Origin: an uncultured bacterium
GTDB taxonomy: Bacteria; Krumholzibacteriota; Krumholzibacteriia; JACNKJ01
Assembly: GCA_963695095.1 (NCBI GenBank)
Contig: CAVOFT010000001.1
Location: 725,981 to 789,980, forward strand
Reading direction: 5' to 3'
DNA: 64,000 bases
The notes below the pieces were generated by a model that was not told where the DNA came from, did not search any database, and saw nothing but the letters and a program-made list of their open reading frames with translations. This document shows, piece by piece, positions 1 through 64,000 of the stretch; position 1 is the stretch's first letter; each line of letters opens with the position of its first letter. A program made the translations under genes and the position numbers.

Positions 1-11153: not shown

Positions 11154-11182
11154 AGTATAGCCCCGTTTCGGCGATCGTCAAA
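11154..11182 (-). promoter_or_regulatory. Sigma70-like promoter (TTGACG-16-TATACT) about 270 nt upstream of the small ORF
   Basis: On the minus strand, TTTGACG (11182-11176), a 16-17 nt spacer and TATACT (11159-11154) lie just downstream of the acyl-CoA dehydrogenase stop. Confidence 0.4.
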
Positions 11183-11229
11183 CGCGCGGGGCAATTTCTT
11201 CGCGGACCGCGCGCGTGTTTGCACCAGGG

Positions 11230-13055
11230 TCAGAGCGGCCAGCTCTCCGTCTCGATCAGACGATCGGCCAGGCGCCGCCGCAGGGCCACCGTGTCGATCG
11301 GCGTGTGCGCGAGCAAGTGACTCAGGCCGGCGAGATGCAGACTCAAGGCGTCGTCGCTCAGCGCGCCCGCCAAGGCCTCGCGCGCGCTGCGCTCCAGGCG
11401 CGTGAGATGGGTGGCGCAGACCAGCCGTGTCAGATCGGCGGCGAAGGCCGTGGCGTCCGCGTCCCCGCGCGCCTCGATCTTGAGCGCGCGCAGCAGGCTG
11501 GACTCCATCGCGTAGATGTCCATGACCATGTCGGAGAGGAAGGAGATCAGCTCCTCGTGCTCCATGGGCTCGCTTGAGCCCGTCGCCCAGCGCCTCGGCC
11601 ACGGCGCCCAGCGCCAGCAGGGTCGCCTGCTTGCCCTGCGCCACGGCGCTGCGCTCGGCAGCGAGGAAGCCATCGGTCGCGCCCGCCGGGACGGCCGGCG
11701 CCGGCAGCGCATCGATCAGCAGCTTGGCGCGCGCAAAGACGGGCAGGTGGTTCTTGGCCGCCTTCTTGAGCACGTCGCCCGCGATGATGAGGCGGTTGAT
11801 CTCGTTCGTGCCCTCGAAGATGCGGTTGATGCGGCTGTCGCGGTAGTAGCGCTCGGCCACGTACTCCTGCGAGTAGCCGTAGCCGCCGTGGATCTGCACG
11901 CACTCGTCCACGCAGTAGTCGAGCACCTCGGAGCAGTAGACCTTCATCATCGAGCACTCGGTCATGTACTCGCGGATGCCGTGCTCGACGACCTGGCCGT
12001 CGTAGTCGGGCGCCGCCTTGTCGAGGCTGGCGATGTTCTGGTCGATGTAGCCCGCCGTGCGGTAGACCATGCTCTGGGCGGCGTACACGCGCGCGGCCAT
12101 CTCGCCGATCTTGTGCTTGATCATGCCGAAGCTGGGTGATCGGCCGGCCGAACTGCTGGCGGCCGTTGCCGTAGCGCACGGCATCCAGCATGGCCAGCTC
12201 GGCGCCGCCCACCGCGCCCGCGCCCAGCTTGAAGCGCCCCACGTTGAGGATGTTGAAGGCGATCGCCGCGCCGCGGCCGATGCGGCCGAGCACGTTGGCG
12301 GCCGGCACCTTGACGTCCTCGAGCACCAGGGTGCGCGTCGAGGAGCCCTTGATGCCCAGCTTCTTCTCCTCGTTGCCCGAGCGGAAGCCCGGCATGTCCT
12401 TCTCGAGGATGAAGGCCGTGAAGCGATCCCTGCCGCCCGCTTCCTCGGGTGGCACCTGGGCGAAGACGATGAAGAGGTCGGCGAAGCCGGCGTTGGTGAT
12501 CCACATCTTCTCGCCGTTGAGCACGAAGTGGCTGCCGTCGGCGCTGGGCACGGCCTTGGCGCGGGCGGCCATGGCGTCGGAGCCGCTGCCGGCCTCGGTG
12601 AGGGCGTAGGCGCCGAGCAGCTCGCCCGTGGCCAGGCGCGGCAGGTACTTCTGCTTCTGCTCGGGCGTGCCGAAGTAGACGATGGGCAGGGTGCCGATGC
12701 CCGTGTGGGCGCCGTGCCCGACCTGGAAGGAGCCGCTGGGGGACAGCTTCTCGGCGACCAGCATGCCCACGCGCTTGGGCATCGCCATGCCGCCGTAGGC
12801 CTCGGGCACGTCCAGGGCGAGCAGGCCGAGGCCGCCGGCCTCCTTGAGCAGGCCGGCCATGGCGCCGGGTGTCAGCGATTCCAGCGCGTCGAGCTGCGGC
12901 AGCACCGAGCCCTGGACGAACTTCTCGACCATGTCGCCGATCATGCGCTCGTCCTGGCTGAAATCCTCGGGCGCGAAGACCTGCTCCGGCGGATGCTCGT
13001 CCACGAGGAAGCTACAGCCCAGGATCATCGTCGCCTTGCTCTCGTCCGCCATCAC
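11230..13055 (-). pseudogene. Long-form acyl-CoA dehydrogenase family protein (about 600 aa), two frame shifts
   Basis: ORF 11547..13055 carries the N-terminal and middle ACAD domains (GAYALTEAGSGSDA, FVLNGEKMWITNAG, GIKGSSTRTLVLEDVKVP). The frame of ORF 10631..12184 carries GMIKHKIGEMAARVYAAQSMVYR...QIHGGYGYSQEYVAERYYRDSRINRIFEGTNEINRLII. ORF 11230..11712 carries the C-terminal helical extension ending ETESWPL*. Confidence 0.8.
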
Positions 13056-13167
13056 ATCCGTCCTTTCCCGTGGTGATCGACTGCGGGGGCGCAGGTCCCT
13101 GCCTGCCCGATGATAGCGAGCGCGCCCGGCCCGCGTCCAGCGCGAGCACGTAGCGCGCCCGTGCCGC

Positions 13168-14973
13168 TCAGGTGGCCGGCGGCCCCGTGCCCGGCACCTC
13201 GGGCTTGACCATCAGCGTCCGCTCGCGTGTGCACAGGGCCAGCCCCGGCGTGCCCTTGCGCGGTTTGCGCACATAGCGTTTCTCCGTGTAGATCACGGGG
13301 ACGAGCCCGCTGTGCCGGGCCTTGCTGTGGAAGGCCGCGATCGCGGCCGCGGCCTCCAGGATGAACTTGGGCGGCGCGCCGCGATGGCCGCCCGTGCGCA
13401 GGATGACGTGGCTGCCCGAGGCGCCCGCGGCGTGGAACCAGAGGTCCTGGCTGGCGGCCTCGCGGTGGGTCAGCTCGTCGTTCTCGCGGTTGTTGCGCCC
13501 GACGAGCACCTCCCAGCCGCCCGGCAGCGCGTAGCGGCGAAACGGGCGCTTGGCGGGCTGGGGGCGGCTGCCGGGCGTCGTCGAGCGCAGGTCGAAGAGC
13601 GAGGCGGCGTGACCCAGGCGCAGCAGTTCCTCGCGCAGGGCCTCGATCTCGGCCAGGTCCCGGCAGCGGCAATTGGCCAGCGCGGGCAGCCGCTCCAGCA
13701 GCAATTCCTCGTCCTCGATGATGCGCCGACGCACCTCTTCCAGGCGCAGCTCGACGGTCTGCAGGCCGCGCTGGCCCTTGGCGGCCCGCTGGTAGAGCCG
13801 GCCCAGGTTCTCCTGGGGGCTGCGCGCGGGATCGAGGGGGATCTCCAGCGACCGCTCGCCGTCGTGCACGTCCGGGTACTCCACGGAGGCCGCGCCCCGC
13901 CGCACCTCGTGCAGGTGGGCGGCCAGGGTGTCGGCCTGGCGGCGCAAATCGCCGCCCGCGGCGGCGCGCTCCCAGTCCGCCTCGAGCCGCGTCAGGAGGC
14001 GGCGATTGCGCTGGTGCCGCTGCTCGAGGCCCCGGCGCAGGGTGGCCATCAGCTCGGACATCTGCAGGCGCGCCATGCAGCCGCGGCCCATGAAGTTCAG
14101 CGCGCTGGGATAGTCCTCGAAGCGGAAGACGTCCTGCCCCGCCATGGCCGGGTCCGGGCCCGTCGACAGCGGGAAGGGGTGGATGCGGCAGGGCCGCGGG
14201 CTGCCCGGCGGGTAGCTGAGCACGTGGATGGTCTCGCGGCCCTGGCGCACGCGCTCGACCCAGCGGCCGAGCCGCCTCGCCAGCACGACGCAGGGATCCT
14301 CGCGCGGGTGCGGTTCGGGGCGCTGGACCAGGTAGCGCACGGAGATCGGCTTGAAGCCGCGGATCCCGCGACAGAGGTCCTCGGGCAAGGCCGCCTCGCC
14401 GCCCACGCGCACGCGCTCGAGCAGGGCTGCGGGCCAGGCCGCGAAGCCGGCCGGGGCGAGCGGCAAGTCTTGCCCTGATTCGTCGGCGGCCTGGGCGTAG
14501 ACTGCCCCCGGCCGGTGCTCGGAGCCGCCCTTGCGCGTGGCGCGGATGACGCGCCCCTCGACGTCGGTCAGAACCAGGCGCCCGCCGGCAAAGAACTCCA
14601 CGTAGAGATGCAAGTAGCCGAATTCCCTGAAATTAGCGGAAGCGCTGAAGTCCAGGCGCAGCAGGCTTTGCCCGGGCACCGGCGACCCGCCCAGGAAGCT
14701 GGCGCCTTCGAGATGGGGCGGCAGGAAGCTGAAGTCGTGGCGCTGGTCCTGGAACCGAATATGCTCGAACTCCTCGTGGAGCTTCGTGTCCAGGTGCAGT
14801 CCCTGCGCGCCCTGGTGCAGGTGCAGCAGAAGAACCTGGCCCCCTTCGAAGACCAGCGCCAGCACGGGACCATTCCAGGTGATGCGCTGGAGGCGGCGCC
14901 CCTGAAGCCGGTCGAGCAGCGGAGCGGCCATCAGGAGATTCGGGAAGTCCACGGGACCCTTCTCCCCGCTCAA
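13168..14973 (-). CDS. NFACT-family (FbpA/RqcH-like, DUF814-containing) ribosome-quality-control-type protein
   Basis: This is an intact 601-aa ORF. The C-terminal FRRYALPGGWEVLVGRNNRENDELTHREAASQDLWFHAAGASGSHVILR...IAAFHSKARHSGLVPVIYTEKRYVRKPRKGTPG is the NFACT-R/DUF814 signature. The middle region looks coiled-coil. Confidence 0.7.
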   Translation of the reverse strand: MSGEKGPVDFPNLLMAAPLLDRLQGRRLQRITWNGPVLALVFEGGQVLLLHLHQGAQGLHLDTKLHEEFEHIRFQDQRHDFSFLPPHLEGASFLGGSPVPGQSLLRLDFSASANFREFGYLHLYVEFFAGGRLVLTDVEGRVIRATRKGGSEHRPGAVYAQAADESGQDLPLAPAGFAAWPAALLERVRVGGEAALPEDLCRGIRGFKPISVRYLVQRPEPHPREDPCVVLARRLGRWVERVRQGRETIHVLSYPPGSPRPCRIHPFPLSTGPDPAMAGQDVFRFEDYPSALNFMGRGCMARLQMSELMATLRRGLEQRHQRNRRLLTRLEADWERAAAGGDLRRQADTLAAHLHEVRRGAASVEYPDVHDGERSLEIPLDPARSPQENLGRLYQRAAKGQRGLQTVELRLEEVRRRIIEDEELLLERLPALANCRCRDLAEIEALREELLRLGHAASLFDLRSTTPGSRPQPAKRPFRRYALPGGWEVLVGRNNRENDELTHREAASQDLWFHAAGASGSHVILRTGGHRGAPPKFILEAAAAIAAFHSKARHSGLVPVIYTEKRYVRKPRKGTPGLALCTRERTLMVKPEVPGTGPPAT

Positions 14974-15098
14974 GTCACCGAGGGAAGCTGCCGAAACCCG
15001 GGGAAGCGACGTCGCTGGTCCTTGCGGGCGACGCGCCCGGCGCAGGGACCGGCGCTGATTCGGTACTGAGAATCGAGATCAGGAGAAGCTAGCACGGA

Positions 15099-17522
15099 AT
15101 GAGCAGCGCCGCAACCGGAGCCCGGCACCTCAGCGTCTTGTGCGCCGCGGCCTTGCTGTGGGCAGCCCTGCTGCTGCCCGCGCCGGCACTGGCCCAGCTC
15201 GACTCCGACGGCGACCTGCTCGACGACTCCGTCGAGACCGCGGCCGGCACTGACCCCTTCGATCCCGACAGCGACGACGACGAGGTCCTCGACGGCCTCG
15301 AGACCGCCTGGAACTCGGACACCGACGGCGACGGCCTCATCAATGCCCTCGACCGGGACAGCGACGGCGACGGCCTCCACGACGGCCAGGAAGTCGCCCT
15401 GGGCACGAGCATGGTGCTGGTGGACAGCGATGTCGACGGCCTCGATGACTACGCCGAGGTGATGGTCTACCACACCAATCCCGCCCTCTACGACACGGAT
15501 GCCGAGGGTTTGAACGATTTCGAGGAAGTCGCCTTCGGCATCGACGGCCTGCTCACCGACCCCTGGCGCGCGGATACCGACGGCGACGGCCTCAGCGACT
15601 ACCAGGAGCGCCCTCTGGCCTACGGCGGCTACGGCACCAACGCCACGCGGCCGGATACCGACTCGGACGGCCTCAACGACTACGAAGAGGTCTTCCCGGG
15701 CCAGGACGGCTACACGACGAATCCGCGCCTCGCCGATACGGACACGGACGGGCTCAGCGACGGCGCCGAGTTCATCCACGGCACCAGCCCCGTGGCGGCC
15801 GACACCGATGGCGACGGCCTGAACGATTTCCAGGAGCTCTTCACCTACGGCACCAACCCGCGCCTCGCCGACACCGACGCCGACGGCGTCAGCGACTGGG
15901 GCGAGATCCAGGTCTACGGCACCGATCCCCTGCTCGTGGACACGGACGGCGATGGGCTGATGGACGGCGAGGAGATCACCGCGGGCTGGGACGGCTACCA
16001 GACCGATCCGCTGGACCCGGACACCGACAACGACGGCGTCAACGACGGCCACGAGGCGGACCTGGGCACGAATCCCCTGCAGCCGGACAGCGACGGCGAC
16101 GGCCTGTCCGACGGCGACGAGGTGGCCGGCGGCACCAACCCCAACGCCGCCGACACGGACGGCGACGGCATCAACGATCGCAACGAGATCCTGGCCGGGC
16201 TCCTGCCCTTGGTGCCGGACAGCGACGGCGACGGCCTGCTCGACGGCGACGAGCCCTTCTGGAACAGCGACACGGACGGTGACGGCGTCATCAACGCGCT
16301 GGATCCGGACAGTGACAACGACGGCATCATCGACGGCCAGGAAGGCGCGCTCGGCGGCAATCCGCTGCTGGCCGATACCGATGGGGACGGCCTCGCCGAC
16401 GGCATCGAGGCCATCCTCGGCACCTTCCTCGATGACGACGACACGGAGGACGACGGCGTCACCGACGCCGCGGAGATCGCCCTGGGTACGGATCCCCGGC
16501 TCCGGGACAGCGACGGCGACGGCCTCGGCGACGGCCTCGAGATCGGCCTCACGGCGCCGCAGGGCGACGACACCGCGGCCGGCCACTTCACGAGCGACGC
16601 GGATCCGTCGACGACCACGAATCCCCTGCTCGCCGATACCGACGGCGACGGCCTCGCCGACGGCTTCGAGGACGCCAACGGCAACGGGCGCCGCGACGGC
16701 AACGATCCCACCGACGGCGTGAGCGACTGGGGCACGGGCGGCGAGGTGAATCCGCTGGCCCTGGATACCGACGGCGACGGCTTCAGCGACAGCAACGAGA
16801 TCGCCGCCGGCGGCGACCCGCTGCTGCCCTTCACCTCGCAGGACCTCGACTGGAGCGCGGACAGCCTGGCCATGGCAGTGGCGCTGGGCGCGGTGCACAG
16901 CGATTCGCTCGCGCTCGTCAACACCACCGCCGGCCTGAATCCCGATCCCAGCGACGGGCCCGGCCGCGGCGACATCGAGGCGGTGCGCATCGAGGCGAGC
17001 GACCTCTACAGCGATAGCGGCCGCCGCCTGCCCGCCGAGTGGCTGCGTTTCCAGCCCGACCGCATCTTCGTGCTGCCCAGCGGCGTCGACAGCCTGGTGA
17101 CGATCTCCGTGCTCCTGCCCAAGAGCGCCGCCTCGGGCACCTTCCGCGGCGTCGTCACGGCCAGCGCCGGCGGCGGCGTGCCCTTCGCCCAGTTCCAGCT
17201 CGTCGTCAACGTGACCGGCGGCGGCGCCCTCGAAGTGCTGCCCAATCCCGTCTACGCCGATCGCAGTCCGAGCTGCGAGTTCAGCTTCCGCAGCGAGCCG
17301 GGGCTGGAGATCGCCATCGACATCTACACGATGGCCCTGGAGCAGGTCTGCACGCTGCTCGGGGAGGGCATCTACACCGACGCCGAGATGCACAGCGTGA
17401 TCTGGGACCTGGCCAACGCCGGCGGGCGGCGGGTGGCCAGCGGCGTCTACCTGGCGGTGGCGCGCTTCAAGACGCCGGCGGGCGAGAGCATCGAGCGGCG
17501 CAAGGTCATGGTGGTCCACTAG
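15099..17522 (+). CDS. Secreted thrombospondin-type-3 (calcium-binding DxDxDG) repeat protein with T9SS/FlgD-Ig-like C-terminal sorting domain
   Basis: The signal peptide is [32 protein letters not shown]. About two dozen DTDGDGLxDxxE-type repeats follow. The C-terminus is [17 protein letters not shown]...[39 protein letters not shown]. Confidence 0.85.
15201..16800 (+). repeat. In-frame coding tandem repeats (TSP type 3 units), degenerate at DNA level
   Basis: Variants of GACACCGACGGCGACGGCCTC recur about every 45-75 nt and encode DTDGDGL / DSDGDGL / DTDNDGV and similar. Confidence 0.75.
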
Positions 17523-17530
17523 GAGGGGCG

Positions 17531-18949
17531 ATGAGCGAGCGACGCCAGAAATACATCCTCGCGCTCTTCATCGCGCTGTTCTTCTTCCTGCTCGGCCTCA
17601 CCGAGCGCGAGGCGGATGGCGCCGAGCTGAACGACCACGTGGGCTCGAGCCACTCGGTGGTGGGCGCCCTCGGCCTGGACGCGCGCGCGGCGGCGCTGGG
17701 CTTCGCCGTCACTGCCGTGGACCTGGGCGCCGCCAACCTCAATTACAATCCGGCGGCCATGGCCCTGGCCAGCTCGCGGCATCTCTACCTGGGCCATGTG
17801 GACTGGGTGCTGGACACGAGCCTGAGCGAGAGCGTGGCCCTGCTGCCGATGGCGGGCGAGAACGTGCTCGGGCTGGGCCTGCTCTACTTCGATCAGGGCA
17901 CCATCGACGAGGTGCTCGACGACGGCAGCTACACCGGCGAGCGCCTGGGCGCGCGCGATTTCCAGGCCAGCCTCGGCCTCGGCCACCGCTTTCCTTACGG
18001 CATCAACGTCGGCATGCGCTTCGTCGTGTTCCACAAGACGCTGGGCTGGGAGCGCGCCGCGGGCATGATGGGCGACCTGGGCATCCTCAGCCCGGACCTG
18101 GACGGCTTCCGCCTCGGCGCCGCGATCCAGGGCTTCGGCCCGGCGCTGCGCTTTCGCGAGATCGAGGATCCCGCGCCCCTGCGCTATCGCCTGGGCGTGG
18201 CGCACACCGCGGTCGTGGACCGGGACTTCCGGCTGCTCACCTGCCTGGACTTCGTGATCCCCCGCGACAACTACAATGCCTTCCACGTCGGCAGCGAGTG
18301 GGAGTACCACGAGCTGCTCGCCCTGCGCGTGGGCTATGGCCGCACGCTGCTGGAGGACGGCACGCCCGAGAGCGACCGCTTCAGCTACGGCGCCGGCCTG
18401 CGCCTGGGCGGCTATCGCTTCGACTACGCCTACTCGCCCAAGTCCGACTTCGACCCCGTGCACCGCTTCTCGGTGAACTTCGCCCTCGCCTCGCCGCCGC
18501 CGGCGGCGCTGCCCGCGATCGCGCCCATGGCCGCCGGAACGATGGCGACAGCGGACGCGGACAGCGGCGTCTCCGTGGGCGTCGAGCCCCTGCCGCGGGT
18601 GACCGTGCTGCGTGGCATCAACTTCGACATCGCCAGCGCCGAGATCGGCCCCGAGAGCCGGCCGCTGCTGAACACCATCTACGAGCGCCTGCTACACACG
18701 CCCCACGTGGAGGCGGTGGAGATCCAGGGCCACACGGACAACACGGGTGACCCGGAGTTCAACCGCCGGCTCTCGCTCGAGCGCGCCCGCGCCGTGCGCG
18801 ACTACTTCGTGCTGCAGGGCTACGGGGTGGACAAGCTCGGCGTGATGGGCTTCGGCGACACGGTGGCCCTGGTCGGCAACGACACGGCCGAGGGTCGCGC
18901 CGCCAACCGCCGCATCGAGCTGCACGTGATCCGGCGCGTCACCGACTAG
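17531..18949 (+). CDS. PorV/PorQ-like outer-membrane beta-barrel fused to a C-terminal OmpA peptidoglycan-binding domain
   Basis: A GGAGGGG Shine-Dalgarno sequence and the ATG at 17531 come 9 nt after the upstream stop. The leader is MSERRQKYILALFIALFFFLLGL. DARAAALGFAVTAVDLGAANLNYNPAAMA is a PorV/PorQ-type N-terminal motif. The C-terminus GINFDIASAEIGPESRPLLNTIYERLL...IQGHTDNTGDPEFNRRLSLERARAVRDYF...NRRIELHV is OmpA_C-like. Confidence 0.7.
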   Translation: MSERRQKYILALFIALFFFLLGLTEREADGAELNDHVGSSHSVVGALGLDARAAALGFAVTAVDLGAANLNYNPAAMALASSRHLYLGHVDWVLDTSLSESVALLPMAGENVLGLGLLYFDQGTIDEVLDDGSYTGERLGARDFQASLGLGHRFPYGINVGMRFVVFHKTLGWERAAGMMGDLGILSPDLDGFRLGAAIQGFGPALRFREIEDPAPLRYRLGVAHTAVVDRDFRLLTCLDFVIPRDNYNAFHVGSEWEYHELLALRVGYGRTLLEDGTPESDRFSYGAGLRLGGYRFDYAYSPKSDFDPVHRFSVNFALASPPPAALPAIAPMAAGTMATADADSGVSVGVEPLPRVTVLRGINFDIASAEIGPESRPLLNTIYERLLHTPHVEAVEIQGHTDNTGDPEFNRRLSLERARAVRDYFVLQGYGVDKLGVMGFGDTVALVGNDTAEGRAANRRIELHVIRRVTD

Positions 18950-18981
18950 CGCGCGGCGGGCGGACCATGACCAACCGAAGG

Positions 18982-19041
18982 GCTGCAGCGACCCTCCTCC
19001 GCGCACCGCTTCACAGGTGCGCGTCAGAGGGCCGCTGCGGC
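18982..19041 (+). repeat. Structured hairpin repeat, copy A (42-nt core at 18992-19033)
   Basis: The core is CCCTCCTCCGCGCACCGCTTCACAGGTGCGCGTCAGAGGGCC, with an inner 8-bp stem CGCGCACC/GGTGCGCG and an outer imperfect stem. It lies 33 nt downstream of the OmpA-fusion stop. It is the exact reverse complement of 22203-22244. Confidence 0.8.
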
Positions 19042-19280
19042 CCCACGCTCACACGCGCTCCATCCGCCGCGCGCTAGTTGGTGCCCTTGGCGGGCCAGCT
19101 TCGAGCGCCTGCGCAAGCAAGGGCACGCCGAAGCGAAGGACGAGCTTCCGCTGGCTGCCCCTGCGGCACTGGCCGAGGCGGAGTGTACACGTGTACAAAA
19201 CGAGCCGCCCTGCCAGGGCGTGATCTGCTGCTGCGGGGCATGCGGCGCCGGGTACGCGCATGCCTGCTGAAGGATGGAGC

Positions 19281-22059
19281 CTAGCGCAAGAGAACGAGCT
19301 TGTGCTCGGCCGTGAAGCCGCCGGCGGCGAAGCGCGCGAAGTAGACGCCCGAGGCCAGCGCGCGTCCGGCTTCGTCGCGGCCGTTCCAGTCCACCGCATG
19401 GTTGCCCGCCGGCAGCGTCTCGCCCTTGAGCAGGCGCGCCACGCGACGGCCGTTCACGTCGAAGATCGCCAGCTCCACCGCGGCCGCCCGCGGCAGCGCG
19501 AAGCGCAGGGTGGTCTTGGGGTTGAAGGGGTTCGGCTGCGGCGCCGCGAAGGCGAAGGCGCCGGGACCCGCCTCCTCAGCGGCCGTCACGCCACAGCCCC
19601 AGCCATAGGCGCCCATCTGCACGTGGCAGTCGTTGTTGGCCGGCAGGCAGGGCGAGCTCGCGTCCAGCGTGTAGTCGCCCCCGGGGGCGTCGCAGAAGAG
19701 CGGATCCTCGCTGATGTTGCCGTCGCTGCCCGTGGGGTCGGGGCAGTTGCCGTAGTTCGCGGGCGTGTTGGCGAAGGCGTCGCTGCAGCTGATGAGCAGC
19801 GTGTTGCCCGCATCGCGGCAGTAGATCGCCCCGCCGCCGCCCGCCGAATTGAATGCCATCAGCGCGCGGGAGATCGTGGCCGTCGAGGCGTTCTTCAGGG
19901 CGATGCCGCCGCCGCCCCAGGGCGTCGAGTTGCCCACCAGCGTCAGCTCCGTCAGCGTGACGTTCGACCCGGTGACGAAGATGCCCGCACCGTCGTAGTC
20001 GGCAGTGCAGCCAACAGCGACAATACTCTCGAGCACTGACATGGAGTTCTCGAGCACGAGGCCGCCGCCATACTCGGCATCGCAGTCTACGAAGCGCAAG
20101 TCGCGGAGTGTCGGCGAGCCGTTCCAGACATAAACGCCGCCGCCCTTGTCGTAGACGCCGGTGTTCATGGCCTTGCCGTTTCGGATCGTGAAGCCTTCGA
20201 GGCGGCACGAAGCGCTCTCGCCATCGCTCATGCGGAAGCCGCGGCCGGCATCGCCGCAGTCCAGGGTGGTCACCGCCGAGCCGCCCTCGGAGATCACCAC
20301 CAGATCGCGGCCGGCGAAGAGCAGGTTCCGGTTCTCGGGTCCCGCGTAGGTGCCCGGCGCGACGAGCACGGTATCGCCGTCGAGGCTGGCGGCGAAACCG
20401 GCAGCGAGAGTGGCGTGGTCGGCCGGTACCCGATGCAGCGTGCGCCGCTCGCCAATATAGTCCTGGTTCGGCTGGTCGGCCTGGAGATCGAGGTACTCGC
20501 GATGGCTGGGTGAGAAGACGTAGCCGGGCGTGACAGGAGTCAGCGTCCCGCTCCAGCCTTCGAGACGATCGATGCTGTAGTGCCCGGTGGCATCCGTGCG
20601 CACGGAGTAGGCGAGGCCATCGATCTGGACGCCGGCCAGCGGCTGACCATCGTCAGTGGTGATGATGCCGCTGATCGAGTAGGCCGCAAGGTCACAGCCC
20701 ACCGGCAGTGCGCCGATCAGCACCCCGCAGTCGTTGTTCGCCGGCGCGCAGGCGGATCCCGCGGCCGGGGCAAAGGCCGGTTCGGGTTCATCGCCTCCGC
20801 AGAAGAGCGGATCCGCGCTGATGTTGCCGTTCAGGCCGGTCTGATCGGCCAGCGTGCCGCCGTAGTTGCCGTCCGGATTGGCGAAGAAGTCCGAGCAGAC
20901 CACGCTGGGAACGCCGGTTCCATCGACGAAGAGGCCTGTCCCGACCTCATTGTGAGCAACGATGACTCGCTCCAGCACCGGGGCGGCGGACCAGCAGAAG
21001 ATGGAGCTGCTCGGGTCGCGCGCGAGCCAATGCGGCTGATACACTCGGCTACCTGTGATCGTCACGCCGCGAAGAATCGGCGACGACTCGACCACCTTGA
21101 TCGCACTACCGGCAAAGTCGGTGCCATTGTCGACGAACAGCACATCCTCGAGCAGCGGCGCGGCACCCTCCGAGCATTCGAGACCTCCGCCGCCATCGGC
21201 GGCGTCGTTGCCAATGAAAATGCATCGGCGCAGAGTCGGCGAAGAGCTCCAGCAGGCCATGCCGCCGCCTCCGTCGATCACGCCAGGTAGTTCGTGCGCC
21301 TCCCAATTGCCCTCGAAGCGGCAATCCTCGAAGGTGGGTGATGGCTGCGACGTGCAGGCTACGCCGCCACCGCCGCGCTGGTAGGCAGAGCAGTTGCGGA
21401 CCGTGACATGGCGGAAGACAGCCGCGGACGCCGAAACCAAGATGCCGCCCCCCCAGACCATGTTGGCGCTGCAGTCTTCGACCAGCATCCCCTCGAAGAC
21501 CGGAGCGCCACCCGCAACGAAAACTCCCCCGCCCGAGTAGCAGTCCCTAACCTCGATGCTCTCAATCCGCGGAGAGCCTCCTTCCATGTGCAGAGCCGGT
21601 CCGCGAAAGTATGCAGGGCCGAACTCCGACCAGGGGGCGTCGAAGTCCTCGAGGTGGAGGTTCGCCAGCGTGGGCGAGGCCCCGAAGATGGTGACCCCGC
21701 TCGGCGTATGCTCTCCCCGGTTGTTGCGCAGGGTCATGTCGCGCAGGACCGCCGCCTGCGTCTCCCCGCTCTCAAACAGCACAGCCGGTTGCCCGCTGTC
21801 CTCGCAGTCGAGAATGGTCGCCCCCGGCCCCGCGCCCGCGATGACGATGTCCTTGCCGCCATAGTCGAGCTGGGTGTTGCCGGGGCCGAGGTAGAGCCCG
21901 GCCGCGAGCAGGATGCTGTCGCCGGGCGCTGCCGCGGCGATCGCCTGCTGCGATGGTGGCGAAGTCGCCCGTGCCGGCGGCATTCAGGTGGTAGGTCGCC
22001 GCGGGGAGGACCCCCGCCGCGCTGGAGACCAGCAACAAGGCCAGGGCGAACGCGCGCAT
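19281..22059 (-). pseudogene. Secreted right-handed parallel beta-helix repeat protein with T9SS/FlgD-Ig-like C-terminal domain; one frame shift near 21951
   Basis: The signal peptide and start MMRAFALALLLVSSAAGVLPAATYHLNAAGTGDFATI are in ORF 21772..22083. The sequence continues as QQAIAAAAPGDSILLAAGLYLGPGN in the 900-aa ORF 19281..21983. One extra base lies between ATC and CAGCAG. The C-terminus is NPFNPKTTLRFALPRAAAVELAIFDVNGRRVARLL...WNGRDEAGRALASGVYFARFAAGGFTAEHKLVLLR. Confidence 0.8.
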
Positions 22060-22086
22060 CATCCCCTCCCGCGTCGCAGACACCTA

Positions 22087-22115
22087 ATTCTAGACTAATT
22101 GGTAGGGGATGTCCA
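22087..22115 (-). promoter_or_regulatory. Sigma70-like promoter TGGACA-17-TAGAAT for the beta-helix gene
   Basis: On the minus strand, TGGACA (22115-22110), a 17-nt spacer and TAGAAT (22092-22087) lie about 25 nt upstream of GGGAGGGG-ATGATG. Confidence 0.45.
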
Positions 22116-22191
22116 CTCGCGCAGGGGGGGGGGTAAGCGCTTATCAATGCATCAGATACCGGCGCGCGCGGCGGGTGACGCCCCAGCAGGT

Positions 22192-22256
22192 GGGGCTGTC
22201 GTGGCCCTCTGACGCGCACCTGTGAAGCGGTGCGCGGAGGAGGGCCACGACAGCCC
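22192..22256 (-). repeat. Structured hairpin repeat, copy B (42-nt core at 22203-22244)
   Basis: The outer stem GGGGCTGTCGTGGCCCTC/GAGGGCCACGACAGCCCC is a perfect 18 bp. The inner stem is 8 bp. The core is identical (42/42) to copy A in inverted orientation. It lies 7 nt downstream of the FG-GAP gene stop. Confidence 0.8.
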
Positions 22257-22262
22257 CGCTAT

Positions 22263-23015
22263 CTACTGGAACTTCACCCGCCGCTCGTCCCCATCGATGA
22301 CCTGGATATCCCCCAGCGCGTCCAGCCCGACGATCTCCAGCTTGCCGTCGCCGTCGATGTCGAAGATGTCCATCACATCGCCGAAGGGCCGCTCGAACTC
22401 CCACTTGAGCTGGCGAAAGCGGGCGTCGAGCACCTGGCCGCTGCTGAGCACGATGTCCGGCTGCCCGTCGGCGTCCACGTCCGCCACGAGCACCTTGCGC
22501 GCCTTGTACTCCTCGGCGCTGCGGAACTCCTCGCTCTCCTTGTCGCCCGACATGATCACCAGCCGGTTATCGGCCACGATCACGATCTCCGGCTTGCCGT
22601 CGCCGTCCACCTCGGCCACCGTGAAGCTCTCCAGGGACTGGAAATAGTTCTCGGGCGTGCGCCAGATGTCCTCCAGCGTGTCCAGGTTGATGACGAACAG
22701 GTCCCCCCGCCGCGTGCTGACGATCAGCTCGTTGCGCCGGTCGCCCGTGGCGTCGGCCACGCGCACCTCCTTGACCGGCGCCCAGACTTCCCGCTGCCGC
22801 TTCGTTTGCAGGCGGCCGGTGGCGCGGTCGCGCTCGATGAAGTAGAGGAAGCCCCGCTGGGTGCCGTAGACGAAGGAATCCAGGGTGTCGTCGATCATCT
22901 CGGCACTGTCATGGTGCTCCACGAAGGCCCAGGGATAGGACTGGTTGACCCAGTCCTGGGCCCCGGCGGGGGCGGCGAGGCCGGCGAGCGCGAGCAGGGC
23001 GGCGAACTGGCGCAT
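22263..23015 (-). CDS. Secreted FG-GAP/VCBS-like repeat protein
   Basis: An AAGGAG Shine-Dalgarno sequence precedes the ATG at 23015. The signal peptide is MRQFAALLALAGLAAPAGAQ. DxDGDG-containing repeats recur (VADATGDRRNELIV, AEVDGDGKPEIVIV, ADVDADGQPDIVL, FDIDGDGKLEIV). The longer ORF 22263..23957 is an upstream extension with non-protein-like composition. Confidence 0.7.
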   Translation of the reverse strand: MRQFAALLALAGLAAPAGAQDWVNQSYPWAFVEHHDSAEMIDDTLDSFVYGTQRGFLYFIERDRATGRLQTKRQREVWAPVKEVRVADATGDRRNELIVSTRRGDLFVINLDTLEDIWRTPENYFQSLESFTVAEVDGDGKPEIVIVADNRLVIMSGDKESEEFRSAEEYKARKVLVADVDADGQPDIVLSSGQVLDARFRQLKWEFERPFGDVMDIFDIDGDGKLEIVGLDALGDIQVIDGDERRVKFQ

Positions 23016-23171
23016 GGCTCTCCTTGCGGGTGGGAATGCCCAAAGATAGCACGCCTTGCCCGCGGCACAAAGCGCCTGAACCCGGCGCCCCCGGCTTGAA
23101 TGCTGCCCGGCCGGGGGGTGCGCTTTACACGACAGGGGCTTTGGCGTACCTTGGAGGCCTCTACTTGATCG

Positions 23172-24056
23172 ATGGCCGACGGAGGTGCGCCCATGGCGGG
23201 GCGTTTGAGTGATCGTTACAGCCCGGCGGCGCTGGAAGCGCTGCGCGTGGCCGACCTGCGCGAGCTGGCCCGCAAGCACAAGCTCGTCGGCACCAGCGCG
23301 CTGCGCAAGGCCGAGCTGGCCGCCGCGCTCCACCGACACTTCATTCAATTGGACGAGGCTGCCGCGGCCCGCCAGCGCGAGCGCGCCGATCGCCTGCCCG
23401 CCCAGACCGCCGCGCCGGCGCCCGTGGCGCCCGTGCCCGCCAGCGAGGCGGCTCCGCCCACGCCACCGGCGGCCGATCCGGGCTCCATGCGCGATCCGGC
23501 CTGGTACGCGCCGCCCCTGCCCGAGCGCTACGACGTGGATCGCCTCACGCTCATGGTGCGCGATCCCCACTGGCTCTTCTGCTACTGGGAACTGCGCCCG
23601 GCCCTGATCGCCGAAGCCCGCGCCGAGTTCCCCGGCCCGAGCTGGGTCGTCCTGCGCATCCTCCATCTCGACGAGGCGGAGGGCGTCCACGACACCTGGA
23701 CCATCGACATCGGCAGCGAGGCCCGGAGCTGGTACGTCAACACCGGCCGGCCGGGCGGCCGCTTCCGCGCCGAGCTCGGCCTCACGGACGCCGACGGCCG
23801 CTATCGCCTGCTCGTGGCGAGCAACACGGTCCGCGCGCCCATGGACACCCCCTCGGTGCGCTGGGACGAGGAGTGGGTGGGCGTCAGCCGCGAAGTCTGG
23901 GAGCAGATCGAGCGCGCGCCGCGTCCCTTCCCGGGCTCGCTCGGGGGCTGGGATCATCTCCGCCGCGATCTGGCCCGCCTGGGATCCGAGCGCGTGGGCG
24001 CGTCAGAGCGCCTCTCCGCCACCGCGCCCGGCGCCGGCAAGGGGAAGGGCTCGTGA
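23172..24056 (+). CDS. DUF4912-domain protein with Rho-N/SAP-like N-terminal motif
   Basis: LRVADLRELARKHKLVGTSALRKAELAAAL is Rho_N-like. DRLTLMVRDPHWLFCYWEL is the DUF4912 hallmark. The stop overlaps the GTG of the downstream GH57 gene (GTGA). Confidence 0.7.
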   Translation: MADGGAPMAGRLSDRYSPAALEALRVADLRELARKHKLVGTSALRKAELAAALHRHFIQLDEAAAARQRERADRLPAQTAAPAPVAPVPASEAAPPTPPAADPGSMRDPAWYAPPLPERYDVDRLTLMVRDPHWLFCYWELRPALIAEARAEFPGPSWVVLRILHLDEAEGVHDTWTIDIGSEARSWYVNTGRPGGRFRAELGLTDADGRYRLLVASNTVRAPMDTPSVRWDEEWVGVSREVWEQIERAPRPFPGSLGGWDHLRRDLARLGSERVGASERLSATAPGAGKGKGS

Positions 24057-25708
24057 GCCCCGCGCCCCGCCCCGGCCGCGTGGCCCTCGTGCTGCACCAC
24101 CACCTGCCCTACATCCGGCACCCCGAGTACGAGGACTTCATGGAGGAGGACTGGCTCCACCAGGCGGTGGCGGAGACCTATCTGCCGCTGCTGGGCGTCT
24201 TCGAGCGCCTGCGCGCCGACGGCGTGCCCTACCGGGTCACCGTCTCGCTGACGCCGCCCCTGATCTCCATGCTCGACGACCCGCTGCTGCGCGACCGCAC
24301 CGAGCGCCACCTGACGCGCCTGCTGCGCCTGGCCGAGGCCGAAGTGCTGCGCACCCGCGGCGATGACGGCCGCGCGCGCCTGGCCAGCTACTACCGCGAG
24401 CACTTCGGCGGCATGCGCGACCGCTACCTGCAGGAGTACGGCCGCGACATCGTCTCGCGCTACCGCGACCTGCAAGACAGCGGGCACCTGGAGATCGTCA
24501 CCTGCGGCGCCACGCACGGCTTCCTGCCGCTGATGAACGATCATCAGCCGGCCATGCGCGCGCAGATCGCCGTCGCCGTCGAGCACTACCGCGGGCGCTT
24601 CGGCCGCCAGCCGCGCGGCATCTGGCTGGCCGAGTGCGGCTATCAGCCCGGCGTCGAGCAGCTCCTCGCCGATGCGGGCCTCGAGTACTTCTTCGTGGAC
24701 ACGCACGGCCTGGCCTTCGCCGAGCCGCGCCCGCGCTACGGCGTCTTCGCGCCGATCATGACGGACAGCGGCGTGGCCGCCTTCGGCCGCGACCTCGAAT
24801 CGAGCCACCAGGTCTGGAGCGCCGAGGCGGGCTATCCGGGCGATCCCGTCTACCGCGAGTTCTACCGCGACCTGGGCTGGGACCTGGACCTCGACTACCT
24901 GAAGCCCTTCCTCGGCCACCACGGCTTCCGCAAGTCCACGGGCGTCAAGTATCACCGCGTGACCGGCAAGGTCGCCCTGCACGAGAAGCAGCTCTACGAC
25001 CCCTGGGCCGCGCGGGACAAGGCGGACGAGCACGCCGGCAACTTCCTCTTCAACCGTGAGCGGCAGGTCGAGGATCTCGCCGGCCGCATGGATCGGCCGC
25101 CCGTGATCGTGGCGCCCTACGACGCCGAGCTCTTCGGCCACTGGTGGTACGAGGGGCCGCGCTTCCTCGAGTCCTTCATCCGCAAGAGCGCCTACGACAC
25201 GCGCCTGTACAGCCTGGCCAGTCCGGGCGACGTGCTCGACGAGCAGCCCATCAACCAGCGGGCCACGCCCAGCTTCTCGAGCTGGGGCTACAAGGGCTAC
25301 TGCGAGTTCTGGCTCAACGGCGACAACGACTGGATCTACCGCCACCTGCACCAGGCCCAGGAGCGGATGACCCGCCTGGCCGATGCCGGCGGCGCCGGCG
25401 GCGGCCAGCTCCGGGAGCGCTTGCTGGCGCAGGCCGGGCGCGAGCTGCTGCTCGCGCAGAGCAGCGACTGGGCCTTCATCATGAAGACGGGCACGGTGGT
25501 CGAGTACGCCGAGAAGCGCACCAAGGAGCACCTGCACCGCTTCGCGGCGCTGGCGGACATGCTCGAGGGCGGCGCGCTGGACGAGGGCCGTCTCGCCGAC
25601 TACGAGGGCCGCGACAACATCTTCCCCGCCATCGACTGGCGGCACTGGCGCAGCCGCCCCGGCGAAGTCCTCGCCGCCGGCGCCCTGCGCGCGCCCGCCG
25701 CCGGCTAG
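24053..25708 (+). CDS. Glycoside hydrolase family 57 alpha-glucan branching-type enzyme
   Basis: The start is a GTG at 24053. VALVLHHHLPYIRHPEYEDFMEEDWLHQAVAETYLPLL, GHLEIVTCGATHGFLPL, GIWLAECGY and APYDAELFGHWWYEGPRFL are typical GH57/DUF1957 motifs. Confidence 0.8.
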   Translation: MSPAPRPGRVALVLHHHLPYIRHPEYEDFMEEDWLHQAVAETYLPLLGVFERLRADGVPYRVTVSLTPPLISMLDDPLLRDRTERHLTRLLRLAEAEVLRTRGDDGRARLASYYREHFGGMRDRYLQEYGRDIVSRYRDLQDSGHLEIVTCGATHGFLPLMNDHQPAMRAQIAVAVEHYRGRFGRQPRGIWLAECGYQPGVEQLLADAGLEYFFVDTHGLAFAEPRPRYGVFAPIMTDSGVAAFGRDLESSHQVWSAEAGYPGDPVYREFYRDLGWDLDLDYLKPFLGHHGFRKSTGVKYHRVTGKVALHEKQLYDPWAARDKADEHAGNFLFNRERQVEDLAGRMDRPPVIVAPYDAELFGHWWYEGPRFLESFIRKSAYDTRLYSLASPGDVLDEQPINQRATPSFSSWGYKGYCEFWLNGDNDWIYRHLHQAQERMTRLADAGGAGGGQLRERLLAQAGRELLLAQSSDWAFIMKTGTVVEYAEKRTKEHLHRFAALADMLEGGALDEGRLADYEGRDNIFPAIDWRHWRSRPGEVLAAGALRAPAAG

Positions 25709-25733
25709 GGCGCCGCGGCCGAGGGAGTCAAGC

Positions 25734-26609
25734 GTGATCAGGAGCATGACGGGCTTCGGCAGCGCGCGGCGCGCGGCGACGGACTTCGAGATCCTCGTCG
25801 ACCTGCGCTCCGTGAACAATCGCTTCTTCGACTTCCAGGCCCGCCTGCCCCGCGAGCTGAGCTACATCGAGGGGGAGCTGCTCGAGCGCTGCAAGGCGCG
25901 CGGGCTGCGCGGACGCGTGAACGTCCAGGTCGCCCTGGAGCGAACGGCCGGCGCCGCGCGGCCGCGCCTGGATGCGGAGGTCATGGCCGCTTACATCGAG
26001 GCCGTCGACAAGCTCTGCGCCGAGCACGGCTTCGCCGAGCGCGGGAGCGCGGCCCAGTTCCTCGCCCTGCCCGAGCTCTTCGGCGCGCCGGCCAGCGAGC
26101 CGGATCGCGAGCTGGTCTCGCGACTGGTCGGCGAGGCCCTCGAGGAAGCGCTCGACGGCCTGGCGGCGATGAAGCTGCGCGAAGGCGCGGCGCTGGCCGC
26201 GGAGCTGGACGGCCGGGTGGCGGTCCTCCAGGCCGCGCTCGGCCGCATCGAGGCCGGCCTGCCCGAAGCGCGGGCGACCCTCAAGGCCGGGCTCGAGGCC
26301 CGCATCGCCGACTTGCTGGGCGAGCTGGCGGTGGATCCCCAGCGGCTCGCGCAGGAGCTGGCCATCCTCATCGACCGCAGCGACCTCACCGAGGAGACCG
26401 TGCGCCTGGCCAGCCATCTGGAGCAGTTCCGGGCGGCACTGGCCGACGGCGGCGAGGTTGCCAAGAAGCTCGGCTTCCTGCTGCAGGAGATCCTGCGCGA
26501 GGCCAACACGATCGGCGCCAAGGCCCAGGCGCTGGCGATCGTCCAGGAAGTGCTGCTGATCAAGGAAGAGACGGAGAAGATCCGCGAGCAGATCCAGAAC
26601 ATCGAGTGA
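25734..26609 (+). CDS. yicC: YicC-family stress-induced protein (endoribonuclease YicC-like)
   Basis: The ORF has the N-terminus IRSMTGFGSA, the motif VDLRSVNNRFFDF and the C-terminus EILREANTIGAKAQ...VLLIKEETEKIREQIQNIE. A GAGGGAG Shine-Dalgarno sequence lies 6 nt upstream of the GTG. Confidence 0.85.
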   Translation: MIRSMTGFGSARRAATDFEILVDLRSVNNRFFDFQARLPRELSYIEGELLERCKARGLRGRVNVQVALERTAGAARPRLDAEVMAAYIEAVDKLCAEHGFAERGSAAQFLALPELFGAPASEPDRELVSRLVGEALEEALDGLAAMKLREGAALAAELDGRVAVLQAALGRIEAGLPEARATLKAGLEARIADLLGELAVDPQRLAQELAILIDRSDLTEETVRLASHLEQFRAALADGGEVAKKLGFLLQEILREANTIGAKAQALAIVQEVLLIKEETEKIREQIQNIE

Positions 26610-27283
26610 CGAACCCCACCCCGCCCTGCAGCACGCCCTGTCCGCCGGACCCCCAGGGGTCGGGCCTGGCCGTGGTCGTCTCCGGCCCCTCGGGCGCCGG
26701 CAAGACGACGCTCGTCAAGCACATGATGCTGCGCAGTTCGCGCAGCCACTTCTCGATCAGCGCCACGACGCGGGCGCCGCGAGGCGAGGAGGTCGACGGG
26801 GTCGATTACCGCTTCCTGGCCCGCGAGGCCTTCCTCGATCTGCGCGACAAGGGCGGCCTGCTCGAGTGGGCCGAAGTGCACGGCGAGTTCTACGGCACGC
26901 CGCGCGGCGAGGTCTGTCCCTATCTGCAGGACGGCCGCCACGTCTTCCTCGACATCGACGTGCAGGGCGCGCTCAGCGTGAAGCAGGCGCTGCCCGCGCA
27001 GTCCTGGCTGCTCTTCGTGTTGCCGCCGGACATGGCGCTGCTCGCCGCGCGCCTGCGCGGCCGCGGCACCGATGCCGAGGACGTCGTCGCCCGCCGCCTG
27101 GCCAACGCGATCGGCGAGCTGGCCGCGCTGCCGCGCTTCGACGCCGTCGTGGTGAACGATGAGCTGGCTCAGGCCGTCGAGCGGGCCGCCCTGCTCCTGG
27201 CCGGCCGCGAGCGCAACCTGGCGGCCTGGCTGGCGGCGGGGGGCCGCGAGTTCATGCGCGGGGCCTTCGGCGTCGCGGTCTGA
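26606..27283 (+). CDS. gmk: Guanylate kinase
   Basis: Motifs present are VVVSGPSGAGKTTLVKHM, SISATTRAPRGEEVDGVDYRF, LEWAEVHGEFYGTP and FLDIDVQGA. The GTG start overlaps the yicC stop (GTGA). Confidence 0.9.
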   Translation: MTNPTPPCSTPCPPDPQGSGLAVVVSGPSGAGKTTLVKHMMLRSSRSHFSISATTRAPRGEEVDGVDYRFLAREAFLDLRDKGGLLEWAEVHGEFYGTPRGEVCPYLQDGRHVFLDIDVQGALSVKQALPAQSWLLFVLPPDMALLAARLRGRGTDAEDVVARRLANAIGELAALPRFDAVVVNDELAQAVERAALLLAGRERNLAAWLAAGGREFMRGAFGVAV

Positions 27284-27396
27284 TTCCGTAGCTCGCAAAA
27301 TATCAACAAGTTACTGCTTTGGCGCTTGTGTTTCGCCGCAGTCCTTGATAACTTGCTTGTTCCCATCATCCCCAACGGCTGCGAGGTATCCCCGCT

Positions 27397-27660
27397 ATGG
27401 GCTTCGTTCCCATCGAGAAGGTCACGACTCGCGTTCGCAACAAGTACGAGGCCGTGCTGGTGGCCGCCAAGGAAGCGCGCGTGCAGAACAGCATCGCCCA
27501 GCTCCGGGACCAGGATCCCAACGGCGTCTACCCGAAGATCACCACGCTGTCCCTGACCCGGCTCATCGCCGGCAAGATCCGCTACTCCTACGGCGAGATC
27601 GAGCCGCTGGCCCCCGAGGAGACGACCGAGCAGCTCGATCTGGAAGAAGAGAGCAGCTAG
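27397..27660 (+). CDS. rpoZ: DNA-directed RNA polymerase subunit omega
   Basis: This 87-aa ORF contains VRNKYEAVLVAAKEARVQN and sits in the conserved gmk-rpoZ-coaBC order. Confidence 0.8.
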   Translation: MGFVPIEKVTTRVRNKYEAVLVAAKEARVQNSIAQLRDQDPNGVYPKITTLSLTRLIAGKIRYSYGEIEPLAPEETTEQLDLEEESS

Positions 27661-27664
27661 CGCC

Positions 27665-28924
27665 ATGCCCGGCGATGCGCCCAGTCCCCTCGCGGGCCTG
27701 CGGATCGTCCTCGGCGTCTCGGGCGGCATCGCCGCCTACAAGGCGGCCGTCCTGTTGCGCCTCCTGCGCAAGGACGGAGCGGAAGTCGTCGTGACGATGA
27801 CCGAGGCCGCCACCCAGTTCATCGGCCCCCTGACGATGGCCACCCTGAGCGGCAAGCCCGTCATCACCAGTCTCTGGGAGCGGGTGGCGGACGCGACCCT
27901 GCCCAGCGACGTCGAGCACATCGGCCTCGTCAAGTGGGCCGACCTCGCCCTGCTGGCGCCGGCCACGATGAACACCCTCGGCGAGCTGGCCCGCGGCCTG
28001 GCGGACGACCCCGTCACCACCTTCTTCGGCGCCTTCCCGGCCGAGCGCGCCCTGCTCGCCCCGGCGATGAACGGCGGCATGTGGCGCAACCCCGCCACGC
28101 GCAAGAACGTGCGCCTGCTGCGCGCCCGCGGCTACACGATCACCGGCCCCGGCCGCGGCGAGCTGGCCTGCGGCGACGAGGACGAGGGCCGCATGGCCGA
28201 GCCCGAGCAGATCATGAACGCCCTGGCCGGTCTCGTGAGGCGGGGGCCGCTGGCCGGGCGTCGCGTCCTGGTCACGGCCGGCCCCACGCGCGAATGGATC
28301 GACCCCGTGCGCTACTTGAGCAATGCCTCGACGGGCACGATGGGCCTGGCTATCGCCGAGGCGGCCCGCGCCCTCGGCGCAGGGGTCACCCTGGTCGCCG
28401 GCCCCGGCGTGGCGGCGGCGCATGCGGCCATCCGCCGCGTCGACGTGGAGAGCGCCGCCGACATGGCCAGTGCCGTCCATGCGGCCGCCGCCGAGGCCGA
28501 GCTGACCGTGATGGCCGCCGCGGTGGCCGACTGGCGGCCGGTGGCCGCCGCACCCGGCAAGCTCAAGAAGGCGGCCGGCCCGCCGGCGGTGGCGCTGGAG
28601 CCCACGGAGGACATCCTCGCCGCGCTCGCCGCGCGCGGCCTGGGCGGCCTGCGCGTCGGCTTCGCCCTCGAGACCACGGGGCTCGAGGAGAGCGCCCGCG
28701 CCAAGCTGGAGGCGAAGGGGCTCGCGCTGGTGGTGGCCAACGCCGTCGGCGAGGGCGCCGGCTTCGGCACCGGCGACAACACGGTGCTCGTGCTGGGCCC
28801 CGCCGGTTTCCGGCGCGAGTACCCGCGCATGGACAAGCGGGCCCTCGGCCGCGAACTCATGGCGCTCTTCGCCGACCGTCTGGGCAAGACCGATGCGGAC
28901 CGCGCCGAGGCCGGCCACCACTAA
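27665..28924 (+). CDS. coaBC: Bifunctional phosphopantothenoylcysteine decarboxylase / phosphopantothenate--cysteine ligase
   Basis: RIVLGVSGGIAAYKAAVLLRLLRKDGAEVVVTMTEAATQFI is the flavoprotein domain. VLVTAGPTREWIDPVRYLSNASTGTMG is the CoaB domain. Confidence 0.9.
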   Translation: MPGDAPSPLAGLRIVLGVSGGIAAYKAAVLLRLLRKDGAEVVVTMTEAATQFIGPLTMATLSGKPVITSLWERVADATLPSDVEHIGLVKWADLALLAPATMNTLGELARGLADDPVTTFFGAFPAERALLAPAMNGGMWRNPATRKNVRLLRARGYTITGPGRGELACGDEDEGRMAEPEQIMNALAGLVRRGPLAGRRVLVTAGPTREWIDPVRYLSNASTGTMGLAIAEAARALGAGVTLVAGPGVAAAHAAIRRVDVESAADMASAVHAAAAEAELTVMAAAVADWRPVAAAPGKLKKAAGPPAVALEPTEDILAALAARGLGGLRVGFALETTGLEESARAKLEAKGLALVVANAVGEGAGFGTGDNTVLVLGPAGFRREYPRMDKRALGRELMALFADRLGKTDADRAEAGHH

Positions 28925-30630
28925 TGCGACTCTGGGCGCCCGATCTCCAACCCAAGTTGATCACCGTGCTGCGCGAGGGTTACTCGCGGCAGCAGTTCGG
29001 GCGGGACGCCATGGCCGGTCTCGTCGTGGGCATCGTCGCCCTGCCCCTGGCGATCGCCTTTGCCATCGCCTCAGGCGTGCGCCCGGAGCAGGGCATCTAC
29101 ACGGCCATCGTGGGCGGCTTCCTGATCTCCGCCCTCGGCGGCAGCCGCGTGCAGATCGGCGGGCCGACTGGCGCCTTCGTCATCATCGTTGCGGGGGTGG
29201 TCGAGCGCTTCGGCTACGAGGGGCTTGCCGTGGCCACCCTGCTCGCGGGGGCTATCCTGGTGCTGATGGCCCTGGTGCGCCTCGGTGCGGTGATCCGCTT
29301 CATCCCCTATCCCGTCACCATCGGCTTCACGACGGGTATCGCTCTCATCATCGCTACCGGGCAGCTGCGCGACGGCCTCGGCCTGCCGATGGACAGCCTG
29401 CCCGCGGGCTTCCTGGCCAAGTGCGCTGCCTACGGCGAGCACCTCGGCGGCGCCGACGGCAATTCGCTCGCGCTCGCCCTGCTCACGATGGGCGTCATCT
29501 GGCTCTGGCCGCGCATCACGACCCGCGTGCCCGGTCCCCTGATCGCCCTCGTCGTCGCCACCGCCGTGGTCCACGCGCTGGACCTCGACGTGGAGACCGT
29601 GGGCAGCCGCTTCGGCGGCGTGCCCAGCGGGCTGCCCAGGCTGATCTGGCCCCAGGTCGAACCAGGAATGATCTCTGCGCTGTTGCCGGCGGCAATCTCG
29701 ATCGCCGTGCTGGCGGGCATCGAGTCGCTGCTCAGCGCTCTCGTCGCCGACGGCATGATTGGCGGCCGCCATCGCAGCAACGCCGAGCTGCTCGGCCAGG
29801 GGGTGGCGAACCTCGTAACCCCGCTCGTGGGTGGCATCCCGGCCACGGGCGCCATCGCGCGCACGGCCACCAACGTCAAGTCGGGTGGGCGCACTCCCCT
29901 CGCCGGCATCATGCATGCGCTCTTCCTGCTCACCGTCGTTGTGGTCGGCGGCCGCTGGGCAGCGCTGATTCCGCTACCGGCCCTCGCGGGCTTCCTCGTC
30001 ATCATCGCCTACAACATGAGCGAGTGGCGGCACTTCTTGCGCCTCTTCCGCGGCCCGCGGAGCGACGTGCTCGTGCTGCTCACCACCTTCCTGCTCACGG
30101 TGCTCGTGGACATCAACGTCGCCATCCAGGCGGGCGTCGTGCTGGCGGCGCTTCTGCTCATGCACCGCATGGCCGAGGTGAGCGTGGTCAAGCCGGTCAC
30201 GGACCTGCTCGACTACGAGGATGGCGCTGCCGGCCAGGTCGCCGCCGCGCCGCCACCACCCGGTGTCGAGGTCTTCGAGATCAACGGTTCCTTCTGCTTC
30301 GGCGCCGTCGGCAAGTTCACCGAGATCACGGCGAGCTTGAAGACGCGGCCGCGGGTGGTCATCCTGCGCATGCGCAACGTGCTGGCGATGGACGCCACGG
30401 GCCTCCATGCGCTCGAGAGCGTGGCCGCCCGCTACCGCCGCCAGCGGACGACGCTGCTACTCACCGGCGTCCACGCGCAGCCCATGCTCGCCCTGGCCAA
30501 GAGCGGCACCTTGGTCCAGATCGGCTCGGAGAACCTGTATCAGGACTTCGAGCTGGCCCTCGCGCGGGCACGCGAGCTCGTCGCTGCTGGCGAGTCGCGG
30601 CCGCCAGAAGCACGAGAAGAGAAGCGATGA
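28924..30630 (+). CDS. SulP-family anion transporter with C-terminal STAS domain
   Basis: The ATG overlaps the coaBC TAA (TAATG). DAMAGLVVGIVALPLAIAFAIASGV, GGSRVQIGGPTGAF and ARTATNVKSGGRTPLAG are present. The C-terminus VEVFEINGSFCFGAVGKF...VVILRMRNVLAMDATGLHALE is STAS-like. Confidence 0.85.
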   Translation: MRLWAPDLQPKLITVLREGYSRQQFGRDAMAGLVVGIVALPLAIAFAIASGVRPEQGIYTAIVGGFLISALGGSRVQIGGPTGAFVIIVAGVVERFGYEGLAVATLLAGAILVLMALVRLGAVIRFIPYPVTIGFTTGIALIIATGQLRDGLGLPMDSLPAGFLAKCAAYGEHLGGADGNSLALALLTMGVIWLWPRITTRVPGPLIALVVATAVVHALDLDVETVGSRFGGVPSGLPRLIWPQVEPGMISALLPAAISIAVLAGIESLLSALVADGMIGGRHRSNAELLGQGVANLVTPLVGGIPATGAIARTATNVKSGGRTPLAGIMHALFLLTVVVVGGRWAALIPLPALAGFLVIIAYNMSEWRHFLRLFRGPRSDVLVLLTTFLLTVLVDINVAIQAGVVLAALLLMHRMAEVSVVKPVTDLLDYEDGAAGQVAAAPPPPGVEVFEINGSFCFGAVGKFTEITASLKTRPRVVILRMRNVLAMDATGLHALESVAARYRRQRTTLLLTGVHAQPMLALAKSGTLVQIGSENLYQDFELALARARELVAAGESRPPEAREEKR

Positions 30631-31361
30631 GCGAGGAATTCAAGAACGTCTACGACGATGCCCGGCGGGCCGAAGCCTATGCCCAGCTCGAGTTTCCCGG
30701 CACCTACCACCTGGCCTTCCGCGACCTGCCGGCGCTCATCGCGGCGCAGGTGCGCGGGCGCCGCGCCCTGGACTTCGGCTGCGGCGCCGGGCGCTCGACG
30801 CGCTTCCTGGGCGGGCTCGGCTTCACGGCAGTGGGCATCGACATCGCCGAGCCCATGCTCGCCCTCGCGCGTGCCGCCGATCCGGCCGGCGACTACCGCC
30901 TGGTGAGCACGGCCGGCCTCGCCGACTTGACGGCGGCCTCCTTCGATCTCGTGCTCTCGGCCTTCACCTTCGACAACATCCGGGACCGGGCGGAGAAGGT
31001 GTCGCTCTTCCGGTGCCTGGGCCGCCTGCTGGCTCCGGCCGGGCGGATCGTCAGCATCGTCTCGTCGCCCGACATCTACCTGAACGAGTGGGCCTCCTTC
31101 AGCACCAAGGAGTATCCGGAGAACCGGGCGGCGCAGAGCGGCGAGCGCGTGCGCATCGTCATGCTCGACGTGCCGGACCGGCGCCCCGTGGAAGACGTCG
31201 TCTGCTTCGAAGCGGACTACCTGGAGATCTACCGGGAGTCCGGGCTCGCCGTGCGCGAAGCGCTGCGCCCGCTGGCCCGCGGTGACGAGCCCTGGCCCTG
31301 GGTGAGCGAGACGCACATCGCGCCCTGGGTGATCTATCTACTGGGCCGCATCGAGGCCTGA
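30627..31361 (+). CDS. Class I SAM-dependent methyltransferase
   Basis: The ATGA overlaps the SulP stop. ALDFGCGAGRSTRFL is the SAM-binding GxGxG motif, and FDLVLSAFTFDNI is also present. Confidence 0.7.
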   Translation: MSEEFKNVYDDARRAEAYAQLEFPGTYHLAFRDLPALIAAQVRGRRALDFGCGAGRSTRFLGGLGFTAVGIDIAEPMLALARAADPAGDYRLVSTAGLADLTAASFDLVLSAFTFDNIRDRAEKVSLFRCLGRLLAPAGRIVSIVSSPDIYLNEWASFSTKEYPENRAAQSGERVRIVMLDVPDRRPVEDVVCFEADYLEIYRESGLAVREALRPLARGDEPWPWVSETHIAPWVIYLLGRIEA

Positions 31362-31421
31362 GCTTGCGCGGCCGGCGCTGCCGGCCTGCGCATCGCGCGG
31401 AGCCCGCTGCCGGCGGAGTCC

Positions 31422-32045
31422 CTAGTAGAGCGACTTGATGCGACTCAGCGTCGCGGGCTCCGTGGCGGTCGCCGGCGAGAGCACGATGCCGTCGATGCCC
31501 AGGAAGGCATTCAGGCCGTTCACGCTGTGCGGCCCGAAGCCCAGCGCATGCTCGCTGGCCACCACGGTGAAGGTGATGCTGCCGGCCGACCACAGGTTGT
31601 TCGGCAGGGCGCCCGTCGTCGGCGCCATCTCGGCGGAGTAGAGCCCGCTGCCCTCGCCGTCGATGTAGAGCTGCCAGTTCGCGATGGCGCTCCAGCTGCC
31701 GCCGACGTTGCTGACGCCGAAGCCCAGGTTGGACTGGTAGAAGGTGACGGTGTACTCGGCGAAGGGGATCAGCCCGCTCACGGTCTGCTGAAAGGCCTCG
31801 GTGCCGACGGGGTTCACGGTCACGGTCTGGGTGCCGGCGACGAAGCTGCCGCCGTCCGGCGACAGATTGTAGGCCTCGTGCGGACCGGCGGCATCCTCGG
31901 TGTCGCAGTCGGGAAACAGCTGCGCCCAGCCGATGGGCAGGACCGAATAGCCGGCGGGGCCGGTCAGGCTGCCATTCACGAAGGACTGGCCGAGCGCGGG
32001 CGCCGCGCCGAGCAAGATGATCACTACGAAGACCGCGCGGTGCAT
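31422..32045 (-). CDS. Hypothetical secreted protein
   Basis: The 207-aa ORF has the signal peptide MHRAVFVVIILLGAAPALGQ and beta-rich composition. No family was recognised. Confidence 0.55.
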   Translation of the reverse strand: MHRAVFVVIILLGAAPALGQSFVNGSLTGPAGYSVLPIGWAQLFPDCDTEDAAGPHEAYNLSPDGGSFVAGTQTVTVNPVGTEAFQQTVSGLIPFAEYTVTFYQSNLGFGVSNVGGSWSAIANWQLYIDGEGSGLYSAEMAPTTGALPNNLWSAGSITFTVVASEHALGFGPHSVNGLNAFLGIDGIVLSPATATEPATLSRIKSLY

Positions 32046-32181
32046 GGCACAGCTCGCTTGGCGATGGGTGGGAGCGAATGGCCGCAGGATTGCCAGCGGA
32101 GCATGATTCTGGCACTCCAGGGGGCTCAGATCAACCCGATTGCACGGGGTATTCGGAGTCGAGAGGCGGATAATCGCCGGA

Positions 32182-32217
32182 CGGCGCGGGTGCGCCGACC
32201 GGCGCGGGTGCGCCGGC
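32182..32217. repeat. Tandem 18-nt direct repeat (x2) in a divergent intergenic spacer
   Basis: The two units are CGGCGCGGGTGCGCCGAC and CGGCGCGGGTGCGCCGGC (17/18 identical). Each unit contains the inverted repeat GGCGC-N4-GCGCC. Confidence 0.6.
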
Positions 32218-32326
32218 CGGCGTCATCGCTGATTCTGCTGGCACCGGCAGCCGCCGGGCCTCTACCTTTGCGGCTGCGTCCGCCTGCGGGGGACTTGATC
32301 ACGAACTCTGAGCGGGAGCAATCGCC

Positions 32327-32764
32327 ATGGCTGAATTGAAGACGCGCCCCCAGGGGGGCGCCGCCGAAGTGAAGGCCTTCCTGGCCGCCATCCCCGACGC
32401 GGCGCGGCGGGCCGATGCGCAGGCCATCTTCAAGCTGATGCGCGAGGCGACGGGCAAGCCGGCCCAGCTCTGGGGCGACAGCATCGTCGGCTTCGGCCGC
32501 TACCACTACAAGTACGCGAGCGGCCGCGAGGGCGACTGGTTTCTCACCGGCTTCTCGCCGCGCAAGCAGGCGCTGACGCTCTACATCATGACCGGCTTCA
32601 CGCGCTACGCGGCTCTGCTGGCCAAGCTCGGCAAGTTCAAGACCGGCAAGTCCTGCCTCTATCTGAATCGCCTGGCAGACGTCGATCTCGCGGTCCTGCG
32701 GGAGTTGATCGAGGCGTCCGTGGCGCATGCGGCTCAGCTGCCGGCCTGCGGACACGACGGCTGA
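32327..32764 (+). CDS. DUF1801 (YdhG-like) domain protein
   Basis: The ORF contains VKAFLAAIPDAARRADAQAIFKLMREATGKPAQLWGDSIVGFGRYHYKYASGREGDWFLTGFSPRKQALTLYI. Confidence 0.65.
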   Translation: MAELKTRPQGGAAEVKAFLAAIPDAARRADAQAIFKLMREATGKPAQLWGDSIVGFGRYHYKYASGREGDWFLTGFSPRKQALTLYIMTGFTRYAALLAKLGKFKTGKSCLYLNRLADVDLAVLRELIEASVAHAAQLPACGHDG

Positions 32765-32797
32765 GTCGGCCTTCCCTCGTCACACACGGAGGTTGTC

Positions 32798-33355
32798 ATG
32801 GTTTCCCTGCTGTCGCTCTGGCTGCCGATCCTGCTGTCGCCGGTCTTCGTCTTCGCGGTCAGCTCTTTCATCCACATGGTCCTGCAGTACCACAGCAAGG
32901 ACTTCCGCAAGCTGCCCGACGAGGACGGCGTGATGAAGGCCCTGCGCCCCTTCGCGCTCCCGCCCGGGGAGTACGTGCTCCCGCACGCCGGCAGCATGAA
33001 GGGGCTGAGCGCGCCCGACTACCTCGCCAAGCGCGACGCGGGCCCGGTGGCCATGATGATGGTGGCGCCCAGCGGCCCGACCGGGATGGCCCGGGGCCTG
33101 CTGCTGTGGTTCGTCTACAGCTTGGTGGTCAGCGGCTTTGCGGCCTACATCGCCGGGCGCGCGCTCGAGCCCGGTGCGCACTACCTGGCCGTCTTCCGCT
33201 TCGTGGGCACCACGGCCTTCATCGGCTATGCCCTCGCGCTCTGCCAGAACTCGATCTGGTACCGGCGGGCCTGGAGCACGACGATCAAGACCGCCTTCGA
33301 CGGCCTCATCTACGGCCTGGTGACGGCCGGCGTCTTCGGCTGGCTCTGGCCCTAG
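32798..33355 (+). CDS. Hypothetical integral membrane protein (four predicted TM segments)
   Basis: The 185-aa ORF has hydrophobic segments at the N-terminus, at LLLWFVYSLVVSGFAAYIAG, at FVGTTAFIGYALALC and at GLIYGLVTAGVFGWLW. Confidence 0.6.
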   Translation: MVSLLSLWLPILLSPVFVFAVSSFIHMVLQYHSKDFRKLPDEDGVMKALRPFALPPGEYVLPHAGSMKGLSAPDYLAKRDAGPVAMMMVAPSGPTGMARGLLLWFVYSLVVSGFAAYIAGRALEPGAHYLAVFRFVGTTAFIGYALALCQNSIWYRRAWSTTIKTAFDGLIYGLVTAGVFGWLWP

Positions 33356-33396
33356 CGGCGCGAGCGCTGGCTGGGGCAGGGCGCCCCCGGGGGCCG

Positions 33397-33777
33397 CTAG
33401 GCGGGCTCGCCCCCGTTGAGCAGGCGGCGCAGGGCGGCGATGAAGGCCGGCCAGTCGAGCGGCTTGGCGAAGATGGCATCGGCGCCGAGCAAGTGGGCCG
33501 AGCGCAGATAGGTGTCCGGATCGCCCATGCCGCCGCCGGAGATGGCGACCACCCTCACCGCCGCATTGATGCGGCGCAGCTCGCGCAGGGTCTCCAGGCC
33601 CTCCATGTCGGGCAGGATGATGTCCAGGATCACGAGCCGGTAGTCGCCGCGGCGGAACTCGGCCAGTCCGGGCTTGCCGTCCGCGGCGGTGACCACCGCG
33701 TAGCCCTCCTTGTGCAGGCGCTCGGTCAGCATCCGGCAGAACTGGGCGTCGTCGTCGATGAGCAGCAGCTTAGTCAT
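33397..33777 (-). CDS. Single-domain response regulator (receiver only)
   Basis: MTKLLLIDDDAQFCRMLTERL...YRLVILDIILPDMEGLETLRELR...AKPLDW is a receiver domain. The ATG overlaps the upstream kinase stop by 8 nt (ATGACTAA). Confidence 0.85.
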   Translation of the reverse strand: MTKLLLIDDDAQFCRMLTERLHKEGYAVVTAADGKPGLAEFRRGDYRLVILDIILPDMEGLETLRELRRINAAVRVVAISGGGMGDPDTYLRSAHLLGADAIFAKPLDWPAFIAALRRLLNGGEPA

Positions 33778-36649
33778 GGCCGAATCGAGCTCCTTCGCGG
33801 TTGGCCGCCAGCATCCTTCCGGCGATCTGACACAGGGTTGGCAGGCTGAGCGGCTTGAGCAGGATCTCGACCCCACCCATGAGCTTCAACTCCGTCTCGG
33901 CAGCTCTCTCAGTATAGCCTGTAATAACCAGAATGGGGAGGTGGGGGCGTAGTTTCCTCACCGCTGTAACAAGTTTGTCGCCGCGGAGCCCCGGCATGTT
34001 CAAGTCGCTGATCAAGAGATCGTAAGCCGCCGGGTTCTCCTTGAAGCGCGCGAGCGCCTCGTCGCCCCGCGGGCAGGCGGTCACGCGGTGGCCTGCCCCG
34101 GTCAGGGCCTGCTCGCAGAGGGCGAGCAGCTGCGGATCGTCCTCTGCAATAAGGATGCGCCCGAGGGCGGCGGCCGGCGACGCCAGGGGCTCGTCCGCAG
34201 GAGGCGGGGCGGCGGCCAATCTGGGCAGTAGGATCTCGACGCGGAACCCCTGTCCCGGGGCGCTGTCCACCTCGATGCTGCCGCCCAGTCCGCTGACGAT
34301 GCCGTGCACCACGGCAAGGCCCATCCCGATGCCCTGCCCCGGGGCCTTCGTCGTGAAGAAGGGCTCGAACACTCGCGCCAGCAAGGCGGCATCGAGGCCC
34401 TGCCCCGTGTCGGTGACGCGCAGGCGCAGGTAATCCCCGGGCGGCAACTCCGGGCCGGCCCAGCGCCGCGGCGCATCCAGGTGCCGGCAATCCAGCTCGA
34501 TGGCGAGAGTGCCCTCCCCGTTCCGCATCGCCTGCGCCGAATTCCCGCAAAGATTGAGGAGCAGCTGGTGCAGCTGGGAGGGCGCTGCGAGGATCTGGGC
34601 GTTCCCGCAGCGGTCGTCGAAGGCGATACGAATACCGCTAGGCATCGAGGCGCGCAGGAACCCGAGGGCCTCCTCGATGAAGGCGCCCAGGATGACGGGC
34701 TCCGTGCTGAGCGGCTCACGCCGGCTGAAGGAGAGGAGCTGCCGCACCAGAGCCTGGGCGCGACTGGCAGCCGTGAGCACTTCGCCGAGATGGCGGCGGG
34801 TGGTCGCGCCCGCCGGTTCGGCGCCCGCGGCCATTTCGGTGAAGCCGATGATGCTGCCCAGGACATTGTTGAAATCGTGGGCGATGCCGCCGGCCAGGGT
34901 GCCGATGGCCTCCATCTTCTGCGCCTGCAAGAGCCGCTCCTCCATGGCGCGCAGCTCGCTCTGATCGAAATGCACGGCGACGAAGCTGCCGACCACCCCC
35001 TGCGCATCCGGGATCGGGGTGATCGAGGCCACCGTGTGCAGGGGGCTACCGTCCCGGCGGCGCAGGATGTGGGGCCCCCGCCAGACCTGTCCCGCCCCCA
35101 GCGCCGCGCGCACCTCGGCAATCAGCTCCGGGGGCGTTGCGCGCTCCCAGAGGAAGTCCGCCACCCGCCCCAGCGCCTCGTCCTGCGCATAGCCGGTCAT
35201 GCGCACGAAAGCAGGGTTCGCGTAGAGAATGACGCTGTCGCGATCCATGACCAGCACGGACTCGGCGGCCTGCTCGATCGCCGCGGTCAGGCGCCGCTGC
35301 TCGACGTCGGCCCGCCGGCGCAGCGTGACGTCGCGGCCGATGCCCACCGTGCCCATGATGGAGCCCGCGGCATCGAAGAATGGCGTCTTGATGGTTTCGA
35401 ACCAGCGCGTCTCCCCCGAGGGCAGGGTCAGCGGTTCCTCGATGGCGAGCGGCCGGCCGCTGACCAGCACGCGCGCATCATCGGCCGCGAAACGCTCGGC
35501 CTGAGCAAGGTCGGCCCAAAGTTCGGCGTCCCTCTTGCCTACTATTTCCTCCGGCCGCCGGCCGCAGGAGGCCGCGAAGGGCGCGTTCGCGCTGAGGTAG
35601 ACCCCGTGCCGGTCCTTCATCCAGGCGCTGTCGGGTATGGTGTCCAGGATGCTGCGCTGGATGTTCAGGGTCTCGGCGAGTTTCTCCTCCACGGCGCGCC
35701 GGTCGCTGATGTCGCGCGAGACGAGGATCAGGCGACCCGCCTCCGGCGCGTCCGGGTCGCGCAGGAGGCGCAGGCGGCTCTCCATCCAGAGGTAGCCTCC
35801 ATCCCGATGCCGGGCGCGGAAGGTGGCCGTCCAGGTCTCCGGCAGCTCCGCGTGCGCGGTCAATGCCGCCGCCAGCCCGGGGCCGTCCGCGGGGTGGACG
35901 AAATCCAGCAGATCGCGGCCCATCATCGCTTCCGGTGCGTGGCCGAGGATGCCGCGACAGGCCGGGGACATGTAGACCGTCTCGCGTCTGTCTCCCAGCA
36001 CGGAGAGGATGTCCGTGGCGTTGTCGGTCAGGAGCCGCATCTGATGCTCGCTGGCCTCCAGCTCCCGCCGGCTGCGCACCAGCTCCTCCTGGCCGATCAG
36101 CAGCTTGCCGAGCAGGTAGCTGCCCAGGGGGTAGAGCGTGAGCACGGGCAGGGCGATGCGGCGGATGGTGAACTGGGCCAGTTCCCAGGGCAGCGAGAGC
36201 ATACACAGGACCATCGCGATGTGCACTGCGAGGCCGAGCCCGAGCAGGCCGGCATCGCCGCGCAGGGCCGGCCGGCGCCGGCTGGCGGCGCGGAAGAGCA
36301 GGCCCAGGGCCGTGCTGCTCAAAATCGTGAGCACGCCGGGCGGCAGCCCGACGCCACCCATGCCGATGCGCACGCCGAGGCTGAGTCCGGCGGCGATGAG
36401 GCCCGCGAGGGGGCCCGCCACGAAGGCGCCTACGCCGAGCACGATCGTGCGGCCGTCGAAGAAGAGACCGGGGGTCACCACCACCGGCTTCAGCATGCCC
36501 GCAATGGCCACGGCGCCGAAGACGAGTCCGGCCACGGCCTGCCCAAGGCGCGACTCGCCCCGCCAGCGCCGCAGGACGAAGGCATAGAGGCTGATCAGCG
36601 CCAGCAAGAAGGCGATGTTCTGGGTGAGCGAGAAGAAGAGCTCGGCCAT
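33770..36649 (-). CDS. Hybrid sensor histidine kinase: 5TMR-LYT-type membrane domain, three PAS domains, HisKA/HATPase, C-terminal receiver
   Basis: This is an intact 959-aa ORF. The N-terminus has GLFFDGRTIVLGVGAFVAGPLAG. PAS-like blocks follow. The H-box is AGGIAHDFNNVL. The ATPase has DTGQGLD and FFTTKAPGQGIGMGLAVVHGIV. The receiver is ILIAEDDPQLL...DLLISDLNMPGLRG. Confidence 0.85.
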   Translation of the reverse strand: MAELFFSLTQNIAFLLALISLYAFVLRRWRGESRLGQAVAGLVFGAVAIAGMLKPVVVTPGLFFDGRTIVLGVGAFVAGPLAGLIAAGLSLGVRIGMGGVGLPPGVLTILSSTALGLLFRAASRRRPALRGDAGLLGLGLAVHIAMVLCMLSLPWELAQFTIRRIALPVLTLYPLGSYLLGKLLIGQEELVRSRRELEASEHQMRLLTDNATDILSVLGDRRETVYMSPACRGILGHAPEAMMGRDLLDFVHPADGPGLAAALTAHAELPETWTATFRARHRDGGYLWMESRLRLLRDPDAPEAGRLILVSRDISDRRAVEEKLAETLNIQRSILDTIPDSAWMKDRHGVYLSANAPFAASCGRRPEEIVGKRDAELWADLAQAERFAADDARVLVSGRPLAIEEPLTLPSGETRWFETIKTPFFDAAGSIMGTVGIGRDVTLRRRADVEQRRLTAAIEQAAESVLVMDRDSVILYANPAFVRMTGYAQDEALGRVADFLWERATPPELIAEVRAALGAGQVWRGPHILRRRDGSPLHTVASITPIPDAQGVVGSFVAVHFDQSELRAMEERLLQAQKMEAIGTLAGGIAHDFNNVLGSIIGFTEMAAGAEPAGATTRRHLGEVLTAASRAQALVRQLLSFSRREPLSTEPVILGAFIEEALGFLRASMPSGIRIAFDDRCGNAQILAAPSQLHQLLLNLCGNSAQAMRNGEGTLAIELDCRHLDAPRRWAGPELPPGDYLRLRVTDTGQGLDAALLARVFEPFFTTKAPGQGIGMGLAVVHGIVSGLGGSIEVDSAPGQGFRVEILLPRLAAAPPPADEPLASPAAALGRILIAEDDPQLLALCEQALTGAGHRVTACPRGDEALARFKENPAAYDLLISDLNMPGLRGDKLVTAVRKLRPHLPILVITGYTERAAETELKLMGGVEILLKPLSLPTLCQIAGRMLAANREGARFGHD

Positions 36650-36734
36650 GTCGCCTCTTCTGCAGGAGTTGCCGGCACGAGCGATCTAATTTTTAGCATA
36701 TGCAACTCGGAAGTCCAGAGATATCGAGCCCGAC

Positions 36735-36763
36735 TTGGCAGGGAGCCGGCGGGCCGCTATACT
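36735..36763 (+). promoter_or_regulatory. Sigma70-like promoter TTGGCA-17-TATACT upstream of the UDG-dnaB-fpr genes
   Basis: TTGGCA (36735-36740), an exact 17-nt spacer and TATACT (36758-36763) lie about 60 nt upstream of the proposed GTG start at 36823. Confidence 0.5.
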
Positions 36764-36822
36764 CGCCGGCCGGGCGCCCCTGGCTGCCCTCTCGCCCCCG
36801 AGCCGCTCAGGAAGGACCCGCC

Positions 36823-37569
36823 GTGGAGGAACAGGTGCTGAAGGAGGTCGCGGCCGACCTGCGCCGCTGGATCCAGCAGCAGCGCGCCGAGGGCGTCGAG
36901 GAGTTGCTGCTGCCTGCGATGCCGGCGGCACCGGCTGAGCCGTTGCCGCCAGAGGCCGCGTCCGTGGACCCGGTCTTGCGCGGCGTTCTGCTCGAGCGCC
37001 ATCCGGCCTGGCGGGACACGCCGCTGCTGCCGCTGGCGGAGGAGATCGATGCCTGCCGTCGCTGCAACCTCGGCGCTCAGCGCCAGTGCTCGGTGCCGGG
37101 CACGGGGCATCCGCAGGCCAAGCTCGTCTTCGTCGGCGAGGCGCCCGGGGCGGACGAGGACCGCCAGGGCATCCCCTTCGTCGGTCGCGCGGGGCAGCTC
37201 CTGGACAAGATCCTCGCCGCCATCGAGCTGCGCCGCGAGGACGTGCACATCCTCAATATCCTGAAATGCCGGCCGCCGGAGAATCGCAACCCGGCGCCTC
37301 AGGAGATCGAGGCCTGCCGGCCCTTCCTCGAGCGGCAGATCGATCTCCTCGAGCCGCGCCTGCTGATGGCGCTGGGCCTCTTCGCCGGGCAGTGGCTGAC
37401 CGGCAAGAAGCTCAGCCTCACCAAGCTGCGCGAGACCGGGCCCTACGCGTACCGGGGCATTCCCGTCTACGCCACTTTCCACCCGGCGGCGCTCCTGCGC
37501 AATCCGAACTGGAAGCGCCCGGCCTGGGACGATTTCAAGCGCATCCGCGAGGAGTACAACAAGCTGTGA
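36823..37569 (+). CDS. Uracil-DNA glycosylase, family 4
   Basis: Motifs present are CRRCNLGAQRQCSVPGTGHPQAKLVFVGEAPGADEDRQGIPFVGRAGQLLDKIL, ILKCRPPENRNP and ATFHPAALLRNP. The GTG at 36823 was chosen because the ATG at 36700 lies upstream of the predicted promoter. The start is uncertain. Confidence 0.8.
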   Translation: MEEQVLKEVAADLRRWIQQQRAEGVEELLLPAMPAAPAEPLPPEAASVDPVLRGVLLERHPAWRDTPLLPLAEEIDACRRCNLGAQRQCSVPGTGHPQAKLVFVGEAPGADEDRQGIPFVGRAGQLLDKILAAIELRREDVHILNILKCRPPENRNPAPQEIEACRPFLERQIDLLEPRLLMALGLFAGQWLTGKKLSLTKLRETGPYAYRGIPVYATFHPAALLRNPNWKRPAWDDFKRIREEYNKL

Positions 37570-38936
37570 GCGCCTACCAGGAACCCACCCGCACCGGTCG
37601 CGATCCGCGCGTGCCGCCGCACAGCCGCGAGGCCGAGGAAGCCATCCTCGGGGCGCTGCTCCTGGATCGCAACGCCATCTTCAAGGCCATCGAGCTCCTG
37701 CAGCCCGAGTTCTTCTACGCCGAGAAGAACGCGGCCATCTTCCGGGCGATGGTCAGCCTCTTCCAGCGCGGCGAGGCGGTGGACATCATCACGCTCACCG
37801 AGGAGCTGCGCCGAGCGGGCAGCCTCGACCGCGCGGGCGGCGCCAGCTACCTGGGCGGCCTGCAGGAGAGCGTGGCCACGGGCGCGCACATCGAGCACTA
37901 TGCGCGCATCGTCTCGGAGAAGGCCACGCTGCGCCGCATGATCGAGATCAGCGGCGAGATCGTGGAGAGCTGCTTCGAGGCGCGCGACGAGGCCATGGAC
38001 ATCCTCGACCGCGCCGAGTCGTCGATTCTCGCCGTCAGCCAGGGGCGCCTGCGCCAGGGCTTCGAGCCCATCAACGAGATCCTCAAGGCCACCTTCCAGA
38101 ACATCCAGCGCGTCTACGACAGCAAGACGCACATCACCGGCGTGGCCACGGGCTACGAGCGGCTGGATCTGCTCACGGGCGGCCTGCAGCCTTCGGATCT
38201 GCTCATCGTGGCCGGCCGACCGAGCATGGGCAAGACCAGCTTCGTGCTCAACGTCGCCCAGCACGCGGCGATCGAGGAGAAGAAGAGCGTCGCCATCTTC
38301 TCGCTCGAGATGAGCAAGGAGCAGCTCGTGCAGCGCCTGCTCACGGCCGAGGCGCGGCTCGATGCGCACAAGCTGCGCACGGGCAACCTCAAGGACGGCG
38401 ACTGGCCCCTGCTCACGCAGGCGGCAGGTCAGCTGGCCGAGGCGCCCATCTACATCGACGACACGCCGGCGATCAGCGTGCTCGAGATGCGCGCCAAGAG
38501 CCGGCGCCTGCAGGCGCAGAAGGGCCTGGACCTGATCGTCATCGACTATCTCCAGCTCGCCCGCGCAGTCAGCCGCGCCGACAATCGCCAGCAGGAGATC
38601 AGCGAGATCAGCCGCGGCATGAAGGCCCTGGCCAAGGAGCTGCAGGTGCCGGTGGTGGCCCTCAGCCAGCTCAGCCGCGCCCTCGAGAGCCGCACCGACA
38701 AGCGGCCGATGCTCTCGGACCTTCGCGAATCGGGGGCCCTCGAGCAGGACGCGGACGTGGTGATGTTCATCTACCGACCCGAGGTCTACGACAAGGACGA
38801 CGAGGAGCTGGAGGGCCGGGCCGAGCTGATCATCGGCAAGCAGCGCAACGGCCCCATCGGCACGGTGCCGCTCTACTTCGTCAAGGAGTACACGCGCTTC
38901 GAGAATCCGGCGCGCGGGGACGACTACTATGCCTGA
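37566..38936 (+). CDS. dnaB: Replicative DNA helicase DnaB
   Basis: Motifs present are PPHSREAEEAILGALLLD, LLIVAGRPSMGKTSFVLNVA, IFSLEMSKEQLVQRLL, IVIDYLQL, VVALSQLSRALESR and LRESGALEQDADVVMFIYR. The GTG overlaps the upstream stop. Confidence 0.92.
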   Translation: MSAYQEPTRTGRDPRVPPHSREAEEAILGALLLDRNAIFKAIELLQPEFFYAEKNAAIFRAMVSLFQRGEAVDIITLTEELRRAGSLDRAGGASYLGGLQESVATGAHIEHYARIVSEKATLRRMIEISGEIVESCFEARDEAMDILDRAESSILAVSQGRLRQGFEPINEILKATFQNIQRVYDSKTHITGVATGYERLDLLTGGLQPSDLLIVAGRPSMGKTSFVLNVAQHAAIEEKKSVAIFSLEMSKEQLVQRLLTAEARLDAHKLRTGNLKDGDWPLLTQAAGQLAEAPIYIDDTPAISVLEMRAKSRRLQAQKGLDLIVIDYLQLARAVSRADNRQQEISEISRGMKALAKELQVPVVALSQLSRALESRTDKRPMLSDLRESGALEQDADVVMFIYRPEVYDKDDEELEGRAELIIGKQRNGPIGTVPLYFVKEYTRFENPARGDDYYA

Positions 38937-39771
38937 GCCCGCCTCGCCCGCCTCGGCAGCGGTGGATGCGCTCAACGCCGTCCTGCTGCAGCGCATCGAG
39001 GTGGCGCCCGGCCTGCTCATCCTGCGCGTGGCTCCCGACGGCTGGGAGCTCTCCGCCTTCAGCGCCGGCCAGTTCGCCGTGCTCGGCCTGCCGGGCAGCG
39101 CTCGGCGCTATCGCCTGGCCGATGCCGAGGACGAGCCGGCGCCGCCGGACAAGCTCATCCGCCGCGCCTATTCGGTGGCCTCCTCGTCGCTGGATCGGCA
39201 ATACCTGGAGATCTACGTCACCCTGGTGAGCTCGGGCGCGCTCACGCCGCGGCTCTTCGCCCTGCAGCCGGGCGACCGCCTCTTCCTCGGCAAGAAGATC
39301 ACGGGCATGTTCACGCTGGACAGCGTGCCGAAGTCGGCGCACCTGGCGCTCGTCGCCACGGGCACGGGGCTGGCGCCCTACATGAGCATGCTGCGCAGCG
39401 AGCTGCTCTGCGACCCGGCCCGCCGCGTGGCGGTGCTGCTCGGGGCGAGGCACTCCTGGGACCTCGGCTACCGCGGCGAGCTGATCACGATGATGCGCCT
39501 GTGCCCGAGCTTCAGCTACCTGCCCATCATCAGCCGCCCCGACGACGAGCCGCAGGCCTGGCCGGGCGCCGTCGGCCACGTGCAGGACCTCTGGCGCGGC
39601 GGGGCGCTCGCCGCGGCCTGGGGCGAGGCGCCGAGCGCTCGGACCACGCACGTGCTGCTCTGCGGCAGCCCGGGCATGATCGACGGCATGGTGGCCCTGC
39701 TCGAGGCCGAGGGCTTCCGCGAGCACAGCAAGAGAGAACCCGGTCAGATTCACGTGGAGCGTTACTGGTAA
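38929..39771 (+). CDS. fpr: Ferredoxin--NADP(+) reductase (Fpr-type flavodoxin/ferredoxin reductase)
   Basis: RRAYSVASS is the RxYS FAD motif. LALVATGTGLAPYMSMLR, LLCGSPGMIDG and the C-terminus HVERYW are also present. Confidence 0.8.
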   Translation: MPEPASPASAAVDALNAVLLQRIEVAPGLLILRVAPDGWELSAFSAGQFAVLGLPGSARRYRLADAEDEPAPPDKLIRRAYSVASSSLDRQYLEIYVTLVSSGALTPRLFALQPGDRLFLGKKITGMFTLDSVPKSAHLALVATGTGLAPYMSMLRSELLCDPARRVAVLLGARHSWDLGYRGELITMMRLCPSFSYLPIISRPDDEPQAWPGAVGHVQDLWRGGALAAAWGEAPSARTTHVLLCGSPGMIDGMVALLEAEGFREHSKREPGQIHVERYW

Positions 39772-39773
39772 GC

Positions 39774-40325
39774 ATGCAGTACACCGTCCGCCGTCTCGAT
39801 GCCGCCGCCCGCGAGGACTTCTTCCGCCTGCACTCTGCCGCCAACGGCCACGACTGGTGCTTCTGCGTGGCCTGGTGGGTGGAGAGCTTTGCCGGCTGGA
39901 ACGAGCGCCGCGCCGACCAGAACCGCGCCCTGCGCGAATCGCTCTTCGCGCGCGGCGAGCAGGACGGCTACCTGCTCTATGCGGGCAAGGAGCCCGTCGC
40001 CTGGTGCCAGTGCGCGCCGCGCGATCGGCTCCGGCATCTGGCCGGCCGCTACACCGAGGGCCCCGATCCCTCGGCCTGGGCGCTCGGCTGCTTCTTCACG
40101 GCGCCGGCCTGGCGCGGCAAGGGCTGCACGCGAGCGCTACTCACGGGCATCCTCGCCGACCTGCGCGGGCGCGGGGTCAAGCGCCTGGAGGCCTTCCCGC
40201 GCGGCGAGGGCCGTCTGCCCGACGAGGAGGTCTGGACCGGTCCCGCCGGTCTCTTCGCCGAGTTCGGCTTCGCGGCCGAGGCCGAATACGGCAGCGTCAT
40301 CCGCTATGCCCTGGCGCTGAGCTGA
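39774..40325 (+). CDS. GNAT-family N-acetyltransferase
   Basis: The 183-aa ORF contains FFTAPAWRGKGCTRALLTGILADLRGRGVKRLEAFP, an acetyl-CoA-binding Q/RxxGxG/A-type motif. Confidence 0.65.
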   Translation: MQYTVRRLDAAAREDFFRLHSAANGHDWCFCVAWWVESFAGWNERRADQNRALRESLFARGEQDGYLLYAGKEPVAWCQCAPRDRLRHLAGRYTEGPDPSAWALGCFFTAPAWRGKGCTRALLTGILADLRGRGVKRLEAFPRGEGRLPDEEVWTGPAGLFAEFGFAAEAEYGSVIRYALALS

Positions 40326-40375
40326 GGGACCCGGATTGCTGCTATACTCAGGGCGGCAATCGCTGGAGGTTCGCC

Positions 40376-42151
40376 ATGCTCTCGATCCGCACCTTCGCCG
40401 CAGCGCTGCTGGCGCTTGCCGCCGCCCCGGCGGCCGCCGGTGAGCTGAATCCAGCCTTCCGCGAACAGCTGGCCCTCGCCCGGGCCGACACCCTGCTCAG
40501 CGTGATCGTGACCCTCGGCGAGCAGGCACCGGTGGCGGCCCTCAGCGCGCGCTTGACGGCTGCCGGCGCGAGCAGGGCGCAGCGGCACAGCGAGGTCTTG
40601 CACAGCCTGCACGAGACGGCCCGCGGCCAGGGCCCCCTCCTCGCGTGGTTGGACGGCCAGCGCGAGGCGGGTGCGGTCGCGGGTTACACCGCCCACTGGA
40701 TCGCGAACCTCGTGGTGGTGGCGGCCACGCCCGCAGCCGTCGCGGAGCTGGCCGCGCGGGCAGATGTCGCCGCCGTCGAGGCGAACTTCAGCGCGCTGCC
40801 GCTCGAAGCCGAGATCGGGCAGGCGCCGCCGCCCTGGCCCAGTGTCGGCCTGACGCCGGGTATCGTGGCCATCGGCGCCGATCGCGTCTGGCGCGAGCTG
40901 GGGATCACCGGCGCGGGCGCGCTGGTCGCCGTCATCGACACGGGCGTGGATGGCGGGCATCCCGCTCTCGCCGCGCGCTGGCGCGGCCTCGTGGCGCCGG
41001 CCGCGGACTGCTGGCTCGACCTGCTGGGCGTCTCGCCCACCTTTCCCGTCGATCCGCAAAGCCACGGCACCCACGTGATGGGCACCCTCGCCGGCCTCGC
41101 TCCCGGCGACAGCATCGGCGTGGCGCCGGGAGCGCTGTGGATCGCGACCAACGCGATCGGTCAGGGCGTGGGCACGCCCTTCAACAACGACGTCATCGCG
41201 GCCTTCGCCTGGCTGGCCGATCCCGACGGCGACCCCGAGACCGTGGACGACGTGCCGGACGTGGTGATGAACGCCTGGGGCGTCAACGAATTGCTGGGCT
41301 ACGCGGACTGCGACAGCCGCTGGTGGGCCGTGATCGACCACTGCGAGGCCGCGGGCGTCGTGGCGCTCTTCGCCGCCGGCGGCGACGGGCCGGCCGCGGG
41401 CAGCATCCGCTCGCCGGCCGACCGCGCCGCCACGGCGCTGAGCAGTTTTGCCGTGGGCGCGGTGGATGCGAGCGATCCGGCGGCCTGGCCCTATCCTCTC
41501 GCCTCCTTCTCGAGTCGGGGTCCCTCGGGCTGCGACGTGCCGCCCGCGCTCGCCATCAAGCCCGAGCTGGTGGCGCCCGGCGTGAACGTGGTTTCGGCGG
41601 TGGCCGGCGGCGGCTACGCGAACTACAGCGGCAGCGCGATGGCGGGACCGCATGTGGCGGGCGTCGTGGCGCTCATGCGCAGCGCGAATCCGGACCTCGA
41701 GGTGGACGACATCAAGCAGATCCTGCTCGAGACCGCCCGCGACGAGGGCCCGGCCGGCGACGACAACGGCTACGGCCGGGGCTGCGTGGACGCCTTCGCC
41801 GCCGTGAGCATGGCGCTGCAGGTCGATCCCACGGCCGCACCGGCGGCCGGTCTCTGGGAGCAAGTAGCCGCGCGGCTCGCGCCGGCCCACCCCAATCCCT
41901 TCCGGCCCCGCGAAGGCGCGGTCGCACTGGCCTTCAGCCTGAGCGCGCCGGCCAGTGTGCGCCTGGCCGTCTACGATGTCGCAGGCCGCCGTCTGCGCAC
42001 CCTGGTGGCGGAGCCGCTTCCCGCGGGCGAGCATGCGGCGCGCTGGGACGGCCGTGACGATCAGGGCCGTCCGGCCGGCGCTGGCGTCTATCTCTGCCGC
42101 CTCGAGGTCGGTGCGAGCTGCCTTGCCCGCCGCCTGGTGCTGCTGCATTGA
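40376..42151 (+). CDS. Secreted subtilase (peptidase S8) paralogue with T9SS/FlgD-Ig-like C-terminal domain; catalytic Ser and oxyanion Asn apparently substituted
   Basis: A GGAGG Shine-Dalgarno sequence precedes the ATG at 40376. The signal peptide is MLSIRTFAAALLALAAAPAAAG. Asp (VAVIDTGVDGGHP) and His (HGTHVMGT) are present. However, the sequence reads FAAGGDGP instead of AGNxG, and YSGSAMAGPHVAG instead of SGTSMAxPHVAG. The C-terminus is NPFRPREGAVALAFSLSAPASVRLAVYDVAGRRLRTLV...GVYLCRLEVGASCLARRLVLLH. Confidence 0.8.
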   Translation: MLSIRTFAAALLALAAAPAAAGELNPAFREQLALARADTLLSVIVTLGEQAPVAALSARLTAAGASRAQRHSEVLHSLHETARGQGPLLAWLDGQREAGAVAGYTAHWIANLVVVAATPAAVAELAARADVAAVEANFSALPLEAEIGQAPPPWPSVGLTPGIVAIGADRVWRELGITGAGALVAVIDTGVDGGHPALAARWRGLVAPAADCWLDLLGVSPTFPVDPQSHGTHVMGTLAGLAPGDSIGVAPGALWIATNAIGQGVGTPFNNDVIAAFAWLADPDGDPETVDDVPDVVMNAWGVNELLGYADCDSRWWAVIDHCEAAGVVALFAAGGDGPAAGSIRSPADRAATALSSFAVGAVDASDPAAWPYPLASFSSRGPSGCDVPPALAIKPELVAPGVNVVSAVAGGGYANYSGSAMAGPHVAGVVALMRSANPDLEVDDIKQILLETARDEGPAGDDNGYGRGCVDAFAAVSMALQVDPTAAPAAGLWEQVAARLAPAHPNPFRPREGAVALAFSLSAPASVRLAVYDVAGRRLRTLVAEPLPAGEHAARWDGRDDQGRPAGAGVYLCRLEVGASCLARRLVLLH

Positions 42152-42187
42152 GCTGAAACAGACGACTTCGGCAGCGAAACATCCGCA

Positions 42188-42216
42188 TGACGGCGCGGAA
42201 CTCGTTGTGATATAAT
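42188..42216 (+). promoter_or_regulatory. Sigma70-like promoter with extended -10 (TGACGG-17-TGATATAAT) upstream of the second subtilase
   Basis: A perfect TATAAT at 42211-42216 is preceded by TGA (extended -10). The weak -35 is TGACGG at 42188-42193. It lies about 126 nt upstream of the ATG at 42342. Confidence 0.5.
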
Positions 42217-42341
42217 CCTAACTGCCACGCCTTGGACCCAGCGACCCTCGGCACACCCGCCCAAGCTCGCTGCCCGACCCAGCGGACCGGCGCCAAGCGC
42301 CGGCTACCACGCACATGCAAGGATCTCGGAGGAGGAAGCCC

Positions 42342-45242
42342 ATGCGTCTCGTCAAAGCGCTCGCCTTGGCGGCCCTGTTGCTCGTCCCCACTCTGTCCTT
42401 CGCGGGGGAGATCCACCCCGCCCTGGCCGAGCGGATGGACGCGGCCCCGGCCGATGAGGCCATCAAGATCATCGTCACCATGACGGAGCAGGCGCCCATC
42501 GCCGAGCTCAACCAGTCGCTCAAGCAGGAGCGCGCCAGCCTGGAGCGCCGCCACCGCGAGGTGATCCTGAGCCTTCAGGACGTCTCCCGTTCGCAGACCG
42601 CGCTGCGCAGCTGGCTGGACCTCCAGCTCGCGAGCGGCGCCGTGCGCGGCTACACGCCGCACTGGATCGCCAATCTCATCGTGGTCTCGGCGACGCCCGG
42701 CGCCATCGCCGCCATCGCGGCGAGGCCGGACGTGGCCTTCGTCGAGCTGGACTTCAAGCCCGAGCTGATCGCGCCCGTGCTGAGGCCCTCGCAGGACAGC
42801 GAGCTCGGCGAGGCCGGTACCCGCGGCATCGGCGTCACCCCCGGCCTGCGGGCGCTGAATGCGCCGCAGGTCTGGTACGAGCTGGGCATCACCGGCGCCG
42901 GCCGCCTGGTCGCCAACCTCGACACCGGCGTCGACGGCAACCACCCCGCCCTGGCCTCGCGCTGGCGCGGCAACCATGCCCCGGCCAGCGAGTGCTGGCT
43001 CGACGTGCTCGGCGGCTACCCAGCTCCCCGACGACGACAACGGCCACGGCACCCACGTCATGGGCACCATGACCGGTCTGGCCCCCGACGACACCATCGG
43101 CGTGGCGCCGGGCGCCGAGTGGATCGCCTGCAACGCCATCGACCAGGGCGTGGGCAGCGACTTCGACAACGACATCATCGCCTCCTTCCAGTGGTTCGCC
43201 GATCCCGACGGCAACCCCTACACCGTCGATGACGTGCCCGATGTCGTCCAGAACTCCTGGGGCATCAACGAGGGCTTCGGCGGCGGCTACACCGACTGCG
43301 ACGCGCGCTGGTGGGCGGTGATCGACAACTGCGAGGCCGCCGGCGTCGTGGTCACCTGGTCGGCCGGCAACGAGGGCCCCGGCGCACCAGCCTGCGCTCG
43401 CCGGCCGACCGCGCCACCACGGCCTTCAACTGCTTCGCCATCGGCGCCGTCGACGCCACCAACTACGGCTGGCCCTACCCGATCGCGAGCTTCTCGAGCC
43501 GCGGTCCGCACGCGGCTGCGACGTGGTCGCCCGCGCTGAAGATCAAGCCCGAGGTCTCCGCGCCCGGCGTCGACGTCTACTCCTCCGTGCCCGGCGGCGG
43601 CTACAGCGCCAGCTAGAGCGGCACCTCGATGGCCGGCCCGCACGTGGCCGGCGTCGTCGGCCTCATGCGCCAGGCCAACCCCGACCTCGACGTCGACACG
43701 ATCAAGCAGATCCTGATGGAGACCGCCGTCGACGAGGGCACGGCCGGCGAGGACAACATCTACGGCTACGGCTTCGTCGACGCCTACGCGGCCGTCCTGG
43801 CGGCCATGGAGGGCTTCGGCTCGCTCGAGGGCTACGTGCGCAACGCCAGCTACGGCAACGTGCCCCTGCCCGGCGCCACGGTGGAGCTCCTGAGCACCAC
43901 CTTCCACTGGACCGCCGACGCGGCCGGTTTCTATCACGGCTCCGCGAGCGCGAACAACTACACCGCCCGCGCCAGCCTGGCCGGCTTCGCCGACCAGAAC
44001 GTGGCCGTGACGATCACCGATGGCACGCCCACCCTGCAGGACTTTGCGCTCACGGACATCGCCGGGCCGACGCTCAGCAACCTGACGCCGGGCGGCAGCA
44101 CGAGCAACACGGCCGGTCCCTATCCGGTCAGCGTCAATGCGCAGGACTACAGCACGGTGGCCTCGGTCACGCTCTACTACCGCGTCAACATGGGCGCCTG
44201 GCAGAGCACGCCGATGACGGGCGGGCCGCTCACCTTCACGGCGAGCATGCCCGGCTCCTTCGCCAACAGCCACCTGGACTACTACGTCCAGGCCACCGAC
44301 GGCGTCAGTCACAGCAGCGTGCTGCCCGCGGGCGCGCCCCTGGCCTTCGAGACGCTCTACATCACCGAGCAGGTCTACGCCTTCGACGCCGAGAGCGGCC
44401 AGGGCAGCTGGACGCTCGGTGTCGCCGGCGATGCCGCCACCAGCGGCCTGTGGGTTCGGGCCGATCCCATCGGCACGAACTACAACGGCACGCCGATGCA
44501 GCCCGAGGACGACCACACGGCCGCCCCCGGCATCTACTGCTTCGTCACCGGCAACGGCACCGTCGGCGGCGCGGTCGGCGACCAGGACGTGGACGGCGGC
44601 TGCACCACCCTGCTCAGCCCGATCTTCGACCTCAGCACGGCGGATCGCGCCTTCGTGCGCTACTGGCGCTGGTATGGCGAGGGCGGCAACTCGACGGACG
44701 ACGCCTTCGTCGTGCAGATCACGAGCAACGGCAGCAGCTGGGTGCAGCTCGAGAGCGTACCGAACATCGCCAATAGCTGGACCCTGGTGAACGAGGAGAT
44801 CACGGGCCTGGTGCCGCTCACCAGCACGGTGCAGCTGCGCTTCCTGGCCTGCGACCTCAACACCGCCGGCCTGGTCGAGGCGGCCATCGACGACATCGCC
44901 CTCGAGACCTACGACGCCAACTTGACGGCAGTGCCGGGCGACGCGACGCCGCAGTGGTCGCTCTCGCTCCAGCAGAGCCAGCCCAACCCCTTCCGTCCCG
45001 GCGACGGTCCGACCACCCTGCGCTTCAGCCTGGAGTCGCAGACGCGGGCGCGCCTGGCCGTCTACGATATCGCCGGCCGCCTGGTGCGGACGCTGACCGA
45101 CGGCGCCTTCGCGCCCGGCGAGCATGCGCTCAGCTGGGACGGCAAGGACGCCCATGGGCAGCAGGTCAGCTCGGGAGTCTACTTCTACCGGCTCGAGGCC
45201 CAGGGCCAGAGCCAGAGCCGCAGCCTGGTGCTGGTCCGCTAG
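42342..45242 (+). pseudogene. Large secreted subtilase (peptidase S8) with canonical active site and T9SS/FlgD-Ig-like C-terminal domain, disrupted by at least 2 frame shifts and an in-frame TAG
   Basis: A GGAGGAGG Shine-Dalgarno sequence precedes the ATG at 42342. The N-terminus with VANLDTGVDGNHP is in ORF 42315..43232. DDDNGHGTHVMGT...WSAGNEGPG is in ORF 42859..43539. SLRSPADRATTAF...GGGYSAS is in ORF 43311..43616, which ends at the TAG at 43614-43616. The same frame continues as SGTSMAGPHVAG... to 45242 (ORF 43629..45242). The C-terminus is NPFRPGDGPTTLRFSLESQTRARLAVYDIAGRLVRTL...GVYFYRLEAQGQSQSRSLVLVR. Confidence 0.8.
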
Positions 45243-45290
45243 GACCCGCGGCCCGGTACGCGAGAGGCGCAGCACACGCCAACGGCGAGG

Positions 45291-45322
45291 GGCCGGCGGG
45301 GAAACCCGCCGGCCTTTTGCTT
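45291..45322 (+). terminator. Rho-independent terminator
   Basis: GGCCGGCGGG-GAAA-CCCGCCGGCC is followed by TTTTGCTT, 49 nt after the subtilase stop. Confidence 0.7.
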
Positions 45323-45369
45323 GCGCGGCCGACCGGCGCCCCGCATTTTTCCGACCCCTGCCGCCCGAG

Positions 45370-46932
45370 GTGCGAACCCTGCGCCATTTCCTGCTGTCCG
45401 GCGTCACCCTCGCCTCGCTCCTCCTGCTCCCGACACGGCCGGCGATCGCCACGGCCTTCGTCCAGGACCCGGCGCCCTCGCCCGCGGACCAGTGCAAGCT
45501 GGACGACATCGCCGCCTCGCCCACGGGGCGCATCGCCGCCGCCGGCTGGGAGCGCACCTTCATGACCGGCGGCTCGCCGGGCACTCCGCTCATCGTCGAG
45601 AAGTCGGCCGCCGCGGGCAGCTGGACGGTGCTCGACAACCCCGACCAGGGCTTCACCTGGCACGACCTCGGCGCGGTGGACTACCTGCCCGGCCATCCCG
45701 ACGAGGATCTCGTGGCGGTGGGCACCTATTACCCGGACATTCTCCTCGCCCACGGCCATGGGCTCCTGCTGCGCTACCGCCGCGCCGCGGGCGCCTGGGA
45801 CATGGGCACCTTCAACGATCCCGGCGCCGAGTTCCACTTCGTCGAGGACGCCGTCTTCGATCCCCTCGATCCGAATCGCCTGCTCATCGCCGGCACGCGT
45901 GGCGTCGACGATGGCGTCGGCTCCTGCTTCCGCTTCACGACGATGGTGGTCGCCTATCGCCTGGACACGATGAGCTACGAGATCCTGCCGACCACGGCCC
46001 TCGGCGGCCTGAGCTCGATCGTGGCCCTGCCGGACGGGCGCTTCCTGGCCGTCGGCATCGCGGCCGGCGACTGCGACTACCTCAACATCCCGATCGTGCT
46101 GCTCATCGACGGCGCGACGAGCACGGTGCTGCCCAACCCGCCGCCCTGGCCGGGCTACCCCGCCTACCGGCTGAACTACGCGCTCACGCTGGCGGACGGC
46201 CGCGTGCTGATGGTGGGCATGGCGACGCCGAACGGGGGCTCGCACTTCGTCACGCTGGGTTACGTCTTCGACCCGGCCACGAATGGCTGGATGGTGACCA
46301 AGCCCCTGGACCCCGACACCAGCACGCACCCGGCGGGCTTCACGAACCAGCTCTGGAGCTTGACGCCTGGGCTGGACGGCCGCATCTACGCGGTGGGGCG
46401 CTATCACTACATCAGCGACATGGGCTACCACTACTATCGGGCGCTCATCGAGAGCTGGGATGGTGCGAACTGGCGCCTGGAGGAGACGCCGGAGGAGTTC
46501 GGCTCGCCATGGAACACCCAGCTCTGGGGCGTCTGCACGCATCCGACGGCGGGTGTCTGGGCGGCCGGCTACTGGGATCCCGCCGAGTACCCGGACCGCT
46601 CGCTGGTGCTGCGGCAGGCCGACCCGCCCACGGGCGCGGTCGACGCGGCGGCCGCGGGCGCGCTCGGCTGCGAGGCCTTCCCCAATCCCTTCCGCGAATC
46701 GACGCGCCTGCGCTTCAGCCTGCGCACGGAGGGGCCGGCGGAGCTGGCCATCTTCGATGTCTCGGGGCGTCGCCTGCGCGCGCTCGCCGCGGGCGCGCTA
46801 TCTGCCGGCGAGCATGCCTTCACCTGGGATGGCCGCGATGATGAGGGCCGCGCGCTGAGCGCGGGCGTCTACCTGGCGCGGCTGGAGGCGGAGGGCGCGA
46901 GCGAGAGCCGCAGTCTGGTCTTGCTGCGCTAG
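45370..46932 (+). CDS. Hypothetical secreted beta-propeller-like protein with T9SS/FlgD-Ig-like C-terminal domain
   Basis: The proposed GTG start gives VRTLRHFLLSGVTLASLLLLPTRPAIATA, which looks like a signal peptide. Beta-strand blocks recur (GRIAAAGW, LVAVGTYY, RLLIAGTRG, GRFLAVGIA, GRVLMVGMA, GRIYAVGRY, GVWAAGYW). The C-terminus is FPNPFRESTRLRFSLRTEGPAELAIFDVSGRRLRAL...GVYLARLEAEGASESRSLVLLR. Confidence 0.7.
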   Translation: MRTLRHFLLSGVTLASLLLLPTRPAIATAFVQDPAPSPADQCKLDDIAASPTGRIAAAGWERTFMTGGSPGTPLIVEKSAAAGSWTVLDNPDQGFTWHDLGAVDYLPGHPDEDLVAVGTYYPDILLAHGHGLLLRYRRAAGAWDMGTFNDPGAEFHFVEDAVFDPLDPNRLLIAGTRGVDDGVGSCFRFTTMVVAYRLDTMSYEILPTTALGGLSSIVALPDGRFLAVGIAAGDCDYLNIPIVLLIDGATSTVLPNPPPWPGYPAYRLNYALTLADGRVLMVGMATPNGGSHFVTLGYVFDPATNGWMVTKPLDPDTSTHPAGFTNQLWSLTPGLDGRIYAVGRYHYISDMGYHYYRALIESWDGANWRLEETPEEFGSPWNTQLWGVCTHPTAGVWAAGYWDPAEYPDRSLVLRQADPPTGAVDAAAAGALGCEAFPNPFRESTRLRFSLRTEGPAELAIFDVSGRRLRALAAGALSAGEHAFTWDGRDDEGRALSAGVYLARLEAEGASESRSLVLLR

Positions 46933-46936
46933 CCGG

Positions 46937-46983
46937 CGCGTTGCCACGTGGCAACGCGATCCGGTCCTTGTCACGTGACAAGG
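46937..46983. repeat. Two adjacent perfect palindromes sharing a TTGNCACGTGNCAA core
   Basis: CGCGTTGCCACGTGGCAACGCG (46937-46958, 22 nt) and CCTTGTCACGTGACAAGG (46966-46983, 18 nt) have centres 27 nt apart. They lie directly after the stop at 46932. Confidence 0.8.
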
Positions 46984-46992
46984 CGCAGAGGC

Positions 46993-47088
46993 TCAGCGAA
47001 TCAACACCAGCTTCTGCGAGGCCCTGCCGGCCTCCGTTTCCAGTAGGCACAGGTAGACGCCCGAGCCGACCGCCTCCCGGCCGGGCCC
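46993..47088 (-). pseudogene. Orphan fragment: last 31 codons of a T9SS/FlgD-Ig-like C-terminal sorting domain
   Basis: Minus-strand translation gives GPGREAVGSGVYLCLLETEAGRASQKLVLIR*. This matches the ends of the six full-length sorting domains in the window (for example SGVYFYRLEAQGQSQSRSLVLVR). No upstream coding part exists, because the yhhQ stop abuts it. Confidence 0.6.
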
Positions 47089-47826
47089 TCAGGCGCTGCC
47101 CGACTGCTTGGCGGCCTCCAGCGCCATCTCGTGGGCCAGCTCGGGCCCGAGGAAGCGCTCGGCGGCGCTGTGGCCGGCGTAGATCAGCGGCGTGAGGATC
47201 ACCGCCACCGTGAACTTGTAGAGGTACTGCGTCACGGCGATGCTGAGGAACTGCGCGCCCGTCAGCTTGCCCGGCAGGTAGAAGGCGATGCCGAGGATCA
47301 CGATCGTGTCCACAGCCTGCGAGAAGATGGTCGAACCCGTCGCGCGCAGCCAGAGGCGGCCGGGCCCCGTCACCCGCCGCAGGCGGTGGAAGATGAGCAC
47401 GTCGGTGAGCTGGCTGAGGGCGAAGGCGGTGAGCGAGCCGACGATGATCCACAGCGACTGGCCGAAGACCTGCGCGAAGGCCGCGCCCGAAACAGGCGAG
47501 AAATCGGTGGCCGGGATCCGCAACGCGGCGAAGAGCGCGATGAAGGCGTAACTGATCATGCCCACGCCCAGGAAGGTGAGCTGCCGCACGCCGCGCTTGC
47601 CGTAGTACTCGTTCACGAGGTCCGTGGTGAGGAAGACCACCGGCCAGGGGATGACGCCCACGGACATCAGGAAGGGACCGATCTCCAGGAGGCCCAGCTT
47701 GAGCACGAAGTCCGGCGAGCTGAGGTAGAAGAGCTTGCCGCCGATGAGCTCGCCGAGCAGCGCGTTGGTGAGGAAGAAGCCGCCGAGGATGAGGAAGAGC
47801 GTATCGCGGCGGGTCTTCATGGCCAT
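47089..47826 (-). CDS. yhhQ: Queuosine-precursor transporter (YhhQ / DUF165, VUT family)
   Basis: This is an intact 245-aa polytopic membrane ORF. Motifs present are PWPVVFLTTDLVNEYYGKRG, AFALSQLTDVLIFHRLR, LWLRATGSTIFSQAVDT and FTVAVILTPLIY. Confidence 0.8.
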   Translation of the reverse strand: MAMKTRRDTLFLILGGFFLTNALLGELIGGKLFYLSSPDFVLKLGLLEIGPFLMSVGVIPWPVVFLTTDLVNEYYGKRGVRQLTFLGVGMISYAFIALFAALRIPATDFSPVSGAAFAQVFGQSLWIIVGSLTAFALSQLTDVLIFHRLRRVTGPGRLWLRATGSTIFSQAVDTIVILGIAFYLPGKLTGAQFLSIAVTQYLYKFTVAVILTPLIYAGHSAAERFLGPELAHEMALEAAKQSGSA

Positions 47827-47873
47827 GGCCGGGCGCTCCTGCTCGGGCGAGGGTTCGGCAAGGGGTGGCGCGA

Positions 47874-47902
47874 ACCCTACGAAGCGTGGCCGGCGCTGTC
47901 AA
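47874..47902 (-). promoter_or_regulatory. Sigma70-like promoter TTGACA-17-TAGGGT upstream of yhhQ
   Basis: On the minus strand, a perfect TTGACA (47902-47897), a 17-nt spacer and TAGGGT (47879-47874) lie in the 87-nt spacer after the TonB-like gene stop. An AGGAG Shine-Dalgarno sequence lies 10 nt before the ATG. Confidence 0.4.
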
Positions 47903-47913
47903 GGCGCCGGGCG

Positions 47914-48963
47914 CTACTGCCCCGGCGTGAAGACGAAGGGCGCCCGGAAGCTCACGCGGCCCGCCGGCACGGCGCCGAAGCTCCAGGCCTTCACCTGCGC
48001 CAGCACGCAGTCGAGCACGGCGGCGCTCCTGAGGCCGTCCTCGAGCACGGCGGCCTCGCTGACGCCGCCGTCGGCCTCCACCGTGAGGCGCAGCACCAGC
48101 TTGCCGCCGAGCGTGGCGTCGCGCTTCAGCGCGTTGTCGTAGCAGTAGCGGATGCCCGGCGCGTAGCGCTGCAGCACGGCGAGCAGGGAGGCGTTGCTGC
48201 GGATCTCGCCGCCGCCCGGCGCGCCCCCCGCCCGGGCGCCCGCTGCCCCAGCGCCTTCTGCGCCCTCGCTGCCCGCGCTCCAGTCGCCGATCTCCACGCT
48301 GAGCCCGGCCGCCAGCAGCACGGGCCCGCCGCCCGCGGGCGCGGCGGCCGCCACGCTGCTCTCGACACTGCCCAGCGCCTCCTGCCCGCGGCCGCGGCGC
48401 AGGCGGCCGCGCGCCGCCCCGGCGGAGGGCGCCGCGGGGGCGTCCCCGGCGGGCAGCGCGGTGGAGAGCTTGGCCAGCGTGGCGTCCAGGGCCTGGGTCG
48501 TCGAGGCGAGAGCCTGCGTCGCCGCCTCGGCCTGGCGGCGTCCGGCCAGGCCCTGATCGGGCGCCACGCGCGGCGCCTGGGCCAGCCGCTCCACCCGCCG
48601 CGGCGCGCGCTCGGGCTCGGGCGCGGGGGTCGGGTCCGGCGGCTGCGGCGCGGCGGCCTCGGCTGCCGGCGCCGCCGCTAGCGGCGAGGCGACCGGCGCG
48701 CTCGCGACCGGCACCGGCGGCTCCGGGCGGCGCTCCTCGAGGATCAGCCGCGCGAGACGCTCGGGCATGGCCTCGAGCGTGGGCGCCTCCTCCACCGGCG
48801 CCGGCGCGAAGAGCAGCACCGCGAGGACGAGGAGGCCCAGCGCGGCGGCCATGGCGAAGGAGCGCCGCGTGCGCGCATCCATCTCGCCGATCAGGATGAC
48901 GTGCCAGGGCAGCCGATAGCTGCGCGCGATGGGGCTGAGCGGCCGGCCGAGGGCGAAGGCCAT
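47914..48963 (-). CDS. TonB-like energy-transducer-type protein with AgmX/PglI-type C-terminal domain
   Basis: The ATG overlaps the ExbD stop. There is one N-terminal TM segment (FAMAAALGLLVLAVLLFA) and a Pro/Ala-rich linker. The C-terminus is LLAVLQRYAPGIRYCYDNALKRDATLGGKLVLRLTVEADGGVSEAAVLEDGLRSAAVLDCVLAQVKAWSFGAVPAGRVSFRAPFVF, which follows the CY...G.V...C...W.F pattern. Confidence 0.7.
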   Translation of the reverse strand: MAFALGRPLSPIARSYRLPWHVILIGEMDARTRRSFAMAAALGLLVLAVLLFAPAPVEEAPTLEAMPERLARLILEERRPEPPVPVASAPVASPLAAAPAAEAAAPQPPDPTPAPEPERAPRRVERLAQAPRVAPDQGLAGRRQAEAATQALASTTQALDATLAKLSTALPAGDAPAAPSAGAARGRLRRGRGQEALGSVESSVAAAAPAGGGPVLLAAGLSVEIGDWSAGSEGAEGAGAAGARAGGAPGGGEIRSNASLLAVLQRYAPGIRYCYDNALKRDATLGGKLVLRLTVEADGGVSEAAVLEDGLRSAAVLDCVLAQVKAWSFGAVPAGRVSFRAPFVFTPGQ

Positions 48964-49469
48964 CAGGAGTCCTTGATCACGGCCAGGGCGATGTCGCCGT
49001 AGCCGCTCTGGTTGCAGGTGTACATGACGCGCTGCAGGATGGCGAACTCGATGTCGCGATCGCCCTGGATCGCCACGCGCGGCCGGGCGCTCTCGCCCGT
49101 GCGCCGCGCGGCCAGGGCCTCGCTCTTCGCGCGCTCGGTCTGGAGGCGCTCGCCCAGGCCCGCGATCCAGAGCGACTCGCCCGCCAGACTCGCGCCGACC
49201 GAGGCCACCATCTCGTCGCCGACGAGGATGGCGTCGTCGAAGACCGCCACCACGAGCGCGGGCCGGGCGGCGTCCTGGCTGCGCGACGCGGGCAGATCCA
49301 CGCCCGGCACGGGGGTCAGCGCCTCGCCGTCCACCACGAAGCTCTTGAGCAGGAAGAGCAGCAGCGAGGTGAAGATGTCCATCATCGAGGTCATGCGCAG
49401 CACGGCCTTGCGGTTCTCCCGCCGCAGGCGGCTGAAGCCGCCCCGACTGCGCCGCGTCGAAGCCTTCAT
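48963..49469 (-). CDS. ExbD/TolR-family (MotB-like stator) protein, copy 2
   Basis: The 168-aa ORF has an N-terminal TM segment (MTSMMDIFTSLLLFLL) and the periplasmic block VAIQGDRDIEFAILQRVMYTCNQSGY. Confidence 0.8.
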   Translation of the reverse strand: MKASTRRSRGGFSRLRRENRKAVLRMTSMMDIFTSLLLFLLKSFVVDGEALTPVPGVDLPASRSQDAARPALVVAVFDDAILVGDEMVASVGASLAGESLWIAGLGERLQTERAKSEALAARRTGESARPRVAIQGDRDIEFAILQRVMYTCNQSGYGDIALAVIKDS

Positions 49470-49930
49470 CGCGAGCCTCCCTCGCCGCTCGCGGCGGCCA
49501 GGGCGATCCGGGGCCAGCCGGCCTCGCGGGCGATGTCCATGGTCGCCACGATGCGCTCGTAGCGCGTGTGCGGCGCCGAGACGATGATGATGTCCTTCTC
49601 GGCCGGATGCGTAGCGGCCAGCTCGCCGAGCAATGCGCCCAGGCGCGCGACGCCGGTCGGGCCATCGTCGCCCGCCGCGGGCGCGAGGCCCCGGCCCGCC
49701 AGGCGCCAGCCCCGCTCCTCCAGGCGCAGGGACAGCTCGAGGCCGGCCTCGTCGGTCGCCGGCGCGCTCGCATCGTCCGCGGGCATCTGCATGTCGATCA
49801 CGGTCACCTGCAGGAAGACGGCCGAGATCAGCAGCATCGGGATCAGCGCCACGAAGATGTTCATCAGCGGCAGCATCTCCAGCTCCTCGGCGACGAGCTG
49901 CCGGAAGCTGCCGCGCGCGCGGCGGCCCAT
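49466..49930 (-). CDS. ExbD/TolR-family protein, copy 1
   Basis: The 154-aa ORF contains LPLMNIFVALIPMLLISAVF and IIIVSAPHTRYERIVATMDIAREAGW. It overlaps its downstream neighbour by 4 nt. Confidence 0.8.
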   Translation of the reverse strand: MGRRARGSFRQLVAEELEMLPLMNIFVALIPMLLISAVFLQVTVIDMQMPADDASAPATDEAGLELSLRLEERGWRLAGRGLAPAAGDDGPTGVARLGALLGELAATHPAEKDIIIVSAPHTRYERIVATMDIAREAGWPRIALAAASGEGGSR

Positions 49931-49931
49931 G

Positions 49932-50579
49932 CTAGATCTCCTCCGTGCCGCCCGTGAGCAGGCTGATCAGGCGCACGCTGAGTGCGTCCACGTTGTCGAC
50001 GATGCCCTCCACCTTGCTCACCAGGAAGCCGTGGATGAGCAGGGCCGGCACGGCGACGATGAGGCCGAAGGCCGTCGTGTTCAGCGCCTGGCTGATGCCC
50101 GCGGCGAGAAAGGCCGAGCGCTGGGAGGGATCGGCGGCGTCCACGGCGTTGAAGGCGGTGGTCAGGCCGAAGATGGTGCCCAGCAGGCCGAGCAGGGTGG
50201 CCGTGTTGGCCAGCATGTTCAGGTAGGAGAGCCGGCGGCCCAGCGGGGGCAGCACCACGGTGGCGGCGCTGTCGGCCGCCGCCTGCAGGGTCTCTTCGCT
50301 CGCCGCGGCCGCGCCCTCGCGCTGCAGGATGGCCTTGGCAACGCGCGTGACCGGGGACTCCACCTTCTGGCAGAGCGCGACGGCCCCGCCCTTGTCGCCG
50401 CGGCGCACCAGGCGCAGCAGGTCGCGGCTCATCTTCGTGGAGTTGAGCTGGGCCGCGCGCTGGATCACCCAGAGTCGCTCCAGGCTGAGGGCGAAGACCA
50501 GCAGGCCGGTGATCAGGATCACGATCATGAAGGGGCCGCCGTTCTTGAAGAAGGCGGCGAAGGTGGCGACGGGGTTCAT
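49932..50579 (-). CDS. MotA/TolQ/ExbB-family proton-channel protein
   Basis: The 215-aa ORF has three TM segments. It contains LANTATLLGLLGTIFGLTTAF and ISQALNTTAFGLIVAVPALLIHGFL. Confidence 0.85.
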   Translation of the reverse strand: MNPVATFAAFFKNGGPFMIVILITGLLVFALSLERLWVIQRAAQLNSTKMSRDLLRLVRRGDKGGAVALCQKVESPVTRVAKAILQREGAAAASEETLQAAADSAATVVLPPLGRRLSYLNMLANTATLLGLLGTIFGLTTAFNAVDAADPSQRSAFLAAGISQALNTTAFGLIVAVPALLIHGFLVSKVEGIVDNVDALSVRLISLLTGGTEEI

Positions 50580-50582
50580 GCC

Positions 50583-50936
50583 TCACTCCTCGACTACGGG
50601 GTTGGGTCCGGGATCCTGCGCAGCCGGCCGGCTCGTCGGCAGGGCCGCGGCGCGCAGCGCAAGCTGTGGGGGCGGCGCGGGCTCGAGCAGGCCGGCGGCG
50701 GCGATGAGTTGCCAGCCCAGGCGCAGCTCGACGCGGGCCGGCTCGCGGGCGTTGATGAAGAGCACTTCCGGGCCCTTCGCCACGCCCTCGATGGTGATGG
50801 CCTCCAGGCTGCGTTCGGCGCCGCCGGCGGTCGGCTGGGGCTCCGCGGCTGCCGCCGCCCGTTCGGTCGCCGCTGCTGCCGGAGCGAGCGCGAGGGCCAG
50901 CAGGAGCGCGATCCGCAGCGCCTCAGTTCGCATCAT
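50583..50936 (-). CDS. Small secreted protein (117 aa), uncharacterised
   Basis: The signal peptide is MMRTEALRIALLLALALAPAAAA. The ORF ends 3 nt before the ExbB start and overlaps the upstream gene end. Confidence 0.55.
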   Translation of the reverse strand: MMRTEALRIALLLALALAPAAAATERAAAAAEPQPTAGGAERSLEAITIEGVAKGPEVLFINAREPARVELRLGWQLIAAAGLLEPAPPPQLALRAAALPTSRPAAQDPGPNPVVEE

Positions 50937-51846
50937 GCTTCGCCTCCGGGTCGGGTGCCGGGGCCGGCGGGCTGAGCGCGAGATGGCCCGCGGCCGGCGC
51001 GCCGGCCAGGGCGCGGCCCAGGGCATCGGGATCCACGCCGCCGCCGGGCGCGAGCCGGCGGTAGGCGAGGAAGTGCGCGCGGGCCGCCGCCTCGTCGAAG
51101 CGATAGTTCAGCGCCACGATGGCCAGGTTGTAGTGGGCGCCCGCGCAGCGCGGATCGAGGGCGAGGGCGCGCTCGAACTCGGCGGCGGCCGCCTCGGGCC
51201 GGCCCGCATAGAGGAGGCCGATGCCCAGGTTGTTCGCCGCGGCGGCCGAGCGGGGCGCCGCCTCGGCGGCCGCGCGCAGGTGGGGCTCGGCGGCAAAGGG
51301 ATTTTCTCCGCGCAGGAGAAGGAAGCCCAGCGCGGCGGCCGTGCCCGACGCCTCCGGATCCAGTGCGCGGCTCAGGCGGGCCGATTCCTCCAGCTCGCCG
51401 AGCGCGTCGAGCTGCAGCGCGAGGGCGGCCGTCAAGGGGCCTCTGGGCTCGGCGCCGCCAGCCAGCGCCGCGCGCAGCAGCGCGGCCCCTGCGGCGAACT
51501 CGCCCGCCGCGTAGTGCAGCTTCGCCCGCAGGCTCAGCGAGGGAGCGTCGAGGGGATCCGCCGCCAGGGCGGCGTCCAGCGCAGCGCCCGCCGCCGGCAG
51601 GGAATCGACGGCCGCCAGCAGCGCGGCCAGGCGATAGGGCCAGTAGGGCTCCTGGGGCGCCCGGGCCGCCCAGGCGCGCAGCGAGTCCCCCTCGGCCGCG
51701 AGCTGCGCGCCGGCGTCTGCGGGCCGCGTGGCCGGCGCCTGGAGCGCACCGCCTCCCGCGCAGCCGGCCAGGACCGCGACGGCGAGCGGTGCCAGCGCCC
51801 GGGGGCGCGCGCAGCGGCTTGCAATCTGGAGCAGGCGGGACGGCAT
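50923..51846 (-). CDS. TPR-repeat lipoprotein
   Basis: The start at 51846 gives MPSRLLQIASRCARPRALAPLAVAVLAGCAGG, which contains a lipobox. TPR-like repeats are present (NNLGIGLLYAGRPEAAAAEFERALALDPRCAGAHYNLAIVAL). Confidence 0.7.
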   Translation of the reverse strand: MPSRLLQIASRCARPRALAPLAVAVLAGCAGGGALQAPATRPADAGAQLAAEGDSLRAWAARAPQEPYWPYRLAALLAAVDSLPAAGAALDAALAADPLDAPSLSLRAKLHYAAGEFAAGAALLRAALAGGAEPRGPLTAALALQLDALGELEESARLSRALDPEASGTAAALGFLLLRGENPFAAEPHLRAAAEAAPRSAAAANNLGIGLLYAGRPEAAAAEFERALALDPRCAGAHYNLAIVALNYRFDEAAARAHFLAYRRLAPGGGVDPDALGRALAGAPAAGHLALSPPAPAPDPEAKHDAN

Positions 51847-51926
51847 GGCGCTCCTCGTGCTTTCCCACGCCGCCGGTCGGGGTTGCCGCGGCGCGCTGAA
51901 ATCACTGCTCGCAAGTCGCATACCCA

Positions 51927-54900
51927 TCAAGGACGTAGCGGCGGATCAGAGGCCGCCACCAAGGGGAATTCCAGCTCGGGCAGGTGCAGGAAGCGCCGAG
52001 CAATCCGCGGCCACAACTCGTTTTTGGTGATTGCGACCCAGTTGTCCGGGTCTTCATCCGTGGGATCGGCCAGGCGCACGAGCTCGCTCCAGGTCTGCTC
52101 GCCGCGGGCGTGGAGTTCCCAGGCGCGATCCTCGAGCACCTCGAGATAGGCGAGACGGTCGTCGCCGGCGAGGGCCGCGGGCGCCGGGGCGGCGAGCAGC
52201 GCGTCGCCCAGCTCGTAGAGCGACTGGCCGAGCAGGTGCGCTGCCGCCCGCGACCAGCGCCGACTGCCGCGGGCGAGCACGTGCTGGCTCTGCTCGGCGA
52301 GGGCAGCGAGCAGGGCCTGCTTGCGCTCGAGGCCGGCCTCCAGCGGCGCGGCCAGGGCGACCGCCGCGAAGTCCCGGTGAAGAGCCAGGCAGGCGAGGTA
52401 GTCGACGTGGGCGAGCAGGTCCGCATCGGCGAGAGCGGGCTGCCGGGCGGCGCCGTCGAGATAGGCGGCGAGGGGACCGCCCGCCGCCCGGGCGTCGGCG
52501 AGGGGGGCGTCGCCCCGGGCCGCGAGCGCGGCGAGGGCGCGCGCGTGGAGAATCTCCGTGAGCGCCGCCGGGTGCGCGGGGAAGCGCGCGAGGAACTCGT
52601 CGCGATAGCGCTCGGCATCGGCGGCTCCCGCCGCGCCCGCCGCGAGATCGATGGCATGGAGCAGGGCAGCGGGTGCCTGGGCCAGCTCCTCGGCGCTGCG
52701 CGCGCCGGCGGCATAGGCGGCCAGGGCGGCGGCGGCCCGCCGCGGTGCGACCTTCGCGAAGAGCGCGGCTATCTGCAGCCGGGCATCGCCGGCGAGGCGG
52801 CTGTCCGGATGGCCTTCGGCCAGCGCGGTGAAGGCGCCGGCCGCCGCCTCGCGCTCGCCGCAGGCGGCGAAGCCCAATCCCGCGCGGTAGTGGGCCTCGT
52901 CTGCAAGCGCAAAGGCGGGCCAGGCGGCGGCGAGATCGGCGAAGCGGCGCGCGCCGGCGCAGTCGCTGCTGTCGGCGGCCATGGCCGCTGCGGCGGCGAG
53001 GAAGTGGCTCTCGGGCACGCGCAGGGCGAGGGCCGCGCCGAGGCTGTCGGCGCTCGCGGCGCCCGTGCCGCCCGCCGCACGCGCTGCGAGCGCGAGAGCC
53101 TCCTCGTAGCGCGAGGCGGCCGCGGCGGCCTCGCCCGCGCGGCTCAGGGCGTCTCCGCTGCGGGCGGCGGCCAGGGGGGCGGCCGCGTGGGCGGGCCAGC
53201 GCCGGGCGAAGGCCGCGAAGCCGGCCGCCGCTTCCCGGTGCCGAGCATCGCCGTCGCGCAGGCTGGACAGGCGCCAGAGCAGGGCCGGCGCGCGGGCGTC
53301 ATTCGGCTGGCGATCGAGATAGCGATCGCCGGCGGCGAGGAAGCGCGCGCGGGCGGCGGGGAGGGCATCGCCCGCGGCGGCGCCCTGCAGGGCATCGAGC
53401 AGGGCCAGGGCCTGCCAGTCGGCGAGGGCGGCCAGGTCCGCGTCCTCGGCGGCGCAGGCATAGTGGGCGAGGGCGGCCTCGCCGTCGCCCAGCTGCGCGG
53501 CCGCCTCGCCCGCTGCGAGTTGCCGGCGGGAGCGCTCGGCATCCTCGGGCCAGTGGGCGAGCAGCAGTTCGAGGCTCTCGCGCGCCCGGTGCCAGTCGCC
53601 GGCCGCCCCCCGCGCGCGGGCGCGAGCGAGGGCCTGGCTGGCCCGCTCGATCAGGCAGGCGCGCGCGAAGTCGCCGGCCGCCTGGGCAAGACTGTCCTCG
53701 GCCGCGCTGCGCGCTGCCTGCCAGCCGCTGCCCGGACGGAAGTGCAGAGCGAGCGTGCCCAGCTCGGCATCGACGCGCGTGGAGTCGCCGACGGCCCGGC
53801 GGTCGGCGAGCAGCAGCTGCGCCTGGGCGAGGGTGCCCGGCGCCAGCGGCCAGCGGGCAAGCCAGAGCGAGTCGGCGGCGGCCGCTTCCGCATGGAAAGC
53901 GTAGCTGCGCAGCAGGTCCGCCACATCCGTGAGCAGCGTCGGCGCGTAGGGCCGCTCGCCCTCACCCGCGAAGAAGCCCGCCCAGGCGGGCGCGCCGCCC
54001 GCCCGGGCCAGACATTCGGCGAGATGCGCCCGGGCCTCCCGAGCCAGCGACGCGCCGGCGCCGGCCGCGGCCTCGGCTTCCAGGTCGATGAGTCGGCGAT
54101 AGAGCGCTGCGGCCTCGAGGAAGCGATCCTCGCCGTAGCGAAGCCAGCCCAGCGTGTAGAGCGCCACGCGCGTCAGTTCGGGGCTGCCCGTGGCGGCCAC
54201 GGCGTCGTAGTGCAGGGCCGCCCGCGCGCGGTCGCCGCGGGCGAGGGCGCGCTCGGCGAGCCGAAGACGCGCCTGCGGCAGTTCGGGTGCCTCCGGGTGC
54301 TCGGCCAGCAGCGACTCGAGCTGGGCCTCGCCCTCGGGATCGCCCTGCTCGTCGAGCAGCATGCCGAGATTGAAGCGCACGGCGCCGCGGCCGGGATAGT
54401 CCGCGTCCTCGGCGAGGATGGCGCGGTAGAGCGCGCAAGCCGGCTCGAGATCCAGGAAGGGCGCCAGGGCGCGCTCGGCGGCGGCGTCGGCCGCGCCCTC
54501 CGCGCCGAGGAAGGCGGCCATGCGCGCGGCGAAGGCCTCGCGCGCCTCATTCAAGCGCAACTCGGCGAGATGGAAGCGCAGCTCCCCGCGCGCCGTCGAC
54601 TGCGGGTGGGCGGCGAGGAAGGCTTCGCAGCGCAGGCGCGCCTCGGCGTGGGCCGCGCTGGCAAGGGCGCCGCCAGCGGGAGTCTCGCTGCGCTGCAGCG
54701 CCGCCTCCGCGAGCTGGTAGTCGAGCAGCTCCTGCTCGGCGTCCAGGCGCTTCAAGCGCTCGGCGATGAGCCAGGCTGCTGCGCGCCCCTTTTGCGCGGC
54801 GAGGCGGGCGGCAGCGCTTGCCGCCTCGGCATGGGCAGCGGCCAGCGCGGCGCTCAGCGCCTCGCCCTGGGGATCGCCGGCGGCCAGGCAAGCGGCCAGC

Positions 54901-56543
54901 CTCGCCTCGATGTCCAGAGCGCCCGCTGCCTGCGCGCCGAGCGCAGCGGCGGCCAGGGCGGGCCAGCCCGAGAGCCGCGCGCGGCCCGCACCCAGGGTCG
55001 CCGCCAGTTCGCCCGGCAGCCAGGCCGCGTAGTCGCGGCCATAGCCAGCCAGCTCGGCGGCGAGAGCGCCGTCGGCGGCCAGCACGCTGTCGGCATCGAG
55101 CGCTCTCCGCGCGCGGCGAGCCCGGGGCCCCTCCAGCCGCAGATGAACGAGCGCAGCCTGCGCCTCGGCCTGAAGCGCGGCGCGGCGGACGAGGCGCGCG
55201 GCGCGGGCGAGCAGCGCGTCGCGATAGGCGGCGATGAAATCGGCGAGCCCCGCCTCGGCCCTGCCCGCGGCGGCGCTCAGGCTGTCGACCGGCAGGCCCG
55301 TCGCGGCGAGCGCCGCCCGCAGGGCGGCCAGGCGCGCGGCCTCGTCCTCGAGATGCCGGCGGCGCGCGGCGCGGTCCGCTTCATGGGCGCTGAGGGCCGC
55401 GGCCGCCTGGGCGGCGGCCCAGCGGGTCGCAGCCAGCGCGTCGTCGGCGGCGGCCAGGCTGTCGTGGAAGGCCGGCGCCAGGACGAGCGCCGGGCCGCGC
55501 GCCGGCTCGAGCTGGAGCAGGGCGCCGGCGCTGCGGCCGGCCTCGCCGAGGGCGAGGCGGCGATCGGCGGCGGCCTCGGCGATGGCCGCCTCGAGAGCAG
55601 CGCGCGCTGCGGCGCTGATCACGAGGCCGCCGGGCCGCGCCAGTGCGAGCAGGGAATCGGCGGCGACGGCGGGATCGAGCGCGGCCAGCTGCGCGCGCTC
55701 GGTGCGGCGCGCCGCTTCGAGCGCGACGAGCAGGGACCAGGCCGCTTCGCCATCTCGCGCATCGAGCAGGCGACGTGCGGCGAGCAGGGCGGGCTCGCCG
55801 CCGGCGGCCGGCTCTGCCGGCAACGCGCGGCGGGCGGCGTCGGCCACCAGGGCGCGCTCCCAGGCCTGGGCGGGCGCCTGCGCTGCGAGGGCGCGCCAGT
55901 GGGAGAGCGCATCCTCGCCGGTGGCTTCGGCCAGCCGGGCCGCGAGCTGCAGGCGCAGCAGGGTGGGCAGCGCCCCATCCGCTGCGGCCAGGAGCGCTCG
56001 CGCCCGGGCCAGCGCCTCCGTCCGCGCTTCCGCTGGCGCGCCGGCGGCGCGGCTCAGGGCCCGCTCGATGGCGAGGGCGGCCAGGAGCGGCGGGTCGCCG
56101 GGCTGCCAGTCCTCGCTGCGCTCGGCGAGCAGGGCCAGCGCGCGCCGGGCCGAAGCGGCCTCGCCCGCGGGGCGGGCAGCCAGGGCTGCGAGCGCGGCGC
56201 CGTCACCGGCCTCGGCGGCAGCGAGCGCTGCGAGAAGCGAGGCCCGCTCGGCGTCCGCCCTGCCCAGCAGCGCGGCATCGATGGTCGCCAGCGGCAGGAG
56301 CGCCACTGCCGGCGCGCTCAGTCCCCAGAGGCCGAGACTGCGGCCGAGCCCGAGGGCGGCCGCAGTAGCGGGATCCAGCGGCTGGGGCAGGGGCGCGAGG
56401 CGAGCCCGGCCGCCGGCAGCGGGCGCCGCAGTCCCCGCCTCGGCCTCGGCGGCGCGCGCCGGCTCCGCCAGCGGGGCCAGGCCGGGCAGGCCCAGCGCGA
56501 GGGCGGCCAGCAGCGGGATCGGGAGCAGTCGACGCACGCCCAC
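51927..56543 (-). CDS. Giant (1538 aa) secreted alanine-rich TPR-like repeat protein
   Basis: The GTG start at 56543 comes 1 nt after the upstream stop. The signal peptide is MGVRRLLPIPLLAALALGLPGLAPLAEPARA. TPR-like helical pairs occur throughout (for example AEAQLESLLAEHPEAPELPQARLRLAERALARGDRARAALHYDAV and HYRAGLGFAACGEREAAAGAFTALAEGHPDSRLAGDARLQIA). The antisense strand is also fully open (ORF 51984..56570) but translates to R/G/E-rich sequence that does not look protein-like. Confidence 0.7.
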   Translation of the reverse strand: MGVRRLLPIPLLAALALGLPGLAPLAEPARAAEAEAGTAAPAAGGRARLAPLPQPLDPATAAALGLGRSLGLWGLSAPAVALLPLATIDAALLGRADAERASLLAALAAAEAGDGAALAALAARPAGEAASARRALALLAERSEDWQPGDPPLLAALAIERALSRAAGAPAEARTEALARARALLAAADGALPTLLRLQLAARLAEATGEDALSHWRALAAQAPAQAWERALVADAARRALPAEPAAGGEPALLAARRLLDARDGEAAWSLLVALEAARRTERAQLAALDPAVAADSLLALARPGGLVISAAARAALEAAIAEAAADRRLALGEAGRSAGALLQLEPARGPALVLAPAFHDSLAAADDALAATRWAAAQAAAALSAHEADRAARRRHLEDEAARLAALRAALAATGLPVDSLSAAAGRAEAGLADFIAAYRDALLARAARLVRRAALQAEAQAALVHLRLEGPRARRARRALDADSVLAADGALAAELAGYGRDYAAWLPGELAATLGAGRARLSGWPALAAAALGAQAAGALDIEARLAACLAAGDPQGEALSAALAAAHAEAASAAARLAAQKGRAAAWLIAERLKRLDAEQELLDYQLAEAALQRSETPAGGALASAAHAEARLRCEAFLAAHPQSTARGELRFHLAELRLNEAREAFAARMAAFLGAEGAADAAAERALAPFLDLEPACALYRAILAEDADYPGRGAVRFNLGMLLDEQGDPEGEAQLESLLAEHPEAPELPQARLRLAERALARGDRARAALHYDAVAATGSPELTRVALYTLGWLRYGEDRFLEAAALYRRLIDLEAEAAAGAGASLAREARAHLAECLARAGGAPAWAGFFAGEGERPYAPTLLTDVADLLRSYAFHAEAAAADSLWLARWPLAPGTLAQAQLLLADRRAVGDSTRVDAELGTLALHFRPGSGWQAARSAAEDSLAQAAGDFARACLIERASQALARARARGAAGDWHRARESLELLLAHWPEDAERSRRQLAAGEAAAQLGDGEAALAHYACAAEDADLAALADWQALALLDALQGAAAGDALPAARARFLAAGDRYLDRQPNDARAPALLWRLSSLRDGDARHREAAAGFAAFARRWPAHAAAPLAAARSGDALSRAGEAAAAASRYEEALALAARAAGGTGAASADSLGAALALRVPESHFLAAAAAMAADSSDCAGARRFADLAAAWPAFALADEAHYRAGLGFAACGEREAAAGAFTALAEGHPDSRLAGDARLQIAALFAKVAPRRAAAALAAYAAGARSAEELAQAPAALLHAIDLAAGAAGAADAERYRDEFLARFPAHPAALTEILHARALAALAARGDAPLADARAAGGPLAAYLDGAARQPALADADLLAHVDYLACLALHRDFAAVALAAPLEAGLERKQALLAALAEQSQHVLARGSRRWSRAAAHLLGQSLYELGDALLAAPAPAALAGDDRLAYLEVLEDRAWELHARGEQTWSELVRLADPTDEDPDNWVAITKNELWPRIARRFLHLPELEFPLVAASDPPLRP

Positions 56544-56544
56544 C

Positions 56545-57312
56545 TCAGTCCTGCCAGATCGTCGCCGTGATACCCGACATGTCGGCGGCCGAGTGCAGGC
56601 CGGACAGGTCGAGCTGGAGCAGGGTCAGTCGATCGCGCGGCGCCTCGGCGAGCACCTCGAGCAGCCCGCTGCCGCCGAAGCTGAACTCGAGCCGGTGCAG
56701 GCGCGGCTCCACGTACTCGTGGAGCACCTGCACGAGTCCGCCGCGGCGCAGGGCCGCGCGCTGGCCGGCATCGAGGGCCACCTGCCAGCTCCCGCCGTCC
56801 TCGTCGCGGATGGCCAGGCCCGGCGGCTCGAAGCCCGCCGGCAGGCCCTTGAGCAGGATGATGAGGGCGGTCTCCTGCTCGCCGCGCAGCAGGGCGTCGA
56901 GATCGCGCAGGCGCTGGCCCTGGGCGTCGAGCTGGCGATCCATGAGATCGAGCCGATCGGCGAGCCGGGCGAGATCGGCGATCTGGGTGGCGCCGGCCGG
57001 GCCGCTCCCGAGCAGGGCGCTCTCGGCCTGCACGCTGTCGCGCGCCGCCGCGATCTCGCCGAGGATGCGCTGCAGGAAGAGCTCGCGCTCGCTGAGCGCC
57101 TGGGCCTCGCCGTCGAGGGGCAGCGCGCGCTGGCGCAGCAGGTCGAGACGGCCGCGCAGGAAGTCGCGGTTGGCGTGGAGGAACCGCAAGTACGGCGTGT
57201 CACTGCCTTTGCTATCGGTGCGCTCGACGCGCACCGGCGCGGCCTCCTCGGCGCGCAGGGGCGCGGCCCCGGCAACGAGGATGAGCAGGGCGACGAGTCG
57301 GGCCAGGCGCAT
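56545..57312 (-). CDS. Secreted coiled-coil protein, uncharacterised
   Basis: The signal peptide is MRLARLVALLILVAGAAPLRAEE. A heptad-like central region is present (LFLQRILGEIAAARDSVQAE...LDLMDRQLDAQGQRLRDLDALL). It is tightly coupled to both neighbours. Confidence 0.6.
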   Translation of the reverse strand: MRLARLVALLILVAGAAPLRAEEAAPVRVERTDSKGSDTPYLRFLHANRDFLRGRLDLLRQRALPLDGEAQALSERELFLQRILGEIAAARDSVQAESALLGSGPAGATQIADLARLADRLDLMDRQLDAQGQRLRDLDALLRGEQETALIILLKGLPAGFEPPGLAIRDEDGGSWQVALDAGQRAALRRGGLVQVLHEYVEPRLHRLEFSFGGSGLLEVLAEAPRDRLTLLQLDLSGLHSAADMSGITATIWQD

Positions 57313-57314
57313 CG

Positions 57315-57887
57315 CTATCCCCTCCAGGTGCGGACGCGCTTGCCCGTGGCGGCATCGAGCAGCACGTAGAGCGACGGCGCGCCCGGCGCGCTGTAGACGA
57401 GGGCCCAGGTGCTGAGATCGGGCCGCTGGAGATGCAGGACCCCCCGCAGGAGCAGCAGGCTGCTGAGCCGGCCGCCGTGCTCCGCGCAGTAGGCGCGGCC
57501 GCCCGCGGCATCGCCGGCCGCGCGGGCGGCGTCCGAGTCCAGCCAGTCCGCAGCCAGGGGCGGCGCCGCGAACTCGAACTCCAGGTCGCGGGCCAGAGTG
57601 ATGCGGCCGCCGGCCAGGGAGTAGGCGCGACTGCGGCCCCGCGTTTCGGAGTGGAAGAGATAACCCCAGCGCGGCGCGGCGCCCAGGCTGTCCGGGTCGG
57701 CATCGTTCTCCACGTAGACGAGCTGCGCGTCGGGCGCCCAGCTCCGCGCCGCAGCTTCGGCCAGGGCCAGCTCGGCGCGGGCGGACACGGCCGGCGCTTC
57801 CGCGCCGAGGGCGGGAGCGGCGAGCGCCGCCAGGGCAACGAGCATCAAGGCCGGCAGGGCCGGCCGGGGCAGGCGTGTGGACGGCAT
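57315..57887 (-). CDS. Secreted protein, uncharacterised (PepSY-like pattern, weak)
   Basis: The signal peptide is LPALMLVALAALAAPALGAEA. AELALAEAAARSWAPDAQLVYVEN...RWGYLFHS and ALVYSAPGAPSLYVLLDAATGKRV are present. Confidence 0.55.
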   Translation of the reverse strand: MPSTRLPRPALPALMLVALAALAAPALGAEAPAVSARAELALAEAAARSWAPDAQLVYVENDADPDSLGAAPRWGYLFHSETRGRSRAYSLAGGRITLARDLEFEFAAPPLAADWLDSDAARAAGDAAGGRAYCAEHGGRLSSLLLLRGVLHLQRPDLSTWALVYSAPGAPSLYVLLDAATGKRVRTWRG

Positions 57888-57896
57888 GGCGGTCTC

Positions 57897-58823
57897 CTAG
57901 AAGAGCAGGCTGCTGCCGAGGCTGAACTCGACATTGTTGTTGTCCCGCCGCGCGCTGGCGGCGCCGGAGGCGAAGCGGTAGTTGCGGAATTCCCAGCGCA
58001 TGGCCATGCGCTTGCTGAAGAAGAGCAGGCTGCCCGCGCCCAGGTTGACGCTGGACTCGGTGGCGCCGCGCAGGATGCTGCTGCCCAGACCGCCGGTGAG
58101 GAAGGGCTCCATCTGCCGGCCGGGCAGGAGCTTCAGGTTGAGGTTGAACGAGTAGTAGAGCATGTGGAACTGCTCCTCCTCGAGAGCGAGGTTGAACAGG
58201 CTCTCCACGATCTCGGCCGGCCGCGCGACGCGCGTCCAGGCCAGGCCGCCCTCGATCTCCAGGTGGTCCAGCAGCTGGTAGCCGAGGCTGCCGCCGAGCA
58301 CGAGCGAGTTGCTCTTGCGATCGAAGGCATAGGCGCCGGTGTAGGCGCGCAGGCTGTAGCTGCCGACGCGGGAGAAGAGGCGGGGATTGGGGCGGAACTC
58401 CAGGCCCGAGAGATCATCGAACTCCTCGCAGAGGTCCCTGTGCACCCAGCCCGTGCGCTCATCGTCGAGGCGCAGGTTGATCCAGTCGCCGCGCTTGGCG
58501 ACAACCTTGAACGCCGCGCCGGCGCCGCCCGTGGCCACGATCGCGAACTCGGCCCCCGGCCCGCTGCGCAGCAGCTGCTCGCCGTCCCCCTTGAGCCGCA
58601 CGGACTTCTCCCGCAGCACGTGCGGGCCGTTCAGCGGCGTGGACCAGAGCGGCGCCGCGCTGGAGTCGGCGGCCGCGGGGGCCGGCATGGGCAGCGGAGC
58701 GGAGGCCAGCTGCCCGCGCGCGGGCGTCGCCCAGAGCGCGCTCAGCGCGAGAAGGAGGGTGAAGGGGCCGCTTGGACCTCGCTGCAGGAATCGGGCGGGC
58801 ACGCTGTCTCCTTTGCTGCTCAT
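57897..58823 (-). CDS. Bacterial SH3 domain fused to an outer-membrane beta-barrel domain
   Basis: A signal peptide is present. LRSGPGAEFAIVATGGAGAAFKVVAKRGDWINLRLDDERTGWVHRDL is SH3b-like. Alternating-hydrophobic beta-strands follow, ending in NNNVEFSLGSSLLF (terminal Phe). Confidence 0.65.
   Translation of the reverse strand: MSSKGDSVPARFLQRGPSGPFTLLLALSALWATPARGQLASAPLPMPAPAAADSSAAPLWSTPLNGPHVLREKSVRLKGDGEQLLRSGPGAEFAIVATGGAGAAFKVVAKRGDWINLRLDDERTGWVHRDLCEEFDDLSGLEFRPNPRLFSRVGSYSLRAYTGAYAFDRKSNSLVLGGSLGYQLLDHLEIEGGLAWTRVARPAEIVESLFNLALEEEQFHMLYYSFNLNLKLLPGRQMEPFLTGGLGSSILRGATESSVNLGAGSLLFFSKRMAMRWEFRNYRFASGAASARRDNNNVEFSLGSSLLF

Positions 58824-64000: not shown

Follow-up and report, generated by a model that had tools for sequence, protein, structure and literature searches.

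A probable lineage-specific version of the Agl/Glt core complex within a conserved 13-gene block of Krumholzibacteriota, Latescibacterota and Eisenbacteria

The closest described counterpart of the locus analyzed here is the Agl/Glt core complex, which was defined by Luciano et al. in 2011 (PLoS Genet 7:e1002268; PMC3169522) as gltD, gltE, an extra small gene, aglR, aglQ, aglS, and gltG, and was described there as a conserved cluster without an assigned function, present in Beta- and Gammaproteobacteria, Geobacter, and Fibrobacter. In Methylibium it corresponds to Mpe_A1225-A1231, encoding GltD (941 aa), GltE (243 aa), the extra gene, AglR (217 aa), AglQ (170 aa), AglS (163 aa), and GltG (371 aa) (Table S3 of that study). 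The gliding (Agl-Glt) and spore-coat (Agl-Nfs) machines of Myxococcus evolved from this core complex, an ancestral apparatus that spans the envelope and is driven by the proton motive force.

Our analysis concerns a window of 64,000 nucleotides from an uncultured bacterium, in which an earlier note had singled out seven minus-strand genes (a to g, 47914-56543) as a Glt-like candidate for an undescribed system. All seven open reading frames are present at these positions on the minus strand, and their order and sizes match those of Methylibium Mpe_A1225-A1231. The proposed parallel in parts is borne out, as the genes share both ancestry and gene order with the Agl/Glt core, but the system is not an undescribed one, since the same seven-gene core was defined in 2011, including in Fibrobacter (PMC3169522). 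The tight coupling that had been described holds for the 80-nt gap between a and b and for the spacings of 3 nt (c/d) and 1 nt (d/e), while b and c in fact overlap by 14 nt, or by 11 nt if the second ATG is the start. Genes e and f overlap by 4 nt, and f and g by 1 nt. Directly upstream lie six further tightly coupled genes, u1-u6 (56545-61585), and every junction from u7 to g is 30 nt or less, the one 80-nt gap excepted. The region from 47914 to 56543 is just the 3' part of a conserved unit, rather than a unit of seven genes as had been supposed; the whole is a 13-gene block (47914-61585) in strict synteny in Krumholzibacteriota, Latescibacterota, and Eisenbacteria. The order of a-g recurs in dozens of related loci wherever the flanks allow; the arrangement is not a product of chance. 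Likewise, the order of u1-u6 is kept in 59/59 loci with sufficient upstream sequence, these being the loci, out of 78 related ones, whose sequence extends 6 kb or more upstream of the barrel gene. The closest relatives of the cluster belong to the same three groups, a setting far from Myxococcota, as the earlier note had recognized. Its host organisms are uncultured.

Gene d (49932-50579) is predicted to encode a channel of the ExbB/TolQ/MotA family (PF01618, 87.5 bits). The protein shares 42% identity (160 bits) with the ExbB of a Bacteriovoracaceae Glt cluster, compared with 44-47 bits against E. coli TolQ and ExbB. That reference locus is itself Glt-like, with matches to GltG (NF033760, 72.6 bits, with FHA) and GltC (NF033756, 93 bits) that fall below the whole-protein cut-offs of these models, and with a TIGR04565 barrel (64.4 bits). 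The ExbB phylogeny that had been suggested as a check, built here by neighbor joining, groups d with the ExbBs of Glt-like clusters from Bdellovibrionota and Fibrobacterota and apart from TolQ and ExbB, and the motif LANxATLLGLLGTIFGL is common to d and the ExbBs of Glt-like clusters. With these Bdellovibrionota and Fibrobacterota proteins serving as proxies for AglR, the assignment of d as a putative AglR-type ExbB, rather than a TolQ- or ExbB-type one, is supported. A genome scan with ExbB signature motifs recovered at least 529 relatives, of which the nearest beyond direct orthologues are in Bacteriovoracia, Chitinispirillaceae, and Gemmatimonadaceae. The two ExbD/TolR-type subunits differ from each other at a key position. 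The first, e (49466-49930; PF02472, 55.5 bits), carries Asn (PLMNIF) at the proton-binding Asp site of TolR and ExbD; this residue is Asn in 12 of 13 aligned orthologues and Ser in the other, and it is Asn in Chitinispirillaceae too. In the alignment, the second subunit, f (48963-49469; PF02472, 49 bits), retains the transmembrane Asp (MMDIF).

The last gene, g (47914-48963), encodes a TonB-like transducer of 349 aa. Its short cytoplasmic N-terminus is followed by a transmembrane helix at about residues 30-52 and a conserved PERxARLILE motif; the Pro/Ala/Gly-rich linker contains a single conserved helix (137-169), and residues 253-349 make up an AgmX/PglI C-terminal domain. The AgmX/PglI-type C-terminus that had been read from the sequence was upheld, as g passes the corresponding model NF033768 (72.7 bits, cut-off 40) and fails tonB_Cterm (18.9 bits, cut-off 27.1), with no match to Pfam TonB_C; against the GltG model NF033760 the domain scores 51 bits, far below the cut-off. 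Residues C274, Y275, and C319 do not vary among 26 homologues, and the g profile matches the Chitinispirillaceae TonB-like protein with 99.6% probability. In the AF2 model the C-terminal domain has a pLDDT above 90, and its best Foldseek matches are a TonB C-terminal domain (6sly), FusB (7zc8), and TolA (2x9a); it also matches the TolA domains 3qdp and 1tol. Together these results support a predicted GltG/AgmX-type domain with a TonB/TolA fold. In three related loci (L002, L024, and L031), the motor has been swapped for a TolQ/ExbB-type one and the transmembrane helix of g bears a TonB/TolA-like S-x3-H motif, while the C-terminal domain is still 51-59% identical; motor and membrane anchor have been replaced together.

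The TonB fold of this domain, the weak tonB_Cterm match, and the TonB annotation of g homologues in their source records could also suit an ordinary Ton system, in which an ExbB/ExbD/TonB variant would energize uptake through receptors encoded elsewhere and the TPR proteins would be accessory. A SusC/RagA receptor indeed lies about 3.5 kb downstream of a related AglR-type/AgmX cluster in one Gemmatimonadaceae locus. This is the exception: a SusC query found no TonB-dependent receptor in 194 other loci (2.8 Mb) around related clusters, and, in agreement with the earlier reading, such a receptor was not found among the large window ORFs scanned. TolB/Pal was likewise absent from the window ORFs scanned and, the Gemmatimonadaceae locus aside, from the 2.8 Mb of related loci. 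The barrels linked to the cluster are small and plug-less, d is not of the ExbB type, and g passes the AgmX/PglI model instead of the TonB_C ones, all of which makes a Ton system very improbable.

The upstream genes, all on the minus strand, appear to supply outer-membrane and surface components. u1 (56545-57312) is a secreted protein of an uncharacterized family that combines a helical hairpin with an Ig-like beta-sandwich at its C-terminus (AF2 mean pLDDT 81, structure matches to generic beta-sandwiches alone), and its position is conserved among related loci. u2 (57315-57887) is a secreted protein of 190 aa without a family match in profile searches, 46-56% identical among relatives and always placed between u3 and u1. 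The best-conserved protein of the block is u3 (57897-58823; 52-66% identity in relatives), a predicted outer-membrane beta-barrel with an N-terminal periplasmic SH3 domain (SH3_3, 31.3 bits, cut-off 27; OMP_b-brl, 27.9 bits, cut-off 28.7; TIGR04565, 53.4 bits, cut-off 60). A second, smaller barrel, u4b (58831-59601, start codon uncertain), is predicted from a weak OMP_b-brl match (16.8 bits) and an alternating beta-strand pattern, and was kept in 59/59 loci. An ORF overlapping it (58820-59800) was rejected as lying in the wrong frame. Equally constant (59/59) is u5 (59598-60203), a 201-aa lipoprotein of an uncharacterized family with the lipobox GGGC. Profiles of u1-u5 matched nothing among the Bacteriovoracaceae Glt proteins. 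Finally, u6 (60200-61585), 39-51% identical in 59/59 loci, combines an NHL-repeat beta-propeller with a C-terminal FlgD-Ig/T9SS-type sorting domain; its NHL (37.3 bits) and FlgD_ig (33 bits) matches exceed the cut-offs and its Por_Secre_tail match (20.8 bits) is slightly below the NCBIfam cut-off of 23.

This surface candidate bears on whether what the core moves or spreads might be a surface polysaccharide or coat and not an adhesin, in the manner of the Agl motor and Nfs proteins, which are reported in PMC3858216 to transport spore-coat polymer in M. xanthus. Wza-like and Wzc-like export genes directly follow the homologous Chitinispirillaceae cluster, but the conserved block of the window lineage holds no gene for polysaccharide synthesis or export and its conserved surface candidate, u6, is a protein, so that we consider polymer handling of this kind decidedly unlikely. 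Beyond u6 lies a conserved redox-type module (61616-64000, minus strand) in which DUF3570 is accompanied by a DUF4266-type lipoprotein (62755-62988) and a TlpA-like thioredoxin (62988 to about 63536); a PD40/HZS_alpha/haem-c protein at the window edge is represented by its C-terminus, the rest lying outside. This module, of the ApbE/DUF3570/DUF4266/thioredoxin kind, matches a flavinylation-associated cluster (PMC8238504). As synteny reaches this apparently unrelated module, adjacency alone is no proof of a functional link for the upstream genes.

Protein a (51927-56543) is a predicted helical-repeat (TPR-like) scaffold of 1538 aa with a signal peptide and 31.6% Ala, whose orthologues are 31-35% identical over the full length. 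Its labeling as a TPR protein is backed by a match to the YbgF/CpoB-type model TIGR02795 (53 bits, below cut-off) and by hhalign probabilities of 98.6% and 99.1% against two adjacent TPR genes of the Chitinispirillaceae cluster, but not by a Pfam scan, which gave no TPR match. Gene b (50923-51846) encodes a TPR lipoprotein (lipobox LAGC) in the position of GltE, with several TPR Pfam matches that are all below cut-off and 28 bits against GltE NF033758 (cut-off 225). Gene c (50583-50936), which takes the place of the additional gene in the published core complex, encodes a fast-evolving protein of 117 aa with a signal peptide and without a family match in profile searches; of the 14 related loci examined, 13 have an ORF of 82-141 aa at this point. 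The equation of a, b, and c with GltD, GltE, and GltF extends to position and domain type and no further, as profiles of b and c matched nothing among the Bacteriovoracaceae Glt proteins and a reached just 17.5% probability against the GltD-like protein.

The CpoB/YbgF-type repeats of a (83.6% hhalign probability against E. coli CpoB) raise the alternative of a Tol-Pal analogue, in which the motor and a TolA-like g would energize outer-membrane tethering and constriction at division, a would coordinate with peptidoglycan synthesis, and u3 would be a Pal/OmpA-like linker between outer membrane and peptidoglycan. The TolA matches of g are in keeping with this, as are the TolQ/R-like motor and S-x3-H anchor on which the same apparatus runs in some lineages, a PD40 propeller segment in the conserved upstream u9 that matches E. 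coli TolB at 25-31% identity, and the lack of canonical TolB/Pal near the cluster. TolQ is also the best NCBIfam match of d, but at 60 bits against a cut-off of 221, and d groups with the ExbBs of Glt-like clusters. No Pal/OmpA_C peptidoglycan-binding domain or TolB N-terminal domain was found, and a surface propeller bearing a sorting tail is unexpected for a Tol system. On balance we regard a Tol-Pal analogue as unlikely, albeit the alternative to be taken most seriously.

We instead favor, with a probability of about 0.7, the reading that a lineage-specific version of the Agl/Glt core complex is encoded here, with a-g as its inner-membrane and periplasmic half. For the physical contacts between the parts, and for the output, we draw inferences from the analogy to TolQRA, ExbBD-TonB, and the AlphaFold model of Agl-Glt (PMC11761067). 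An asymmetric ExbD1/ExbD2 heterodimer with a protonatable Asp in ExbD2 only would sit inside an ExbB pentamer, and proton flow would cause a conformational or rotary change that g receives through its membrane helix. The linker of g may span the peptidoglycan, with its TonB-fold domain docking on the scaffold a together with b and c. Periplasmic u1 and u2 might then connect a to an outer-membrane platform (SH3-barrel u3, barrel u4b, and lipoprotein u5), which would act on or position the T9SS-type NHL propeller u6 at the cell surface. By the same analogy, the most likely output is energized movement or exposure of an outer-membrane or surface component, as in adhesion, surface translocation, or surface-polymer handling.

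Compared with known systems, the locus has in common with Tol-Pal (TolQRA-TolB-Pal-CpoB) the motor superfamily, the TolA/TonB fold and long linker of the transducer, and the presence of CpoB-like TPR repeats, but it has no TolB/Pal, widely misses the TolQ and TolR equivalog thresholds, and has two non-identical ExbDs. It resembles ExbBD-TonB in its motor family and in how the C-terminal domain is folded, whereas g fails the TonB_C model, no plugged receptor is linked, and the anchor helix of the main type has no His. Like the M. xanthus Agl-Glt and Agl-Nfs machines, it combines an inner-membrane 5:2-type motor with two differing TolR-like subunits, a TonB-like transducer (whose top structural match, 6sly, is also reported for the GltJ C-terminal domain), a TPR scaffold in the periplasm, and outer-membrane barrels accompanied by a lipoprotein and by a surface protein that contains a propeller. 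Unlike in Agl-Glt, g has none of the FHA, ZnR, or GYF cytoplasmic domains of GltG/GltJ, leaving no visible link to a cytoplasmic platform, and a GltI, GltJ, AglZ, or MglA link is likewise not seen. The outer-membrane parts have no detectable homology to those of the M. xanthus machines save the sub-threshold TIGR04565 match, and the surface candidate has a T9SS-type tail in place of a lipid anchor. The greatest likeness is to the 2011 core complex, with a big TPR protein, a TPR lipoprotein, a small gene, an ExbB of Glt-like type, two ExbDs, and a TonB-like protein with a GltG/AgmX-type C-terminal domain, all of similar sizes and likewise occurring outside Myxococcota. It differs from that complex in that profile searches found no GltC among the window proteins, a is matched in gene order by two neighboring TPR genes in the Fibrobacterota cluster, e has lost the membrane Asp, the hosts are Krumholzibacteriota, Latescibacterota, and Eisenbacteria, and a redox module is constantly adjacent. 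Six extra conserved genes form an outer-membrane and surface module, and the core is here part of a longer operon that brings outer-membrane components of its own and is conserved in several uncultured phyla.

The seven-gene core occupies 47914-56543 on the minus strand, and all seven ORFs are present with the products that the earlier note had read from the sequence. The genes encode a giant TPR protein with a signal peptide (a, 51927-56543, 1538 aa, 31.6% Ala), a TPR lipoprotein with the lipobox LAGC (b, 50923-51846, 307 aa, several TPR Pfam matches, all under their cut-offs), a small protein with a signal peptide and no family match (c, 50583-50936, 117 aa), an ExbB-type channel protein (d, 49932-50579, 215 aa, MotA_ExbB 87.5 bits), two ExbD proteins matching PF02472 (e, 49466-49930, 154 aa, 55.5 bits; f, 48963-49469, 168 aa, 49 bits), and a TonB-like protein (g, 47914-48963, 349 aa). 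Going from a to g, there is an 80-nt gap at the first junction and a 14-nt overlap at the second, then gaps of 3 nt and 1 nt, and finally overlaps of 4 nt and 1 nt; the 14-nt overlap at b/c is the sole deviation from the earlier description. The window lies on a contig of 3.61 Mb and has a G+C content of 70-78%, and a scan for promoters and terminators gave nothing above chance. A plus-strand ORF opposite a (51984-56570, 1528 aa) was rejected as a mirror artefact; its translation is Gly/Arg-rich, it has the same third-position GC as a, and we read a on the minus strand because homologues support that strand. Such an ORF, an artefact of the Ala-rich, GC-rich coding sequence of a, could mislead gene callers. 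ORFs at 3516-6173 with sizes like those of ExbB and ExbD were also set aside, as they lack such domains.

Taken on its own, the seven-gene core is of a published kind and already known, and it is therefore not the undescribed system proposed in the earlier note. The Agl/Glt core complex of Luciano et al. 2011 (PMC3169522) is encoded at one locus, has no known function, includes one additional gene that is absent from Myxococcales, and occurs in Beta- and Gammaproteobacteria, Geobacter, and Fibrobacter succinogenes. In their Table S3, Methylibium Mpe_A1225-A1231 encodes GltD (941 aa), GltE (243), the extra gene, AglR (217), AglQ (170), AglS (163), and GltG (371), with a GltC of 634 aa, while the F. 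succinogenes series is GltC (746), GltD (1292), AglR (212), an unlisted gene, AglS (164), and GltG (308) (PMC3169522). The order of a-g is the Luciano order and the protein sizes are similar to those of Methylibium, which agrees with the earlier observation that the parts list mirrors the core of the Myxococcus xanthus Agl-Glt gliding machine.

We scanned one genome per GTDB species with two ExbB motifs of this lineage, ADP[SA]QRS[AS]F and TL[LV]GLLGTI[FA], which returned at least 599 matches and at least 529 relatives. After direct orthologues, the best relatives belonged to Bacteriovoracia (42% identity), Gemmatimonadaceae (46%), and Chitinispirillaceae (42-43%). In Bacteriovoracaceae, the genes at locus L111 form a Glt-like cluster with ExbB, two ExbDs, TPR proteins of 942 and 244 aa, a 676-aa FHA protein (GltG 72.6 bits, AgmX 55.7 bits), and a 476-aa protein matching GltC (NF033756, 93 bits), the GltG and GltC scores being well under the whole-protein cut-offs of those equivalog models; of its barrels, one matches TIGR04565 above the cut-off (64.4 bits) and one is OmpA-like. 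The window protein d scores 160 bits (42% identity) against the ExbB of this locus and 155 bits against that of Chitinispirillaceae, compared with 44-47 bits against E. coli TolQ and ExbB, and a neighbor-joining tree groups it with the ExbBs of Glt-like clusters. These proteins share the motif LANxATLLGLLGTIFGL in place of the GLFGTVWGIM...PGIAEAL of TolQ and ExbB, a second element, AADPSQ[RK], which is missing from the Gemmatimonadaceae sequence, and a third, N[TAC]T[ASG][FL]GL. Judged by the Bacteriovoracaceae and Chitinispirillaceae proxies rather than by M. xanthus AglR itself, d is predicted to belong to the AglR clade and not to TolQ or ExbB. An exhaustive search of 1.84 billion representatives with ExbB gave a continuum, with 57 proteins at E ≤1e-30 and 4211 at E ≤1e-10, and the names of the cluster representatives were uninformative. 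In Chitinispirillaceae, Wza-like (Poly_export and SLBB) and Wzc-like (GNVR and P-loop) genes lie directly 3' of the ExbB-ExbD-ExbD-AgmX cluster (L113:13075-16136) and suggest an Nfs-like, polymer-handling role, but the window's block has no such genes.

The two ExbD proteins are clearly distinct paralogues in all orthologues aligned. Where TolR and ExbD have their proton-binding Asp, e has Asn (N23, in PLMN[LIV]F), a residue found in 12 of the 13 orthologues aligned, with Ser in the remaining one. This Asn is also found in Chitinispirillaceae, f keeps the Asp, and the Bacteriovoracaceae pair keeps both. As AglQ and AglS of M. xanthus are both described with Asp, a heterodimer with a single protonatable Asp, which the sequences of e and f imply for this stator, would be a difference from the model system.

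For the transducer g, the earlier reading of an AgmX/PglI-type C-terminus rather than a TonB one is borne out, as g scores above the cut-off of NF033768, the model of the AgmX/PglI C-terminus (72.7 bits against 40), and below that of tonB_Cterm TIGR01352 (18.9 bits against 27.1), with no Pfam TonB_C match; on the GltG model it scores 51 bits over the last 86 model positions. The residues of the CY...C pattern (C274, Y275, C319) are invariant across 26 homologues. An AlphaFold2 model built from the 26-sequence alignment has a membrane helix at 30-52, a linker of low confidence save for one confident helix (137-169), and a confident C-terminal domain (253-349). The best PDB matches of this domain are the TonB C-terminal domain 6sly (E 9e-4), which is also the match reported for the GltJ C-terminal domain by Cambillau and Mignot, followed by those of FusB (7zc8) and TolA (2x9a). 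By profile comparison, g matches the Chitinispirillaceae TonB-like protein (AgmX 94 bits, GltG 93 bits) at 99.6% probability. Searching the PDB by sequence with g was not informative. When the 96-aa AgmX domain was used by itself, a profile search recovered just short fragments belonging to the same lineages, with nothing from Myxococcota, and tblastn against plasmids gave no match. An ordinary Ton system, energizing a TonB-dependent receptor, is unlikely because the C-terminal domain of g falls short of TonB_C and there is no linked receptor: searching with SusC gave none in 194 related loci or, in agreement with the earlier note, among the window ORFs scanned. The one exception is a Gemmatimonadaceae locus (L109:5326-18969), where a related cluster encodes a YbgF-rich TPR protein of 1171 aa, an ExbB of the AglR type, two ExbDs, and a TonB-like protein with an AgmX domain. 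The genes after it encode a small protein that also has an AgmX domain, a LemA/MamQ-like protein, and, 3.5 kb 3' of the cluster, a TonB-dependent receptor of the SusC/RagA type.

Three related loci (L002:8447-10939, L024:1860-4355, and L031:7693-10288) have a TolQ/ExbB-type motor while the rest of the block is kept. The variant ExbB is ~30% identical, with GLLGTVWGIMHAF as the TolQ/ExbB motif in two loci and GLFGTVVGIIRAF in the third, and both ExbDs keep Asp in L002, the only variant locus examined for this. The TonB-like protein of these loci has a different N-terminus and a membrane helix with S-x3-H as in TonB and TolA, and its AgmX domain is still 51-59% identical. With these three changes occurring together, the motor and anchor have been exchanged as a set, which provides evolutionary evidence that g is the protein energized by d, e, and f. 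The TolQ-like motors of these variants, along with CpoB-type repeats in a, the TolA-like fold matches of g, and the PD40 segment of the upstream protein u9, which resembles TolB, would fit a Tol-Pal-like role for the cluster, which we nevertheless regard as improbable, as the window ExbB is of the AglR type, scores on TolQ (60 bits, cut-off 221) and TolR (21 bits, cut-off 127) are low, and, as the earlier note had it, TolB and Pal are missing from the cluster, with no Pal in the conserved block and TolB matches confined to the PD40 repeats of u9.

The TPR proteins a and b may be related to Glt components. By profile comparison, residues 634-1047 of a match the C-terminus of an upstream 1197-aa Chitinispirillaceae TPR gene (98.6% probability) and residues 1066-1481 match the start of the downstream 996-aa TPR gene (99.1%). 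These two adjacent genes, colinear with a, occupy the positions of GltC and GltD in F. succinogenes, and a therefore looks like a fusion or long form of the pair. The alignment of 634-1047 to the gene in Luciano's GltC place is only suggestive of a GltC link, and the GltC model NF033756 matched no window protein. Against the Bacteriovoracaceae GltD-like protein, the profile of a reached a probability of only 17.5%, and b stayed below 30% in hhalign with the Bacteriovoracaceae 244-aa TPR protein. The lipoprotein b lies in the GltE position and reaches 28.4 bits on GltE NF033758 (cut-off 225), the match being confined to TPR repeats. When b, c, and the upstream proteins u1-u5 were compared by local hhalign with the Glt proteins of Bacteriovoracaceae and with TolA, TolB, and Pal of E. 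coli, no match reached 30%, and NCBIfam searches at E ≤10 with a, c, u1, u2, u4b, and u5 gave no match to GltD, GltC, GltF, GltK, GltA, or GltB.

The conserved unit exceeds these seven genes. Six further genes lie upstream of a on the same strand, separated by gaps of 1-9 nt or 4-nt overlaps, and extend the block to 13 genes (47914-61585). They encode a secreted protein with a helical hairpin and an Ig-like sandwich (u1, 56545-57312), for which a structure search gave generic beta-sandwich matches only, a second secreted protein (u2, 57315-57887), an SH3 domain joined to an outer-membrane barrel (u3, 57897-58823), a second barrel-like protein (u4b, 58831-59601), a lipoprotein (u5, 59598-60203), and an NHL propeller with a FlgD-Ig / T9SS-type tail (u6, 60200-61585). 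An ORF overlapping u4b (58820-59800) was discarded as being in the wrong frame. The barrel protein u3 is the best-conserved protein of the block (52-66% identity), ahead of ExbB; it scores 53.4 bits on TIGR04565 (cut-off 60), and its profile stays below 30% against the Bacteriovoracaceae barrel that scores 64.4 bits on that model.

Gene calls in three relatives, in which the TonB-like protein is ~40% identical, give an identical order from the SH3-barrel gene to the TonB-like gene and differing genes 3' of the latter. With tblastn against loci from two genome scans, the order u3-u2-u1-a-b-c-d-e-f-g was kept wherever the contig allows, so the seven genes are syntenic across genomes. A single-protein scan with u3 gave one locus only; in the u3-anchored scan, 59 of the 78 loci examined had at least 6 kb upstream, and all 59 have the order u9-u8-u7-u6-u5-u4b-u3. 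Directly 3' of g, a queuosine-precursor transporter gene (47089-47826, minus strand, Vut_1, 163 bits) is not kept beside the cluster in relatives and thus sets the 3' boundary of the block. Two contigs of the MAG SRR7614711_binner13_Refined_44 carry one copy of the block each (L016 and L025, also L139 and L168), either through duplication, as reported for Glt clusters elsewhere, or through strain mixture.

Upstream of u6, the conserved order runs on into a different, tightly packed module on the same strand (61616-64000), which adjoins the Glt-like genes in 59 of 59 loci. In relatives (L117:431-5530 and L195:1-5726), the module opens with ApbE and an outer-membrane barrel. Next come a ~675-aa protein with PD40, HZS_alpha, and a CLSCHH haem-c motif (CxxCH), for which most relatives show 63-72% identity, then a TlpA-like thioredoxin (WCVPC), a DUF4266-type lipoprotein (77 aa, ending in CAC), and a DUF3570 protein. 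The DUF3570 protein of the window has no [ST]GA[ST] flavinylation motif. By its predicted proteins, it matches the flavinylation-associated ApbE/DUF3570/DUF4266/thioredoxin cluster of Meheust et al. 2021 (PMC8238504), and we regard it as a neighbouring module with an unproven functional link to the Glt-like genes.

The close homologues were all found in metagenome bins that bear the names Krumholzibacteriota, Latescibacterota, or Eisenbacteria, with some labelled Gemmatimonadota, and several neighbouring window genes carry T9SS-type C-terminal sorting domains, so the lineage is, as previously stated, far from Myxococcota. Further large proteins are encoded elsewhere in the window (43629-45242, 45124-46932, and 15099-17522 on the plus strand; 19281-21983 on the minus strand), several of them secreted and with FlgD-Ig / T9SS type A sorting tails, which indicates that this lineage relies heavily on T9SS. 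The tailed proteins include the C-terminal end of a subtilase-domain protein, whose ORF probably starts further upstream than called, a Kelch-like protein, and a beta-helix protein; in addition, bacterial TSP3 repeats fill a protein of 807 aa.

Our observations comprise the parts list, homologies, fold, synteny, and motor-anchor co-variation, whereas every contact and the output in the following scheme are drawn by analogy from TolQRA, ExbBD-TonB, and the modelled AglR5QS-GltG-GltD complex. Proton flow through an ExbB pentamer and the e/f heterodimer would move g, whose C-terminal domain may dock on the TPR scaffold a together with b and c; u1 and u2 would provide the connection to u5, the lipoprotein, and to the two barrels, u3 and u4b, and u6 would be the surface element. 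We give a probability of 0.15 to the reading that the 13-gene block is a complete new surface machine of Krumholzibacteriota, Latescibacterota, and Eisenbacteria that joins two gliding paradigms and is perhaps redox-gated. In this reading, two barrels and a lipoprotein would form a platform in the outer membrane, driven by a Myxococcus-type AglR/GltG motor and a TPR shaft. The platform would bear a propeller protein that arrives through type IX secretion, as in Bacteroidota, and the thioredoxin/DUF4266/DUF3570/haem module could gate the machine through the two invariant AgmX cysteines. If true, this would point to a third design for gliding or surface-trafficking machinery and to unsuspected surface behaviour in abundant soil and sediment lineages.

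The system is solid, conserved, and mechanistically suggestive, while its hosts are uncultured and its output is unproven. In the literature searched, we did not find descriptions of the fixed form of 13 genes, complete with an outer-membrane and surface module, its occurrence across the three phyla, the fused giant scaffold, the Asp-less ExbD1, the motor-anchor swap, or the constant redox neighbour. What the ancestral Agl/Glt core complex does in bacteria that do not glide has been a question since 2011, and this locus shows that several uncultured phyla of the FCB group have such a core as a standard feature. Its conserved and defined parts list offers a basis for structural modelling, and the motor-plus-anchor swap and the Asp-less ExbD amount to two natural experiments on motor-transducer coupling. 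The Myxococcus-type gliding machine is coupled to the cytoplasm through FHA domains on GltG, plus GltJ and GltI, whereas g has ~30 cytoplasmic residues with no match to FHA or another cytoplasmic domain, and the conserved block has no GltI- or GltJ-like gene. The fixed outer-membrane and surface partners seen here have not been reported for the published cores of proteobacteria. With no homology detected, the layout of u3-u6 is similar by analogy to that of the M. xanthus outer-membrane module, which consists of the barrels GltA/B/H, the lipoprotein GltK, and the propeller-containing adhesin CglB (Cambillau and Mignot).
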